This document shows, in pieces, positions 1 through 52,634 of a stretch of 52,634 nucleotides of DNA. The number at the start of each line of letters is the position of its first letter. Within the stretch, counting starts at the first letter, position 1. The notes beneath the pieces were generated by a model. That model worked only from the letters and a program-made list of their open reading frames with translations, did not search any database and was not told where the DNA came from. The position numbers and the translations under genes were made by a program. This DNA is from an uncultured Candidatus Berkelbacteria bacterium (GTDB taxonomy: Bacteria > Patescibacteriota > UBA1384 > CAILIB01): positions 1-52,634 of the forward strand of contig CAILIB010000033.1 in assembly GCA_903834195.1 (NCBI GenBank), given 5' to 3'.

Positions 1-2
1 AT

Positions 3-581
3 CAGTTAAAAGAAAGTTCACAACATGCTAGTGGAGAACATTATACTTTTTCGTGCTATATTCCAACCGATCTGCGACAAAAACTTGAGCCAATTACTCA
101 GTTACTCGCTGAATTAGATCCAACGCTAATTTTAAATGTGCCAGATTTGTACCACCTTACTGTGTACTGGTGCTCAATGGCAACTGATATTGAACGATTA
201 ATCGAAATCTTTACTGAACAGCTTCGGAAAGAATCACTTCAGTTTTCAATGCATGGGATAATAGCTGCTCAATTTGGTATTAGTTGTAAAGCGTACCCGT
301 TAAATAATTCATTTCTTCAGTTACGCGAAGCTTTGACTATTGAAACAAGGCAGGAGCTGCCACGAAATTCAGATGGTAGTTACCATGAGCGAGCTGTTTC
401 AACCTGGATAAATTTAGCTCGTTATACCCAGCCACCTAAAACAGAGTTGCGTTCATATATTAATTCAGTGCTAGATCTTGATTTTGGAGTGTTTACTCCG
501 GCAGAAATCGGTGTGTATATCTCAAATAATAAGTACCTCAAAGACCCTACACTAATACGAATGATTTCTAACAGCAAATGA
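3..581 (+). CDS. Partial CDS (5' end outside window): 2H-phosphoesterase (LigT / 2'-5' RNA ligase-like) fold protein with a degenerate second HxT motif
   Basis: The frame of ORF 138..581 stays open to the left edge (QLKESSQHASGEHYTFSCYIPTDLRQKLEPITQLLAEL...LYHLTVYW). Strand-helix-HLTV follows the LigT N-terminal order. The position of the second motif reads WINLAR instead of HxTLAR. Confidence 0.35.
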   Translation, partial: QLKESSQHASGEHYTFSCYIPTDLRQKLEPITQLLAELDPTLILNVPDLYHLTVYWCSMATDIERLIEIFTEQLRKESLQFSMHGIIAAQFGISCKAYPLNNSFLQLREALTIETRQELPRNSDGSYHERAVSTWINLARYTQPPKTELRSYINSVLDLDFGVFTPAEIGVYISNNKYLKDPTLIRMISNSK

Positions 582-1492
582 ATTGGCACCTGTTTGCATT
601 TATCGCTCCGGCGCTCTGGGCAATCTGTAACTACCTCGATAAGTACGTTTTGACACGCTATTTCAAAGACGAAAATAGTACAGGTGTTCTCCTGATTGTG
701 AGTGGTTTTGCGGCGGCAGTTTCAGCACTTATTATTCTCATTGCTGGAGTAAATGTTACTGATCCGAGCATTTGGTTTAGGTTGATCATGTTAGGTAATG
801 GCATGCTTTTTGTTGCGGCTTTTTACCCATATTTTTATGCCCTCCGTGAAGAAGATGCGTCAGTGGTTGTGCCGGTATACCAAACCATTCCGGTTTTTGG
901 CTATATACTTGGACTAATATTCTTGAATGAGCATTTAAATCCTTTACAGATTTTTGGTGGGTTAATCATTATTATTGGCGCCATTGGCTTATCAATTAAT
1001 TTTAGAGGGAAAATCAAAATTAAGAGTCGTCCGCTTCTCCTTATGCTTTTTTCGGCTTTTCTTTTAGCAGTTGGAAATCTCATTTTCAAGAAAGTGGCAC
1101 TTCAAGAGTCTTATTGGGTGACAAACTTTTGGGAGTATTTAGGCTCTGGTTTATTTGGCCTTATTCTCTTTACTTGGAACACTTCGTACCGCAGGGGGTT
1201 TATTTACCTTATTACAAAAAAGCAGGTTGTTTTTGCACTTAGTGGGATACAGGAAGCCTTTAATGTAGCGGGGAATTTAATGTCCACGTTTGCAATCTTA
1301 CTTGCACCTATGGCGTTGGTTTCAGTCGTAGTTAACGGACTTCAGCCATTTTACATTTTTATCTTCGGCATTATTCTCACGTTGTTGTTACCAAAGTATT
1401 TTAAAGAGAAAATTGAGAAACAAGATTTGATTCAGAAGTTTATCTGTATCATGATTATTTTTGGCGGCACTGTGTTACTTGCCGTATCCTAG
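578..1492 (+). CDS. EamA/DMT-family permease (10-TM drug/metabolite transporter)
   Basis: 304 aa made of two internally similar halves of 5 hydrophobic helices each. ATGA start/stop overlap with the upstream gene. Confidence 0.75.
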   Translation: MNWHLFAFIAPALWAICNYLDKYVLTRYFKDENSTGVLLIVSGFAAAVSALIILIAGVNVTDPSIWFRLIMLGNGMLFVAAFYPYFYALREEDASVVVPVYQTIPVFGYILGLIFLNEHLNPLQIFGGLIIIIGAIGLSINFRGKIKIKSRPLLLMLFSAFLLAVGNLIFKKVALQESYWVTNFWEYLGSGLFGLILFTWNTSYRRGFIYLITKKQVVFALSGIQEAFNVAGNLMSTFAILLAPMALVSVVVNGLQPFYIFIFGIILTLLLPKYFKEKIEKQDLIQKFICIMIIFGGTVLLAVS

Positions 1493-1493
1493 T

Positions 1494-2528
1494 TTAATCC
1501 TCACTTACAGGAATGGTTCTGGGGCGAAAAATCAACTGAATTGATGAAGCACTTTCAGAATCAATGCCTTCCTCATACAACTTTTGAGCAATTAAATAGC
1601 AGACAATACACTCTGAGCCAGCATTTTCAGATAGACCGTCTGCATGAATACCATCAAAGACACGTTCTTTCTTGGTATCAATAAGTGGGATTCCAGCTGT
1701 ATTCCATCCCCAAAACCAACCCATCTGACGCTCAATTTCTTTTTTGTATCGAACATCATTTTTTAATGAAAATGCGTAGGCGTTTGCAATCGCTAAGTAC
1801 GCTGGGTCAATAGGTTGCTGATTGTACAGTGCTTTAGGTTCACCATGTGAAAACCAACCTTCATTACCAATTGGACAGGGGATTCCATTATGTGAACAGG
1901 TTGAATTGAGAAATTTAAGCATTTCCCAACCACGCGGATCGCGCTTATTTGCAATCAATGCTGCAAGCGGGATTATAGCGTTAGCATAGGTGAGTGTGTG
2001 CTCAGGCCATGGCCACCAATGGGTGGAGTGAGCTTTCCAGGCTTTCTCAAACTCCTGTTCAAAGCGCTGAACCATGTAGTCGTCACCGGTTAGTGCTCCA
2101 TAAGCAAGTGGTCGCAGATCGTGACTTTTCGTAATAAACGGAGCAATGTGGCTCTTTATTTCAAATAAGCCCTTAAATTCAATATTAGAATCCTCTGCTA
2201 TACTTAATGCCCAATAGGTTTCACCAAGTGCATCCGGAGAATAAGAGCGTTTAACAACGGGTTTTTTGTGTTGATCGTAAAAATTGAATGGTTCAGGCTT
2301 GTGCATGCAGCATGTCCTGATAAAACTCACATATTTATGTGCAAGTTCAACTTCTTCAAAGAGAATGGCTGCAATTAAGCCACGCGCTGCATCGTCCAGT
2401 GAATATCCATGATTCACGTCTATAACATCTTTAAGAGTATGCTGAGCAATACTAAAATCGTCAGTCAATGCGTGTAGGTACGCAGTGCCTATATGACCAA
2501 TCTTAACTGATTGCGGGCGTGAGGCCAT
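1494..2528 (-). CDS. Conserved hypothetical protein co-transcribed with the GT4 glycosyltransferase (possible glycan-processing enzyme)
   Basis: 344-aa ORF with a Trp/aromatic-rich soluble sequence (HWWPWPEHTLTYANA, MGWFWGWNTAG). Its start overlaps the end of the upstream GT4 gene by 26 nt. Confidence 0.5.
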   Translation of the reverse strand: MASRPQSVKIGHIGTAYLHALTDDFSIAQHTLKDVIDVNHGYSLDDAARGLIAAILFEEVELAHKYVSFIRTCCMHKPEPFNFYDQHKKPVVKRSYSPDALGETYWALSIAEDSNIEFKGLFEIKSHIAPFITKSHDLRPLAYGALTGDDYMVQRFEQEFEKAWKAHSTHWWPWPEHTLTYANAIIPLAALIANKRDPRGWEMLKFLNSTCSHNGIPCPIGNEGWFSHGEPKALYNQQPIDPAYLAIANAYAFSLKNDVRYKKEIERQMGWFWGWNTAGIPLIDTKKERVFDGIHADGLSENAGSECIVCYLIAQKLYEEGIDSESASSIQLIFRPRTIPVSED

Positions 2529-3699
2529 TTAACTCCTGAATTATGCGGAATAAGAGTAGGTAGCGTTCGGCAACAAGGGGCCATGACATGCGTCGTCCAA
2601 TAGCATAGGCCTTGTTTTCTAAACTTGCTTGGTAGGATGGGTCGCTGAGAATGCGCAAAACTGCTTTCTCAATACTTATACTATCTTTATATTCGATAAA
2701 AACACCAGTACCATTAGCAAGGATTTCCCGGGCGTACACAAAAGGAGTTGAAACACAGGCTTTTCCCATGCCCAAAGCATAGGCCAACGTTCCTGAAGCT
2801 ATTTGTTCTGAGTTAAGGTGTGGAGTTAAATAAATGTCGCATGCTTCGTAGTATGAGAGGAGTTCATCTAGGCTCAGATACCGATCAATAAACTGAATAT
2901 TATCGTGAACTCCTAATTCATCAATCAATTGTTTCAATCCATCTCGGTACACTTCGCCGTGATTTTTAATAATTTCAGGATGGGTTTGCCCAGCAATGAC
3001 AAAGAGAATATCTGGAAATTGTTCCTTAATCGCTGGAAGAGCACGGATTACGTAGTCGAGACCCTTATCAGGATTGAGTAAGCCGGTCATAAGGAGAACA
3101 TGCCTGTTTTCCCAGCCGTATTTAACCTTATCAGCTTTGGTAGCCTTAGCTCGGTCAGCTACTCCGTGGTGAATAACCACAACTTGATCAGGGTTTATTC
3201 CGTAGATTTCTTCAAGCTGCTCTTTGGCGTCAGGGGTCATGGCGACAACGGCTTGGGAAAGTTTGGCTAAACGAAAAAGTACATCGCGTTGCTGATCAGT
3301 TGGGCTTTTAAGAATGGTGTGCAACGTAATGATAAGCGGTTGGCGAATGCGGCCAATCAGCTTAAATATATATTCACTATTATCACCGCCGTAGAGACCA
3401 TACTCATGTTGCAGGCAAATAATGTCGGCGGTAGTGTGGTTGATAAACTTGGCGGCATCTTCGTAATTAGGAAGATCGTCGCGGTTTATCTGGTAGACAA
3501 CCTCTGGAGGATACTCGTAATGCTCATTGTTATTTACCGCAACAATTTGAGCGTTACTCTGAGGATTGAGGTCGTTTATGGCTTTGGTGAGATCTTTTGC
3601 AAACGTGGCGATGCCGCACTTCCGAGGTAAGTAGCTCGAGATAAACAGGAGATTAATCGGGTTTTGGTGAATATCCAGTATCCGATTGAGTTTGCTCAT
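2503..3699 (-). CDS. Glycosyltransferase family 4 (group 1, GT-B fold)
   Basis: 398 aa. N-terminal half LFISSYLPRKCGIATFAKDL and C-terminal Rossmann half (LLMTGLLNPDKGLDYVIRA, DIYLTPH, GKACVSTP) are typical of GT4 enzymes. Confidence 0.8.
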   Translation of the reverse strand: MSKLNRILDIHQNPINLLFISSYLPRKCGIATFAKDLTKAINDLNPQSNAQIVAVNNNEHYEYPPEVVYQINRDDLPNYEDAAKFINHTTADIICLQHEYGLYGGDNSEYIFKLIGRIRQPLIITLHTILKSPTDQQRDVLFRLAKLSQAVVAMTPDAKEQLEEIYGINPDQVVVIHHGVADRAKATKADKVKYGWENRHVLLMTGLLNPDKGLDYVIRALPAIKEQFPDILFVIAGQTHPEIIKNHGEVYRDGLKQLIDELGVHDNIQFIDRYLSLDELLSYYEACDIYLTPHLNSEQIASGTLAYALGMGKACVSTPFVYAREILANGTGVFIEYKDSISIEKAVLRILSDPSYQASLENKAYAIGRRMSWPLVAERYLLLFRIIQELNGLTPAIS

Positions 3700-3790
3700 A
3701 CCTTATGAGTACCACGGTAGTAGGTATATAGCAAGAAAAAACGTAGGGTGTATGCCAAATGTCTTAGGGTTGTAAGGCGTTTGGTATGCC

Positions 3791-3814
3791 GGTAAGGCAC
3801 GATTGTGCCTTACC
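3791..3814 (-). terminator. Perfect 10-bp stem hairpin downstream of the 104-aa membrane protein gene (no U-tract)
   Basis: GGTAAGGCAC-gatt-GTGCCTTACC, 11 nt beyond the stop at 3825. No T-run on the minus strand, so function as an intrinsic terminator is uncertain. Confidence 0.3.
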
Positions 3815-3824
3815 GTTAATTTGA

Positions 3825-4139
3825 TTAGTTCAGCTCTCTCTGTTTTTCAATTTGTCCTATTCTCATGAAAGTAACAAGTATTGCTACAGACGATAAATAG
3901 AGCCAAGGTCCGTGTTTGTATTTTTCCTGAATCAGTAGTATACAAGTTAGCGCAACCATAATAGAAAAAAGTTTTCTCATAGTTTGAGCAGGTGGAACTT
4001 TTGAGAATTCGGCAACTTTGTGGGAATTAAATCCCAAAAGTGTAAAAACCGGAATGAGTAGTATTACAGAAATCGTAACATTACCATAATACGAAGTTAA
4101 AAGGGCGATTGCGCTGAGCGCAATAAGTGCAAGGTTCAT
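3825..4139 (-). CDS. Small integral membrane protein (3 predicted TM helices)
   Basis: 104 aa, almost entirely hydrophobic segments. No recognisable motif. Confidence 0.5.
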   Translation of the reverse strand: MNLALIALSAIALLTSYYGNVTISVILLIPVFTLLGFNSHKVAEFSKVPPAQTMRKLFSIMVALTCILLIQEKYKHGPWLYLSSVAILVTFMRIGQIEKQRELN

Positions 4140-4204
4140 AAACGCCTCCAGTGCGCTGAAAATCTAGCGAAACAGTAGCATATATCGCGATTATTTTCAA
4201 GTCT

Positions 4205-5317
4205 CTAAGCTTGAGTTGTCTCTTTTGGCATCACTTGAATATCATCACCGAGCTCTTGCTCGATAATACGCATGCGAGAACGATCTTCCGGAGTAACAAA
4301 TGTGATAGCGTGACCTTTGGCACCTGCGCGACCAGTTCGGCCAATACGGTGAAGGTAGGTTTCGTAATCACGGGGAACATCATAGTTAACTACCAAAGCG
4401 ATAGTTGGAACGTCAATACCGCGTGAACCTAGGTCTGTGGTAATAAGAACTCGGTAGGTACGCTTACGGAAACCATCAATAGCTTCGGTACGTCCGGCAG
4501 CGGTACGGTCACCATGAAGTCCAGCTACACTGAACTTTGCTTCGCGCATGGCGTGGTACAGCATCTGGGCAGATCGCTTGTTGGCGGCAAAAACGAGCAC
4601 TTTACCGTGAGTATTGTGGATAAGTCGAGTGAGGAGGGCGATACGACGCGTAGAACCAATCAGACATACCTCTTGTTTAATCAGTGAAGTGTCTTGGTGT
4701 TCGTCGTTAATTTTGACCGTAATGGCATCAGGGGCGTAGCGTGCCACAAGACGTTCAACTCGACTAGACATAGTTGCAGAGAACATTAGAGTCTGGCGGG
4801 TTTTAGGACTGCGGTCCAAAATACGTTCAATCTGTGGTGCAAAACCTGAGTCAAGCATTCGGTCGGCCTCATCCAGAACTATTGAGGTTACTTCAGTTAA
4901 ATTAAGTGTTTTGCCATCCAAGTGTTCGTTTAATCGACCTGGTGTAGCAATAATAATCCGTGGCTTAGTTTTGAGTGATTTAACCTGGTTTTCAATTGGA
5001 ACGCCATTAATTAAAACTGAGGGGTTCATTTTTGGAATCCCTTTGCCGACTCGACGAAAACTTTTATCGAGCTGCATAGCAAGTTCTCGGGTTGGAGCTA
5101 GTATTAACACAACTCCTTCGACAGTTAAGAGTCGCTCAATAAGCGCAAGTGCAAAGGCAAACGTCTTACCAGTTCCGGTATGTGACACACCAACAAGGTT
5201 AGCCCCAGTGAGAATCACGGGGATGGTTTGCTCCTGAATTGGAGTAGGTGTGGTGAGGCCTTCATTCTCTAGGTTGAGGAGGAGGGGTTGGGATAATCCG
5301 GTTTCGGCAAACGTCAT
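4205..5317 (-). CDS. DEAD-box ATP-dependent RNA helicase (minimal two-RecA core, no C-terminal extension)
   Basis: Q motif (TPTPIQEQ), motif I SHTGTGKTFAF, PTRELA, DEAD (VLDEADRML), SAT (FSAT), HRIGRTGRAG. Confidence 0.92.
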   Translation of the reverse strand: MTFAETGLSQPLLLNLENEGLTTPTPIQEQTIPVILTGANLVGVSHTGTGKTFAFALALIERLLTVEGVVLILAPTRELAMQLDKSFRRVGKGIPKMNPSVLINGVPIENQVKSLKTKPRIIIATPGRLNEHLDGKTLNLTEVTSIVLDEADRMLDSGFAPQIERILDRSPKTRQTLMFSATMSSRVERLVARYAPDAITVKINDEHQDTSLIKQEVCLIGSTRRIALLTRLIHNTHGKVLVFAANKRSAQMLYHAMREAKFSVAGLHGDRTAAGRTEAIDGFRKRTYRVLITTDLGSRGIDVPTIALVVNYDVPRDYETYLHRIGRTGRAGAKGHAITFVTPEDRSRMRIIEQELGDDIQVMPKETTQA

Positions 5318-5448
5318 ATAATGAAAGAGTGGTAAAGGATGTTAGTCTAGCAGAAAAATGCCTCCAGGTCACGTGATCTGATAAATTTTATATTTCTGGT
5401 GGCCTGTTTCTGTTAATATACATGCATACATATTAAATATTTCTACTA

Positions 5449-6120
5449 ATGAATATTCAGATTTTATACGGAAAAGAAGGTGCTGACCTTGCAGTTGGAA
5501 CCACTGTAGTCGTAGATGTATTCCGTGCAGCTACAGTTGCATCATATGCTTTTCAAAGTGGGGCTGAATATATAATTCCAGTTGCCGATCAAGTTGAAGC
5601 CTTTGCACTCCGTGAAGAACATCCTGAATATATTCTTATGGGTGAACACAGGGGAGTAAAGATTGAAGGATTTGATTTTGGAAATTCTCCGTTTGATATT
5701 TCACAAGCTGATTTAACTGGAAAAGTGGTTGTTCAACGCACTGGTTCGGGTACACAAGGACTAGTTCGGGCAACTGGCGCAAGTACAATCTTTTTTGGCG
5801 GATTTCCAACCCTTTCCGCTACCGCACAAAAAGTGCGCGAATGTGGTATTGAAACTGTTTCAATTATTGCAATGGAAGGTGAGGGAGCTGAGGATGATAT
5901 ATATGCTAAAAGCCTACGAGCTGTACTTCTTGGTGAAATCCCTAAGTGGGATGAAGTAGCTGAACAGCTACATGGCTTGCTTAATGCACAGCGATTTTTC
6001 AGGCCTGAAATTATTAGTTCACCAAGAGAAGATTTTGATCTCTGTAGTGGAGTGGATACCTTACCATTTGCAGTTAAGTTGCTTCACAAAGCAGGTAATC
6101 TGCAATTAATCCGTGTATAA
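5449..6120 (+). CDS. 2-phosphosulfolactate phosphatase (ComB) family protein
   Basis: 223 aa. N-terminal VVVDVFRAATVAS matches the ComB-family signature (vviDvlRatst). Length is typical. Confidence 0.65.
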   Translation: MNIQILYGKEGADLAVGTTVVVDVFRAATVASYAFQSGAEYIIPVADQVEAFALREEHPEYILMGEHRGVKIEGFDFGNSPFDISQADLTGKVVVQRTGSGTQGLVRATGASTIFFGGFPTLSATAQKVRECGIETVSIIAMEGEGAEDDIYAKSLRAVLLGEIPKWDEVAEQLHGLLNAQRFFRPEIISSPREDFDLCSGVDTLPFAVKLLHKAGNLQLIRV

Positions 6121-6150
6121 TCTCAGTGATCAGTAACCGTAAAGGAAACA

Positions 6151-6840
6151 ATGAGTACTCAAACGCCAGTCTTGGCAACTGAACATTTGAAAAAGATCTA
6201 TGGGAAAGGTGAATCTATTTTTACTGCCCTGGAGTCTATTAATATTGAAATCAAAAAAGGCGAAAGCATCGCCATTTTAGGAAAAAGTGGGTCGGGAAAA
6301 TCGACGTTAATGCACATTTTGGCGCTTCTCGACACTCCAACCGAAGGTGTTGTATCGGTAGACGGTACTGATGCTTCTAAGTTATCGGTTAAAAAACTCG
6401 ACATATTGCGCAACAAGCAATTTGGCTTTGTCTTTCAACAGTTTTTCTTGAACGCTAATCAAACTGTTTTAGAGAATGTGATTTTACCGCTCAAAATTGC
6501 TGGAGTTTCAGCAAAAGAGCGTACAAAACGCGGTATGGAAGTGCTTAAATCAGTAGAACTTGAAGAAAAAGCTCAAAATAAGGCCAACGATTTATCAGGT
6601 GGACAAAAGCAGCGAGTTGTTATTGCTCGTGCGCTCGTAAATGAGCCACAAGTCATTTTTGCAGATGAACCTACAGGTAACCTAGATAGTGTTACCGGTG
6701 CTGCAATTCAAAAGATGTTATTCACACTGAACAAAGAGCGAGGCATTACACTAATTATTGTCACCCATGACCATGAATTGGCTGCAAAATGTGATCGACT
6801 CTTAGAAATTCATGACGGTACGTTAGTAAAAGGAGCGTAA
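6151..6840 (+). CDS. ABC transporter ATP-binding protein (MacB/LolD/FtsE-like)
   Basis: Walker [10 protein letters not shown], signature LSGGQKQR, Walker B IFADEPT, H-loop VTHD. Confidence 0.92.
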
Positions 6841-8145
6841 ATGAAATTAACCGACATCCTCAAAACTGCCAGCGAAAATATTTGGCAGAGTAAATTGCGC
6901 ACTTTTCTCACCATTATTGCCATTTTTATTGGTGCATTTACCCTAACACTCACAACTGGAATTGGTGCGGGAATTTCACAGTATATTGATGGACAAGTAA
7001 GTAGTATTGGTGCCAAGAATGTTCTGTTAATCTCCGGCAAAGCACAAAGCTCTACAACAACAGGAAATTCTACTGACCCACAAAAATACGACCCGAATAA
7101 ACTCACCTCTGCACAGCGACAAGGTCCTCCAGGGGATACGGTAGTGTTGTTAACCGATACTGATATTCAGAAATTAAAGTCTGTACCTGGTATTGTCGAT
7201 GTTCGTCCGCAGCAAAGTGTATCTCCGAGCTATATTCTTGGTCCAAGCGGACAAAAATATATTCTGTCGGTATCCGAATATATAGATGGAACAAATGTTG
7301 CGATGAATTCGGGAGTAATTCCTAGTAATACAGCAACGACGACACAAATTGCTGTGCCATATAACTATTCATCAGTGCTTGGTTTTGCAAGTTATGCTGA
7401 TGCTGTTGGAAAGACTGTAACCATAGGTATTTCTGACGCGAATGGCCTCATTTCAGAGGTTTCTGCAACAATCACAGGTGTGCCTCAGAAGAGTTTGATT
7501 GGGTCTGCGGGTGCAAGTATAAATACTGAACTGTTTAATAAGCTATATGCGATTCAAAGTGTCGGGTTAAGTGCTAATTCGCTGAATAAATTTAATGGAG
7601 CAATTGCCCACTTTGACGCAAGTTACACCGATGCTCAAATTACCGACCTAAAAAGTCGATTGGATAAAGATGGGTATACTGGTGAAACGTATGCTGATCG
7701 TATTGCAACAGTGAAGCAGGTGATTAGTGCCATTGTTATTGTATTCGATGCCTTCGCAGTAATTGCTCTTCTTGCTGCCAGCTTTGGAGTAATTAATACA
7801 TTACTCATGTCGGTACAGGAACGTACAAAAGAAATTGGCTTAATGAAGGCGATGGGAATGGGTCGTAGTCAGATCTTCTTCCTCTTTAGTTCAGAAGCTG
7901 TTCTGCTTGGGTTCTGGGGAAGTTTCCTTGGAGTTCTTGCAGCAATGGGTGTTGGTCAAATCATTAATCGGGTGGCGACACATGGATTTTTGAAGGATTT
8001 TGAAGGTCTCCACCTCCTCGCATTCCCAATTACCAATGTGCTCTATATTATTATTGGTATCATGTTTATCGCTTTCCTAGCCGGTACTTTGCCTGCACGA
8101 CGTGCTTCAGGACTTAATCCAATTGATGCACTGCGCTATGAATAG
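6841..8145 (+). CDS. ABC transporter permease, FtsX/MacB type
   Basis: 434 aa: N-terminal TM, about 260-aa extracytoplasmic domain, three C-terminal TM helices. Starts immediately after the ATPase stop (TAA-ATG). Confidence 0.85.
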   Translation: MKLTDILKTASENIWQSKLRTFLTIIAIFIGAFTLTLTTGIGAGISQYIDGQVSSIGAKNVLLISGKAQSSTTTGNSTDPQKYDPNKLTSAQRQGPPGDTVVLLTDTDIQKLKSVPGIVDVRPQQSVSPSYILGPSGQKYILSVSEYIDGTNVAMNSGVIPSNTATTTQIAVPYNYSSVLGFASYADAVGKTVTIGISDANGLISEVSATITGVPQKSLIGSAGASINTELFNKLYAIQSVGLSANSLNKFNGAIAHFDASYTDAQITDLKSRLDKDGYTGETYADRIATVKQVISAIVIVFDAFAVIALLAASFGVINTLLMSVQERTKEIGLMKAMGMGRSQIFFLFSSEAVLLGFWGSFLGVLAAMGVGQIINRVATHGFLKDFEGLHLLAFPITNVLYIIIGIMFIAFLAGTLPARRASGLNPIDALRYE

Positions 8146-8188
8146 GAGTTCTCAGCAAACTTTAAGCGTCGTTTTGTATAGTTAATGC

Positions 8189-9247
8189 ATGAAACGATAC
8201 ATAGTCACCGACGTTACATATACAACTCCTGATGTACTAACGCTCACCATGCGGGCAAAATCTGCTCGAGATGTGTTTGAGTACACACCAGGCCAATACG
8301 CAGCAATTGGTTTTCGCGTACATGGCAGGCCAACCCCAATGCGCTGTTTTTCTATCCTAAGTGCTCCACATAATCAGGGTGTACTTCAGTTTGGAATTCG
8401 TATTGGTGGCGATTACACACAGCGCTTAGCTCACCTTAAAGTTGGTGAAACAGTATCTGTGCGCGGTCCATTCGGCAACTTCGTTATTGATCCGCAGTAC
8501 GATCGAAGTGTAGTTATGCTTGCAGGTGGAATCGGCGTTACACCATTCCTTAGCATGATTCGCAGTGCAACTTCACGTGGATCTAAAATTCCTCTTACAC
8601 TTCTCTATAGTTGTCAAAATCAAGAGAATATCCCATTTCTTGGAGATCTTCTTGAACTAGAACGACAAAACCCAAATTTCAACCTCCAGATATTTATCAC
8701 TTCTGGAGATAGTACGCCAATGCCTGGTGTAAAGATTTCACGAGGACGTATTAATGGTGCCACGCTTGGTTCAATGGTTGGAAATCGTCTGAACGGGCAT
8801 ACATTCTTTGTTTGTGGACCTGGTGGTTTTATCACCGGAATGACTGATTTGCTTATTTCTAAAAGTGTCCGACCAGAGTGTATTGTGAGTGAAGCTTTTT
8901 CACAAAAGGTTGCAGATCAATCTTTGAATGGGTCACTTAGTTCTACCTCCAAAGTCTATTGGCTAAGTACTGCGGCTACAGTTGTGGGTATTACTGGAAT
9001 TATGATGCTCGATTTAATGCGTGCAGTTCCTAAGATTGCGAGTGCTCAGGCTGCACAAGTCTCACAGGATGTTTCTACTGCAGTTGTGGCTGCTACGCCT
9101 GACCCAACTCCTATTCCTACTGCTACACCATATACATCTAGTAATGCAGTTGTAAGCACTCCAGCTCCAACTCCAACCGCTACACCAATGGTGTATCAAG
9201 CACCTGTAGTACAAACGTATCGTCAGCCAATTACATCTGTTTCGTGA
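8189..9247 (+). CDS. FNR-family FAD/NAD(P)H oxidoreductase with C-terminal TM anchor and Pro/Thr-rich tail
   Basis: RCFSILS (RxYS-type FAD site), GGIGVTPF, CGPGGF. Followed by the hydrophobic helix WLSTAATVVGITGIMMLDL and a PT-rich tail (ATPDPTPIPTATP...TPAPTPTATP). Confidence 0.8.
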   Translation: MKRYIVTDVTYTTPDVLTLTMRAKSARDVFEYTPGQYAAIGFRVHGRPTPMRCFSILSAPHNQGVLQFGIRIGGDYTQRLAHLKVGETVSVRGPFGNFVIDPQYDRSVVMLAGGIGVTPFLSMIRSATSRGSKIPLTLLYSCQNQENIPFLGDLLELERQNPNFNLQIFITSGDSTPMPGVKISRGRINGATLGSMVGNRLNGHTFFVCGPGGFITGMTDLLISKSVRPECIVSEAFSQKVADQSLNGSLSSTSKVYWLSTAATVVGITGIMMLDLMRAVPKIASAQAAQVSQDVSTAVVAATPDPTPIPTATPYTSSNAVVSTPAPTPTATPMVYQAPVVQTYRQPITSVS

Positions 9248-10188
9248 AGACTCATGTTCAACAGTCCGGCTACGGGTTAGGCTCAGAAATTGTCCTCACA
9301 CTGGTTGGTACTGCTTCGCTCGACCTTGATATTTTATTGGCGCAGGTATGGCAAAAGATTCGGTTATTTGAAGAACGTTTTAGTCGATTTCAACCAACAA
9401 GTGAGCTATCTAAAGTTAATCAAATTGCAGGGCAGTGGGTTGAGGTAAGTTCTGAATTTCTTGAAGTCCTTACGCTAGCTATTTCATTTTCCAAATCTAC
9501 TGAAGGTCGGTTTAATCCGCTGATTTTACCGGCACTACAGCGTGCTGGATACGTAGGATCTTGGCCGAATCCAGTACAAAGTAATACTGATTTAGATTAT
9601 CGACAGCGTGAAATTCATGCAATCGATAGCATAAAAATTGAAGGCTCCCGAATTCAAATTCCAGAAGCAAGCGCACTTGATTTTGGTGGGTGTGGAAAAG
9701 GAATTTTACTCGATCAACTTGCTGATTTTCTCTCAGGTAAAACCAATAACTATTGGCTCTCACTTGGGGGAGATATTATTTGCTGTGGTGTTGATATGAA
9801 CGATCAGGAATGGTCTGTAGGAATTGCTCGCGTAGGTGTCCAAGGAATTATTGGTTCAGTGAAAAATGAAGGTGGTGAAAAGTGTGCAATTGCAACATCT
9901 GGAACTACAAAGCGACGTGGTACGCAAAATGACACTGAATGGCACCATATCATTAATCCGGTTACACATGCACCGGCGGAAACAGTAGTGTGCACTGCAA
10001 CTGTGTGTGCGCCAACCGCAGCAGCTGCGGACGTGTATGCGAAATGTATTGTTATATCTGGTTTAGAATACGAAAAAGAGATCTTCGAAAAAAAAGGTAT
10101 TACTGCTGCTGCGGTACAGTATGATGGTTTGGATGGAATAATAAGCGTATATTCACAAGGGTCACAAATAAAACTGCAAAATGAGTAG
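9244..10188 (+). CDS. apbE: ApbE-family FAD:protein FMN transferase, no N-terminal signal peptide or lipobox visible
   Basis: 314 aa. ApbE-like blocks (RFSRFQPTSELSKVN, FNPLILP, DFGGCGKGILLD, AIATSGTTKR). GTGA overlap with the upstream gene. Confidence 0.8.
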   Translation: MKTHVQQSGYGLGSEIVLTLVGTASLDLDILLAQVWQKIRLFEERFSRFQPTSELSKVNQIAGQWVEVSSEFLEVLTLAISFSKSTEGRFNPLILPALQRAGYVGSWPNPVQSNTDLDYRQREIHAIDSIKIEGSRIQIPEASALDFGGCGKGILLDQLADFLSGKTNNYWLSLGGDIICCGVDMNDQEWSVGIARVGVQGIIGSVKNEGGEKCAIATSGTTKRRGTQNDTEWHHIINPVTHAPAETVVCTATVCAPTAAAADVYAKCIVISGLEYEKEIFEKKGITAAAVQYDGLDGIISVYSQGSQIKLQNE

Positions 10189-10759
10189 TACAGATTCACT
10201 TTTCACGATCGCACTAACACGTATTGTTTATACATGTCCTTGGTATATTGTACGAGGAGCAGGATTTGTGGCAGTATTTTTAATTATTCTTTTAATGTTA
10301 TCCGGTATTGGGTTAGTAACTGGACATACATTTCGATGGTTTGAACCTACCAAAGCTTGGGCGATTCATCGTGCAATGGGTATTGCACTCTGTGTAAGCA
10401 TGGCGGTGCACATATTATTCTTACTTATTGATCATTCACTTTCCTTTAATTTTGCACAGCTGTTTATTCCATTTATTTCCTCGTATCAAACGCTCTGGGT
10501 TGGGCTTGGAGTCTTAGCAATGTACTGTGTCGTCATTGTAGTTGCGAGTTCGTTAGGGTGGATTGATTCCAAAAGAGGGTTGTGGAAGAAGTTACACTTT
10601 GTGAGTTATGCTTCTATGTTGCTCGTATTCTTTCATGCGTTAAACTCAGGCTCTGACTTAAAATACGGTGCATTTCGCTCATTGTGGATACTTTTAGGAG
10701 GCATTTTGTTATTAGCAGTGGTGGTCCGAGTATTTCGTTCTGGTACGCTCAAAAAATAG
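10181..10759 (+). CDS. Ferric-reductase-domain (NOX/MsrQ-type) di-haem membrane protein
   Basis: 192 aa, about 6 TM helices. His63/His77 are 14 residues apart and His139/His152 are 13 apart, on two helices, the spacing seen in NOX-family bis-haem domains. 8-nt overlap with apbE. Confidence 0.7.
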   Translation: MSSTDSLFTIALTRIVYTCPWYIVRGAGFVAVFLIILLMLSGIGLVTGHTFRWFEPTKAWAIHRAMGIALCVSMAVHILFLLIDHSLSFNFAQLFIPFISSYQTLWVGLGVLAMYCVVIVVASSLGWIDSKRGLWKKLHFVSYASMLLVFFHALNSGSDLKYGAFRSLWILLGGILLLAVVVRVFRSGTLKK

Positions 10760-10838
10760 TATTATTTACCAAGATTTCAGATTAGAAAGTTGCCTAAAAT
10801 CTTGCCTTTTTGCCCATTTTGCCTAATAATGTTTCTGT

Positions 10839-12083
10839 ATGAAAACAATTTCGCAACGAGGTAGAGCACTACGAAGGGGTGGATACTTATTTTTCGTGTC
10901 GCTGTTATGTTTAAACTTCGCGACGGCTCCGGCGTATGCTGTTTCAGTTACGGATCTTCAGAAACAGAAAGCGTTACTTGAGCAGCAAGCTGCTGCAGCT
11001 AAGGCTCAGGCAGATGCTAATGCTGCGCTTGCACTTCAAGCTGCTAATACAGTTCAGCATTTGAGTGCGCAGGTAAATCAGCTTAAAGATAGTATTAACT
11101 CAACCCAGGGAACAATTGCAGATACAGAAGCAAGCATTGCAACTGAAGACCAGCAACTAGCAGCTCTTGAATCGCAAATTGGTGTAGTACAGCGTCAAGA
11201 GAATGCGATGATTCGTGCATTGTACATGCTTGAAACGAGTCAAGATGGGTTAGAATATTTTTCGAATCAGTCAGTGAGTGAGCAGGGTCGGATTAAAGAG
11301 CAAACTCAATCGTTAGAGACGTATTTAGGTACAGTTTCAAAACAATTAGTAGCGGTTAAAGCTGTGGCTGAGAGTGATCGAAATGCACTTGTAGAAAAGG
11401 ATCAATATTTATCCACACTTAAGTCACAGCAAGAAGATCAGCGTTCAACCTTGGCAGATGCCAAGAGTACTCAACAGGCTGTTCAATCAAATGCAACGGC
11501 TGCGCAAGCAAAGTTATTACAACAGGCCACTGCTGCTAAAGCTCAGGCAGATGTAATTGCACAAAAAATTGATTTATTGTCAGCAACGAATAACTGGGGT
11601 GGTGATTTAGTCTCTCAGAATGATCCTAGTTGGTACTATTCACAGATTGGTGATTACACGCAGCTTGGGTACAGCGGTGCAACTATAAATAATGTCGGAT
11701 GTTTGATTACCTCAATCGCAATGGTAACAACGTTTTATGGTCATCGGTTTACTCCAGATGATATGGCGCGAAATGCAACATTTAATAGTTGGGGTGGGTA
11801 CTATTGGGGAACTCCGTCAAACCTTGGGGTTCGTTTACAGCCAAGTGGTAGAGTTAACTGGTCAGTAGTACAAAGTCAGCTTGATCAAGGTCATCCAGTT
11901 ATTGTAGGTATTTACATGGCAAAAATTGGTGTTGTAAACCGTGATGGGTCATCTCACTATATTGTTATTAAGGCGCACGTTGGCGATAAGTGGATTATTC
12001 AGGATCCAATTGGACCGATCTCGCGTGTTCGTAGTTACGCACTGAAAGACGTTATTTCAATGATTCTTACGAGCCCACAGTAG
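10839..12083 (+). CDS. Secreted coiled-coil + papain-fold cysteine peptidase (C39-like/CHAP-like), PcsB-like putative cell-wall hydrolase
   Basis: Signal peptide (LLCLNFATAPAYA-VS), about 230 aa of Ala/Gln-rich coiled coil, then a C-terminal domain with catalytic-type Cys (NNVGCLITSIAMV) and His (SSHYIVIKAH), IIQDP. Confidence 0.65.
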   Translation: MKTISQRGRALRRGGYLFFVSLLCLNFATAPAYAVSVTDLQKQKALLEQQAAAAKAQADANAALALQAANTVQHLSAQVNQLKDSINSTQGTIADTEASIATEDQQLAALESQIGVVQRQENAMIRALYMLETSQDGLEYFSNQSVSEQGRIKEQTQSLETYLGTVSKQLVAVKAVAESDRNALVEKDQYLSTLKSQQEDQRSTLADAKSTQQAVQSNATAAQAKLLQQATAAKAQADVIAQKIDLLSATNNWGGDLVSQNDPSWYYSQIGDYTQLGYSGATINNVGCLITSIAMVTTFYGHRFTPDDMARNATFNSWGGYYWGTPSNLGVRLQPSGRVNWSVVQSQLDQGHPVIVGIYMAKIGVVNRDGSSHYIVIKAHVGDKWIIQDPIGPISRVRSYALKDVISMILTSPQ

Positions 12084-12117
12084 ATTGTGAGGTAGGTTAC
12101 AGTCTCATTTCCTTTGC

Positions 12118-12150
12118 CTAGATATAATTAAGACAACTTAATATATCTAG
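12118..12150 (+). promoter_or_regulatory. 14-bp inverted repeat (one bulged A) with a TTAAG-N4-CTTAA core, overlapping a TATAAT box just upstream of cydA
   Basis: CTAGATATAATTAAG-acaa-CTTAATATATCTAG. TATAAT at 12123-12128. Ends 12 nt before the cydA ATG. Confidence 0.35.
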
Positions 12151-12161
12151 TTGGGGCGTAC

Positions 12162-13499
12162 ATGAGTGATGCTAGTATACATGCGGCACGGGTGTTGATG
12201 GGAGATAGTTTAGGCTTCCATATCATCTTTGTCCTTTTTGGTTTAACATTGCCAATTCTAGTGAGTTGGTTCGAGTGGATGGGAATACGACATAAAGATG
12301 GTCGGTTGATCGAAACTGCGCGGTTTTGGTCAAAAATAATGGCAATTTTGGTAATTACGGGAGTAATTTCTGGCACGATTATTGCGTTGCAAATGTCATT
12401 AGTATGGCCAGGTATTCTTAAATTTGGTGGTGATGTTATCGGTTTGCCATTTCTATTTGAAACGTACGCTTTCTTGATTGAAGCTACATTCTTAGCTCTG
12501 TACATGGCGACCTGGAAAAATGCGCGAGTAAGTCAAAAGCTGCACGGGTATATTGGCTTTTTTGTCATTTTTGGTAGTACACTGAGTGCCTTCGCAATTA
12601 CGAGTATTAACGCCTGGATGAACTTACCGGCAGGATTTGATTTTGTGGGTGGTAAGATTCAGAACATTGATGTGTGGAAGGCTATATTTTCCCGAACCTC
12701 AATCGTCGAGTTTATCCATTCGATGCCGGGTTACTACTTAGCAGGTACACTTATGATCGCGGGGTTGTACGCCTTCACGGTCTTGCGTTCACATGCTAAG
12801 AATCGTGAGTCATTTGACCACGAACGCCGCGTCATGGGTAAACTCCTCGGTTTTGTGGTATGTTGTTTTGTTTTATCGGGTATTACTGCAGATATATCAG
12901 GAAAGTATCTTGCTAAATATGAGCCTGAAAAGTTGGCGGCTATCGAACTTGTCTACGATACAACAACTAATGCACCACTCACCGTTGGTGGAGTACCAGG
13001 AGACAACAATACGATTGTAGGTCCACATCTTCAAATTCCAGATGCGCTAAGTATCTTGGCTGGAAACTCAGTCGATACCACAGTGCAAGGTCTGAACGAT
13101 TTTTCAGCCGATACTCGTCCACCACTGTATGTGCACACGATATTTGACGTGAAGATGACACTCATTACCATTCTTGGACTGCTTGCAGTGCTCTACATTG
13201 GATTGCATTTCCTAAAACCGGATTACTTAAAGAGTAGAGCTGCACTTTGGATTTTGGGTGTTGTAAGTGTGTTTGGGATTTGTATCGTTGAGTTGGGGTG
13301 GATGATGACTGAAATTGGTCGTCAACCCTGGGCTGTGCGTGATTATGTAACCACTGCTCAGGCTCTCACAACCACACATGATATTACAAGTTTTGGCTAC
13401 TTCTTCCCACTCGCATATCTAGTCTTATTTATAGTAACTATTCTAGCCGTTCGTAAAGTGATTCACAGTAACAAGACTTCTCAAGGAGGTGAATTATGA
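12162..13499 (+). CDS. cydA: Cytochrome bd-type quinol oxidase subunit I (short Q-loop)
   Basis: 445 aa. N-terminal His (LGFHIIFV), Q-loop motif KYEPEKLAAIE, GWMMTEIGRQPWAV signature. Confidence 0.9.
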   Translation: MSDASIHAARVLMGDSLGFHIIFVLFGLTLPILVSWFEWMGIRHKDGRLIETARFWSKIMAILVITGVISGTIIALQMSLVWPGILKFGGDVIGLPFLFETYAFLIEATFLALYMATWKNARVSQKLHGYIGFFVIFGSTLSAFAITSINAWMNLPAGFDFVGGKIQNIDVWKAIFSRTSIVEFIHSMPGYYLAGTLMIAGLYAFTVLRSHAKNRESFDHERRVMGKLLGFVVCCFVLSGITADISGKYLAKYEPEKLAAIELVYDTTTNAPLTVGGVPGDNNTIVGPHLQIPDALSILAGNSVDTTVQGLNDFSADTRPPLYVHTIFDVKMTLITILGLLAVLYIGLHFLKPDYLKSRAALWILGVVSVFGICIVELGWMMTEIGRQPWAVRDYVTTAQALTTTHDITSFGYFFPLAYLVLFIVTILAVRKVIHSNKTSQGGEL

Positions 13500-14014
13500 A
13501 AGTACTCACTTACATTCTCTTTTTACTACCGCTGGTATTATTTGTTGTCGGATTTCTTTACGAAACGTACTTGAGCTTTCGTCGTCTTGCAGACCCGAAG
13601 GCAGGTAAAACAGGATATGTTACGGCAACCTGGGAAATCACTCATACATTGCTCATAGCAGCAGTTGTGGTGCTTGTAATGATGTTTAGCCATTCTATTG
13701 ACGGTATTGCTGAAACAATCTTTACAAGTACATTTGTGGCAGCCGCAGCGCTTACGGTTCGATATGCAACATATACGTATATTTTCTACGTTCGGGAAAC
13801 TAAGAAGATTTCATGGGTAGATTGGACATTTGCCTTCAGTCATGTGGTTGCTGCAGTTGCATTAGTAGTTTCTGTAGTTCGTGTACTTTGGTTTCTCTAT
13901 CAGAATAATCCATCAGTAAATGATCAATTTTTGAGCTTATTCGTTCCAGGACTAATTGTAACAATTGTCATTTGTGCGGTTCCAATGGCATACTTATATA
14001 TGTTGCGTGACTAA
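13496..14014 (+). CDS. Atypical short (172 aa, about 5 TM) membrane subunit translationally coupled to cydA; possible half-length CydB relative
   Basis: ATGA overlap with the cydA stop. Hydrophobic throughout. The segment ATWEITHTLLI is reminiscent of the conserved WDGNxVWLI segment of CydB. Canonical CydB is about twice this size. Confidence 0.5.
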   Translation: MKVLTYILFLLPLVLFVVGFLYETYLSFRRLADPKAGKTGYVTATWEITHTLLIAAVVVLVMMFSHSIDGIAETIFTSTFVAAAALTVRYATYTYIFYVRETKKISWVDWTFAFSHVVAAVALVVSVVRVLWFLYQNNPSVNDQFLSLFVPGLIVTIVICAVPMAYLYMLRD

Positions 14015-14041
14015 ACTAGACACATTTAAAAAATACTTTGT

Positions 14042-15487
14042 ATGTCAAACGAGGGATTAATTCAGCACTATCACATTACAAGCTCTTCGCTTGAGAATAG
14101 GCATGTATTTATTGGGCTAGGTAAAGACGATATTCATGTTTTAAAGTCCCTACACGGCTGGGCTAAAAAGAATGCGCCAACTATAGCACGTGAGTTTTAT
14201 GATCATCAGTTCGACTTTACCCCAACTCGAAGTATTTTTGATGGGTACTCAGTAAGTCATAATCTCCCAATTGAAAAAGTGCGCGAACATCTTGAGGTGA
14301 CTCAGGCTAACTATTTTATTCAAATCTTTGAAGAAGCAGATAGTGGGGGAGGTTTTGGAACAGATTATTTTGAAAAACGTCTTCATGTTGGGAAAATTCA
14401 CAATCGAATTAACTTGCCGCCAAAGTGGTACTTAGGTTCGTATACGCTGTATCAAGACATAGCATTCCGACATCTCAGAATGCACCTTATTGGTCAGCCT
14501 GGAAAGTTACGTCGTGCTGAACGTGCTTTGTACACAGTGTTTAACCTTGATATTCAAGCCATTGTCGACGGTTTCACCTTAGATTTAATGGAGTCTACTG
14601 GATTAAATATTACTAATATCCAGGTTGCAGAATACGAAGATTTAACCGATCATATCGGCTTAATTCGAACGGCATTCTCAGAGGAAATTACTGCCATTGC
14701 TACGGCAATGGGAAATGGTGATTTATCGATGCAAATTGTCCCGCTATCGGAGCAAGATACAATTCGTACTGCGTTTCGTCACAATGTTGAGCAGTTGCGC
14801 ATGGTAATCACTCGTTTACAAGAAACGTCGAACAATTTGCTTTCAGCTTCTAGCTTAACTGAAATGGCAAGTAAGGCTGTCAGCGAGAGTATGGGGTCAG
14901 TTGAAAGTGGTAGTAAAAAGCAGCAGGAGATTAGTACCACAGCACAGTCAGCTATGACTGGAATTCTGTCACAAATGGATGAGACGTCTGCACATGTGCA
15001 GGAACTTGATGCTCAGAGTAAAGACATCGGTATGATTACCGAAACAATTACGAGCATTGCTTCTCAGACTAACCTACTCGCATTGAATGCAGCTATCGAG
15101 GCAGCTCGTGCAGGTGAGGCTGGTCGTGGGTTTGCAGTTGTGGCTGATGAAGTACGTCGATTAGCTGAGAGTTCGAAGAAGTCGACTGACACAATTACGA
15201 CAATTATTCAAAAAATGCAGAATGAAATTCTTGCAGTAGCAAAGACTATTACTGGAAGTGAAAATGTTAATCAAACTGAAGAAATTGCAGAAGATGGTAC
15301 ACAAGGATTGCAAGTTGCAGTACGAAGTTTGCAAGATCAGCTTACAAGTCTTGAGCAAGTAGCAAAAGAGAACCAGCAGTCGATTACTCAAACTATTGGT
15401 TCAATTCAGTCTTCAGAAGAGTCTGCGAGAAATCTTCAAACTTCTGCAAAAGCACTCGGCGAGTTGTCAGCAACCTTCCATCTTTAG
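14042..15487 (+). CDS. Globin-coupled sensor / soluble methyl-accepting chemotaxis protein (HemAT-like aerotaxis transducer)
   Basis: N-terminal protoglobin-type sensor domain ([22 protein letters not shown] with proximal-His context). C-terminal MCP signalling hairpin ([36 protein letters not shown]). No TM helix. Confidence 0.85.
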
Positions 15488-15951
15488 TCTTCGGAAGATA
15501 AGAGCCGGCGGTAGCCAATAAGGCAGCCGGCTATTATTATAAACGCAACAAGTGACAAGAGGGGAATGCTAATAAAGCCAAACCAAGTAATGTATGGTGT
15601 TGTGCAAGAATTAGGTCCAGAAAGTGCACACGTAGTAATAAAGCTTCCTGGGTGAAGTGTGCGGTACTGTGCCATGTAGTAAATAACTGTGTGGTATCCG
15701 GCAATTGCCATGCCAATACCAACGAGTGGTGATGCATAGCGTAGGAATGTGCGTTTATCGTTCGACAGGAATGCTATAGGCAGAATAATTGCTAACGGAT
15801 ACAGACAAATGCGTTGATACCAACAAAGTTCGCACGGATTGTACTGTGCGAACTCGCTGAAGTATAAACTAACGAGAAGTCCGATAATTGCTTGTATTGA
15901 TGCTACACCTAGAAATAACAGGCGTAGTAAAGACTTTCGTTGTTCGTTCAT
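15484..15951 (-). CDS. Disulfide bond formation protein, DsbB family (BdbC-like)
   Basis: 155 aa, 4 TM helices. [13 protein letters not shown] motif in the first loop and a second Cys pair (CALSGPNSC). Confidence 0.8.
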
Positions 15952-15961
15952 GTAGTGGTGA

Positions 15962-16507
15962 TTATACTCTGCGTAAGTGGATCCATCCTAGTGTGGATAC
16001 TACCAGAAGAATGGCTGCTCCGGCAAATGAAGCAAGTGCAACATACATGCCAATTTGGCCAAAGAGCCAGAATGAATAGCCATCACCGAGGAGTAATCCA
16101 CGAAGCGTTTCTCCCTGAAATAGTGTGGCTTTTTGGCTAGCTAAGGTAGTATTTGTTGGATCTACCATGGCGAGAGCGCTGACCTCTGAATATGTTTTTC
16201 CGCCAGCAATTTTTGTCAAATGGTGTCCGATATACTCATTTGCGTATGCTTTGGCTTTTACACCGCTATCAACTTGCTGGCCTCCGTACTGTTGAAGGGT
16301 TGGATATTCTTCTGCAGTAAATCCTGCGCTGCCTGCTTCAGGAAAGAATATTTTCTGTGAAACAAGTTCATCATGTACCGAATTTGTGGCAAACGTGTAG
16401 CCATACCAAGCGAGTGACCCAATAACTAAGAGTACAACTACAAGTATTCCACCAAGGGCAATGAATACTTTTTCAAATGTTTTATTCGGGTGATGTTTTT
16501 GCGCCAT
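15962..16507 (-). CDS. Membrane protein of unknown function (N- and C-terminal TM helices, extracytoplasmic middle domain)
   Basis: Start chosen at ATG 16507, preceded by AAAGGAGG. The longer ORF reaching 16585 lacks an RBS. Confidence 0.5.
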   Translation of the reverse strand: MAQKHHPNKTFEKVFIALGGILVVVLLVIGSLAWYGYTFATNSVHDELVSQKIFFPEAGSAGFTAEEYPTLQQYGGQQVDSGVKAKAYANEYIGHHLTKIAGGKTYSEVSALAMVDPTNTTLASQKATLFQGETLRGLLLGDGYSFWLFGQIGMYVALASFAGAAILLVVSTLGWIHLRRV

Positions 16508-16595
16508 GCGCCTCCTTTGAATACTTATTGTAATTAATATGATTATAATAGGTACATACAGGTAATACCGTGATGTAAGACACAATTTCAGTGAT

Positions 16596-17246
16596 ATGAC
16601 TCCAATAATAAAAGAACTGGTTACTACCTTTTTTGAGGCTTATCCACTCAAGACCTATAATCGTGATGAAATTATTGCTCGCCCAGGACAATCCTTACCT
16701 GGAATCATGTACGTAGAGGAGGGGCGTGCAATTCAGTACGATATTACAAATGATGGTCGTCAAATAGTGCTTAATAGTTTTCGTAAGCCTGCCTTTTTTT
16801 CGATGTCTAATGCTCTCCTAGATCTGCCGAATGCGTATTTCTTTGCTGCTGAGACAAAGTTGCGGGTACGTTGCGCGCCGTATGCTGACGTTTTGAGCTT
16901 CTTAGAAAAGCATCCAGAAGTGCAATTTGATCTTTTGAAACGCGTATTTCAAGGTACAGAAGGGATATTGCGCCGACTTTCATATGCTCTGGGTGGACGG
17001 GCATCGACAGCAATTCAGTTCGAGGTGCTCATAATGGCACGACGGTTTGGTACGAGTGATAAAAATGGTTGTTCAGTAGTTGTGACACATCAGCAATTGG
17101 CTGAGCGCACAGGGTTATCGCGCGAAACAGTAAGTCGTGAACTGGAGCTATTACAGCGACGAGGCTTGATTGAGTTGGGATACCGAAGCGTAGTGGTTCC
17201 GAATATTCAGCGGTTAGAGGAAACTCTTGATCTAGAGGTTAACTAA
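16596..17246 (+). CDS. Crp/Fnr-family transcriptional regulator (no N-terminal Cys cluster)
   Basis: cNMP-binding-like beta-barrel plus a C-terminal HTH (THQQLAERTGLSRETVSRELELLQRRGLI). Confidence 0.85.
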   Translation: MTPIIKELVTTFFEAYPLKTYNRDEIIARPGQSLPGIMYVEEGRAIQYDITNDGRQIVLNSFRKPAFFSMSNALLDLPNAYFFAAETKLRVRCAPYADVLSFLEKHPEVQFDLLKRVFQGTEGILRRLSYALGGRASTAIQFEVLIMARRFGTSDKNGCSVVVTHQQLAERTGLSRETVSRELELLQRRGLIELGYRSVVVPNIQRLEETLDLEVN

Positions 17247-17251
17247 TTAAA

Positions 17252-17722
17252 ATGACACCTTGGAAAATTCCACCAGTAATAAAGGTGTATGAAGCCCTAG
17301 GTGCAATTGATGATAACCGTATTGAGGTGAGGGGAGATTCAGCAAAAGTGTACTCATCAAGTCGAGGCAAGTCTTATGATGTTATATACGATGCTGAAAA
17401 GAATGCAATCACATCTAATGACAACGGCTCATTTTTCCAAGGATATTTAGGATACCCAGCAATTACATATCTGCTTAAGGTTGGGGTTTTTGAATATGAC
17501 GTTAATATTGCTGAATCTTTTGGCGGGTTCGCCTGGAAAGATATAAATGTGAAATTCAAAAATGATTGGGCAAAAACTGAGACATATATTTTTGAACACA
17601 TTATCAAGCAGGGATGGAATTCTCAGGTCTTAAGGGAAGCTGCACAGGATATTTTGAAACAAATTGAACTCCTAGAATTAAATCGTTTACCTTCGTCACA
17701 AAAACCTCCTAAAGCGTACTAA
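17252..17722 (+). CDS. Hypothetical protein, co-transcribed with the Crp/Fnr regulator
   Basis: 156-aa ORF starting 5 nt after the crp-like stop. No motif recognised. Confidence 0.5.
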   Translation: MTPWKIPPVIKVYEALGAIDDNRIEVRGDSAKVYSSSRGKSYDVIYDAEKNAITSNDNGSFFQGYLGYPAITYLLKVGVFEYDVNIAESFGGFAWKDINVKFKNDWAKTETYIFEHIIKQGWNSQVLREAAQDILKQIELLELNRLPSSQKPPKAY

Positions 17723-17789
17723 GTGACTTGTGTGTCAAAATATGGTACAACACATATATGGCAATAGCCATGATCACGGAGGATCGAAA

Positions 17790-18029
17790 ATGCTCGTTTT
17801 GACACGGAAGAAAGGCCAGTCAATTATGATTGGTCATGAGATTGAAGTCGTCGTATTGGAAGTTCGCGGTGAACAAGTTCGACTTGGTATACGCGCAAAA
17901 AAAACGTTTCGGTGCACCGAAAAGAAATTCATGACCTCCTTTTTGCAGGTCAAGAAGAAAGTAAGAACTAATTTCCAGCTTAGGGGAGGAAAATGCACCC
18001 CTAAGCACTATCCCAGAGTAGTTACATAG
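17790..18029 (+). CDS. csrA: Carbon storage regulator CsrA, frameshifted at an A8 run (authentic C-terminus in the -1 frame, stop at 17969-17971)
   Basis: GGAGG 7 nt upstream of ATG 17790. Residues 1-38, [38 protein letters not shown], are colinear with CsrA. The -1 frame from 17903 reads [22 protein letters not shown]. The 0-frame tail is unrelated. Confidence 0.8.
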
Positions 18030-18051
18030 TAACTGTTCTGGGATATTTTTT
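18010..18051 (+). terminator. Rho-independent terminator of the crp-hyp-csrA unit
   Basis: 16-bp stem ATCCCAGAGTAGTTAC-ata-GTAACTGTTCTGGGAT (two G-U pairs) followed by ATTTTTT. Confidence 0.8.
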
Positions 18052-18090
18052 GTCTATAAATACGTCATACAATTCTGATACAGTAGTAGT

Positions 18091-18801
18091 ATGCGTAAAA
18101 TACATCGTCAAGAACCACACATTGCTTCGAATCGCTCAACACTTAATTGGCTTCGAGCGGCAGTTTTAGGGGCAAATGATGGTATTATTTCACTTTCAGG
18201 CTTGTTGGTTGGAGTTGCTGGTGCAACCGATTCTCGTTCAGCTCTAGTAACTGCAGGTGTGGCCGGGTTAATTGCTGGTGGTTTCTCAATGGCCGCTGGG
18301 GAATTTGTTTCGGTAAGTACTCAACGTGATAGTGAACAAGCGTTACTTGATAAAGAACGACAAGAACTTGAGGATGAGCCTGAGGCTGAATTGGCTGAAC
18401 TTATTAGTCTGTATATGCGTAAAGGTTTGAGTAAGCACACTGCTACAACGGTGGCGACTGAGCTTACAAATCGTGATGCCTATGCCGCGCACGTAGATGT
18501 AGAGTTGGGAATTGATCCGGCTGACCTGACAAATCCGTGGCAAGCAGCAATGGCTTCCGTGGTTGCGTTTCTTGCAGGTGCATTAATTCCGTTTGTTGCA
18601 ATTTTAGTTGTTCCTACAAATATGCGCATTGTGGGTACATTTGTGGCTGTAATTGCTGCATTATTATTTACTGGAGTTACTAGTGCAAAGCTTAGTGGAA
18701 CTGCTCCAATGCGGGCTTGTGTTCGTGTAGTTCTGGGTGGAATACTTGCAATGGTGGTGACATATGGGGTTGGAGTATTATTCCGTACGAGCGGAGTATA
18801 A
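18091..18801 (+). CDS. VIT1/CCC1-family iron/manganese transporter
   Basis: NWLRAAVLGANDGIISLSGLLVGVAGA signature, acidic cytoplasmic helix region (ELEDEPEAELAEL), 5 TM helices. Confidence 0.85.
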   Translation: MRKIHRQEPHIASNRSTLNWLRAAVLGANDGIISLSGLLVGVAGATDSRSALVTAGVAGLIAGGFSMAAGEFVSVSTQRDSEQALLDKERQELEDEPEAELAELISLYMRKGLSKHTATTVATELTNRDAYAAHVDVELGIDPADLTNPWQAAMASVVAFLAGALIPFVAILVVPTNMRIVGTFVAVIAALLFTGVTSAKLSGTAPMRACVRVVLGGILAMVVTYGVGVLFRTSGV

Positions 18802-18836
18802 AAAAGAGCCCGCTGCACGGTTTGGCGTACAGCGGG
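18800..18836 (-). terminator. Hairpin plus U-tract terminator for the minus-strand gene ending at 18843
   Basis: CCCGCTG...CAGCGGG stem. On the minus strand it is followed by CTCTTTTTT. Confidence 0.6.
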
Positions 18837-18842
18837 ACGGGA

Positions 18843-19154
18843 CTAGTTGAGGTTCTCGGCATATACCTCAATATTGTGTGGTTTCTCAGGATCGTATGGG
18901 ATTCCGAGCTTTTCCCACCATGGTACTGAGAGTACGCGAACCTGTGCTTTATTCGAGCACCATATACTTTCGGCCTGAGCTTCAAGTCTTTTTATTTCGA
19001 CCACAAGCTCTTCATGTCGTGGGCAGCATTTCCATACGGCCCGTTCACCTGAGTACTCACATTTGGATATTGGGCACTCATCCAAAGCAGTTTCTAAAGA
19101 TAGAAAGCTTTTGAATAACATTCGAACGTTAGGATTTATTTTTGAATCTTCCAT
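18843..19154 (-). CDS. Hypothetical Cys-containing small protein
   Basis: 103 aa from ATG 19154 (MEDSKINPN...). Has its own terminator. Several overlapping ORFs in other frames were judged spurious. Confidence 0.45.
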   Translation of the reverse strand: MEDSKINPNVRMLFKSFLSLETALDECPISKCEYSGERAVWKCCPRHEELVVEIKRLEAQAESIWCSNKAQVRVLSVPWWEKLGIPYDPEKPHNIEVYAENLN

Positions 19155-19239
19155 TTCTGCGCAGTATCTTAGCACATATCACCAAAAGATTCCAGTCCCC
19201 ACTCAGCTTTTTCTCAGAAAAGTTGATTAATATAATCAT

Positions 19240-19626
19240 ATGAAAAAAGTCTCAATAGCAGTATTTGTTGTTCTCGCACTCTTTGCACTCGTAAAATGGT
19301 ACCAAAGTTCGAGTACAACACTCGCCATTTCTTCGTACACAGGGCCGTACAAAGATGGTACGTATACCGGAACTTCGTACTCAAATCAGTACGGTAATGT
19401 TCAAGTTGCTACTATAGTTTCTGGTGGAAAAATTACCACAATCAATTTCTTGTCTGCACCTTCTGATCGAGCTCACTCTGCAGAATTAAGTGCATATGCA
19501 AAACCATACCTACAGCAAGAGGCGATTACTTCACAAAATGCAAATGTGAATATAGTTTCTGGTGCAACCCTTACAAGCGAGAGTTTTCAACAATCACTTC
19601 AGTCTGCGCTTAATCAGGCTTTGTAG
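19240..19626 (+). CDS. Secreted or membrane-anchored FMN-binding domain protein (ApbE flavinylation substrate type)
   Basis: N-terminal signal/anchor (VSIAVFVVLALFALV). YKDGTYTG...GKITTINF...VNIVSGATLTSESF matches the FMN_bind fold, with the SGAT flavinylation motif. Confidence 0.8.
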   Translation: MKKVSIAVFVVLALFALVKWYQSSSTTLAISSYTGPYKDGTYTGTSYSNQYGNVQVATIVSGGKITTINFLSAPSDRAHSAELSAYAKPYLQQEAITSQNANVNIVSGATLTSESFQQSLQSALNQAL

Positions 19627-20152
19627 GCAGGCTTTTCCCAGCTCTCAATAAACCGTCAATATCGAGTTGACCACCGCCAAATGTAAGATTCTTTTCTGCA
19701 TTCAGGGGCCATTCTTCTTCTGGTCGATCCCAATAAAGCTCTAAACCGTTATTGTCTGGATCACGTAGGTAGAGTGCTTCATGTGTCCCATGATCATTTA
19801 CACCTTCAAGTGGCCAGCGAGCGTCCATGAGACGCAGGAGGGCATCGCCAAGGGTAGCGCGATCCGGGTAGCGAATTGCAACATGGTACAAACCAGTGCT
19901 TGGTACTTTTGGAGGTTCTGCACCTTCAGATTCCCATGTATTAAAGGCGAGGTCGTGGTGGTAGTTTCCTGCCGCCAGAAATAACGCACTCGGCATCCGA
20001 GCAATAACATCAAAACCAAGTACGCCGACATAGAAATCATAGATCGGTTGTATTGCAGCAGTTTTAAGATGAACGTGACCAATATCAACTCTTGGGTCGA
20101 TTGGTCTTGTTGCGCGTTCAATTGGGGTGAGGCGAGAGAATGGTACTTTCAT
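19610..20152 (-). CDS. VOC-family (glyoxalase / extradiol dioxygenase-like) protein
   Basis: DIGHVHLKTAAIQPIYDFYVGVLGFDV and a second beta-alpha-beta-beta-beta module (GLYHVAIRYPD). ATG at 20152 preferred over TTG at 20179. Confidence 0.7.
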   Translation of the reverse strand: MKVPFSRLTPIERATRPIDPRVDIGHVHLKTAAIQPIYDFYVGVLGFDVIARMPSALFLAAGNYHHDLAFNTWESEGAEPPKVPSTGLYHVAIRYPDRATLGDALLRLMDARWPLEGVNDHGTHEALYLRDPDNNGLELYWDRPEEEWPLNAEKNLTFGGGQLDIDGLLRAGKSLPTKPD

Positions 20153-20206
20153 ATACGCATCGTAGCAAATATTAGGCAAGATGGGAGATTTTGCTAAAAT
20201 GAATCT

Positions 20207-21256
20207 ATGAAAAAATTACGGGTAGGTATTCTCTTCGGTGGAAAATCAGCTGAACATGAGGTCTCAATTATGTCTGCTGCCAATGTGCTTGCAGCACTTG
20301 ATACAACTAAATATGAACCTGTTTTAATAGGAATTGATAAAGCTGGAGGGTGGCATATTCAGCCAGTATTACCATCTGGTCACGTCGAACTGCAATCAGG
20401 TAATGAGGTTACTCTTAGGCAAACAGAGTTATATACAAGTGCTGGGAGTATAGGAAATATTGATGTAGTTTTCCCTGTATTACACGGCCCAATGGGTGAA
20501 GATGGAACTGTGCAGGGTTTGTTAAAATTGGCCGGAGTACCGTTTGTGGGATCGGATGTACTTGGATCAGCGATTGGTATGGATAAAGATGTTATGAAAC
20601 GTTTGTTACGTGACGCAGGTATTCCGATAGCTCAATTCATCTGTATTCGTCGGGGAAGTATCCATCCAACGTATAACGAAATTATGAGTTCTCTTCGTGT
20701 TCCGTTTTTTGTGAAGCCTGCCAACATGGGATCCTCAGTTGGTGTTCGAAAAGTTACTTCGTCAGAAGAGTTTGAAAGTGCGCTTGAAGAAGCGTTTCGT
20801 TTTGATACAAAAATATTGGTTGAGCAGGCCATAATTGGTGATGAAATAGAGTGTGCAGTGCTTGGAAATGATACGCCTAAAGCTTCACTCCCTGGTCAAG
20901 TGATACCTACACATGACTTTTACGATTACGAAGCTAAGTATATAGATGAACATGGTGCAGTACTTGAAGTTCCAGCTCAGATGAGTGAATCAGATAGTAA
21001 GAAAGTTCAAGAAATTGCAATTCGCACATTTAAGGTTCTTGAGTGCACAGGTATGGCACGAGTAGATATGTTCCATACACCCGATGGCGACCTTATTATT
21101 AATGAAGTGAATACTATTCCAGGATTTACCAAAATTAGTATGTACCCTAAATTGTGGGAAGCTTCGGGGATAAGCTATACAGAGCTCATTTCAAACTTGA
21201 TTGATTTGGCGCAAGAACGCCATTCTATACTCGAAAAATTATCCACATCCTATTAA
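20207..21256 (+). CDS. ddl: D-alanine--D-alanine ligase
   Basis: 349 aa. LRVGILFGGKSAEHEVS, FPVLHGPMGEDGTVQGLL, ATP-grasp blocks, EVNTIPGFT. Confidence 0.95.
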   Translation: MKKLRVGILFGGKSAEHEVSIMSAANVLAALDTTKYEPVLIGIDKAGGWHIQPVLPSGHVELQSGNEVTLRQTELYTSAGSIGNIDVVFPVLHGPMGEDGTVQGLLKLAGVPFVGSDVLGSAIGMDKDVMKRLLRDAGIPIAQFICIRRGSIHPTYNEIMSSLRVPFFVKPANMGSSVGVRKVTSSEEFESALEEAFRFDTKILVEQAIIGDEIECAVLGNDTPKASLPGQVIPTHDFYDYEAKYIDEHGAVLEVPAQMSESDSKKVQEIAIRTFKVLECTGMARVDMFHTPDGDLIINEVNTIPGFTKISMYPKLWEASGISYTELISNLIDLAQERHSILEKLSTSY

Positions 21257-21269
21257 GTTAAATAAAGAC

Positions 21270-21845
21270 ATGCAAAAGATATTTCTTATAGATGCAGATG
21301 GGGTAGTGCTAAAAAAGCATGAGTACTTTAGTACAAGATTAGCGCGGGAATTAGAACTTCCAGCAGAAGATGTAACTCGATTTTTCACTGGCGACTTTGT
21401 GCGTTGTGTTATGGGACAAGCAGACCTAAAAGAAGTTATAGCTCCGTACGTAATAAAATGGGGATGGTTAAAGTCAGTTGATGACTTGATTGAATTTTGG
21501 TTTGAATCTGAAAATATTGTCGAGCATGAAGTTGTTCGTGCAATTGCAGATGCTCGTACGCGAGGTCACTTCTGTTACATGGTGTCTGATCAGGAAAAGT
21601 ATCGCGCTGAGTTTATTCGTGCGTCAATTGGTCATGCATTCGATGGCTGTTATTTTTCTTGTGACATTGGCTTGAAGAAATCTGACCCAGCCTATTTTAC
21701 GTATGTACTTACCGATCTTGCGGCAGAAAAAGAACAGGTTAAGTATATGGATGATGACCCAAAAAATGTGGCAGTTGCCACAGAATTTGGTTTGGAGTCA
21801 CGAGTATTTGCAGGGCTTGAAGATCTAGATTTCCTACAAGACTAA
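21270..21845 (+). CDS. HAD-superfamily hydrolase
   Basis: Motif I, IFLIDADGVV, directly after ATG 21270. The longer ORF from 21201 overlaps the ddl 3' end and was rejected. Confidence 0.7.
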   Translation: MQKIFLIDADGVVLKKHEYFSTRLARELELPAEDVTRFFTGDFVRCVMGQADLKEVIAPYVIKWGWLKSVDDLIEFWFESENIVEHEVVRAIADARTRGHFCYMVSDQEKYRAEFIRASIGHAFDGCYFSCDIGLKKSDPAYFTYVLTDLAAEKEQVKYMDDDPKNVAVATEFGLESRVFAGLEDLDFLQD

Positions 21846-21850
21846 AGGTG

Positions 21851-22330
21851 TTAGTACTTTCCGCCGTGTATCGACATGTACACCAGGATAGAAGATATAT
21901 CCTCAGGTGTTGGAAGTCCTTTTGGACCTGAGCTAATTACAGAATAGGCTACTTGGCCATCACGATCCACAACTACGAGAGCTGGTTCACCGTATGGAAC
22001 TTCTTTATACGTATCAATGTAGACGCCGTACTGCTTAGAAATCACTAAATCGGTATCTGAGAAGATTGGGTAGGAAAGAGTATATTTGTCGTGTAGCTGT
22101 TTACTTACTTCACACGTGTCATGACTAATTGCAACAAGTTCAGCATTTAATCCCTTGATAGAACCGTAAAAGTTCTGCCACATATGGAGAGATTTGTGTG
22201 CGGTTGGGCAGAATTCACCTCGAATAAAGATAAGTACTACTGGTTTACCACGGTAATCTTCAAGAGTGTGTTGGGTTCCATCCTGACAGTTAAGTGCAAA
22301 TTGTGGGGCATTTTCACCATTGCGCAACAT
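21851..22330 (-). CDS. Peroxiredoxin (AhpC/TSA/redoxin family)
   Basis: FIRGEFCPTAHK (compare FTFVCPTE) peroxidatic Cys context. 159 aa. Confidence 0.8.
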   Translation of the reverse strand: MLRNGENAPQFALNCQDGTQHTLEDYRGKPVVLIFIRGEFCPTAHKSLHMWQNFYGSIKGLNAELVAISHDTCEVSKQLHDKYTLSYPIFSDTDLVISKQYGVYIDTYKEVPYGEPALVVVDRDGQVAYSVISSGPKGLPTPEDISSILVYMSIHGGKY

Positions 22331-22385
22331 AATATCCTTAGTTAATTTTGCTTATTCTAACACGTTAATCAGGTATAATACGTGT

Positions 22386-22925
22386 ATGTATTATATAGCG
22401 TTTTTGCGAGCAATAAATGTTGGTGGACATACGGTCACAATGGAAACGTTACGTGGCTTATTTTCAGATTTAGGTTTTGAGAATGTTCGCTCGTATATTC
22501 AAACTGGAAACGTATTTTTTGAATCTCCAGAACTGGATCGTGAAAAGCTAAGTAAGAAAATTCAGGATCATTTACGAAACAATCTTGGTTATGAAGTTGG
22601 CACAATTATATCGACGTTACCTGAATTAGAAGAGATACTCCAAGCTGACCCATTTGCGTCGAAAACACTTCAAGATGATACGAGGCATTGTGTTATATGT
22701 ACATCTTCAGAAGTTACTGGACTTACATTGCCGTACCTAACCAAAAAGCAAGATGTGGAGGTTATTTGTGTCTTTCCAGGTGCACTATGTGCAGTATTGC
22801 ACCTTAAAGATGGTAAACCAGGAAATTCAAATACAGTCATAGAAAAAGAGTTTGGAGTTACATGTACTACTCGTTTCTATCATACGTTTATAAAAATTGT
22901 AGAAGCAGCAAGGCAAATATCCTAG
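22386..22925 (+). CDS. DUF1697-family protein
   Basis: MYYIAFLRAINVGGHTVTMETLRGLFSDLGFENVRSYIQTGNVFF is the characteristic N-terminus of this family. Confidence 0.75.
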   Translation: MYYIAFLRAINVGGHTVTMETLRGLFSDLGFENVRSYIQTGNVFFESPELDREKLSKKIQDHLRNNLGYEVGTIISTLPELEEILQADPFASKTLQDDTRHCVICTSSEVTGLTLPYLTKKQDVEVICVFPGALCAVLHLKDGKPGNSNTVIEKEFGVTCTTRFYHTFIKIVEAARQIS

Positions 22926-22957
22926 TCAAAAAATAATGTCTAGATTACACTAATAAT

Positions 22958-23350
22958 ATGAAAACACTCGACAGAACATACCATATTGAAGCTGCGCCCG
23001 AAATTGTCTGGCAGGCATTAACTGATCCCGCCTGGATTGAAGGATGGGGTGGTGGACCAGCAGTAATGAACTCGTTAGTAGGAACTAAATTCAGCCTTTG
23101 GGGAGGTGAAATCTGGGGTACAAATACAGATATTATTGTTAATCGAAAAATAGGACAAGACTGGTACGACGCAGAATTGCCAGAACCTACACTACTCACT
23201 TTAACGTTAGATCGTGATGGGCATGCAACAAATGTTGTGCTCCATCAAGAAAATATTCCCGATGATCGCGCCGATGCAATTGGTGAAGGATGGGACACGT
23301 ATTATATGGGTCCACTCAAAGAATATGTTGAGAACCTGGAAACTGTTTAG
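22958..23350 (+). CDS. SRPBCC / AHSA1-like domain protein
   Basis: 130 aa. RTYHIEAAPEIVWQALTDPAWIEGW and a GW-rich core typical of the AHSA1/START-like fold. Confidence 0.7.
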   Translation: MKTLDRTYHIEAAPEIVWQALTDPAWIEGWGGGPAVMNSLVGTKFSLWGGEIWGTNTDIIVNRKIGQDWYDAELPEPTLLTLTLDRDGHATNVVLHQENIPDDRADAIGEGWDTYYMGPLKEYVENLETV

Positions 23351-24225
23351 TCAGCCAAAAGTTTTTTGAGGTGCTCTCGGAAAGCTGCGCCAACATCTTC
23401 ACGCTGGAGAGCAAATTCAGCAACTGTTTTTAGATACTCAAGCTTGTCGCCACAATCATGGAAATGAAGTCCGTCGCCACTTACGGCGATAACTTTTTGC
23501 TGATGTGCGAGATCGTTAATAGCGTCTGTAACGTAAATCTCTCCCTTTGGGCGAGGTTTTGTTTTTTCTAAAAGCGGGAAGATGTCAGGTGTTAAAACAT
23601 AGCCAATAAAACTTGCATGGGAAGAAGGTGCATTAGCAAAACCAGGGTGCTCGATTACATCTGTAACTTCCATAATGCCAGGTTCAAGTTCGGCGGCAAC
23701 TTTTAGGTAGCCATAGCGGTCATAGTCACTTGGAGCACTACGTTCCATTGTGATGAGTGCCGGACAATTGTATTTCTCGTAGGCATCTTTGAGGCGCTGA
23801 ATTCGACTAGGAGTACCAGCATATAAATCATCACCAGAAACCATAATAAATGGTTCGTTTCCGAGAAGATGCTTTAGCTGAAGTAAGGCATGTCCGGTTC
23901 CAAGCTGTTCTTTTTGACGAACATAGGTAAAACTTGCGATATCGGAAACCTGCCGGATAAGTTCCTTTTGAGCTGTTTTTCCAGATTTCTCAAGCAGATT
24001 TTCGAGCTCAATATTGTAGTCGAAATAGTCTTCAATTGCTCGTTTGCTATAGCCTGTGATAAGAACAATATCCTTTATCCCCGCTGCTACAGCTTCTTCA
24101 ACGATGTACTGAATTACCGGTCGGTCAACGATCGGGAGCATTTCTTTCGGAATTGATTTGGTAAATGGCAAAAATCGAGTGCCATAACCAGCGACAGGAA
24201 TTACGAGTTTCTTGATTTCATTCAT
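23347..24225 (-). CDS. galU: UTP--glucose-1-phosphate uridylyltransferase
   Basis: KLVIPVAGYGTRFLPFTKSIPKEMLPIVDRPVIQYIVEEA. 292 aa. Confidence 0.92.
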   Translation of the reverse strand: MNEIKKLVIPVAGYGTRFLPFTKSIPKEMLPIVDRPVIQYIVEEAVAAGIKDIVLITGYSKRAIEDYFDYNIELENLLEKSGKTAQKELIRQVSDIASFTYVRQKEQLGTGHALLQLKHLLGNEPFIMVSGDDLYAGTPSRIQRLKDAYEKYNCPALITMERSAPSDYDRYGYLKVAAELEPGIMEVTDVIEHPGFANAPSSHASFIGYVLTPDIFPLLEKTKPRPKGEIYVTDAINDLAHQQKVIAVSGDGLHFHDCGDKLEYLKTVAEFALQREDVGAAFREHLKKLLAD

Positions 24226-24508
24226 GATCTCTTTTTACTTTTTTCCATTGACTGCAGAGTTGTAATTTATCAAGGCGTGGCAGGGTTCGTACATAGTGCT
24301 CACGCTTTTGGGCTTCAGAGCGGTTTTTGCATATCTCCTGGTACCCATATGAAACAGGTCTACGCGTTCGAGTATATTTTGCTCCACTTTGTAACCTGTT
24401 GTGTGCATGGAGTCGCTTTGCTGGATCTATGCATACTCCAGTATAGAGCGTTCCATCACTACAGTGCAAAATGTATACAGTGTATGGTTTCTGCTCATCT
24501 AAAATCAT
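24218..24508 (-). CDS. GIY-YIG nuclease-superfamily protein (UPF0213-like)
   Basis: YTVYILHCSDGTLYTGVCIDPAKRLHAHN...GAKYTRTRRP. ATG 24508 chosen. 8-nt overlap with the galU start. Confidence 0.8.
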   Translation of the reverse strand: MILDEQKPYTVYILHCSDGTLYTGVCIDPAKRLHAHNRLQSGAKYTRTRRPVSYGYQEICKNRSEAQKREHYVRTLPRLDKLQLCSQWKKVKRDHE

Positions 24509-25040
24509 ATACGAGAATTTGCTTTTGCCAACCCGGTATAGCGATACGCTCAGTCGGTTTAATGTTAGAAATTTCAAATGTGAGTGATATAACTAGACTT
24601 GTATCAAATTTTCCTTCTTGGTAAAGACGATTAATCATTGCTGTTGAGATATAGCAGTATATAAAAGCGTTCTTTGGGAATGAATATTCAAATATATTTT
24701 CATGAATATAGTGAATTCGAGAATGACTAATTTTATTGATGATAAACCCGACAGTATATGTGCTACTACTAATTTCAAGAGCTGTAGGATTTTTCCAATA
24801 AAATTCTTGACTTAACGCTTGTCCTATTAATCCGTATCCAGCACCTGGCTCTAAATATGTAGTAGTATTTGGTGAAATGTTATACCGTTTTATAATGTCA
24901 CGAATTATCGGTAGGCACGTTTTTAGATTTGAATTAGTATTTACGACTCGATTCGGCCCTTTACTCAACATAAAATCGACACTGTGCCAGAGGTATAGAG
25001 CACAGATAAGAATAAGAATGAAAAATATACCTATTTCCAT
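24495..25040 (-). CDS. Membrane-anchored protein with class I SAM-methyltransferase-like motif I
   Basis: N-terminal TM helix. YLEPGAGYGLIG resembles motif I (E/DxGxGxG). At 181 aa it is short for a methyltransferase. Confidence 0.4.
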   Translation of the reverse strand: MEIGIFFILILICALYLWHSVDFMLSKGPNRVVNTNSNLKTCLPIIRDIIKRYNISPNTTTYLEPGAGYGLIGQALSQEFYWKNPTALEISSSTYTVGFIINKISHSRIHYIHENIFEYSFPKNAFIYCYISTAMINRLYQEGKFDTSLVISLTFEISNIKPTERIAIPGWQKQILVYDFR

Positions 25041-25078
25041 ACAATTAGACTAGCACAGCAAGGTGTGCAGTAGTACAA

Positions 25079-25118
25079 TTGACAAAACGATATATCGGTA
25101 TATTATAGCGATATATCG
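25079..25118 (+). promoter_or_regulatory. Sigma-70-type promoter (TTGACA-16-TATTAT) flanked by two copies of the palindrome CGATATATCG, 21 bp apart; candidate PadR operator
   Basis: TTGACA at 25079-25084 and TATTAT at 25101-25106. CGATATATCG at 25088-25097 and 25109-25118. The padR-like ATG is at 25133. Confidence 0.6.
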
Positions 25119-25132
25119 TTAAAATACGTTGT

Positions 25133-25648
25133 ATGATAGAATTTACACCTGAAGACTGGACACTTCGGGGTTTGCACGCACTACGTGGAAACCGTGTCCG
25201 TACACACCGTGGTGATATTGGTCTCATTATTCTCTGTACATTGAAAGAGAAGCCTATGCATGGGTATGAAATTATTCGTACATTTGAAGAACGAAGCCAT
25301 GGATTTTGGCGACCTAGTGCAGGTTCTGTTTACCCTACGTTGCAATTACTAGAGGAGCAAGAGTTTGTCGTCTCACAAGAACTCGCTGGAAAAAAGGTGT
25401 TTAGTATTACTCAAAAAGGTATTGAGCACTGCAAAGAGCGTGGCGTAGCTCCTTCATGGGAAGGAAAGCAGCGTTCAGCTCTGAATTTTCGAGGTGTTAT
25501 GGAACCTTTTCAAGGTACAATGAAAGAGATTCGTAAAATTATAGTTGAAGGAAATGAGTCTGATATCGCCAATTTAAAACAGGTACTTTCAGACACAAAA
25601 GTGCAGATTGACCAGATATCAAGCAGAATCGGGAAAACTAAATCATGA
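25133..25648 (+). CDS. PadR-family transcriptional regulator
   Basis: MHGYEIIRTFEERSHGFWRPSAGSVYPTLQLLEEQEFV winged-helix signature. Confidence 0.85.
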   Translation: MIEFTPEDWTLRGLHALRGNRVRTHRGDIGLIILCTLKEKPMHGYEIIRTFEERSHGFWRPSAGSVYPTLQLLEEQEFVVSQELAGKKVFSITQKGIEHCKERGVAPSWEGKQRSALNFRGVMEPFQGTMKEIRKIIVEGNESDIANLKQVLSDTKVQIDQISSRIGKTKS

Positions 25649-27396
25649 AAAAACAGAAACCTAAGGTTGGTCCACCACAAGTTCCAAGTATATTTTCAAT
25701 ACTGAAACCGTACAGCAAAATGATTGCGTTACTTGCGACACTTTCAGTCGCAGGAAATGGCTTATCTTTGTGGTTACCAAAAGTTATTTCGCACGCTATT
25801 GATGCGTTTGGTCATCGTACCCTTGTATTAAGTGACGTAGCCTGGCAATTTGGTTTGTTGAGTGGAGCTATTTTTATCCTTACATATCTACAAAACATTG
25901 TTCAAACCTTTGCTTCTGAACGTGTTGCAAAGGATATGCGTAATGCACTTGCTACTAAGATTTCTCGGCAGTCACATGCGTTTGTGCAAAGTGTGACCGC
26001 ATCAAAACTACTCACCAATATTACTTCAGACATAGACTCAGTTAAGCTCTTCGTTGCACAGGCAATCTCATCTTTAATCTCTTCGTTATTCCTCATTTTA
26101 GGTGCAAGTGTTTTGCTCTTATTGACGAACTGGCGTCTTGCGCTCGTGGTATTGCTGGTAGTACCTATTATTGCGGTGACATTTTTCTTAACCCTTCGCC
26201 AGGTTCGGAGTTTATTTTTCAAGAGTAGGGAAGTCATCGATCGTTTAAACCGGGTAATTAACGAAAGTATTCTTGGTGCTGCGCTTATTCGGGTATTAAA
26301 TTCTCAAAAACCAGAACACAAAAAGTTTGCAGTTGCTAACCAAGAGTCACAAGATTTAGGATTACAAATTGTGCGAATTTTTGCAGGGTTGATTCCAGCA
26401 ATTTCCTTTACAGCTAACTTGTCGACTCTCGTGATTTTAGCACTTGGAGGTCATTACATTATTAACGGCAGTATGTCACTTGGTGACTTTGCTGCGTTTA
26501 CTACATATCTTACGATCTTAATATTCCCAATTTTGGTTGTCGGCTTTATGAGTAACGTAATTGCTCAAGCCACTGCGTCCTATGGACGTATTGCTGAGGT
26601 ATTAAATTCAACAGAGCCAAAAGAAGAGGGAGCCATTACAAGTACCTTAAAAGGTGATGTAGAAGTTAAAGATCTTACAGTGAAATATGGGGATAAGTCT
26701 GCATTGAAAGATGTCTCATTCGCAGTAAAAGCAGGTTCAAAGACTGCAATTATTGGCCCAACAGCTGCAGGTAAAACACAGCTTCTGTATGTGCTTACCG
26801 GATTACTTCAACCAGCGTCGGGTGAGGTGTTATTTGATGGACATAGTATTGATGAATACGATAAGACATCACTGCATCAACAGGTTGGATTTGTCTTTCA
26901 GGACAGTATTGTATTTAACATGAGTTTGCGCGAAAACATTGCCTTCAGCACTGATGTAAGTGATGAAAATATGCAAAAGGCAATTGAAACTGCTGAATTG
27001 AGTGATCTCATTTCGAGTCTTCCGGATGGACTTAAAACAGTAATATCTGAGCGTGGAACCAGTCTCTCAGGTGGCCAGAAGCAGCGTCTCATGCTTGCAC
27101 GTGCATTGGCCTTGAATCCGCGCGTTCTGCTTTTGGATGACTTTACCGCTCGGGTAGATACAGTTACAGAAACAAAGATTCTCAAAAACATCGAGAAAAA
27201 CTATACAGGGTTAACCTTAATTTCGGTAACGCAGAAAGTGAGTTCAGTTAAAGCGTATGACCAAATCATTCTGCTTATGGAAGGCGAGCTTTTGGCACAT
27301 GGAACTCACAAAGACTTACTGAAAGATTCGCCAGAGTACGCACAGATTTACACCTCTCAACAAAGTACAAATACATATGAACTACAGCCTCAGTAA
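25645..27396 (+). CDS. ABC exporter, fused permease/ATPase half-transporter (type I exporter)
   Basis: 6 TM helices plus NBD: [27 protein letters not shown] overlap with padR. Confidence 0.9.
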   Translation: MKKQKPKVGPPQVPSIFSILKPYSKMIALLATLSVAGNGLSLWLPKVISHAIDAFGHRTLVLSDVAWQFGLLSGAIFILTYLQNIVQTFASERVAKDMRNALATKISRQSHAFVQSVTASKLLTNITSDIDSVKLFVAQAISSLISSLFLILGASVLLLLTNWRLALVVLLVVPIIAVTFFLTLRQVRSLFFKSREVIDRLNRVINESILGAALIRVLNSQKPEHKKFAVANQESQDLGLQIVRIFAGLIPAISFTANLSTLVILALGGHYIINGSMSLGDFAAFTTYLTILIFPILVVGFMSNVIAQATASYGRIAEVLNSTEPKEEGAITSTLKGDVEVKDLTVKYGDKSALKDVSFAVKAGSKTAIIGPTAAGKTQLLYVLTGLLQPASGEVLFDGHSIDEYDKTSLHQQVGFVFQDSIVFNMSLRENIAFSTDVSDENMQKAIETAELSDLISSLPDGLKTVISERGTSLSGGQKQRLMLARALALNPRVLLLDDFTARVDTVTETKILKNIEKNYTGLTLISVTQKVSSVKAYDQIILLMEGELLAHGTHKDLLKDSPEYAQIYTSQQSTNTYELQPQ

Positions 27397-29140
27397 TACG
27401 CAGGATGAGAGTAAGCGAGACGGAGTCCTTGCTGCTCTAAAGAAGCTCTGGCCACTTATGTTGGAAGAGCGCGGAAAGCTTATACTCGCTTTCATCGCCA
27501 TTCTTATAAACTCAGGGCTCACAATTTTGGCTCCAGTGATGATTGGTCATACTGTAGATACATATATTATTACGCGTGACTTTCACGGTGTGCTTATATA
27601 TTCAGGGTTACTTCTCCTGGTGTTTCTCGGAGCTGTACTTTCAAGTTTTATTCAAACTCGAATTATGGGTGGGGTTGGTCAGCGCATTCTTTTCAGACTT
27701 CGCAATGCTCTGTTTAATAAATTACAAGAGTTACCAGTTGCCTTCTTTAACTCGGTTAAAGCTGGCGATTTAATTTCACGTATTAATAATGATACTGATA
27801 AATTAAATCAGTTCTTCTCACGTTCCTTAATGCAGTTTGTCGGAAATATCTTCGTTATCATTGGTGCGGCAATCGCAATGTTAGTAGTTGATACCCGGCT
27901 TGGTGCCACTGCACTCATTCCTGCGGTTGTCCTGCTCATTTTTGCACAGCTCACCTCAGCTTGGATAAAGCGCAAGAACTTCCAAAACCTTCAGGCTCTT
28001 GGTGGCTTAAGCGCGGAAGTGCAAGAAAGTCTAGATAACTTCCGCGTTATTATTGCTTTTAACAGAAGGGATTACTTCAGAGAGCGTTTTATAGAGGCAA
28101 ATGAGAAAAACTATAATGCTGCAATAAAAGCTGGTGTTGCCAATAACACCTATGTCCCAGTTTTTGGACTAGCCTCGAACATTGGTCAGTTAATCGTCAT
28201 TACCTATGGTTTGTACCTGATTACCCAAGGTATGTTTACTTTCGGGTTGCTTATTAGTTACCTCTCATATGTTACTCGGTTTTATGATCCACTCCGTCAG
28301 ATGGCATCGCTCTGGTCAGATCTTCAGACTGCGCTTGCAGGATGGGATCGTATTGCAGAAATTTTGAGCTTGCATACAGATTTAGAAATTATTCCTGACT
28401 CATCGGCTTTGAAAGATGGTGCAGTGGTCTTAGAATTTAAAGATGTCGCGTTTAAGTATCCGGGTGGAAAGAATGTGCTCTCAAATATCAATTTCAAATT
28501 AGAAAAGGGTAAGACGTACGCATTAGTTGGTCCTACTGGAGGTGGAAAGACCACAACTGCATCACTTCTAGCACGTCTGTACGACCCATCTGAGGGTGTG
28601 GTTTTACTTCATGGTAAGGATATTCGTTCCTATGAAACATCAGAGCGCTCTAAGCGAATTGGCTTTATTCTGCAGGATCCATTTCTGTTTAGTGGAACAG
28701 TTCGAGAAAATATTCTCTACGGTAATGATGAGTATGAACATATTACTACTGAACAGTTGGAAGATATTCTTCGCAAGGACGGTCTTGATCCACTCCTTCA
28801 GAGATTTGATCAAGGTTTAGATACAGTGGTGTCTGCTACTGGTGATAGCATTAGTTTGGGTCAGAAGCAGCTTATTGCATTTATCCGTGCAGCCTTGCGC
28901 CACCCAGATGTGCTGATTCTTGATGAGGCTACCGCAAATATTGATACGGTTACCGAACGATTACTTCAGGATATACTTGAGCAGCTTCCAAAGGAGACAG
29001 TGCGAGTTATTATTGCTCACCGTCTCAATACGATTGCAAATGCTGATACGATATTTTTCGTAAACGGTGGCACGGTTACTCACGCCGGATCACTACATGA
29101 AGCAGTTGAAATGTTATCTTCAGGAGTTCGAGAGAGCTAA
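27377..29140 (+). CDS. ABC exporter, fused permease/ATPase half-transporter (heterodimer partner)
   Basis: 6 TM helices plus NBD: GPTGGGKTT, SLGQKQL (degenerate signature), LILDEAT. 20-nt overlap with the upstream half-transporter. Confidence 0.9.
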   Translation: MNYSLSNTQDESKRDGVLAALKKLWPLMLEERGKLILAFIAILINSGLTILAPVMIGHTVDTYIITRDFHGVLIYSGLLLLVFLGAVLSSFIQTRIMGGVGQRILFRLRNALFNKLQELPVAFFNSVKAGDLISRINNDTDKLNQFFSRSLMQFVGNIFVIIGAAIAMLVVDTRLGATALIPAVVLLIFAQLTSAWIKRKNFQNLQALGGLSAEVQESLDNFRVIIAFNRRDYFRERFIEANEKNYNAAIKAGVANNTYVPVFGLASNIGQLIVITYGLYLITQGMFTFGLLISYLSYVTRFYDPLRQMASLWSDLQTALAGWDRIAEILSLHTDLEIIPDSSALKDGAVVLEFKDVAFKYPGGKNVLSNINFKLEKGKTYALVGPTGGGKTTTASLLARLYDPSEGVVLLHGKDIRSYETSERSKRIGFILQDPFLFSGTVRENILYGNDEYEHITTEQLEDILRKDGLDPLLQRFDQGLDTVVSATGDSISLGQKQLIAFIRAALRHPDVLILDEATANIDTVTERLLQDILEQLPKETVRVIIAHRLNTIANADTIFFVNGGTVTHAGSLHEAVEMLSSGVRES

Positions 29141-29159
29141 GTTCCATGCGAATAAAATA

Positions 29160-29192
29160 GTGCGGAAGACAAAGTCTTCCGCACTATTTTTA
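29160..29192. terminator. Bidirectional intrinsic terminator between the ABC operon and the convergent RND gene
   Basis: GTGCGGAAGAC-aaa-GTCTTCCGCAC, flanked by an A-rich tract upstream and TATTTTTA downstream. Confidence 0.8.
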
Positions 29193-29214
29193 TATTTAGA
29201 ATATCCTGATCTAC

Positions 29215-32200
29215 TTACTTCTTGTGGTGAACTCGACGTTCATACCCGCGCTGGATACGTGCACTAGCGATTGTAAACCAACTATAGAGAATAGGGGTTG
29301 TGAACAGAGAGAGGATACCACTAACAAGTACACCTGCTAGTACAACCGTTGCCAAACTGCGCCAGAATGGACTTAGAATGATTAATGGCATTAGTCCGCC
29401 GAGCGCAGTAACCTTGGTCAGGAAGATAGGTCGGAAGCGAATTCCAGACGCTTCAGCGATGGCCTGCTTAAATGGCATTCCGTGCGCGCGTTTTTGATTT
29501 GCGAGGTCAATCAGGAATATTCCCACATTAACCGCGATTCCAGACAGGGTAATAATTCCTAGGATTTCAAGGAAGCCAAATTGTCCTCCTACCAATGAAA
29601 GGGCAGGGAATACACCGATGAATGAAAGTGGGATTGCGAACAGGATGATGAATGGGTAGGCGAAGGAGCGGAAGAAGAGTGCAAGTACTACATAGAGCAT
29701 GACACATGCAATACCAAGGGCGATAAAGAGCTTTTGGAAGGATTTTAAGAACTCATTTCCGGAGCCTCGATCATCAAGAGCGTCAGAACGTAGGCCATAC
29801 TCTTTTAGCTTGTCTGCTGTCCAGAAATCTTTGACGGCCTGTTGTGGTGCTGTTGCATCTTTAAGTGCATCCTTAACCTCAGCTGTTATTGTTACAAAGC
29901 GTTGACCGTTCAATCGATTAATCCCAGTGAACCCTTGAGTAAGGCTTACCGTAGCTATATCCTGGACGCGAATCAGCTGACCTTGAGCGGTTGCGCCAAC
30001 GATAGTTGAGTTAATACTAGCAACATCAGTTGGTTGAGCTGCGTTAATCATGTAGATCTCAACCGGACGGGAACTTCCAGCAACTGTCTGTTCGTACTTA
30101 GTAGTCAAATTTTCGCCAACAATTGCATTAAGTGTTTGTGCTACTGCAATAGCTGGTAACCCTGTGCTGGCAAGTTTATCACGATTAATGCTAACGGCGA
30201 TTTGAGGATTATTCTCGTTAGTAAATCCATCATTAACTCGTGTAATATTAGGGAATTTATTACTATCGCGGAGAATATCTCCTGTTGCAATTGCAGCTTT
30301 TCGAAGTGCATCAAGATCGTCGCCGTAGATATTTACCGCAATAGGAGCTGACTGTGGACCAGTAATATTTTGATCAATCGCAGTGACGAAAATACGTTGA
30401 GAAGGCTTTGTGAGTGCGTTCAAACTTCCAGAGTTCAAATCCTTTACAAGTTGAGTGCTATTCTCATCTCGATCAGCACGATCAAATAATTGAACAGTAA
30501 AACTTACTTCATTGTCACTTTGTAGTGAAACGAAGAAGTTTTTAGTATCCTTTCGGGCTGTAAGAATAGCTTCTGTTTGATTGATAATATCTTGCTTTTG
30601 CGTCTTAGCGAGGTTGGCAGGATACTCAACATTTACACCGTAAATTGTATTGTCATCTGTTGATGAAAATTGAACTGGAACAATTTTACCGCTTGCAAAG
30701 AGTGCACCCGATACACCAAGAGGAATGATGATTGCGAGGATTATGATTACAATCTGTGCCCACGTGCGATCGAGAATCTTTGTATTGGTACGCACAAACC
30801 ACTGGCTCACTTTCCATAAGTTTGCGATCTCTTCCTGGTTTGTATGCTTGCGAGATGGCTTGAGCATGATGCGCGCCAAGTAGGTCAAGAATACGAGTGG
30901 GACAAAGTAAGACGCAATCAGTGCAGGGATGACGGTAATAGGAATGAACTTGATGATTTGTCCGAAGATACCATCTACAACACCGAATGGGACAAAAACG
31001 AGAGTGTTACAGATCACTGCAATAAACGCACCAATTCCAATCGTATTCATTGCTGCAATAACTGCATTGCGGCCGCGTTTACCCATGTCTAATTCATGCT
31101 GTACAGCCTCCAAGAGTACAATGGCTGGGTCAACAATTAAGGCGAGTACAAGCACCATTGAGAACAGGGTCAGCGTATTCAGTGTGACACCCTGAACCTT
31201 AAGGGCAAAAAATGTAATGAGGAGAGAAAGTGGGATTGCAAGTACAGAAATAATTGCTGCACGCCAGCTTACGAAAAGAAGCATCGAAAGCATGATGAGC
31301 CAGATTGCTCCGAGTGCCCAACCAAGTTTTCCGAATGGACTTGTACCAATAGGACTCCCGATTGCTCCCTTTTCAATCTCACTAACTTGCTGACTGATAG
31401 AATCTGCAACATTATAGACAGTTTTCAATGTTGCACCCTTCATTTCAGGGGCTGATTGGATTTCAGCAATACGACTTGTGACGTCTTTGTTTGACTTTAC
31501 AACATCAGCTGTGTCGTTGTACGTGAGCTGATAAAACAGCGCAGGTGCAGTTTCGATACTTGAATCCTTACTCGTTCGCTCTGAATACGTGTCGAGTGCG
31601 TATTGGTTATCACTTACAAGTGTTGCAGTGGCAACTTGGCCCAATGTGACAGCACGAGGGGGAGTTACTGAAGAGTCGGCTCCAATAGCAAGGTTATTAA
31701 TTTCATCAATAGACGTGAAAGGTGCTGCGGTAACAACACTGGTTTGACGACCATCTAACGTAATTGTTCCAGCAGGAATAGTTACATTACTTGCTTGTAG
31801 TGCTTGTTGAAGCTGGAGTGGGGTAAGTTTGTACTGGGCAAGCTTAGCAGGGTTCCAGTTAATATTTACACGGTCTTTTACAGGTTGAATAAGTTCAATT
31901 TGCTTTACACCGACAACTGTATTGAGTCGTTCTTTTACATAATCACCCTGTGCACGTAAATCGGCAGGTGTAGAACCAGTGGCACCGGTAAGAGCATAGT
32001 AAGAAATACTACCACCGAAACTTGGAACGATTACATCAGGTCGATCGGCGTCTGAAGGTAAGATGACACTCTGAACTTTATTACGAACTTCCGACAAGCT
32101 CGTGTTAAAGTCACTTGTAGCATCAAAGCTAACTTGAATACTTCCAAAACTATTACTTGCTGTGGATTGTACGTTAGTAACACCTTTTATACCCTGTACG

Positions 32201-32460
32201 GCAACTTCAATAGGTTTGACAATTTTGTCTTCTACTTCAGTTGGACTTGCTCCGCGGTACAGATCGGTAACAACTGCAATATTGAGCTGTGGTGCTGGAA
32301 AACCTTCTGAGCGAAGCGTTGCTAGTGAAAAACCACCGCCTATTAGTACTGCTAGAAATAGTAAAATAACAACTTGAGTATTCTTAAAAAACCAATCTAC
32401 AAGCTTGGCGCTCCAAACAATTGGTGTAGTGCTGTGCTCAGGAATGTCCAGTCGATCCAT
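29215..32460 (-). CDS. RND-superfamily efflux transporter (AcrB/SwrC-like), no adjacent adaptor or outer-membrane genes
   Basis: 1081 aa, 12-TM organisation with two large extracytoplasmic loops. AcrB-type N-terminus (WFFKNTQVVILLFLAVLIGG). Confidence 0.9.
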   Translation of the reverse strand: MDRLDIPEHSTTPIVWSAKLVDWFFKNTQVVILLFLAVLIGGGFSLATLRSEGFPAPQLNIAVVTDLYRGASPTEVEDKIVKPIEVAVQGIKGVTNVQSTASNSFGSIQVSFDATSDFNTSLSEVRNKVQSVILPSDADRPDVIVPSFGGSISYYALTGATGSTPADLRAQGDYVKERLNTVVGVKQIELIQPVKDRVNINWNPAKLAQYKLTPLQLQQALQASNVTIPAGTITLDGRQTSVVTAAPFTSIDEINNLAIGADSSVTPPRAVTLGQVATATLVSDNQYALDTYSERTSKDSSIETAPALFYQLTYNDTADVVKSNKDVTSRIAEIQSAPEMKGATLKTVYNVADSISQQVSEIEKGAIGSPIGTSPFGKLGWALGAIWLIMLSMLLFVSWRAAIISVLAIPLSLLITFFALKVQGVTLNTLTLFSMVLVLALIVDPAIVLLEAVQHELDMGKRGRNAVIAAMNTIGIGAFIAVICNTLVFVPFGVVDGIFGQIIKFIPITVIPALIASYFVPLVFLTYLARIMLKPSRKHTNQEEIANLWKVSQWFVRTNTKILDRTWAQIVIIILAIIIPLGVSGALFASGKIVPVQFSSTDDNTIYGVNVEYPANLAKTQKQDIINQTEAILTARKDTKNFFVSLQSDNEVSFTVQLFDRADRDENSTQLVKDLNSGSLNALTKPSQRIFVTAIDQNITGPQSAPIAVNIYGDDLDALRKAAIATGDILRDSNKFPNITRVNDGFTNENNPQIAVSINRDKLASTGLPAIAVAQTLNAIVGENLTTKYEQTVAGSSRPVEIYMINAAQPTDVASINSTIVGATAQGQLIRVQDIATVSLTQGFTGINRLNGQRFVTITAEVKDALKDATAPQQAVKDFWTADKLKEYGLRSDALDDRGSGNEFLKSFQKLFIALGIACVMLYVVLALFFRSFAYPFIILFAIPLSFIGVFPALSLVGGQFGFLEILGIITLSGIAVNVGIFLIDLANQKRAHGMPFKQAIAEASGIRFRPIFLTKVTALGGLMPLIILSPFWRSLATVVLAGVLVSGILSLFTTPILYSWFTIASARIQRGYERRVHHKK

Positions 32461-32526
32461 GTAGTCAAAATTATTCTTGTAGGGTTACTTTTCTTTTATA
32501 CAGTATTTTCTCAGCTTCGCGAAGCA

Positions 32527-32994
32527 TTATATATGTTGATGTGCTAATGAAGTGATGTGAGAAAAGTGAGCTTCTGACAGTGGTTGTATAGATAATCGCA
32601 TTCCTCGTTTAGCTACGAGAATTCCTTCTAAGGTACTATCTTGCTTTATTTCGTCTAAGGTAACCATTCGGGGGAACTTTTCAACAAATCCTATATCTAC
32701 GCATACCCATGTTGGATTGTCAGGAGATGACTTGGGATCAAAGTATTCACTTTTTGGATCAAATGCAGTTTGATCTGCATGTGGATTGGAGATTACATTT
32801 GCAATTCCGACAACACCAGGTGGGGTAGTGCTCGAATGATAATAGAGAGCAATGTCTCCAACTTTCATTGTATCCCGCATAAAATTTCGTGCTTGGTAAT
32901 TACGAACTCCTGTCCACGGTTCCCTAGTGTCTCTTGCAAGGTCGTCGATAGAGTATGCGTCTGGTTCGCTTTTTAAGAGCCAATAGTTGGGCAT
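32527..32994 (-). CDS. EVE (PUA-like) domain protein
   Basis: MPNYWLLKSEPDAYSIDDL...WTGVRNYQARNFMRD...GDIALYYHS is the EVE-domain signature. Confidence 0.85.
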   Translation of the reverse strand: MPNYWLLKSEPDAYSIDDLARDTREPWTGVRNYQARNFMRDTMKVGDIALYYHSSTTPPGVVGIANVISNPHADQTAFDPKSEYFDPKSSPDNPTWVCVDIGFVEKFPRMVTLDEIKQDSTLEGILVAKRGMRLSIQPLSEAHFSHITSLAHQHI

Positions 32995-33076
32995 TTGTTA
33001 ATCATTAGTGATTGTAATTCTATAGTAGCAAGACCTTCTAGTAGTGCATATTCAGATAGCTATTTGAATATATTAC

Positions 33077-33146
33077 TTGACTAAATGTAAAGTAAACTTT
33101 ACAATAATGTCAGATAAACATACAAAATGTTTACATTTATTTACAT
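33077..33146 (+). promoter_or_regulatory. Promoter (TTGACT-17-TACAAT) of the Clp ATPase gene with four TTTACA/TGTAAA elements arranged as inverted and direct repeats
   Basis: TGTAAAGT-aa-ACTTTACA at 33086-33103 overlaps the -10 box. TAAACAT-N5-ATGTTTA at 33115-33133. TTTACAT at 33130 and 33140, 10 bp apart. Confidence 0.5.
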
Positions 33147-33158
33147 AGTATACACCCA

Positions 33159-35495
33159 ATGGCGTTAATCTGTGACGTTTGTAAAACTCGACCAGCTACC
33201 GCCCGTGTTGCATTCATTGTTGAAGGTCAACAACGTGTTGTAGATGTGTGTCCTGAAGACTTCGTAAAATTACAATCTGGAAATACAGCAGCATTACAGC
33301 AACTTGCTGAGCATACTGGTTTTGACTCGTATACAAAGCGTTTAGTGAAGCGCTCGGCAGATGTGGCAGCAGAGTATGGTCAGCGTGAAATTGCTAGTGA
33401 GCACATGCTTCTCGCTTTGGTTACGGATTCCTCTTCGCAGCCTGTTTGGGAAGCACTCCATATAAATCCAGATGATATTCGTGGCTTTATTGCAGTAAAC
33501 ACACTGCATGATGTGCGTCATACAGATCATGTTGATCTATCTGAAGATACTAAACATATTATTCGCGACGCTCATGAGGTGGCTGAAGAAAATCAGGAAG
33601 CACCTGCCGCGGGTCATATTGTTTTAGCACTATTGCATGATGAAGGAATGGCAGGAACTATCTTGAAACGCTTTGGCGTAACTGAAGAAGGGGTGCGTGA
33701 ACTTATCGATGATCAGGAGCAAATTGAAGAAAATCCAGGAGTCTCAACACTTGAAAAATATTCTCGTGACTTAACCCGAATGGCTAAACAGGGAAAATTG
33801 GACCCAGTTATCGGGCGCGATTCTGAAATCGAAACAGCAATAGAAGTGTTATCCCGTCGAACTAAAAATAATCCAGTTCTAGTAGGTGAGCCAGGTGTAG
33901 GTAAAACTGCAATTGTAGAAGGGTTGGCGCAACGAATTCAGGCTGGTGATGTTCCAGCGAGTCTTAAAGGAAAACGACTTCTTGAAGTAAGTTTAAGTAG
34001 TATGATTGCTGGCTCACGTTACCGTGGTGAATTTGAGGAGCGAATTGAGGCTGTTTTGAAAGAAATTCGTGCTAATAGTAGTAAGTTACTCGTTTTTATT
34101 GATGAGTTACACACTGTAGTTGGTGCGGGTGCAGGTGAGGGTAGTATGGATGCTGCAAATATCATTAAGCCAGCACTAGCTCGTGGTGAGTTACACATGA
34201 TTGGTGCTACTACATTAAATGAGTATCAGAAACATATTGAGAAAGATTCGGCTTTAGAGCGTCGATTTCAACCCATTACGGTAAATGAACCGTCGCTAGA
34301 TGATTCGATACAGATTATTTACGGACTACGACCTAAATATGAGGTTCATCATGATGTAAAAATCACTGATGCTGCGGTAAAATCTGCAGTTGAGCTATCT
34401 GATAGATATGTAACACATCGATTCTTGCCTGATAAAGCAATTGATCTGATTGATCAAGCGTCATCCCGTGTGCGGATTCAGAATGGTGAAAAAGTTGATT
34501 TGGTAGTTACTGAAGTAGATATTGCCCAGGTTCTTGCAAAGCTTACAGGTATTCCTGTAACTGAAGTGACAAAAGAAGAGAAAGTTCGCCTTTTAGGTCT
34601 TGAAGATCGTTTGCATGAACGGGTAATTGGCCAAGATGATGCGATTTCTGCAGTCGCAAACGCAATTCGTGTGTCCCGAGCTGGGCTTATTGAAGCACAT
34701 AGTCCAATTGCAACTATGCTGTTCGTTGGTCCTACGGGGGTTGGTAAAACTGAGTTAGCAAAAGCACTCGCTGCAGATTTATTTGGAAGTGAGAATCTCC
34801 TTACACGCATTGATATGTCAGAGTATATGGAACGACATGCAGTGGCCAGATTAATTGGTTCTCCTCCTGGATATGTTGGTTTTGATGACGGAGGTCAGTT
34901 AACCGAGGCTGTGCGACGACATCCGTATAGTGTGATTTTGCTCGATGAGATTGAAAAAGCACATCCAGATGTTGCTAATATACTTCTACAAGTTTTCGAC
35001 GATGGTCGTTTAACTGATGGTAAAGGTAGGGTTGTTGATTTCAGTAATACTGTGATAATTGCAACGAGTAATTTGGGGGGTGAACTTCAGCGACAAGCAA
35101 AAATTGGCTTTCAATCTGGAAATGAACACACCGAAGCGTTAAAGCAAGATGTTGTAGAGCAATTGCAAAACCATTTTCGCCCTGAGTTTATTAACCGATT
35201 GGATGAGATCATTGCGTTCCATCCTTTGCAGGAAGAACATATTGAAAAGATTGTTACGCTGCAGTTGGAACGACTTCGTGAGCTTGCGTTGACTAAACAG
35301 GTAAAACTTACCTGGACCAAAGATGTAGTTGCATATTTGGCACGGGTTGGATTTGATATCCGTTTTGGTGCAAGGGAATTACGTCGAAAGATTAAGCAGG
35401 AAATTGAAAATAAACTTGCTAAAGGAATGCTTAGTGAAGAACTAGGCAAGAAGGTTAAAATCCAATTCAAGAATGATCAGTTGGTAATACAATAA
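33159..35495 (+). CDS. Clp/Hsp100 AAA+ unfoldase, ClpA/ClpC type (two ATPase rings, essentially no middle domain) with a 60-aa N-terminal Cys-motif extension
   Basis: Clp_N repeats ([16 protein letters not shown]). D1 [15 protein letters not shown] and D2 [19 protein letters not shown] loop (ClpP-docking type). N-terminus CDVCKTRPA...VCPEDF. Confidence 0.9.
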
Positions 35496-35524
35496 AAGAA
35501 AGGCCCCGAGCGGGGCCTTTCTTT
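35495..35524. terminator. Bidirectional intrinsic terminator
   Basis: AAAGAAAGGCCCC-gagc-GGGGCCTTTCTTT, a perfect 13-bp stem with A/T tracts on both sides, between convergent genes. Confidence 0.85.
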
Positions 35525-35548
35525 GTTTCAAAAGTAAAACGTACGTAC

Positions 35549-36007
35549 TTACTGCTTGAGGACTTCCAGGCTTTGAATAGACCTTTTAAGCTTACGTTTT
35601 TGAAAGATGTGTTCTACTGGAATAATGCTAAGAAAAGCTGAAGATATGAGATAGATGAATACATCTTCCCCGGGACCAGTTTTAGGTAGCTTATTTTGTG
35701 ATGTTTTTGCTACGGGTTTACTTTGAGTTGAAGGAAGCGCTACAGGTACGTATGATGCTGGGGTAGGGAACGGAGTGACTCCTGGGGTAGGCAGAATTAC
35801 GTTTTGTGCAACTAATGGAATTGGAAGTTGTACTGTTTCACTGGCAATCCGACGATCTTCAATATTCTTCCACCAGGTATGAACTGGGTTTTGGAAAATA
35901 GAGAGAATAAGTACAATCACCAAAAAAGTGCCTACTACAGTGTATGCAAGTAAATCTGGGTAGAGAACTTCTTCAGGTTCTGGTGTTGGAATTGTTTCGA
36001 AAGCCAT
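35549..36007 (-). CDS. Small Pro-rich surface protein with a C-terminal LPXTG-type sorting signal
   Basis: N-terminal hydrophobic anchor. LPKTG (35675-35689) is followed by a hydrophobic stretch (VFIYLISSAFLSIIPV) and a basic tail (QKRKLKR). Confidence 0.5.
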   Translation of the reverse strand: MAFETIPTPEPEEVLYPDLLAYTVVGTFLVIVLILSIFQNPVHTWWKNIEDRRIASETVQLPIPLVAQNVILPTPGVTPFPTPASYVPVALPSTQSKPVAKTSQNKLPKTGPGEDVFIYLISSAFLSIIPVEHIFQKRKLKRSIQSLEVLKQ

Positions 36008-36084
36008 AGGCTATGAATAATCGCAATCACTCGAGATGTCAAGGTGTGGGCGAATTGCGTTTGATATTGTATGCTACGTACACA

Positions 36085-36789
36085 ATGACAATACTTCGCA
36101 AAGGGATATTAATTGGATTAGGTTTTATACTTGTCGGATCGGCAGGGTTAGTATCGTATAATAAATGGCAAAAAAATAAGCATGTCAGCCTTGTTTCAAT
36201 TGGTTCACAAACGTATCCAATAGTAGTTCTCGGAGATAGTTTAGCTGCTGGCGTTGGCTCTAGTAGTACTGGTACTAATTTTGCTGGTCAAATACTTGAT
36301 AAAATTCGTACTAAGCAATCTGGTGCCACAATGTACAACCTTGGACTGAGTGGAGCACGGATTGGGGATGTGCGGGATGGTCAGGTTGACCAAGTAGCGG
36401 CTTTGAAACCTCAAATCATTTTTCTCATAATTGGTACAAATGATGTAATTCATTCAACAGGAGAGAATAGTTTTAGTTCTGATTACGACTCGGTAATTCA
36501 GACGCTTTCCAAACAAGGCGTGCCTATAGTGGTATGTAATATTCCTGATTTCTCATTAACTCCAATAATCCCTAGTTCACTTCAGCACCTGGCGGATCAC
36601 CAAACCGGAGTATTTAATGGTATTATTGATGATGTAATAAAAAATAACAGCTTGGTGAGAGAGTTTGATTTCTACACACTTTCCAAAACATTACTAACTA
36701 ATTCAGTACTAATTTCTGCTGATGGGTTTCATCCGAATGATGCTGGATATGCGCAATTGGCAAATAGTGTCTGGGATTACATTCAATAA
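36085..36789 (+). CDS. SGNH/GDSL-family hydrolase, membrane-anchored
   Basis: N-terminal TM helix. Block I VVLGDSLAAG, block III GTNDV, block V DGFHPN. ATG 36085 chosen. Confidence 0.8.
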   Translation: MTILRKGILIGLGFILVGSAGLVSYNKWQKNKHVSLVSIGSQTYPIVVLGDSLAAGVGSSSTGTNFAGQILDKIRTKQSGATMYNLGLSGARIGDVRDGQVDQVAALKPQIIFLIIGTNDVIHSTGENSFSSDYDSVIQTLSKQGVPIVVCNIPDFSLTPIIPSSLQHLADHQTGVFNGIIDDVIKNNSLVREFDFYTLSKTLLTNSVLISADGFHPNDAGYAQLANSVWDYIQ

Positions 36790-36792
36790 TGT

Positions 36793-37563
36793 ATGCTGAA
36801 CACCTCAAATTCAAATAGACCAACATTGGCACACCGTATTCATACACGCTTTAAAGCGTATGCGCCGAAAGATGCTTCGTTATTTGTTGAATATCCAAAG
36901 CCGACTTCAGAAGACAGAGTACTCTTTTTTGCGCCACATCCTGATGATGAGGCTTTAGCGGCTGGTGGGTATCTCCATCAGGCGGTGAAGATGGGGGCAT
37001 TGTGTACTGTGGTATTAGTTACTGATGGTAATCGACGCGGTCTTAAAGAGATTCGTTCCCGTGAATTTAACGCTGTGCTTGCTGCTCTTGGAATTCCTAC
37101 TGAAAATGCAGTTTGTCTTGAGTATGTGAATGGAAATTTACATTTGGAAAATGTAAATGAATTGCAGAAACGGTTCCAAGATATTGTTGATTTTGCAAAA
37201 CCTACAGTAGTTATTGCTCCACATCTTTCTGACCTGCATCGAGAGCATAAAGTAATTTCTGAAGTAGTTCGAGAGATTCATGAATTGAAACCAAGCTTTG
37301 ATTTGCTTCAGTATTTGATTCATTACCCACCACATTATCCATGGCCACGCCGATTAGCGCCGACGGCTCCATTGCTTCCACCAGTAAATCTAAGTTTAAA
37401 TACTTCTGAATGGGTGTTATTTCCCTTAACTCCTGATGAAGTGTCTCATAAACAATCTGTAGTTGAGTTATATCCGTCACAGCTCAAGACTCCGATTCTT
37501 AAGAGTCTAATGTACTCACTGGTTCGTTCGAATGAGTTATTTCGTATTTTGCCCAAAAAATAA
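36793..37563 (+). CDS. PIG-L/LmbE-family N-acetylglucosaminyl deacetylase
   Basis: VLFFAPHPDDEALAAGG signature and a downstream HxxH-type region (HREHKV). Confidence 0.85.
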   Translation: MLNTSNSNRPTLAHRIHTRFKAYAPKDASLFVEYPKPTSEDRVLFFAPHPDDEALAAGGYLHQAVKMGALCTVVLVTDGNRRGLKEIRSREFNAVLAALGIPTENAVCLEYVNGNLHLENVNELQKRFQDIVDFAKPTVVIAPHLSDLHREHKVISEVVREIHELKPSFDLLQYLIHYPPHYPWPRRLAPTAPLLPPVNLSLNTSEWVLFPLTPDEVSHKQSVVELYPSQLKTPILKSLMYSLVRSNELFRILPKK

Positions 37564-37572
37564 TATTCTGAT

Positions 37573-38724
37573 ATGCGCATTGCTGTAATTACTGAGCCAT
37601 ATTTGCCAAATATTTCAGGAGTTGTTGTCTTTGCTCGTCAGTTAGCAGTAGGCCTAAAAGAAGCGGGGCATGACGTAATAATTCTTTCAGCAAGTCCAAC
37701 ACGTAAACCATATGTTGAAACAATTGAAGGTATTACTGTATACCGAATTCGTTCAATTCCTAATCCTTGGCGGCGTAAATTTCGGCTTGTAGTTCGGCAA
37801 GAGAGAACTGTAAATCGTATTTTGCAGTCGTTCAATCCTGACGTAATCCATGTGCAGGACCCAGGTGGATCGGGTGCTGCCTCATTAAAGTATGCAAAAA
37901 AGAATGGTATCCCTTCAATTGGGACGTATCATTTTACCTTGCAATTTGTGACTCACTACTTCCCGTTTAGTAGAATGCTTTCAAACAACTGGAAGCCTCT
38001 TATTCGAATGTACTGTAATAACTTTTATAATGAATGCACAGTTATTACGTGTCCCACCGAAACAGTTCGTCAAGATTTACTAGAACAGGGGTTAATTCCT
38101 CAGGTGAAAGTGATCTCAAATGGAATTGAAACGTCTTCACCACTTTCAATACAGCAGCGTACAGCTTGGGGAGATGGGCCAGTTAAACTCTTGTTTGTTG
38201 GTCGAATAGATGAGGATAAAAATATTCCAATGTTATTGCGTGCATTTCCACTCATTTTAGCGAAGCGGAATGTCAAATTAACTATAGTTGGACAGGGGAA
38301 TAAGTTAGCGGCGTATGAGAAGTGGGTTTCGAAGCATGGTCTCGATGAATACATTCATTTTACAGGTGCATTAACACCTCGGGGTGATGAAATAGTTTCT
38401 GAGTATGCACAGGCACACGTATTCGTTATGCCATCACTCATTGAAACTCAAAGTATTGTGACAATGGAAGCAATGGTTGCTGCGATGCCTATTGTGGCTG
38501 CGCGAGCTGGTGCATTGCCTGAGTTAATTAAAAATGGGGTGAATGGCATGCTTGTATGGCCGGTAACAGCACGTGCTTTTGCAGACAGTGTGGTGCGAAT
38601 GTTAAAGGATGAAACTGCTGCAAATGCAATGGGACAGGTTGCGCGGGAGAGTGTACAGGAACATTCTTTGGAGAAAACTATTGAGAGATTTGTTGATCTA
38701 TACCGAGAAGTTCAAAAAAAATAA
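37573..38724 (+). CDS. Glycosyltransferase family 4
   Basis: MRIAVITEPYLPNISGVVVFARQLAVGL (GT4 N-terminus). C-terminal half LLFVGRIDEDKN...PSLIETQSIVTMEAMVAAMPIVA. Confidence 0.85.
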   Translation: MRIAVITEPYLPNISGVVVFARQLAVGLKEAGHDVIILSASPTRKPYVETIEGITVYRIRSIPNPWRRKFRLVVRQERTVNRILQSFNPDVIHVQDPGGSGAASLKYAKKNGIPSIGTYHFTLQFVTHYFPFSRMLSNNWKPLIRMYCNNFYNECTVITCPTETVRQDLLEQGLIPQVKVISNGIETSSPLSIQQRTAWGDGPVKLLFVGRIDEDKNIPMLLRAFPLILAKRNVKLTIVGQGNKLAAYEKWVSKHGLDEYIHFTGALTPRGDEIVSEYAQAHVFVMPSLIETQSIVTMEAMVAAMPIVAARAGALPELIKNGVNGMLVWPVTARAFADSVVRMLKDETAANAMGQVARESVQEHSLEKTIERFVDLYREVQKK

Positions 38725-38786
38725 TATAATTAATATTATTTTAATAAATTATTACTATGATCTACGTAATAGTAATACACATCTGA

Positions 38787-39470
38787 ATGCGCTTGCTTGT
38801 TGTTGATGATGACACTACCATTACCTCTGCTCTACAAAACCTGCTAAAGCGGACGTATTCTGTTGATACGTCATTTACAGCTACTGATGCACTCTATCGT
38901 ATACAAATAAATTCATACGATGCAATTGTCTTAGATATGAATTTACCTGATATGTCAGGTACTGAAGTATGTCATGCCTTGCGCAGTCAGGGTATTTCTA
39001 TTCCAATTTTGATGCTTACAGGACTCGGAGAAATTGACCATAAAGTTCTTGCATTAGACTCTGGAGCTGATGATTATCTTACAAAGCCGTTTAGCTCAGA
39101 GGAGTTGGAGGCTCGACTACGCGCACTTATGCGTCGTCCATCAGAAGTAGTATCAAACGTTCTTGTTTTAGAAGATTTACAACTCGATACGGTTCATAGA
39201 ACAGTGTATCGAGCTGGGAATCTTTTAACATTGCGAAAGAAAGAATTTGAGCTGTTAGAATATTTGCTTCGAAACAAAAATAGGGCGGTTACACGTACGA
39301 TGATTCTTGAGCATGTCTGGGACGATTCAGCAGATCCGTACTCAAATACCGTAGACGTTCACATTAAGTACATCCGAGATCGCGTAGATAAGGGGTATAT
39401 ACATAAATTAATTCACACGGTGAGCGGAGTGGGCTACATGGCGGGTGTACGCTCGCGTTCACGCGACTGA
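38787..39470 (+). CDS. OmpR-family response regulator
   Basis: Receiver domain (LLVVDDD, VLDMNLPDMSG, KPF) plus winged-helix output (LTLRKKEFELLEYLL...VDVHIKYIRDRV). Confidence 0.92.
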   Translation: MRLLVVDDDTTITSALQNLLKRTYSVDTSFTATDALYRIQINSYDAIVLDMNLPDMSGTEVCHALRSQGISIPILMLTGLGEIDHKVLALDSGADDYLTKPFSSEELEARLRALMRRPSEVVSNVLVLEDLQLDTVHRTVYRAGNLLTLRKKEFELLEYLLRNKNRAVTRTMILEHVWDDSADPYSNTVDVHIKYIRDRVDKGYIHKLIHTVSGVGYMAGVRSRSRD

Positions 39471-39486
39471 AAGGGGGTGGTATACT

Positions 39487-39606
39487 ATGAACGAAATGTT
39501 AACTTCAGTGTTGACGAGTGAGGAGATGCGCTCAAGCGAATCTCTACAAACGTTGGCAGCACAACTTGAAAAGCAGGCATATCAGCCTTGGCTGAATGTA
39601 GACTAA
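39487..39606 (+). CDS. Candidate unannotated small ORF (39 aa, acidic, no signal peptide) between the response regulator and the histidine kinase
   Basis: ATG 39487 lies 6 nt after AAGGGGGTGG. Translation: MNEMLTSVLTSEEMRSSESLQTLAAQLEKQAYQPWLNVD*. Below the cutoff of the supplied ORF track. Confidence 0.35.
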   Translation: MNEMLTSVLTSEEMRSSESLQTLAAQLEKQAYQPWLNVD

Positions 39607-39618
39607 GTTGGTAAGGGT

Positions 39619-39646
39619 GGGCGACACAACAATATAAGTGTCGCCC
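39619..39646 (+). terminator. 9-bp GC-rich hairpin after the small ORF (weak U-tract); possible attenuator or processing site
   Basis: GGGCGACAC-N10-GTGTCGCCC, followed by ATCTTCT. Confidence 0.35.
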
Positions 39647-39669
39647 ATCTTCTAAAAAACGCTTACGAA

Positions 39670-39972
39670 ATGAAACATCTAGATGGCACGAAGTATCGAG
39701 AGTATTTAAAAAGTAGAGAAGTTGCCTTGTCTTTTATTACTATTAGTACTTTTGTACTTAGTGCCATAGTAATGATTGTGTATTATGCATTCCATCTTGC
39801 AGGTGGTCAGCCTGGTACTGGTGTGGGTTATTTTGGCATTACAGTAATATTTCTCTTTTTTGCACTACTTCTATGGCTTAAAAAAACGCGGATCAGTGTT
39901 TTTTGTGGCGTATTCTCTTGTGGCAATATTTTCACTTATCATGGTGTGGCTTGTTGCAAGTTCAGGTTTTGA
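39670..39972 (+). CDS. N-terminal membrane fragment (2 TM) of the sensor histidine kinase; the frame is broken at the homopolymers T6 (39856-39861) / A7 (39880-39886)
   Basis: Sensible TM sequence up to ...VIFLFFALLLWLKK, then a Cys-rich out-of-frame-looking tail (TRISVFCGVFSCGNIFTYHGVACCKFRF*). Confidence 0.6.
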   Translation: MKHLDGTKYREYLKSREVALSFITISTFVLSAIVMIVYYAFHLAGGQPGTGVGYFGITVIFLFFALLLWLKKTRISVFCGVFSCGNIFTYHGVACCKFRF

Positions 39973-41062
39973 TGTCCCACAAGGGTTATTAGTATCAGCA
40001 CTTGTTATTTGTTTGATCAATATTTTACTACCAAGTAAACAGGGTGGGTTCTGGTCACTTTTCATTATTGGAATATACGGGCTGATTGCTGCATTACAGT
40101 TAGATGGCGTAATTAACCCTCGTCGCGATTGGCAGACTACCCTCCAATTTGGGGATGCTATTACATATGCAGGTACGCTTGCGCTTATTATTGCGGTCGC
40201 TTGGTTATTCAATCGTGAAATTGAAGTCGCCTTTCGTCGAGCTCTAAAATCAGAGTCTGACCTCAAAGAAGAACGTGATCAGTTGGAAGTACGTGTTGAA
40301 GAGCGCACTGCTCAATTAAAGCGCGTGCAATTTGAGCAAGTATTACAAGTGCATCGGTTTGCTGATGTGGGTAGACATACTAGTGGTCTATTGCACGATA
40401 TGGTAAACCCGCTAACTGGGCTCATGTTGCACGTTGAAGAGTTGTATGCGAAGAGTAAAGACGCAAAAGGTCCTGAGTTACATGCTGTTTCTGAATCAGC
40501 AAAAGAAGCCTTAGAAGCATCGCATAAGTTAGAGCAGTTTCTGACTGCGGCACGAAAACAAATTCGACAAGAAGAAGTTTCTTCGGATTTTTTTCCTGCA
40601 ATAGAAATTCAACATGTTATTGCAAGTCTTTCGTATCGATTACGCTTTCTAAAAGTTTCTGTGGAGTGTGATGTCGATAGTAAGCTGATGTTACATGGTA
40701 GCGCAGTTAAGTTTTACAAAGTACTCCAAAATCTTCTCAGTAATGCGATTGATTCGTATGAAGATATTGTAAACGATAAAGATAAGAAGCCCATTCTTGT
40801 ACGATTTAAGAAAAGCGGTTCAATGTTTGTGTTAGAAATTAAGGATTTTGGTGGAGGAATAGATCAAAAAGACTTGGAAAAGATTTTTCAACCCTTTTAT
40901 ACAACTAAAACAGATGACAAGGGGACTGGAATTGGCTTAACAATAGTGCGCGATATTATTCAGCGGGACATGAAAGGGGAAATTGATATTAGCTCCATTT
41001 TGGATAAAGGGACTACTGTCACCATTAAGCTCCCGATTAATGTCTTTCTTAAAAATAGATAG
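39860..41062 (+). CDS. Sensor histidine kinase (4 further TM helices + HisKA + HATPase_c); continuation of 39670..39972 in the +1 frame
   Basis: H-box GLLHDMVNPLTGL, N-box LQNLLSNAIDS, G1 DFGGGI, G2 GTGIGLTIV. The frame is open only from 39848. The TTG at 39860 is an ORF-finder artefact. Confidence 0.85.
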   Translation: MHYFYGLKKRGSVFFVAYSLVAIFSLIMVWLVASSGFDVPQGLLVSALVICLINILLPSKQGGFWSLFIIGIYGLIAALQLDGVINPRRDWQTTLQFGDAITYAGTLALIIAVAWLFNREIEVAFRRALKSESDLKEERDQLEVRVEERTAQLKRVQFEQVLQVHRFADVGRHTSGLLHDMVNPLTGLMLHVEELYAKSKDAKGPELHAVSESAKEALEASHKLEQFLTAARKQIRQEEVSSDFFPAIEIQHVIASLSYRLRFLKVSVECDVDSKLMLHGSAVKFYKVLQNLLSNAIDSYEDIVNDKDKKPILVRFKKSGSMFVLEIKDFGGGIDQKDLEKIFQPFYTTKTDDKGTGIGLTIVRDIIQRDMKGEIDISSILDKGTTVTIKLPINVFLKNR

Positions 41063-42891
41063 TGAAACGTATTGAGCAGGTTCGAAAGCAGATTATAAAA
41101 CAAATAGTTGCGCTACAGCGTGAGAATGGTTCATTTGCAAGTGTGTCGACACAGGTGGGGGACTTTAGCGATGCAGTAGTACGAAATAGTCCCTTTATTT
41201 CTTATTTGACACTTCAATTAATTGGCTCTCATTTGCCTAGTTCCCGTCGCCGCCGTGCATGTGAGTATATTCGACAACAGCGGACTAACTTGGGGTGCTA
41301 TGGATATTGGGAAATTGGATCAATTGAATCAAATACTGAACCATATCCTGATGACCTTGACGATACTGCGTCGGCATTAACCGCTTTAATTGAGTGTGGA
41401 GCAACGCTTACCGGTGAGGAGATTGGTGACTTTGTGTGTGCACTAACACATGTTGAATCAGTTGTTGGAGGTCCTTACCGCACCTGGTTGGTACCTCGAA
41501 ATTCTGCATCGGAGTGGCTTGATGTAGATCCTGTTGTAAATGCGAATATTGCATTCTGTTTAGGGAGGCTTGACTCTAGCTTGCCTAATTTGACTACGTA
41601 TCTTTCAGATATGCTTTCGAATAATACGTATTCTTCACCGTATTACACCACTCAACTTGCTTCACTCTTTTTTCTCTCACGTGTTGCTCAGCTTCCAAAA
41701 GATATAATAGGGGTTGTAAAAAATTGTAATTCAAACACAGTTCTAGCCCATGCTCTCCAGATGTCTATTCTGTTGCAATCGGGGGAAGCTGGGGGTTTGC
41801 AGGGTCATGTTTTAGCATTGTGCAAAGCCGATATAGGAAATCCAGAGTCATTTATAGTAGAAAGTGAGGTGTATACAGCTGGCTCAAAAGCACTTACGCT
41901 TGCGTTTGTTCACTATGCGCTCGGGTTATATGTACAACGTTTTCAAACCAATACAGTACATACTTTTACTTCAGAAAATGGAGTAGTTGTTGAAATTCAC
42001 ACAGAACTAGAACGGATATTTACGTCGTGGCCAGTTGAATTTCATGACCTAGCACTTAAAATGGTAGGAACATTTCTCGCATCACCTGATGGTATTCGAA
42101 TTGCGAATACTCCTAATCAATTTATCAAGCACCTTATTCGCAAGAATGAACTTCCATCAGGGTTAGACATACATTTGGGAGTTGCAACTGTTATAGGTTG
42201 GATGAGTTATACACTCCTTGATGATTTGTACGATGGAGATCAAAAGACTTTGGATACGCTTCCGTTAATAGTCTCGTTACAGCGAGAATTGACTCGTATG
42301 TACCGTGAGATCCTCCCTGATACTGATCTTGCGCAGTATTATAGTGAGGTAATGTTGCGAATTGATGCTGCTCAAGGGTGGGAATTAAGAGAAGCGCGCA
42401 TACGTAAGGGTACCTATATTCTGCCAAACTGGGGTACGCTTCAGGGGCTCTCAGATCGTTCATTTGGTCACGCATTAGGACCAATTGCAGTGTTGTTTGC
42501 ACTTGGATACGACAGAGCAAGTGAAGAAGTTAAAAAGCTTGAACAATATTTCACCTCATACCTTATTGCACGTCAGTTGAATGATGATATGCATGATTGG
42601 CAAGAAGATTTAGATCATGGAATTCTTACCGCGGTGAACACTGAGGTACTAAAAAGGTCGGCCCAAAGTAAGCGACAAAATGAAGAAATATTTTGGGTTG
42701 AAGTTGCCCCAAAATATGCACGGCGAATTCTGCGCGAGGTTCGCACTGCTAAATTGATGTATACCGATTTGAAAATATTTACAGGAACGTTTGATACAAC
42801 TGAATTGGACCGTCTCTCAAATGCGGCTCAACTATGCTTGAGGGAACGTTCTAAGACCCTTGCATTCATTCAAGCAGTTGTTAAAAAGTAG
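41062..42891 (+). CDS. Fusion protein: N-terminal prenyltransferase/squalene-cyclase-repeat (class II terpene cyclase-like, DxDDTA) domain plus C-terminal class I isoprenoid-synthase-like domain (DDxxD and NDxxxxxxE motifs)
   Basis: ALQRENGSF and QQRTNLGCYGYW QW-like repeats. PDDLDDTASALTAL at 41350-41370. LLDDLYDGD at 42220-42234. LNDDMHDWQED at 42580-42609. The GTG start overlaps the kinase stop codon (ATAGTGA). Confidence 0.5.
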   Translation: MKRIEQVRKQIIKQIVALQRENGSFASVSTQVGDFSDAVVRNSPFISYLTLQLIGSHLPSSRRRRACEYIRQQRTNLGCYGYWEIGSIESNTEPYPDDLDDTASALTALIECGATLTGEEIGDFVCALTHVESVVGGPYRTWLVPRNSASEWLDVDPVVNANIAFCLGRLDSSLPNLTTYLSDMLSNNTYSSPYYTTQLASLFFLSRVAQLPKDIIGVVKNCNSNTVLAHALQMSILLQSGEAGGLQGHVLALCKADIGNPESFIVESEVYTAGSKALTLAFVHYALGLYVQRFQTNTVHTFTSENGVVVEIHTELERIFTSWPVEFHDLALKMVGTFLASPDGIRIANTPNQFIKHLIRKNELPSGLDIHLGVATVIGWMSYTLLDDLYDGDQKTLDTLPLIVSLQRELTRMYREILPDTDLAQYYSEVMLRIDAAQGWELREARIRKGTYILPNWGTLQGLSDRSFGHALGPIAVLFALGYDRASEEVKKLEQYFTSYLIARQLNDDMHDWQEDLDHGILTAVNTEVLKRSAQSKRQNEEIFWVEVAPKYARRILREVRTAKLMYTDLKIFTGTFDTTELDRLSNAAQLCLRERSKTLAFIQAVVKK

Positions 42892-43357
42892 CTGATTGAA
42901 GTTTATCGAGTTCTTGAATAAGAAAATCACCGTGATTTTCAGGTTTAACATTAATATATGCAGCAGCAATAGTTCCTTTTGCATCTATGATGAATGTACT
43001 GCGTTCGATTCCCATGTATTTCTTCCCATACATACTTTTTTCAACCCACACACCAAAAAGTTCAGCAATTTGATGTTCACTATCTACGAGTAGTGTAAAT
43101 GGAAGTTGGTGGTTAGTTTTAAATTTAAGATGTGACTTTTCTGAATCTGGACTTATTCCATATATGGTCACAGTACGTTTGGAAAACGCTTCAGTATTGT
43201 CTCGGATTGAACAAGCTTGTGCGGTGCATCCGGATGTTTCATCTTTAGGGTAAAAATAAAGAATCGTCCAAGCATCGTGAAATGAGCTGCTTGAAATACT
43301 TTCACCAACTTCATTTTTGGCAGTAAATTCTGGAACTGGTTGACCTTGAGTAATCAT
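42881..43357 (-). CDS. bcp: Thiol peroxidase Bcp (peroxiredoxin Q type)
   Basis: FYPKDETSGCTAQACSIRD matches the Bcp active-site block. Confidence 0.85.
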   Translation of the reverse strand: MITQGQPVPEFTAKNEVGESISSSSFHDAWTILYFYPKDETSGCTAQACSIRDNTEAFSKRTVTIYGISPDSEKSHLKFKTNHQLPFTLLVDSEHQIAELFGVWVEKSMYGKKYMGIERSTFIIDAKGTIAAAYINVKPENHGDFLIQELDKLQSATF

Positions 43358-43459
43358 AAAAAGTGTTACAAATTCTTGGTTGAGTATACCAGAGTCTTAT
43401 TAATTACGTATCTATTGCTTTCCAAATGGGAAGGGGTATTCTTGTGCTAGAGGCATCTC

Positions 43460-43861
43460 ATGAAAGGAGGTGGATATGCAGTGACAAAGACAATGGCGAC
43501 TGTTTTCGGAGTAGTATTTCTTTTGGTAGGAATTCTTGGGTTTATCCCAGGAGTTACCAATGACAGTATGTTATTTGGGTTATTCCACGTTAATGTAGCA
43601 CATAATGTAGTCCACCTTCTTAGTGGTGCAATTGCACTATGGGCAGGTATGCAGAGTGCAGCATACTCAAAAACCTATTTCCAGGTATTTGGTGTAATTT
43701 ATGCACTTGTAGCAATTCTTGGTTTCGTTGTTGCAGATGGTGACGTTCTCGGATTCATCTCAAACAACACGGCTGATACATGGCTTCACGTTGTGATAGC
43801 TGTAATTGCACTTTACTTCGGTTTTGCAAGTATGAAGACTGATTCAGTAAAAGCAGCGTAA
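43460..43861 (+). CDS. DUF4383-like small membrane protein (4 TM)
   Basis: VFLLVGILGFIPGVT...LFHVNVAHNVVHLLSG pattern. True start uncertain: GTG 43481 or ATG 43493 sit better relative to AAAGGAGG at 43463-43470. Confidence 0.55.
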   Translation: MKGGGYAVTKTMATVFGVVFLLVGILGFIPGVTNDSMLFGLFHVNVAHNVVHLLSGAIALWAGMQSAAYSKTYFQVFGVIYALVAILGFVVADGDVLGFISNNTADTWLHVVIAVIALYFGFASMKTDSVKAA

Positions 43862-43869
43862 CTTCTGCT

Positions 43870-43912
43870 CTCCAACAAAAAAGCGCCGCATGAGCGGGCT
43901 TTTTTGTTGGAG
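43870..43912. terminator. Bidirectional intrinsic terminator
   Basis: CTCCAACAAAAAAGC...GCTTTTTTGTTGGAG, a 15-bp stem with built-in A/T tracts, between convergent genes. Confidence 0.8.
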
Positions 43913-43922
43913 TACTTAAAAT

Positions 43923-44552
43923 CTATTTGTTTTCTGGAGTCATTTCATGGAGTTCTGTGGTGGCAAGTTCTATGAAGTGTCGATCTTCACTTATTACAGT
44001 TGTAATAGAACAGTTGGTTGCCCAAATTAGTTTCTTAGGAGTGTTCTGAACAATATGCGCATCTAGTGCCCAAATGAGTCCTGCATGGGTTGCGAGCGCA
44101 ACTGTTTGGCCAGGATGGCTTTCATGTAGCTCATGAAGAAGGTTTCGTAAACGATGTTGAACATCTTCAAGTGGCTCGGCATTTGGAACACGAAAGTCGC
44201 CATTATATGCGCTAGTAGGGAAATGATACCCAGTATGAGTAAGATGGATCTCACTCGCTAACTTACCTTCCCAATCACCAAGATGGCGTTCCTTTAACTC
44301 GTTACGAATAATTATTCGTAAGCCGTGCGCAGTAGCAGTTGGGGTGATTGTGTTTATACAGCGTGATAGTGGTGAAGAATAAATGACATCAATTTCTTCA
44401 TCCTTAAGGTATCTTGTAAGGGTTTCAATTTGTTCAGCGGATTGTTCAGCGAGCGGTACTTCGCTATCTCCGGCATATCTGTGTTCGTTGTTCCATTGAG
44501 TCTGTGCGTGACGAACAAAAATAAAACGTGTTGTAGGGAGGTGGTGAGACAT
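43923..44552 (-). CDS. Histidine phosphatase (phosphoglycerate mutase-like) family protein
   Basis: RFIFVRHAQTQWN (RHG-type motif) and the distal ATHAGLI His. ATG 44552 chosen. Confidence 0.8.
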   Translation of the reverse strand: MSHHLPTTRFIFVRHAQTQWNNEHRYAGDSEVPLAEQSAEQIETLTRYLKDEEIDVIYSSPLSRCINTITPTATAHGLRIIIRNELKERHLGDWEGKLASEIHLTHTGYHFPTSAYNGDFRVPNAEPLEDVQHRLRNLLHELHESHPGQTVALATHAGLIWALDAHIVQNTPKKLIWATNCSITTVISEDRHFIELATTELHEMTPENK

Positions 44553-44591
44553 GACATTATAGTACCATCTAAACATCCTATTCCCTTAAAT

Positions 44592-45794
44592 ATGTACACT
44601 CCTCCGGCAGAAATATTGGAGAAATACGCCAATGTATTGATTAACTTTGCTTTAAACAGTGGTGAAGGTATCAAGCCCGGTGAAACTGCGTACATTCGTG
44701 TGCCTGAATGTGCAAAAGCGATGTATGTTCCATTACGTAATGCAGTTGTGAAAGCAGGGGGGTATACGATTATGCAATTTACTCCAGATGGAGTTGATCC
44801 CGAGTCGTTATTTGAACTTTCTAGTGATGAACAGTTGACTCATTTCCATCAACCGTACTACAAAGGGCTTATTGATAGTATTGATCATGCAGTTACAGTT
44901 ATTGCCGAAGCTGATAAATATGAGTATGCCAATATTTCTCCTGAGAAAATCATGTTGCGTTCTAAGTCGATGCAGCCGTTTATGAAGTATCGCGAAGAAA
45001 AGGAATCAGCTGGTAAATTTACCTGGACACTAGGTTTATTTGGCACTCCAGCAATGGCTGCTGAAGTTGATATGACAGAAGAGGAGTATTGGCAGGAAAT
45101 TATAAACGCGTGCTTTCTTGATGAAGCTGATCCAGTCGCTAAATGGAAAGACGTTCAGCGTGAACTAGAGCGTGTTCGAGCAGAACTTAACGCACTCAAA
45201 ATTGATCACGTTCACGTTGTTGGTGATGGTATAGATCTTACTGTGGGCATTGGTGAAAATAGGCAATGGCTTGGTGGGTCAGGTCGAAATATCCCTAGTT
45301 TTGAACTATTTGTTTCACCTGATTGGCGACGGACTGAAGGTGTGATTTCTTTTAATCAACCGCTGTATCAGTACGGAAATCGAATGAGTGGAATTACGCT
45401 CACGTTTAAAAATGGTGAAATAGTTGAAGCGACTGCGCTAGAAAATGAAGGCATGCTAAAAGAACTTGTTGGACAAGTTAATGCAAATAAAATTGGTGAA
45501 TTTTCTCTAACAGATGGCCGCATGTCACGTATTACTCGAGTCATGGCTGAAACGTTATATGACGAGAATATTGGTGGCCCATTCGGGAATACTCACATCG
45601 CTGTGGGTAATGCGTACAAGGATAGTTTCCCAGGTGATATTGCTGCTGTTACAGATCAACAATGGAACGACATGGGATATAACGAATCAATTGTGCACAC
45701 AGATATAATCAGTACAGCTGATCGAACTGTTACGGCAACATTGCCAGATGGTACTGAAAAAATAATTTACCAGTCAGGTAAATTTACGCTTTAG
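44592..45794 (+). CDS. Aminopeptidase, M29 (AmpS/PepS) family
   Basis: LEKYANVLINFALNSGEGIKPGE N-terminus and the HIAVGNAY block. ATG 44592 chosen. The longer ORF from 44430 overlaps the divergent gene. Confidence 0.85.
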   Translation: MYTPPAEILEKYANVLINFALNSGEGIKPGETAYIRVPECAKAMYVPLRNAVVKAGGYTIMQFTPDGVDPESLFELSSDEQLTHFHQPYYKGLIDSIDHAVTVIAEADKYEYANISPEKIMLRSKSMQPFMKYREEKESAGKFTWTLGLFGTPAMAAEVDMTEEEYWQEIINACFLDEADPVAKWKDVQRELERVRAELNALKIDHVHVVGDGIDLTVGIGENRQWLGGSGRNIPSFELFVSPDWRRTEGVISFNQPLYQYGNRMSGITLTFKNGEIVEATALENEGMLKELVGQVNANKIGEFSLTDGRMSRITRVMAETLYDENIGGPFGNTHIAVGNAYKDSFPGDIAAVTDQQWNDMGYNESIVHTDIISTADRTVTATLPDGTEKIIYQSGKFTL

Positions 45795-46389
45795 CTTTGT
45801 GATTACGCAGTGCCCGGATTCCTGATGGAAGAATTGATACCACAAGAATCAGCGCTGTAATAGGGAGAATGTAGTTATCGATGTTTGGAACTGCTTTACC
45901 AAGAATAAAGCCAAGAATCATGACCCCAGAGGTCCACAGAATTCCACCACAAACGTTGTAGATCATGAAGGTTCGGTAGTTCATCTCACTTATCCCAGCA
46001 AGAATTGGTGCGAACGTTCGAGCGAAAGGAACGAAACGTGCAATGACCAAAGTCTGAGCACCGTTCTTTTCGTAGAAATCATGAGCTTTGTGAAGGTGTT
46101 CTTTATTAAAGAAATGGCTATCTTTTCGGTTGAAAAGAGCAGGTCCAATCTTTTTACCGAATGCGTATCCAACTTGATTACCAATAATTGTTGCAATACC
46201 GGTGATCAGACAGAGAAATAGCAGGTTGAAGTGTCCTTCAGAGGCGAGTAGTCCTAATGGAAAGAGGAGGCTGTCTCCAGGTAGTACGAAACCAATTAAT
46301 AGACCTGATTCAGCAAATATAGTAACGAATACTGCAATGTACGCGAGTGCTGGTCCAAGTCCAATAATGTATGTTTCGAAAAATCCCAT
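45784..46389 (-). CDS. DedA/SNARE-associated family membrane protein
   Basis: FAESGLLIGFVLPGDSLL and RFVPFARTFAPILAG blocks. Confidence 0.85.
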   Translation of the reverse strand: MGFFETYIIGLGPALAYIAVFVTIFAESGLLIGFVLPGDSLLFPLGLLASEGHFNLLFLCLITGIATIIGNQVGYAFGKKIGPALFNRKDSHFFNKEHLHKAHDFYEKNGAQTLVIARFVPFARTFAPILAGISEMNYRTFMIYNVCGGILWTSGVMILGFILGKAVPNIDNYILPITALILVVSILPSGIRALRNHKAKA

Positions 46390-46393
46390 GAAT

Positions 46394-47467
46394 TTAGAGT
46401 ATCAGATGGTTATCTATATGGCTACGGATGATACTTTCTACTTCAGCAAGATTACTTACGCGCATTAACCTACTGCGTAATTCTTTAGCGCCATCAAATG
46501 AGCGAGTGTAATCGAGAAGGTGTTTACGCATTCGAACGAAGTTCTTTTCACCGGCTGTCTTTGCAAAATACGTTGCGTGTTCTAGTGCAACTTCGAGGCG
46601 TTCTTTTTCGGTAGGAGTATGATCAGTGAAAATCCAAGGATTTCCAAATGCAGCCCTACCAATCAATACCCCGTCTACGCCATAGGTTGTGCAGTGTTCT
46701 AGGGCATCCTCTTTATTTTTTACATCACCATTTCCGAGTACGCTTGTACCTGTGCTGTGTATAATTTTTGCTGCACGAGAAATCGCGTCCCAATCTGCAA
46801 AACCTGTGTAAAGCTGCTTTAGGGTTCGGCCATGAAGTGTGATGTTGGCAGGAGTTTCTTCTAAAAGGTGTTGTACCCAATCCTCAACCGTCACACTGTC
46901 ATAGCCAATTCGGGTTTTAACCGAAACAGGTAGTAGTTGGCGTGAAGTTATTCCTAAAGCGTTCCTTCTAGCTTCAATTAATGGGATAAGATTTTCTGGT
47001 ACTCCAAGCTGTTGAAGACTTGATCCTTCTGCCCAGGCTTTATTACCAGCTTTGGTTTTGCGAATAATTTCCGTTGCACGTTCTGGATCTAGAATAAGTG
47101 AAGCGCCGGCACCTCGTTGGGCAACGCTTTTAGCAGGACAGCCCATATTAATATCAATCCCGTTAAAACCTAGAGCAGACACTACAGCTGATGCAATAAA
47201 GAAGGCGTCTGGGTCTGCGCCAAAAATTTGGCCTAATACGGGTCGTTCTTCTTCGCAATAAAGGAAATCTTCTAATAGTCGTTCTGCACCGGCCCTGATC
47301 CCTTCAGCGGCAGTAAACTCAGTGAATGTTATACTTGGATGGCCGTATCGTGCTGTGAGAGCTCGGAAAGTAGCATCTGTTACCCCATCCATTGGTGCAA
47401 GACCAATAATGGGATACGAAAGTGTATCCCAAAATCCACGGGTCATTTTTTCGATTTGCTGGTACAC
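46394..47467 (-). CDS. dus: tRNA-dihydrouridine synthase
   Basis: GLAPMDGVTDATFR, GIDINMGCP (catalytic Cys), TLHGRT. Confidence 0.9.
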   Translation of the reverse strand: MYQQIEKMTRGFWDTLSYPIIGLAPMDGVTDATFRALTARYGHPSITFTEFTAAEGIRAGAERLLEDFLYCEEERPVLGQIFGADPDAFFIASAVVSALGFNGIDINMGCPAKSVAQRGAGASLILDPERATEIIRKTKAGNKAWAEGSSLQQLGVPENLIPLIEARRNALGITSRQLLPVSVKTRIGYDSVTVEDWVQHLLEETPANITLHGRTLKQLYTGFADWDAISRAAKIIHSTGTSVLGNGDVKNKEDALEHCTTYGVDGVLIGRAAFGNPWIFTDHTPTEKERLEVALEHATYFAKTAGEKNFVRMRKHLLDYTRSFDGAKELRSRLMRVSNLAEVESIIRSHIDNHLIL

Positions 47468-47498
47468 TTGTAGTAGTAAGGATTAGTAATAGTTCCCA

Positions 47499-47870
47499 AT
47501 GGCATCTACTCAAACACCACCACCTGCAGATTTCACTGAGTTCGAGAATCCTAACTCTGCAAGTGTTGATCGTTTAGTGCAATCTCTTGATCGCGCCTAC
47601 CATCGGCCTGGCTTATTAGTGTGGAGAAGTTTCTTGTCAGGAATATTCTATGCACTAGGTGTGACTATCGGGTTCACTATAGTTATTACCATTAGTGCGT
47701 TTATCCTGCAATCTTTAGGCGGTATTAGTTTCTTCCAGCCATTTATAAATCGTCTAGATGATATGATTACAAATCGTTTGCAGACAACTGCAGTGAATAC
47801 CCAGCAACAGCAAATTGATCAGTTACTGCAAAAGTATTCGTCACCAACACCGACAGTATCACCAAAATAG
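47499..47870 (+). CDS. Small membrane protein of unknown function (DUF5665-like by recollection)
   Basis: 123 aa. LLVWRSFLSGIFYALGVTIGFTIVITISAFIL hydrophobic core. Confidence 0.4.
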   Translation: MASTQTPPPADFTEFENPNSASVDRLVQSLDRAYHRPGLLVWRSFLSGIFYALGVTIGFTIVITISAFILQSLGGISFFQPFINRLDDMITNRLQTTAVNTQQQQIDQLLQKYSSPTPTVSPK

Positions 47871-47873
47871 TAT

Positions 47874-49274
47874 ATGAAAAAAACAGCACTTATTTTGTTT
47901 GGGGCAACCGGAGATCTTTCTCGAGAAAAGTTATTTCCTGCACTGTTTCAGTTATGGCAGCGGGGTAAATTAGAGGAAAATCTCCATATTTTTGCTATTG
48001 GACGAAGAGAATATTCAGACGCAGATTTTTATGCTCATATAAGTGCAGGAGAACGTCAGTACGATGCTGAATTTTTAGCGTTAGTACAGTACATGCATAT
48101 GGACTTTTTGAGTTCAGACGCCTATAGCATTCTTGCTGCACATCTCGAAGAATATGATAATAGAGCATTCTACTTAGCTGTTCCACCGGATTCCTACGAG
48201 GTAATAGTGCAGCACATTTCATCTTCTGGAGCGTATCGTGAACATGAGTATGGGTGGAGTCGTATTGTTATAGAAAAACCATTTGGAACAAACGAGTCAT
48301 CAGCGCACGAGTTGAATAATCTAGTCTGTTCTTTATTTAATGAAGAGAACACATACCGTATTGATCACTATTTGGGTAAAGAAACAGTAGAGAATATTTT
48401 AGCGTTTCGCTTTTCTAACCCGCTCTTTGAATCTGTTTGGTCTGCGGATCACATTGATCATATTCAAATTACGGCGGCTGAAAAACACGGACTTCAAGGT
48501 CGGACAGCTTTTTATTCTAAAGTTGGGGCAACAAAAGACATTATCCAGAATCACTTGATGCAGTTAGTTACGTTACTAACGATGGATGAACCTGCTGAAT
48601 TAAGTTTTGATGGACTTGCAGAGGCTAAAATGGCTATACTGCGAAGCCTTCATGCAGATAGTGCCCAAAGTGTTTTTGGTCAGTATGACGCCGATCAAGT
48701 GCAGGATGAGTTAGGGAATGCTGAAACGTATGTCATGACTACATTTGAGATTGATTCGCCACGTTGGTCTGGTGTCCCTATCTATGTACGTACAGGTAAA
48801 TGTTTAGCAGAACGTGTTACGGAAGTTTCTGTGTATTTTAAGCAGGATCAGCATGCCTTATTTAATTTGAAAGAGGATGTTGGAGGTGGAAACGTTGTAA
48901 CCTTCCGAATTCAGCCTAATGAAGGCATATTTGTTCGTTTTGCAGTAAAGACACCAAATAAGCATCGTGAAATTCGTTCTGCACAGATGGTGTATTGTTA
49001 CGGGGGGCCAGGTTCAGAAAGACTCGTAGACGCATACGAGAACCTTTTTGAAGCTGTTTTTCAAGGTCATCACAGTATTGCATTACGCAGTGATATCATT
49101 GAAGAAAGTTGGCGAATTGTTGATGAACTTCTTAAAGATCGAGATTCAATTCCACTTGAAACGTATGCAAGCGGAAGTTGGGGGCCTGAAGCTGCTGATG
49201 CAGTATTACGAGCTGGTGGTCGTAGGTGGCAAGTTGAAGATCAGAATGTTTGTAACGGCGTAACAATAATTTAG
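47874..49274 (+). CDS. zwf: Glucose-6-phosphate 1-dehydrogenase
   Basis: LFGATGDLSREKLFPAL dinucleotide motif, RIDHYLGKE active-site block, 466 aa. Confidence 0.95.
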   Translation: MKKTALILFGATGDLSREKLFPALFQLWQRGKLEENLHIFAIGRREYSDADFYAHISAGERQYDAEFLALVQYMHMDFLSSDAYSILAAHLEEYDNRAFYLAVPPDSYEVIVQHISSSGAYREHEYGWSRIVIEKPFGTNESSAHELNNLVCSLFNEENTYRIDHYLGKETVENILAFRFSNPLFESVWSADHIDHIQITAAEKHGLQGRTAFYSKVGATKDIIQNHLMQLVTLLTMDEPAELSFDGLAEAKMAILRSLHADSAQSVFGQYDADQVQDELGNAETYVMTTFEIDSPRWSGVPIYVRTGKCLAERVTEVSVYFKQDQHALFNLKEDVGGGNVVTFRIQPNEGIFVRFAVKTPNKHREIRSAQMVYCYGGPGSERLVDAYENLFEAVFQGHHSIALRSDIIEESWRIVDELLKDRDSIPLETYASGSWGPEAADAVLRAGGRRWQVEDQNVCNGVTII

Positions 49275-49290
49275 ACACGTTTCATATAAA

Positions 49291-50274
49291 ATGGCTAAGA
49301 CGCTCGCCGAGCTACACTTCGAAAAGATACGTGGACATGCACTTCGTCATAAAAAACGGGCGGAGAAGGCTTTTAATGAAACACATCGTCATGCGAACGC
49401 TCTTTTTCGCAAACATAAAGTTGTTCTTGGAAAGATTCGACACCATACAATTCGTAGCGCTGCGCTCGCTGGTGTTTCTGTAGGAATTCTAGCGGCACCT
49501 GCAATCGCAACTTCGGGACCTCAGATTGCATTTGCCTCTCCTCTAAATCATATCTCTCTCGCAAGACTTGTAGTTCAGGATCGGCAAGATCAGCTCGGTA
49601 TTCAAAAAATTCCAAGCACAGATCAGTATGGTCCATCTGCAAAATTGGCAAGTTTAGCTGGTCTTGTACCAGCTAAAATCAAGGAAATTGCACCTGAGTA
49701 TCAAGATAATCTAACTGATGCCCAGGCTGCGCAGTTCTCTCAAGTTATTCAAGAAGTGTATAACGTGAAAGTTACAAACCAACTAGATGGGGTAAGACTC
49801 TATCGTAATCAAGGAATTATAGCGGGTGAGCAACATTTACCACTGTATCCTGGTCAACCTCTAAGCGAGCATGTTTCTGATCCGACAAGAAATCTCACAG
49901 GTATGGTTCCTGGACTTCCTGCGTATGGGTATTTTGCAAACAATAGACAGAGTGTTACTCAGTTAGACATAAGTCGTGAGGAATACTACATGGCTTTGCA
50001 AACATTTCTGACACCGGGTTGGTCTCAGGATTACGAACATCTGTATTCTTGGTTCAAATATCGAGAAATGTTCATCATAAATCCTGAAACTGGTGATGCG
50101 GTAAAGGTTGATATTGGTGACTCAGGTCCTGGATTATCCACACATCGACAGTTTGGTGGTTCAAATGAGGTTATTATGGGGCTTGGCCTTGGGGCAGTTC
50201 GAACAGGTCATGTCTATGTATTCTTTGTAGATCCTTCAGACAAAACTCCGCTTGGCCCTCTTGGACAACGTTAA
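49291..50274 (+). CDS. Membrane-anchored exoprotein with a C-terminal RlpA-like double-psi beta-barrel (DPBB)-like region
   Basis: Basic N-terminus, TM helix (AALAGVSVGILAAPAIA). The C-terminal MFIINPETGDAVKVDIGDSGPG...GGSNEVIMGLGLG resembles the DPBB core (v.V.n..gk.v.v.i.DrGP). Confidence 0.4.
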   Translation: MAKTLAELHFEKIRGHALRHKKRAEKAFNETHRHANALFRKHKVVLGKIRHHTIRSAALAGVSVGILAAPAIATSGPQIAFASPLNHISLARLVVQDRQDQLGIQKIPSTDQYGPSAKLASLAGLVPAKIKEIAPEYQDNLTDAQAAQFSQVIQEVYNVKVTNQLDGVRLYRNQGIIAGEQHLPLYPGQPLSEHVSDPTRNLTGMVPGLPAYGYFANNRQSVTQLDISREEYYMALQTFLTPGWSQDYEHLYSWFKYREMFIINPETGDAVKVDIGDSGPGLSTHRQFGGSNEVIMGLGLGAVRTGHVYVFFVDPSDKTPLGPLGQR

Positions 50275-50283
50275 CGTACACAT

Positions 50284-50595
50284 ATGCATGTATTCTACGA
50301 TCACCTCACCGATTTAAACGAAGTTCAAACTATTCTTAGTTCACAGCTACAGCCTGAACAAGTTGATGAAATATTGGCACTTCTAGATGAAGCCTTACAT
50401 CATCATGTGTTTCAGGTCGTACTTGATGCAATTCCATTACAAACCCATGATCAATTTATTAAGCAGTTTGCTGCCGATCCATCGTCAGTTGATCATCTGA
50501 CGTTCATTCGGCAATATGCGCCAGATATAGAAGATCAGATTAGGATTGTTTCACAAAGAGAGAATCAACGGTTTATTGATGCAATTCATGCCTAG
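50284..50595 (+). CDS. Hypothetical acidic, His-rich protein
   Basis: 103-aa ORF with tight spacing to its neighbours. No motif recognised. Confidence 0.4.
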   Translation: MHVFYDHLTDLNEVQTILSSQLQPEQVDEILALLDEALHHHVFQVVLDAIPLQTHDQFIKQFAADPSSVDHLTFIRQYAPDIEDQIRIVSQRENQRFIDAIHA

Positions 50596-50615
50596 GCTTG
50601 TGTTAAACTAAATGT

Positions 50616-51116
50616 ATGTTAAAGAAGAAATTACGCGTTACTGAACCATATACGTACAAGGTCATGATGGACTGGTGGGTAATTCTTCCAGTTAGCTTGT
50701 TGTTAATTCTGATGGTCGCAATTATTCCAATGCTGACAATTCTGGATATTACCCATGTTGAGCAATTGGTTGTAGGACTAATTGTGTCATTTACCATTCT
50801 CTATATTGTTGATACTGCATTTTTCACCTACTATCTCCTTACCGACACTGCATTAATTGTAGCTAGTCAGATGCGCCATTTTGAGTTTCCGTACCGTGCT
50901 ATGCGTGAAGTTCGACCAATCGGACTTCGTGGGCTCTTCTCGTTTAGAGGAAGAAAGCGCTTTTCAGCATCGTTGCATGGGTACCAAATATCTCTACGTG
51001 GTGAGCATTGGAAAACTATTACAATTAGTCCGGTAAACCGGGATACCTTTATCAGTGAACTAATGGAGCATGTCGAACAAGAGCGTTCTGGTAGGGCTAC
51101 GGTTGTTCGTTCTTAA
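50616..51116 (+). CDS. Membrane protein (2 TM) with a possible bacterial PH (bPH_2/YdbS-like) domain
   Basis: Two N-terminal TM helices, then YYLLTDTALIVASQMRHFEFPYRAMREVRP, reminiscent of the bPH fold. Confidence 0.35.
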   Translation: MLKKKLRVTEPYTYKVMMDWWVILPVSLLLILMVAIIPMLTILDITHVEQLVVGLIVSFTILYIVDTAFFTYYLLTDTALIVASQMRHFEFPYRAMREVRPIGLRGLFSFRGRKRFSASLHGYQISLRGEHWKTITISPVNRDTFISELMEHVEQERSGRATVVRS

Positions 51117-51119
51117 GCT

Positions 51120-51767
51120 ATGAAACCAATTGTAATTTTTGCGTCACTATTTTGTATTTTTTTGATTGGGGCAGCACTATTTCTGGGAACACACGATTCT
51201 GGTGGTTCTCGACTAATAAATATGGATCCGCAGTATACTCAGCGAACTGTTGATGGGTATTGGAAGCGAGGATCTGATACTCCAAAGGTTACCCTAGATG
51301 TTTACAGTGATTTTCAGTGTGAAGCATGTGTGGTTGAGTACCCAATTATTGAAGCTGCTATGCAAACTGCAGGTCCATCAGTTCAGTTACGATTTCATGA
51401 GTTTCCTCTTAATACTAGTCCAACTTCGATTTTGGCAGCTGAAGCCGCTGAGTCAGCCGGAAGACAGGGAAAGTTTTGGTTAATGTATCAGCGTCTATAT
51501 TCAACTCATACAGCTTGGATGAACCAATCACAGGATCAATTACTCGCTACCTTTCTTGGGTATGCAAAAGAGTTTGGAATGAATCCTGATCAATTTAAAC
51601 GTGATTTTAACGACAGTTCACTCACAGACCAAATCGATGTCGATGTAAAAAATGGAAACAATTTACATGTTCAAAGTATTCCAACCTTTTTCATAAATGG
51701 TAAATTATCTCCTTTACCTCAATCGTCCACCGAGCTTATGTCACAGTTAAATTCGATGACATATTAA
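51120..51767 (+). CDS. DsbA/BdbD-like thioredoxin-fold thiol:disulfide oxidoreductase, membrane-anchored
   Basis: N-terminal anchor. YSDFQCEAC CxxC active site. C-terminal IPTFFING (cis-Pro loop type). Confidence 0.8.
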   Translation: MKPIVIFASLFCIFLIGAALFLGTHDSGGSRLINMDPQYTQRTVDGYWKRGSDTPKVTLDVYSDFQCEACVVEYPIIEAAMQTAGPSVQLRFHEFPLNTSPTSILAAEAAESAGRQGKFWLMYQRLYSTHTAWMNQSQDQLLATFLGYAKEFGMNPDQFKRDFNDSSLTDQIDVDVKNGNNLHVQSIPTFFINGKLSPLPQSSTELMSQLNSMTY

Positions 51768-51768
51768 T

Positions 51769-52634
51769 ATGCAAGTTCCTGCTGCAATCTCGGTTAGTCA
51801 GGCTATTACACTCTGTAATACTGCGCTCAATGATTACACCCTTTCAATTGAGGGCGAGGTTTCAGGATACTCACTCAGTCGTGGTCAATTTGTTTTTTTC
51901 GATTTAAAAGATGAGGAGAAGGAGGCTCGACTTTCATGTTTCATGATGGTTCACCAATTAACTGTCCCAGTGGAAGATGGAATGCGTGTAGTAGTTACAG
52001 GGCGGCCAGGCATTTTTGTTAAAAGTGGAAAGTTTAGTATTACACTTCAAAAAGTTGAACCAAAAGGTGAGGGGAGTGTACGGCGTGCATTTGAACTTTT
52101 AAAGAAGAATTTACACGAAGAAGGGTTGTTTGCACTAGATAGAAAGCGGCCGCTTCCGTTGTATCCAAAAAATGTAGGTATTATTTCTTCTTCGGACGCA
52201 GCTGGGTATGGCGACTTTATGCGGATAGTTGAAACTCGCTTACGAGGTATTCACTTCACGATGGCAAATGTTGCTGTGCAGGGTAAGGATGCTGAATCGG
52301 AAATTTGTACGGCGTTTGACCATTTGAATTCGCACTATGCACTCGACGTAATTGTGCTCATTCGAGGAGGGGGCAGTATAGAAGATCTTCATGCGTTTAA
52401 TAGTGAGCCAGTTGCACGTGCAATAGTGCGCTCAAAGGCTCCAGTGCTTGTTGGTGTGGGTCATGAGCGAGATATTACCATTGCTGACTTCTGTGCTGAT
52501 GTACGTGCCTCTACACCATCTAATGCGGCTCAAATTTTGCTCCCTACACCCGATGAAGTCCGGGCGATTGTAGGACGATTAATCCAAGATGGGCATCGAA
52601 GGGTAGAGAACCATATAAACCTTCTGCGTGAACA
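51769..52634 (+). CDS. xseA: Exodeoxyribonuclease VII large subunit (partial, 3' end outside window)
   Basis: ATG 51769, open to the right edge. OB-fold N-terminus (IEGEVSGYSLSRGQFVFFDLKD), then NVGIISSSDAAGYGDF and LIRGGGSIEDL blocks. Absent from the ORF track because there is no stop in the window. Confidence 0.9.
   Translation, partial: MQVPAAISVSQAITLCNTALNDYTLSIEGEVSGYSLSRGQFVFFDLKDEEKEARLSCFMMVHQLTVPVEDGMRVVVTGRPGIFVKSGKFSITLQKVEPKGEGSVRRAFELLKKNLHEEGLFALDRKRPLPLYPKNVGIISSSDAAGYGDFMRIVETRLRGIHFTMANVAVQGKDAESEICTAFDHLNSHYALDVIVLIRGGGSIEDLHAFNSEPVARAIVRSKAPVLVGVGHERDITIADFCADVRASTPSNAAQILLPTPDEVRAIVGRLIQDGHRRVENHINLLRE

Follow-up and report, generated by a model that had tools for sequence, protein, structure and literature searches.

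Gene content of the operon

Three genes in the 52,634-nucleotide stretch of DNA analysed here (the window), a contig of a Saccharimonadia (TM7) bacterium with a tiny genome, overlap at both junctions and encode, in order, a dehydrogenase extended by a helix and a tail, a predicted flavin transferase of the ApbE family and a small membrane protein with a ferric-reductase domain (FRD) (Table 1). The overlaps, read directly in the sequence, bear out the translational coupling proposed in an earlier sequence-only reading of this DNA. A check of gene order in relatives, which that reading had recommended, was also positive: the order dehydrogenase-ApbE-FRD is kept in 41/41 complete Saccharimonadia loci, with a gene 1-2 junction of ≤15 nt and a gene 2-3 junction that is an overlap or a gap of ≤26 nt in all 41. 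The profile searches suggested alongside it returned FAD_binding_6 and NAD_binding_1 for gene 1, ApbE for gene 2 and, below its gathering score, Ferric_reduct for gene 3.

Table 1 Features of the operon (positions are those of the window)
Feature	Position	Strand	Description and basis
Gene 1	8189..9247	+	352 aa; ORF list, Pfam and PDB sequence matches
Cytoplasmic dehydrogenase domain (gene 1)	8189..8902	+	Residues 1-238; AlphaFold pLDDT >92 throughout
Long helix (gene 1)	8942..9067	+	Residues 252-293; DSSP on AlphaFold model, pLDDT 76-96
Disordered low-complexity Pro/Thr/Ala/Ser linker (gene 1)	9068..9217	+	Residues 294-343, predicted extracytoplasmic; pLDDT 43-59
Conserved C-terminal peptide (gene 1)	9218..9244	+	Y-R-Q-P-I-T349-S-V-S352-COOH, candidate flavinylation site (Thr349 or Ser352); homologue C-termini and codon use
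GTGA overlap, gene 1 stop and gene 2 start	9244..9247	+	Sequence
Gene 2	9244..10188	+	314 aa, GTG start; ORF list and Pfam ApbE
Catalytic residues (gene 2)	Ser219 9898-9900; His235 9946-9948; Asp263 10030-10032	+	Alignment to V. cholerae ApbE
8-nt overlap, gene 3 start within gene 2 3' end	10181..10188	+	Sequence
Gene 3	10181..10759	+	192 aa; ORF list and Pfam Ferric_reduct
Predicted haem-ligand His (gene 3)	H63 10367-10369; H77 10409-10411; H139 10595-10597; H152 10634-10636	+	Conservation and spacing

The gene 1 product belongs to the FNR-like family: FAD_binding_6 (PF00970; E = 1.3e-11, 45.1 bits) and NAD_binding_1 (PF00175; E = 3.5e-13, 50.6 bits) both match above threshold, all diagnostic motifs are present, and the NOX-type profiles NAD_binding_6 and FAD_binding_8 match as well. 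The FAD motif is R52-C-F54-S and the NAD(P)H motif G113-G-I-G116-x-x-P119, joined by C209-G210 and by a C-terminal aromatic of the domain, F237, within SEAF. The motifs RCFSILS, GGIGVTPF and CGPGGF named in the sequence-only reading are all there, and R52, F54, G114-I-G116, P119, C209-G210, E235 and F237 are invariant in 60 gene 1 homologues (homologue set, 344 at E ≤ 1e-10). We infer that F237 is the counterpart of F397 of SpNOX, the C-terminal aromatic that stacks on FAD (PMC11031084). The best PDB sequence matches are likewise to SpNOX, both its dehydrogenase (DH) domain (8qq5/8qq1) and the full-length protein (8qt6/8qq7). Fusions of dehydrogenase and FRD were found in none of the 120 dehydrogenase homologues listed and in 0/107 FRD homologues.

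Gene 2 matches Pfam ApbE (PF02424; E = 7.8e-48, 163.7 bits) and aligns with V. cholerae ApbE (6nxi) and its H257G mutant (6nxj). Ser219, His235 and Asp263 align with V. cholerae Ser241, His257 and Asp285, are ≥90% conserved in 53 homologues and correspond to the Ser/His/Asp triad defined for ApbE (PMC12052999), which predicts an FAD:protein FMN transferase with intact catalytic residues. The first beta-strand begins at about residue 10, no in-frame start lies upstream, and neither gene 2 nor any of the 53 homologues, outgroups included, is long enough at the N-terminus to accommodate a signal peptide or lipobox, a call made from N-terminal length and sequence. Because it is leaderless in every homologue, this ApbE is predicted to be cytoplasmic.

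Gene 3 aligns with Ferric_reduct (PF01794) over profile positions 1-120/121 (E = 1.6e-5), so that the ferric-reductase match expected by the sequence-only reading is full-length, although at 25.4 bits it stays under the gathering score of 28; about 90/107 gene 3 homologue clusters have a precomputed PF01794 match. The spacings of 14 and 13 residues given earlier for His63/77 and His139/152 are right, and loss of these residues among homologues, named there as grounds for refutation, was not found: all four are invariant in 100/100 homologues and in distant outgroups. In the AlphaFold model (pLDDT 92.8), H63/H77 lie on helix 56-83 and H139/H152 on helix 132-156, two non-adjacent transmembrane (TM) helices as in SpNOX; the first pair is spaced by 14 residues as in NOX2, compared with 13 in SpNOX. 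The pairs are positioned as both b-haem sites of NOX enzymes, and haem binding is predicted. The top three Foldseek matches are SpNOX (probability 0.97-1.0, query TM-score 0.50-0.53, ~190 aligned columns), followed by STEAP2, NOX2 and DUOX1, with weak E-values of 0.1-4. Both halves of the proposed split NOX/ferric-reductase-type module thus match SpNOX best, in line with the original assignment.

Gene 3 was described as having about six TM helices; the topology instead shows five, preceded by an N-terminal amphipathic extension, and so falls short of the six typical of the FRD. The Ferric_reduct profile begins at residue 27, at the equivalent of NOX TM2, and the N-terminal 14-31 residues of the FRD are non-hydrophobic in 78/79 homologues (only 6-8 residues in the actinobacterial type). 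An 'SGIGxVTG' segment is conserved within Saccharimonadia only and not in outgroups. The gene 1 helix may supply TM1 of the NOX fold in trans; the basis is topology logic together with one counter-example locus, L056.

The gene 1 tail and its counterparts in other phyla

The helix and Pro/Thr-rich tail noticed in the sequence-only reading are both present in the AlphaFold model, in which disorder spans residues 294-352 of the 75-aa tail that follows the TM segment; the tail is real, and what that reading overlooked in treating it as an oddity is the conserved peptide at its end. The hydrophobic TM core of the helix covers about residues 256-277 (nt 8954-9019), and at its outer end D275 is invariant and P281 near-invariant in 60 homologues. 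All 44 gene 1 locus homologues contain a hydrophobic 19-mer (Kyte-Doolittle 1.6-2.5) and share the arrangement of helix, variable low-complexity tail and conserved C-terminus; their tails are 56-141 aa long, consist of 63-88% S/T/P/N/Q/A/G and vary in sequence. The C-terminal residue is Ser in 96/118 full-length homologue clusters, 85 fit [ST]x[VAT]S$, and most of the remaining clusters carry a Cys-bracketed SG loop (SGV[T]), the tail end of this second clade reading CTTxQSGVTTCx as against YRQPITSVS-COOH in the window. All synonymous codons are used for the peptide while its residues stay fixed, so selection acts on the peptide itself. A cytoplasmic dehydrogenase, a single helix, the Cys loop of clade 2 and the basic N-termini of stand-alone tail proteins all indicate that the tail should lie outside.

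Within the operon, the canonical ApbE motif D-x-x-[ST]-G-A-[ST] has no conserved copy. SGAT and NGAT are chance matches, and NGAT in the dehydrogenase was rejected as an ApbE site, as it is not conserved among homologues. The only conserved sequence resembling the motif is the degenerate C-terminal [ST]-x-[VAT]-S or S-G-V-T, which recalls [ST]-G-A-[ST] and departs from the full motif in lacking the Asp and, in clade 1, in having Pro/Ser/Val in place of Gly/Ala. It is the best candidate substrate for ApbE. In published work, a 7-residue motif was sufficient for flavinylation and performed best at a terminus; modification stayed at ~50% after A→V or G→A substitution, the Asp was dispensable and Ser was accepted (PMC12052999). 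Motif-like sequences are also found on the unstructured C-terminal extensions of FMN_red proteins associated with ApbE (PMC11334425).

Counterparts of the tail occur without the dehydrogenase. A small single-pass tail protein is followed by a leaderless ApbE and then an FRD in Actinobacteria, in Chloroflexi and in a spirochaete; the small protein ends at the ApbE start in 20-21/22 assessable outgroup loci. These tail proteins have [ST]x[VAT]S-type C-termini, and their basic N-side predicts an N-in/C-out orientation. Besides the helix, the Ser/Thr-containing C-terminus is the only element common to all tail proteins, and their N-terminal cytoplasmic stubs share nothing across types. In four phyla ApbE is wedged between tail protein and FRD, and stop and start codons overlap; where ApbE is missing, the FRD comes straight after the tail protein, and at one locus a single ApbE accompanies two tail-FRD pairs. 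No dehydrogenase or other cytoplasmic FRD donor was identified in the outgroup clusters. Since the order tail protein-ApbE-FRD recurs in Actinobacteria, Chloroflexi and a spirochaete, tail, ApbE and FRD form a conserved three-part module, in which fusion of tail and dehydrogenase is confined to Saccharimonadia.

Relation to known electron-transfer systems

The sequence-only reading held that the arrangement fits neither the fused-NOX nor the MsrQ/Fre paradigm, which stands, and cautioned that the class is probably known, which is also correct: of the known classes, the MsrQ-like flavinylation-associated system comes nearest (PMC8238504, PMC11334425). There, too, a PF01794 di-haem membrane protein is clustered with apbE, the cytosolic donor is an NAD(P)H-binding FNR-type module, and the proposed chain runs from NAD(P)H through haems to covalent extracytosolic FMN. 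However, the NAD-binding domain of those systems is usually fused to the MsrQ-like C-terminus, whereas the dehydrogenase here is separate and has its own helix. Their acceptor is a separate FMN_bind (PF04205) protein, whereas the candidate here is a short peptide ending a disordered tail; the separate extracytoplasmic flavoprotein invoked in the sequence-only reading was not found, FMN_bind being absent from the 39 window proteins scanned. Meheust et al. 2021 define such systems operationally by a PF01794 gene within five genes of apbE; here the two are adjacent and overlapping. The definition also asks for a signal peptide or lipobox on at least one component; here ApbE is leaderless, and the other three families are absent from the window genes scanned. 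Because a signal peptide or lipobox was required and this ApbE is leaderless, the published survey (PMC8238504), in which CPR are strikingly under-represented, would have excluded such a cluster.

VIT1 is occasionally associated with MsrQ-like clusters, suggesting iron reduction (PMC8238504). In the window, VIT1 lies at 18091-18801, and it is found ≤8 kb from the operon in 4 other loci. This nearness would link the module to iron, and is seen in a minority of loci only.

SpNOX (8qq7, 8qt6; PMC11031084, PMC11564096) is the best solved match for the dehydrogenase in sequence and for the FRD in fold, and has small extracellular loops and an exposed distal haem. It is a single polypeptide of TM1-6 followed by DH, as are bacterial NOX enzymes of the SpNOX/CsNOX5 type, whereas here the modules sit on separate proteins in reversed gene order (DH-helix, ApbE, TM2-6) and an external tail is added; SpNOX has neither an ApbE nor a covalent flavin. 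In Listeria monocytogenes (PMC9973259), a monoderm, the ApbE-family enzyme FmnB places covalent FMN on a surface-exposed carrier, PplA, from which electrons reach Fe(III) and other external acceptors. Unlike the gene 2 product, FmnB is an extracytosolic enzyme that depends on an ECF transporter to export its FAD, and PplA has folded FMN_bind domains and receives electrons via Ndh2 and quinone rather than from a di-haem FRD. Cytosolic ApbEs with cytosolic substrates are a known minority (PMC12052999), and in the Flavin-tag system flavinylation of a C-terminal 12-mer by a leaderless ApbE is complete in the cytoplasm of E. coli (PMC9400968); a short terminal peptide thus suffices for a cytoplasmic enzyme, Ser can receive the flavin and Val is tolerated just before it. 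The known natural cytosolic substrate, Klebsiella fumarate reductase, differs in that it is a folded enzyme of the cytoplasm and bears a canonical motif; the Flavin-tag is an artificial construct, and neither system exports the modified peptide. An ApbE set between split NOX-like halves, with a conserved tail-end peptide as its likely target, is an arrangement not yet described.

Proposed electron path and competing readings

We tentatively favour, as a reading that may well prove right or wrong, a split, NOX-like module that moves electrons from NAD(P)H across the membrane and probably ends in a tail-tethered flavin. Electrons would pass from NAD(P)H to FAD, to the inner haem and to the outer haem, and then to FMN that ApbE would esterify, from FAD, onto Thr349 or Ser352 at the tail end. 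Among the external acceptors to which this FMN might hand them, Fe(III) is the leading candidate, ahead of O2 and other oxidants. The gene 1 helix may replace the missing TM1, giving a circularly permuted split NOX in which DH-TM1 and TM2-TM6 are separate chains. A cytoplasmic ApbE and an external tail create a topology conflict for tail flavinylation; modification would probably be cytoplasmic and precede translocation of the unfolded tail, an order of events for which no precedent was found in the literature.

The same conflict feeds a rather unlikely alternative in which the split NOX/MsrQ-like chain is retained and the tail is unflavinylated. The outer haem would itself pass electrons to Fe(III) or, as SpNOX does, make superoxide from O2, the helix would only anchor the dehydrogenase to the FRD or complete its fold, and the tail would be a cell-wall spacer whose conserved end docks on the FRD or another envelope component. 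ApbE would then serve another substrate or work in the cytoplasm as an FAD pyrophosphatase or a factor that handles flavins; some ApbE-family proteins, for example T. pallidum Ftp, also hydrolyse FAD. Consistent with this alternative, both halves resemble SpNOX, in which the distal haem is exposed and no extra flavin is needed, a leaderless ApbE should not reach an external tail, the tail motif is non-canonical, and ApbE is missing between tail protein and FRD at some loci, L001 included. However, an unrelated ApbE is hard to square with its place between tail protein and FRD in four phyla, the shared Ser/Thr C-terminus of all tail proteins looks like an ApbE motif, and the outgroup clusters hold no dehydrogenase for ApbE to service.

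This last observation takes on another sense if the target of the leaderless ApbE faces the cytoplasm or is an unlinked protein of that compartment, as with Klebsiella fumarate reductase, which we judge improbable. FMN would then lie on the inner side, for example at the point of electron entry to the FRD where a dehydrogenase is absent, as in outgroup clusters without an identified cytoplasmic donor; a leaderless enzyme suits this location, and cytosolic ApbEs with cytosolic substrates provide the precedent (PMC12052999). The sites checked on the cytoplasmic side (dehydrogenase NGAT, FRD SGIGxVTG and tail-protein stubs) nevertheless include no conserved motif-like Ser/Thr, and the Saccharimonadia dehydrogenase already brings its own FAD site beside the FRD. 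Methionine sulfoxide repair of the MsrPQ type, with the FRD as MsrQ feeding the periplasmic molybdoenzyme MsrP and the FNR protein as Fre, is very improbable. Several homologues are named 'YedZ/MsrQ' in source databases, and the FRD resembles E. coli MsrQ (YedZ; donor Fre or quinol, acceptor MsrP) as a small stand-alone protein, free of a fused dehydrogenase and fed by a separate flavin reductase; Fre can reduce E. coli MsrQ. MsrQ, however, has six helices against five in the gene 3 FRD, and Fre is soluble and not co-encoded, whereas the dehydrogenase here is membrane-anchored, translationally coupled and closest to the SpNOX DH domain. No MsrP-type gene lies beside the window operon or among the conserved neighbours of 41 related loci, and a module of ApbE and tail is foreign to MsrPQ.

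Returning to the split NOX-like module with FMN attached at the end of its tail, a broader proposal, possible but in our view doubtful, is that the tail represents a new class of redox carrier: a disordered, membrane-anchored polypeptide with a C-terminal Ser/Thr-FMN installed by a cytoplasmic ApbE before export. It would act as a swinging-arm or 'fishing-line' shuttle from the outer haem of a five-TM FRD, with TM1 provided by the anchor of the tether, across the cell wall, in at least four phyla. If true, the dehydrogenase fusion of Saccharimonadia would be a permuted split NOX, and quinone-poor CPR bacteria would perform extracellular electron transfer.

A conserved dehydrogenase-ApbE-FRD operon in Saccharimonadia

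The three open reading frames, with the coordinates and overlaps first given by a sequence-only reading, were confirmed on the sequence (see table). The window belongs to a bacterium of the Saccharimonadia (TM7, candidate phyla radiation (CPR)). Homologues of genes 1, 2 and 3, encoding an NAD(P)H dehydrogenase (DH), an ApbE FMN transferase and a ferric-reductase domain (FRD) protein, were found by database searches almost exclusively in this lineage. Linkage was assessed in 56 loci from species-representative genomes, including 41 complete Saccharimonadia loci. The order dehydrogenase-ApbE-FRD is kept in 41/41 of these, with ≤15 nt from the gene 1 stop to the gene 2 start and with genes 2 and 3 overlapping or ≤26 nt apart. 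The other loci are on cut contigs, except for L001, in which the dehydrogenase lies directly 5' of the FRD gene. Genes flanking the operon are not conserved among related loci; thus, the three genes form a self-contained operon. An Rfam scan of the entire window detected no RNA family, and promoter and terminator scans gave no signal above shuffled expectation. With regard to expression, the window sequence was present only in lake-water DNA metagenomes, with no RNA runs among them.

Several other genes in the window were annotated. A homologue of 2-phosphosulfolactate phosphatase (ComB-type, PF04029), a coenzyme-M-pathway-type enzyme that is unexpected in this lineage, is encoded 5' of a MacB-like ABC/FtsX pair that precedes the operon. 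Directly 3' of the operon is a gene for a protein in which a signal-anchor-like N-terminal segment and a long coiled coil rich in Gln and Ala precede a Peptidase_C39_2 domain at the C-terminus, with a chance SGAT beside the catalytic Cys; this gene is not kept beside the operon in other loci. A gene for subunit I of a cytochrome bd-type oxidase (445 aa, PF01654, E = 3e-103) overlaps by 4 nt with the next gene, which encodes a very short subunit-II-like protein (172 aa); the PF02322 match of the latter (E = 2.6e-4) does not reach threshold and spans half of the profile only. Such a terminal oxidase, haem-copper-free and with a truncated CydB, is unusual for a CPR genome, and the bd-type oxidase together with the FRD implies that the organism acquires or makes haem. 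An oxygen/redox-sensing cluster adjoins this oxidase and includes a protoglobin-MCP fusion (globin-coupled sensor), DsbB and a Crp/Fnr-family regulator; a Crp-family gene is also found ≤8 kb from the operon in five other Saccharimonadia loci. The window also encodes an AcrB/RND-family transporter (1081 aa, PF00873, E = 4e-135), in a CPR host that is presumably monoderm, and an adjoining EVE-domain protein.

Coordinates and termini of features (nucleotide positions in the window; residue numbers in the protein named)
Feature	Position	Strand	Basis or detail
ComB-type phosphatase homologue	5449-6120	+	
MacB-like ABC/FtsX pair	6151-8145		
Three-gene operon	8189-10759	+	
Gene 1, dehydrogenase	8189-9247	+	352 aa
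Gene 1 globular domain	residues 1-238		AlphaFold, confident
Gene 1 floppy linker	residues 243-250		AlphaFold
Gene 1 42-residue helix	residues 252-293		AlphaFold, confident
Gene 1 disordered tail	residues 294-352		AlphaFold
GTGA overlap, genes 1/2	9244-9247		sequence
Gene 2, ApbE	9244-10188	+	314 aa
8-nt overlap, genes 2/3	10181-10188		sequence
Gene 3, FRD protein	10181-10759	+	192 aa
FRD helices	residues 7-47, 56-83, 104-130, 132-156, 164-191		AlphaFold model
Peptidase_C39_2 protein	10839-12083	+	
bd-type oxidase subunit I and subunit-II-like protein	12162-14014	+	
Oxygen/redox-sensing cluster	14042-17246		
Protoglobin-MCP fusion	14042-15487		
DsbB	15484-15951	-	
Crp/Fnr-family regulator	16596-17246		
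VIT1 iron transporter	18091-18801	+	
AcrB/RND-family transporter	29215-32460	-	
EVE-domain protein	32527-32994		
Type A tail-protein end			...L-P-P-L-[VT]-x-T-[KR]-[TV]-S-COOH
Type B tail-protein end			...Q-x-Q-[ST]-[SH]-[VA]-S-COOH; very similar to Saccharimonadia clade 1
Type C tail-protein end			...H-A-T-T-x-T-S, then 4-6 residues

Dehydrogenase and predicted haem subunits of a split NOX-like module

The reading of this operon as a split NOX/ferric-reductase-type module is supported because the FRD fold and the dehydrogenase sequence independently have the same best match, the NADPH oxidase of Streptococcus pneumoniae (SpNOX). The gene 1 product matches Pfam FAD_binding_6 and NAD_binding_1, as well as the NOX-type FAD_binding_8 and NAD_binding_6. 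Its best PDB sequence matches are the SpNOX DH domain (8qq5, 8qq1) and the full-length enzyme (8qt6, 8qq7), in a tie with flavohaemoprotein. The invariant residues (R52/F54, G114-I-G116, P119, C209-G210 and E235/F237) correspond to the classical positions for FAD, NAD(P)H and the C-terminal aromatic residue, and F237 is likely the counterpart of SpNOX F397 (PMC11031084). No fused relative was detected among 107 FRD homologues or the 120 dehydrogenase homologues listed.

For gene 3, the Ferric_reduct match spans the whole profile but scores 25.4 bits, just below the 28-bit gathering score. The two His pairs proposed as haem ligands, His63/His77 and His139/His152, are invariant in 100/100 FRD homologues and also in distant FRDs of Actinobacteria, Chloroflexi and a spirochaete. 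The AlphaFold model is confident (pLDDT 92.8, pTM 0.86), and its best three fold matches in the PDB are SpNOX structures (8qta, 8qt6 and 8qq7; probability 0.97-1.0, ~190 aligned columns), followed by STEAP2, NOX2 and DUOX1, with weak E-values that are usual for small helical bundles. These matches come from the fold search only; a sequence search of the PDB with the FRD profile gave none at E ≤ 1.

The model has five helices, not the approximately six TM segments counted initially. The Ferric_reduct match starts at residue 27, the position of NOX TM2, and in 78/79 Saccharimonadia homologues a non-hydrophobic stretch of 14-31 residues comes before a conserved W-Y-x-x-R-x-A-G motif; actinobacterial-type FRDs have only 6-8 residues before this motif. 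By the positive-inside rule, the C-terminus and loops 47-56 and 127-135 face the cytoplasm, which is also the arrangement in NOX. Running in-to-out exactly like NOX TM1, the gene 1 helix, or that of the stand-alone tail proteins described below, may complete the FRD fold in trans, yielding a circularly permuted split NOX (DH-TM1 / TM2-TM6). The Anaerolineae locus L056 fits this idea: its FRD (7761-8531) has an additional TM helix of its own at the N-terminus, and the leaderless ApbE of this locus is not preceded by a tail protein. The first external loop of this FRD, W-A-T-A-G-I-S-P, is like the C-terminal motif of the tails, placed internally. L056 is the sole informative case for an anti-correlation between TM1 in cis and the tail protein, as other TM1-in-cis FRDs are on cut contigs.

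A disordered tail with a conserved terminal peptide

In all 44 locus homologues of gene 1, a hydrophobic helix leads into a tail of 56-141 residues; S/T/P/N/Q/A/G make up 63-88% of this tail, and its sequence is not conserved. Despite this variability, the last ~9 residues are strikingly conserved and fall into two classes in Saccharimonadia, namely clade 1, Y-[QRK]-x-P-[VIM]-[TS]-S-V-S-COOH (YRQPITSVS in the window), and clade 2, C-T-T-x-Q-S-G-V-T-T-C-x-COOH. A terminal Ser is present in 96/118 full-length gene 1 homologue clusters and [ST]x[VAT]S fits 85/118; nearly all clusters without a terminal Ser carry a Cys-bracketed SG loop. Across 25 clade-1 genes, all four synonymous codons are used at the conserved Pro, Val, Thr and Ser, so what is constrained is the peptide rather than a ribosome-binding signal of the ApbE gene that follows; together with retention of the motif where no ApbE follows, this excludes an RNA or ribosome-binding signal. 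Genes 1 and 2 as a frameshifted fusion, in which the tail would be a linker carrying ApbE outside, are ruled out by the conserved ...SVS stop and the variable junction frame, which includes 1-nt, 4-nt, 7-nt and 10-nt overlaps and small gaps across genomes.

The gene 2 product matches Pfam ApbE (E = 7.8e-48) from residue 14 and has no upstream in-frame start, and 53/53 ApbEs adjoining this FRD family start within ~10 residues of the first beta-strand. The 120 best database matches are single-domain proteins of 284-329 residues, with no natural ApbE fusions that would fix topology among them. Active site residues Ser219, His235 and Asp263 (V. cholerae 241/257/285) are ≥90% conserved and, by its sequence, the leaderless ApbE looks active. 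The canonical ApbE motif is D-x-x-[ST]-G-A-[ST]; seven residues are enough, the motif works best when placed at a terminus, the Asp can nearly be dispensed with, about half of flavinylation is kept with either G->A or A->V, and Ser can serve as the acceptor residue (PMC12052999). A truncated leaderless ApbE also fully flavinylated the C-terminal 12-mer GVDGLSGATLTS in the E. coli cytoplasm (PMC9400968). In register from the C-terminus, the tag (S-G-A-T/L-T-S), clade 2 (S-G-V-T/T-C-V) and clade 1 (Q-P-[VI]-T/S-V-S) align, and on this register the candidate acceptor could be the Thr/Ser at -3 (Thr349 in the window). A variant in homologous locus L038, ...R-G-G-A-S-COOH, argues for the terminal Ser (Ser352) as a candidate. 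There is a precedent in ApbE-associated FMN_red proteins, whose unstructured C-terminal extensions carry motif-like sequences (PMC11334425).

Other potential flavinylation sites were rejected. A six-frame scan of the window for [ST]GA[ST] gave chance matches only, such as the one at 11673 beside the catalytic Cys of the C39-like peptidase. GRINGATLG in the dehydrogenase, a possible cytoplasmic site, has G, A and T conserved in 5%, 9% and 2%, respectively. The FRD segment SGIGxVTG (T47), another possible cytoplasmic site, is conserved within Saccharimonadia only and missing in outgroups, and is more likely a docking loop for the dehydrogenase. We found no literature on flavinylation of disordered tails or on Saccharibacteria and ApbE.

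In a wider sample of outgroup genomes and 75 metagenomic loci, ApbE is directly 5' of the FRD in ~45 cases, and the dehydrogenase is absent from all of them. In outgroups, a small single-pass membrane protein is encoded directly 5' of ApbE, its stop codon touching the ApbE start. These proteins have a basic N-side that predicts an N-in/C-out orientation, a variable tail and a conserved C-terminus (types A-C in the table), and match no Pfam or NCBIfam family. The tail protein precedes ApbE in 20-21/22 assessable outgroup loci, loci without ApbE have a tail protein with the same motif directly 5' of the FRD, and in one locus a single ApbE accompanies two tail-FRD pairs. This cross-phylum co-occurrence indicates that the conserved unit consists of the tail protein and the FRD, usually together with ApbE. 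In Saccharimonadia, the tail module is fused to the C-terminus of the NAD(P)H dehydrogenase, plausibly because there is no quinone pool to feed the FRD.

Gaiellales-like actinobacterial loci (L053 and L054, about 6300-10860; L059; L065) have two tandem tail-ApbE-FRD sets that differ in tail type (...ITKTS versus ...HATTQTSPPPP), several further small single-pass proteins with acidic ends (...GGGGDD, ...WEDD and ...GQDD) and an adjoining histidine kinase. OmpR-type two-component systems flank the spirochaete (L051) and Anaerolineae (L056) clusters, suggesting regulated expression.

Predicted electron route and relation to described systems

Beyond the observed domain identities and comparative genomics, we infer a route in which electrons would pass from NAD(P)H to FAD, the inner haem, the outer haem, FMN on the tail end and finally an external acceptor, with ApbE attaching FMN in the cytoplasm prior to export of the unfolded tail. 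We have high confidence in the core of this scheme, namely that the operon encodes ApbE along with a transmembrane NAD(P)H:haem module of the split NOX/MsrQ-like type. The full mechanism is tentative and falls a little short of probable, because the leaderless ApbE is expected inside and the tail outside. The tail should be external because the dehydrogenase cannot be exported and there is a single helix, and likewise from the linker composition, typical of monoderm surface proteins, and the basic N-termini of stand-alone tail proteins; the Cys-bracketed loop of clade 2 suggests a disulfide, also arguing for an external tail. This conflict, on which we found no literature, would be resolved if the tail is modified before export, as in the proposed route, but it is also possible that ApbE is exported via an unrecognised route or that the tail is not its substrate.

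The acceptor may be iron. A VIT1 iron transporter (PF01988, E = 8e-66) is encoded 7.3 kb downstream of the FRD, VIT1 homologues are ≤8 kb from the operon in homologous loci L004, L019, L034 and L050, and VIT1 is also associated with MsrQ-like clusters in the survey of Meheust et al. 2021 (PMC8238504). Ferric reduction is therefore a first guess, although O2 reduction, as in SpNOX, is chemically equally possible.

The suspicion that the class is already known is borne out to the extent that, among described classes, the MsrQ-like flavinylation-associated systems of the same survey come closest; in these, the FRD is usually fused to an NAD-binding domain and accompanied by an FMN_bind protein and ApbE (PMC8238504). 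In contrast, this operon lacks an exported component and an FMN_bind acceptor, and its NAD domain is not fused to the FRD. The definition of bacterial NOX as a single chain does not fit it either and, unlike in MsrPQ, no MsrP was found beside it in the window or among its conserved neighbours in related loci. The initial view that it fits neither the fused NOX nor the MsrQ/Fre paradigm holds. The survey dropped clusters without a signal peptide or lipobox on those proteins, so the present cluster type would have been filtered out; CPR were strikingly under-represented in it (PMC8238504).

Should the tail prove to be flavinylated, the carrier as such would be of a new kind. If the proposed scheme as a whole is correct, CPR, reported to be nearly devoid of extracytosolic flavinylation, would have a widespread NAD(P)H-driven electron-export route that escaped surveys in which ApbE or FMN_bind had to bear a signal peptide. 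ApbE substrates would then include, besides folded domains, a mere peptide at the end of a disordered tether, which would be the natural equivalent of the engineered Flavin-tag; this raises the question of whether proteins are flavinylated in the cytoplasm and then exported, which would make FAD export unnecessary. The operon would also provide a natural split, permuted NOX for the study of docking between dehydrogenase and haem domains, and could bear on iron acquisition, oxygen handling or host interaction in epibiotic Saccharibacteria.
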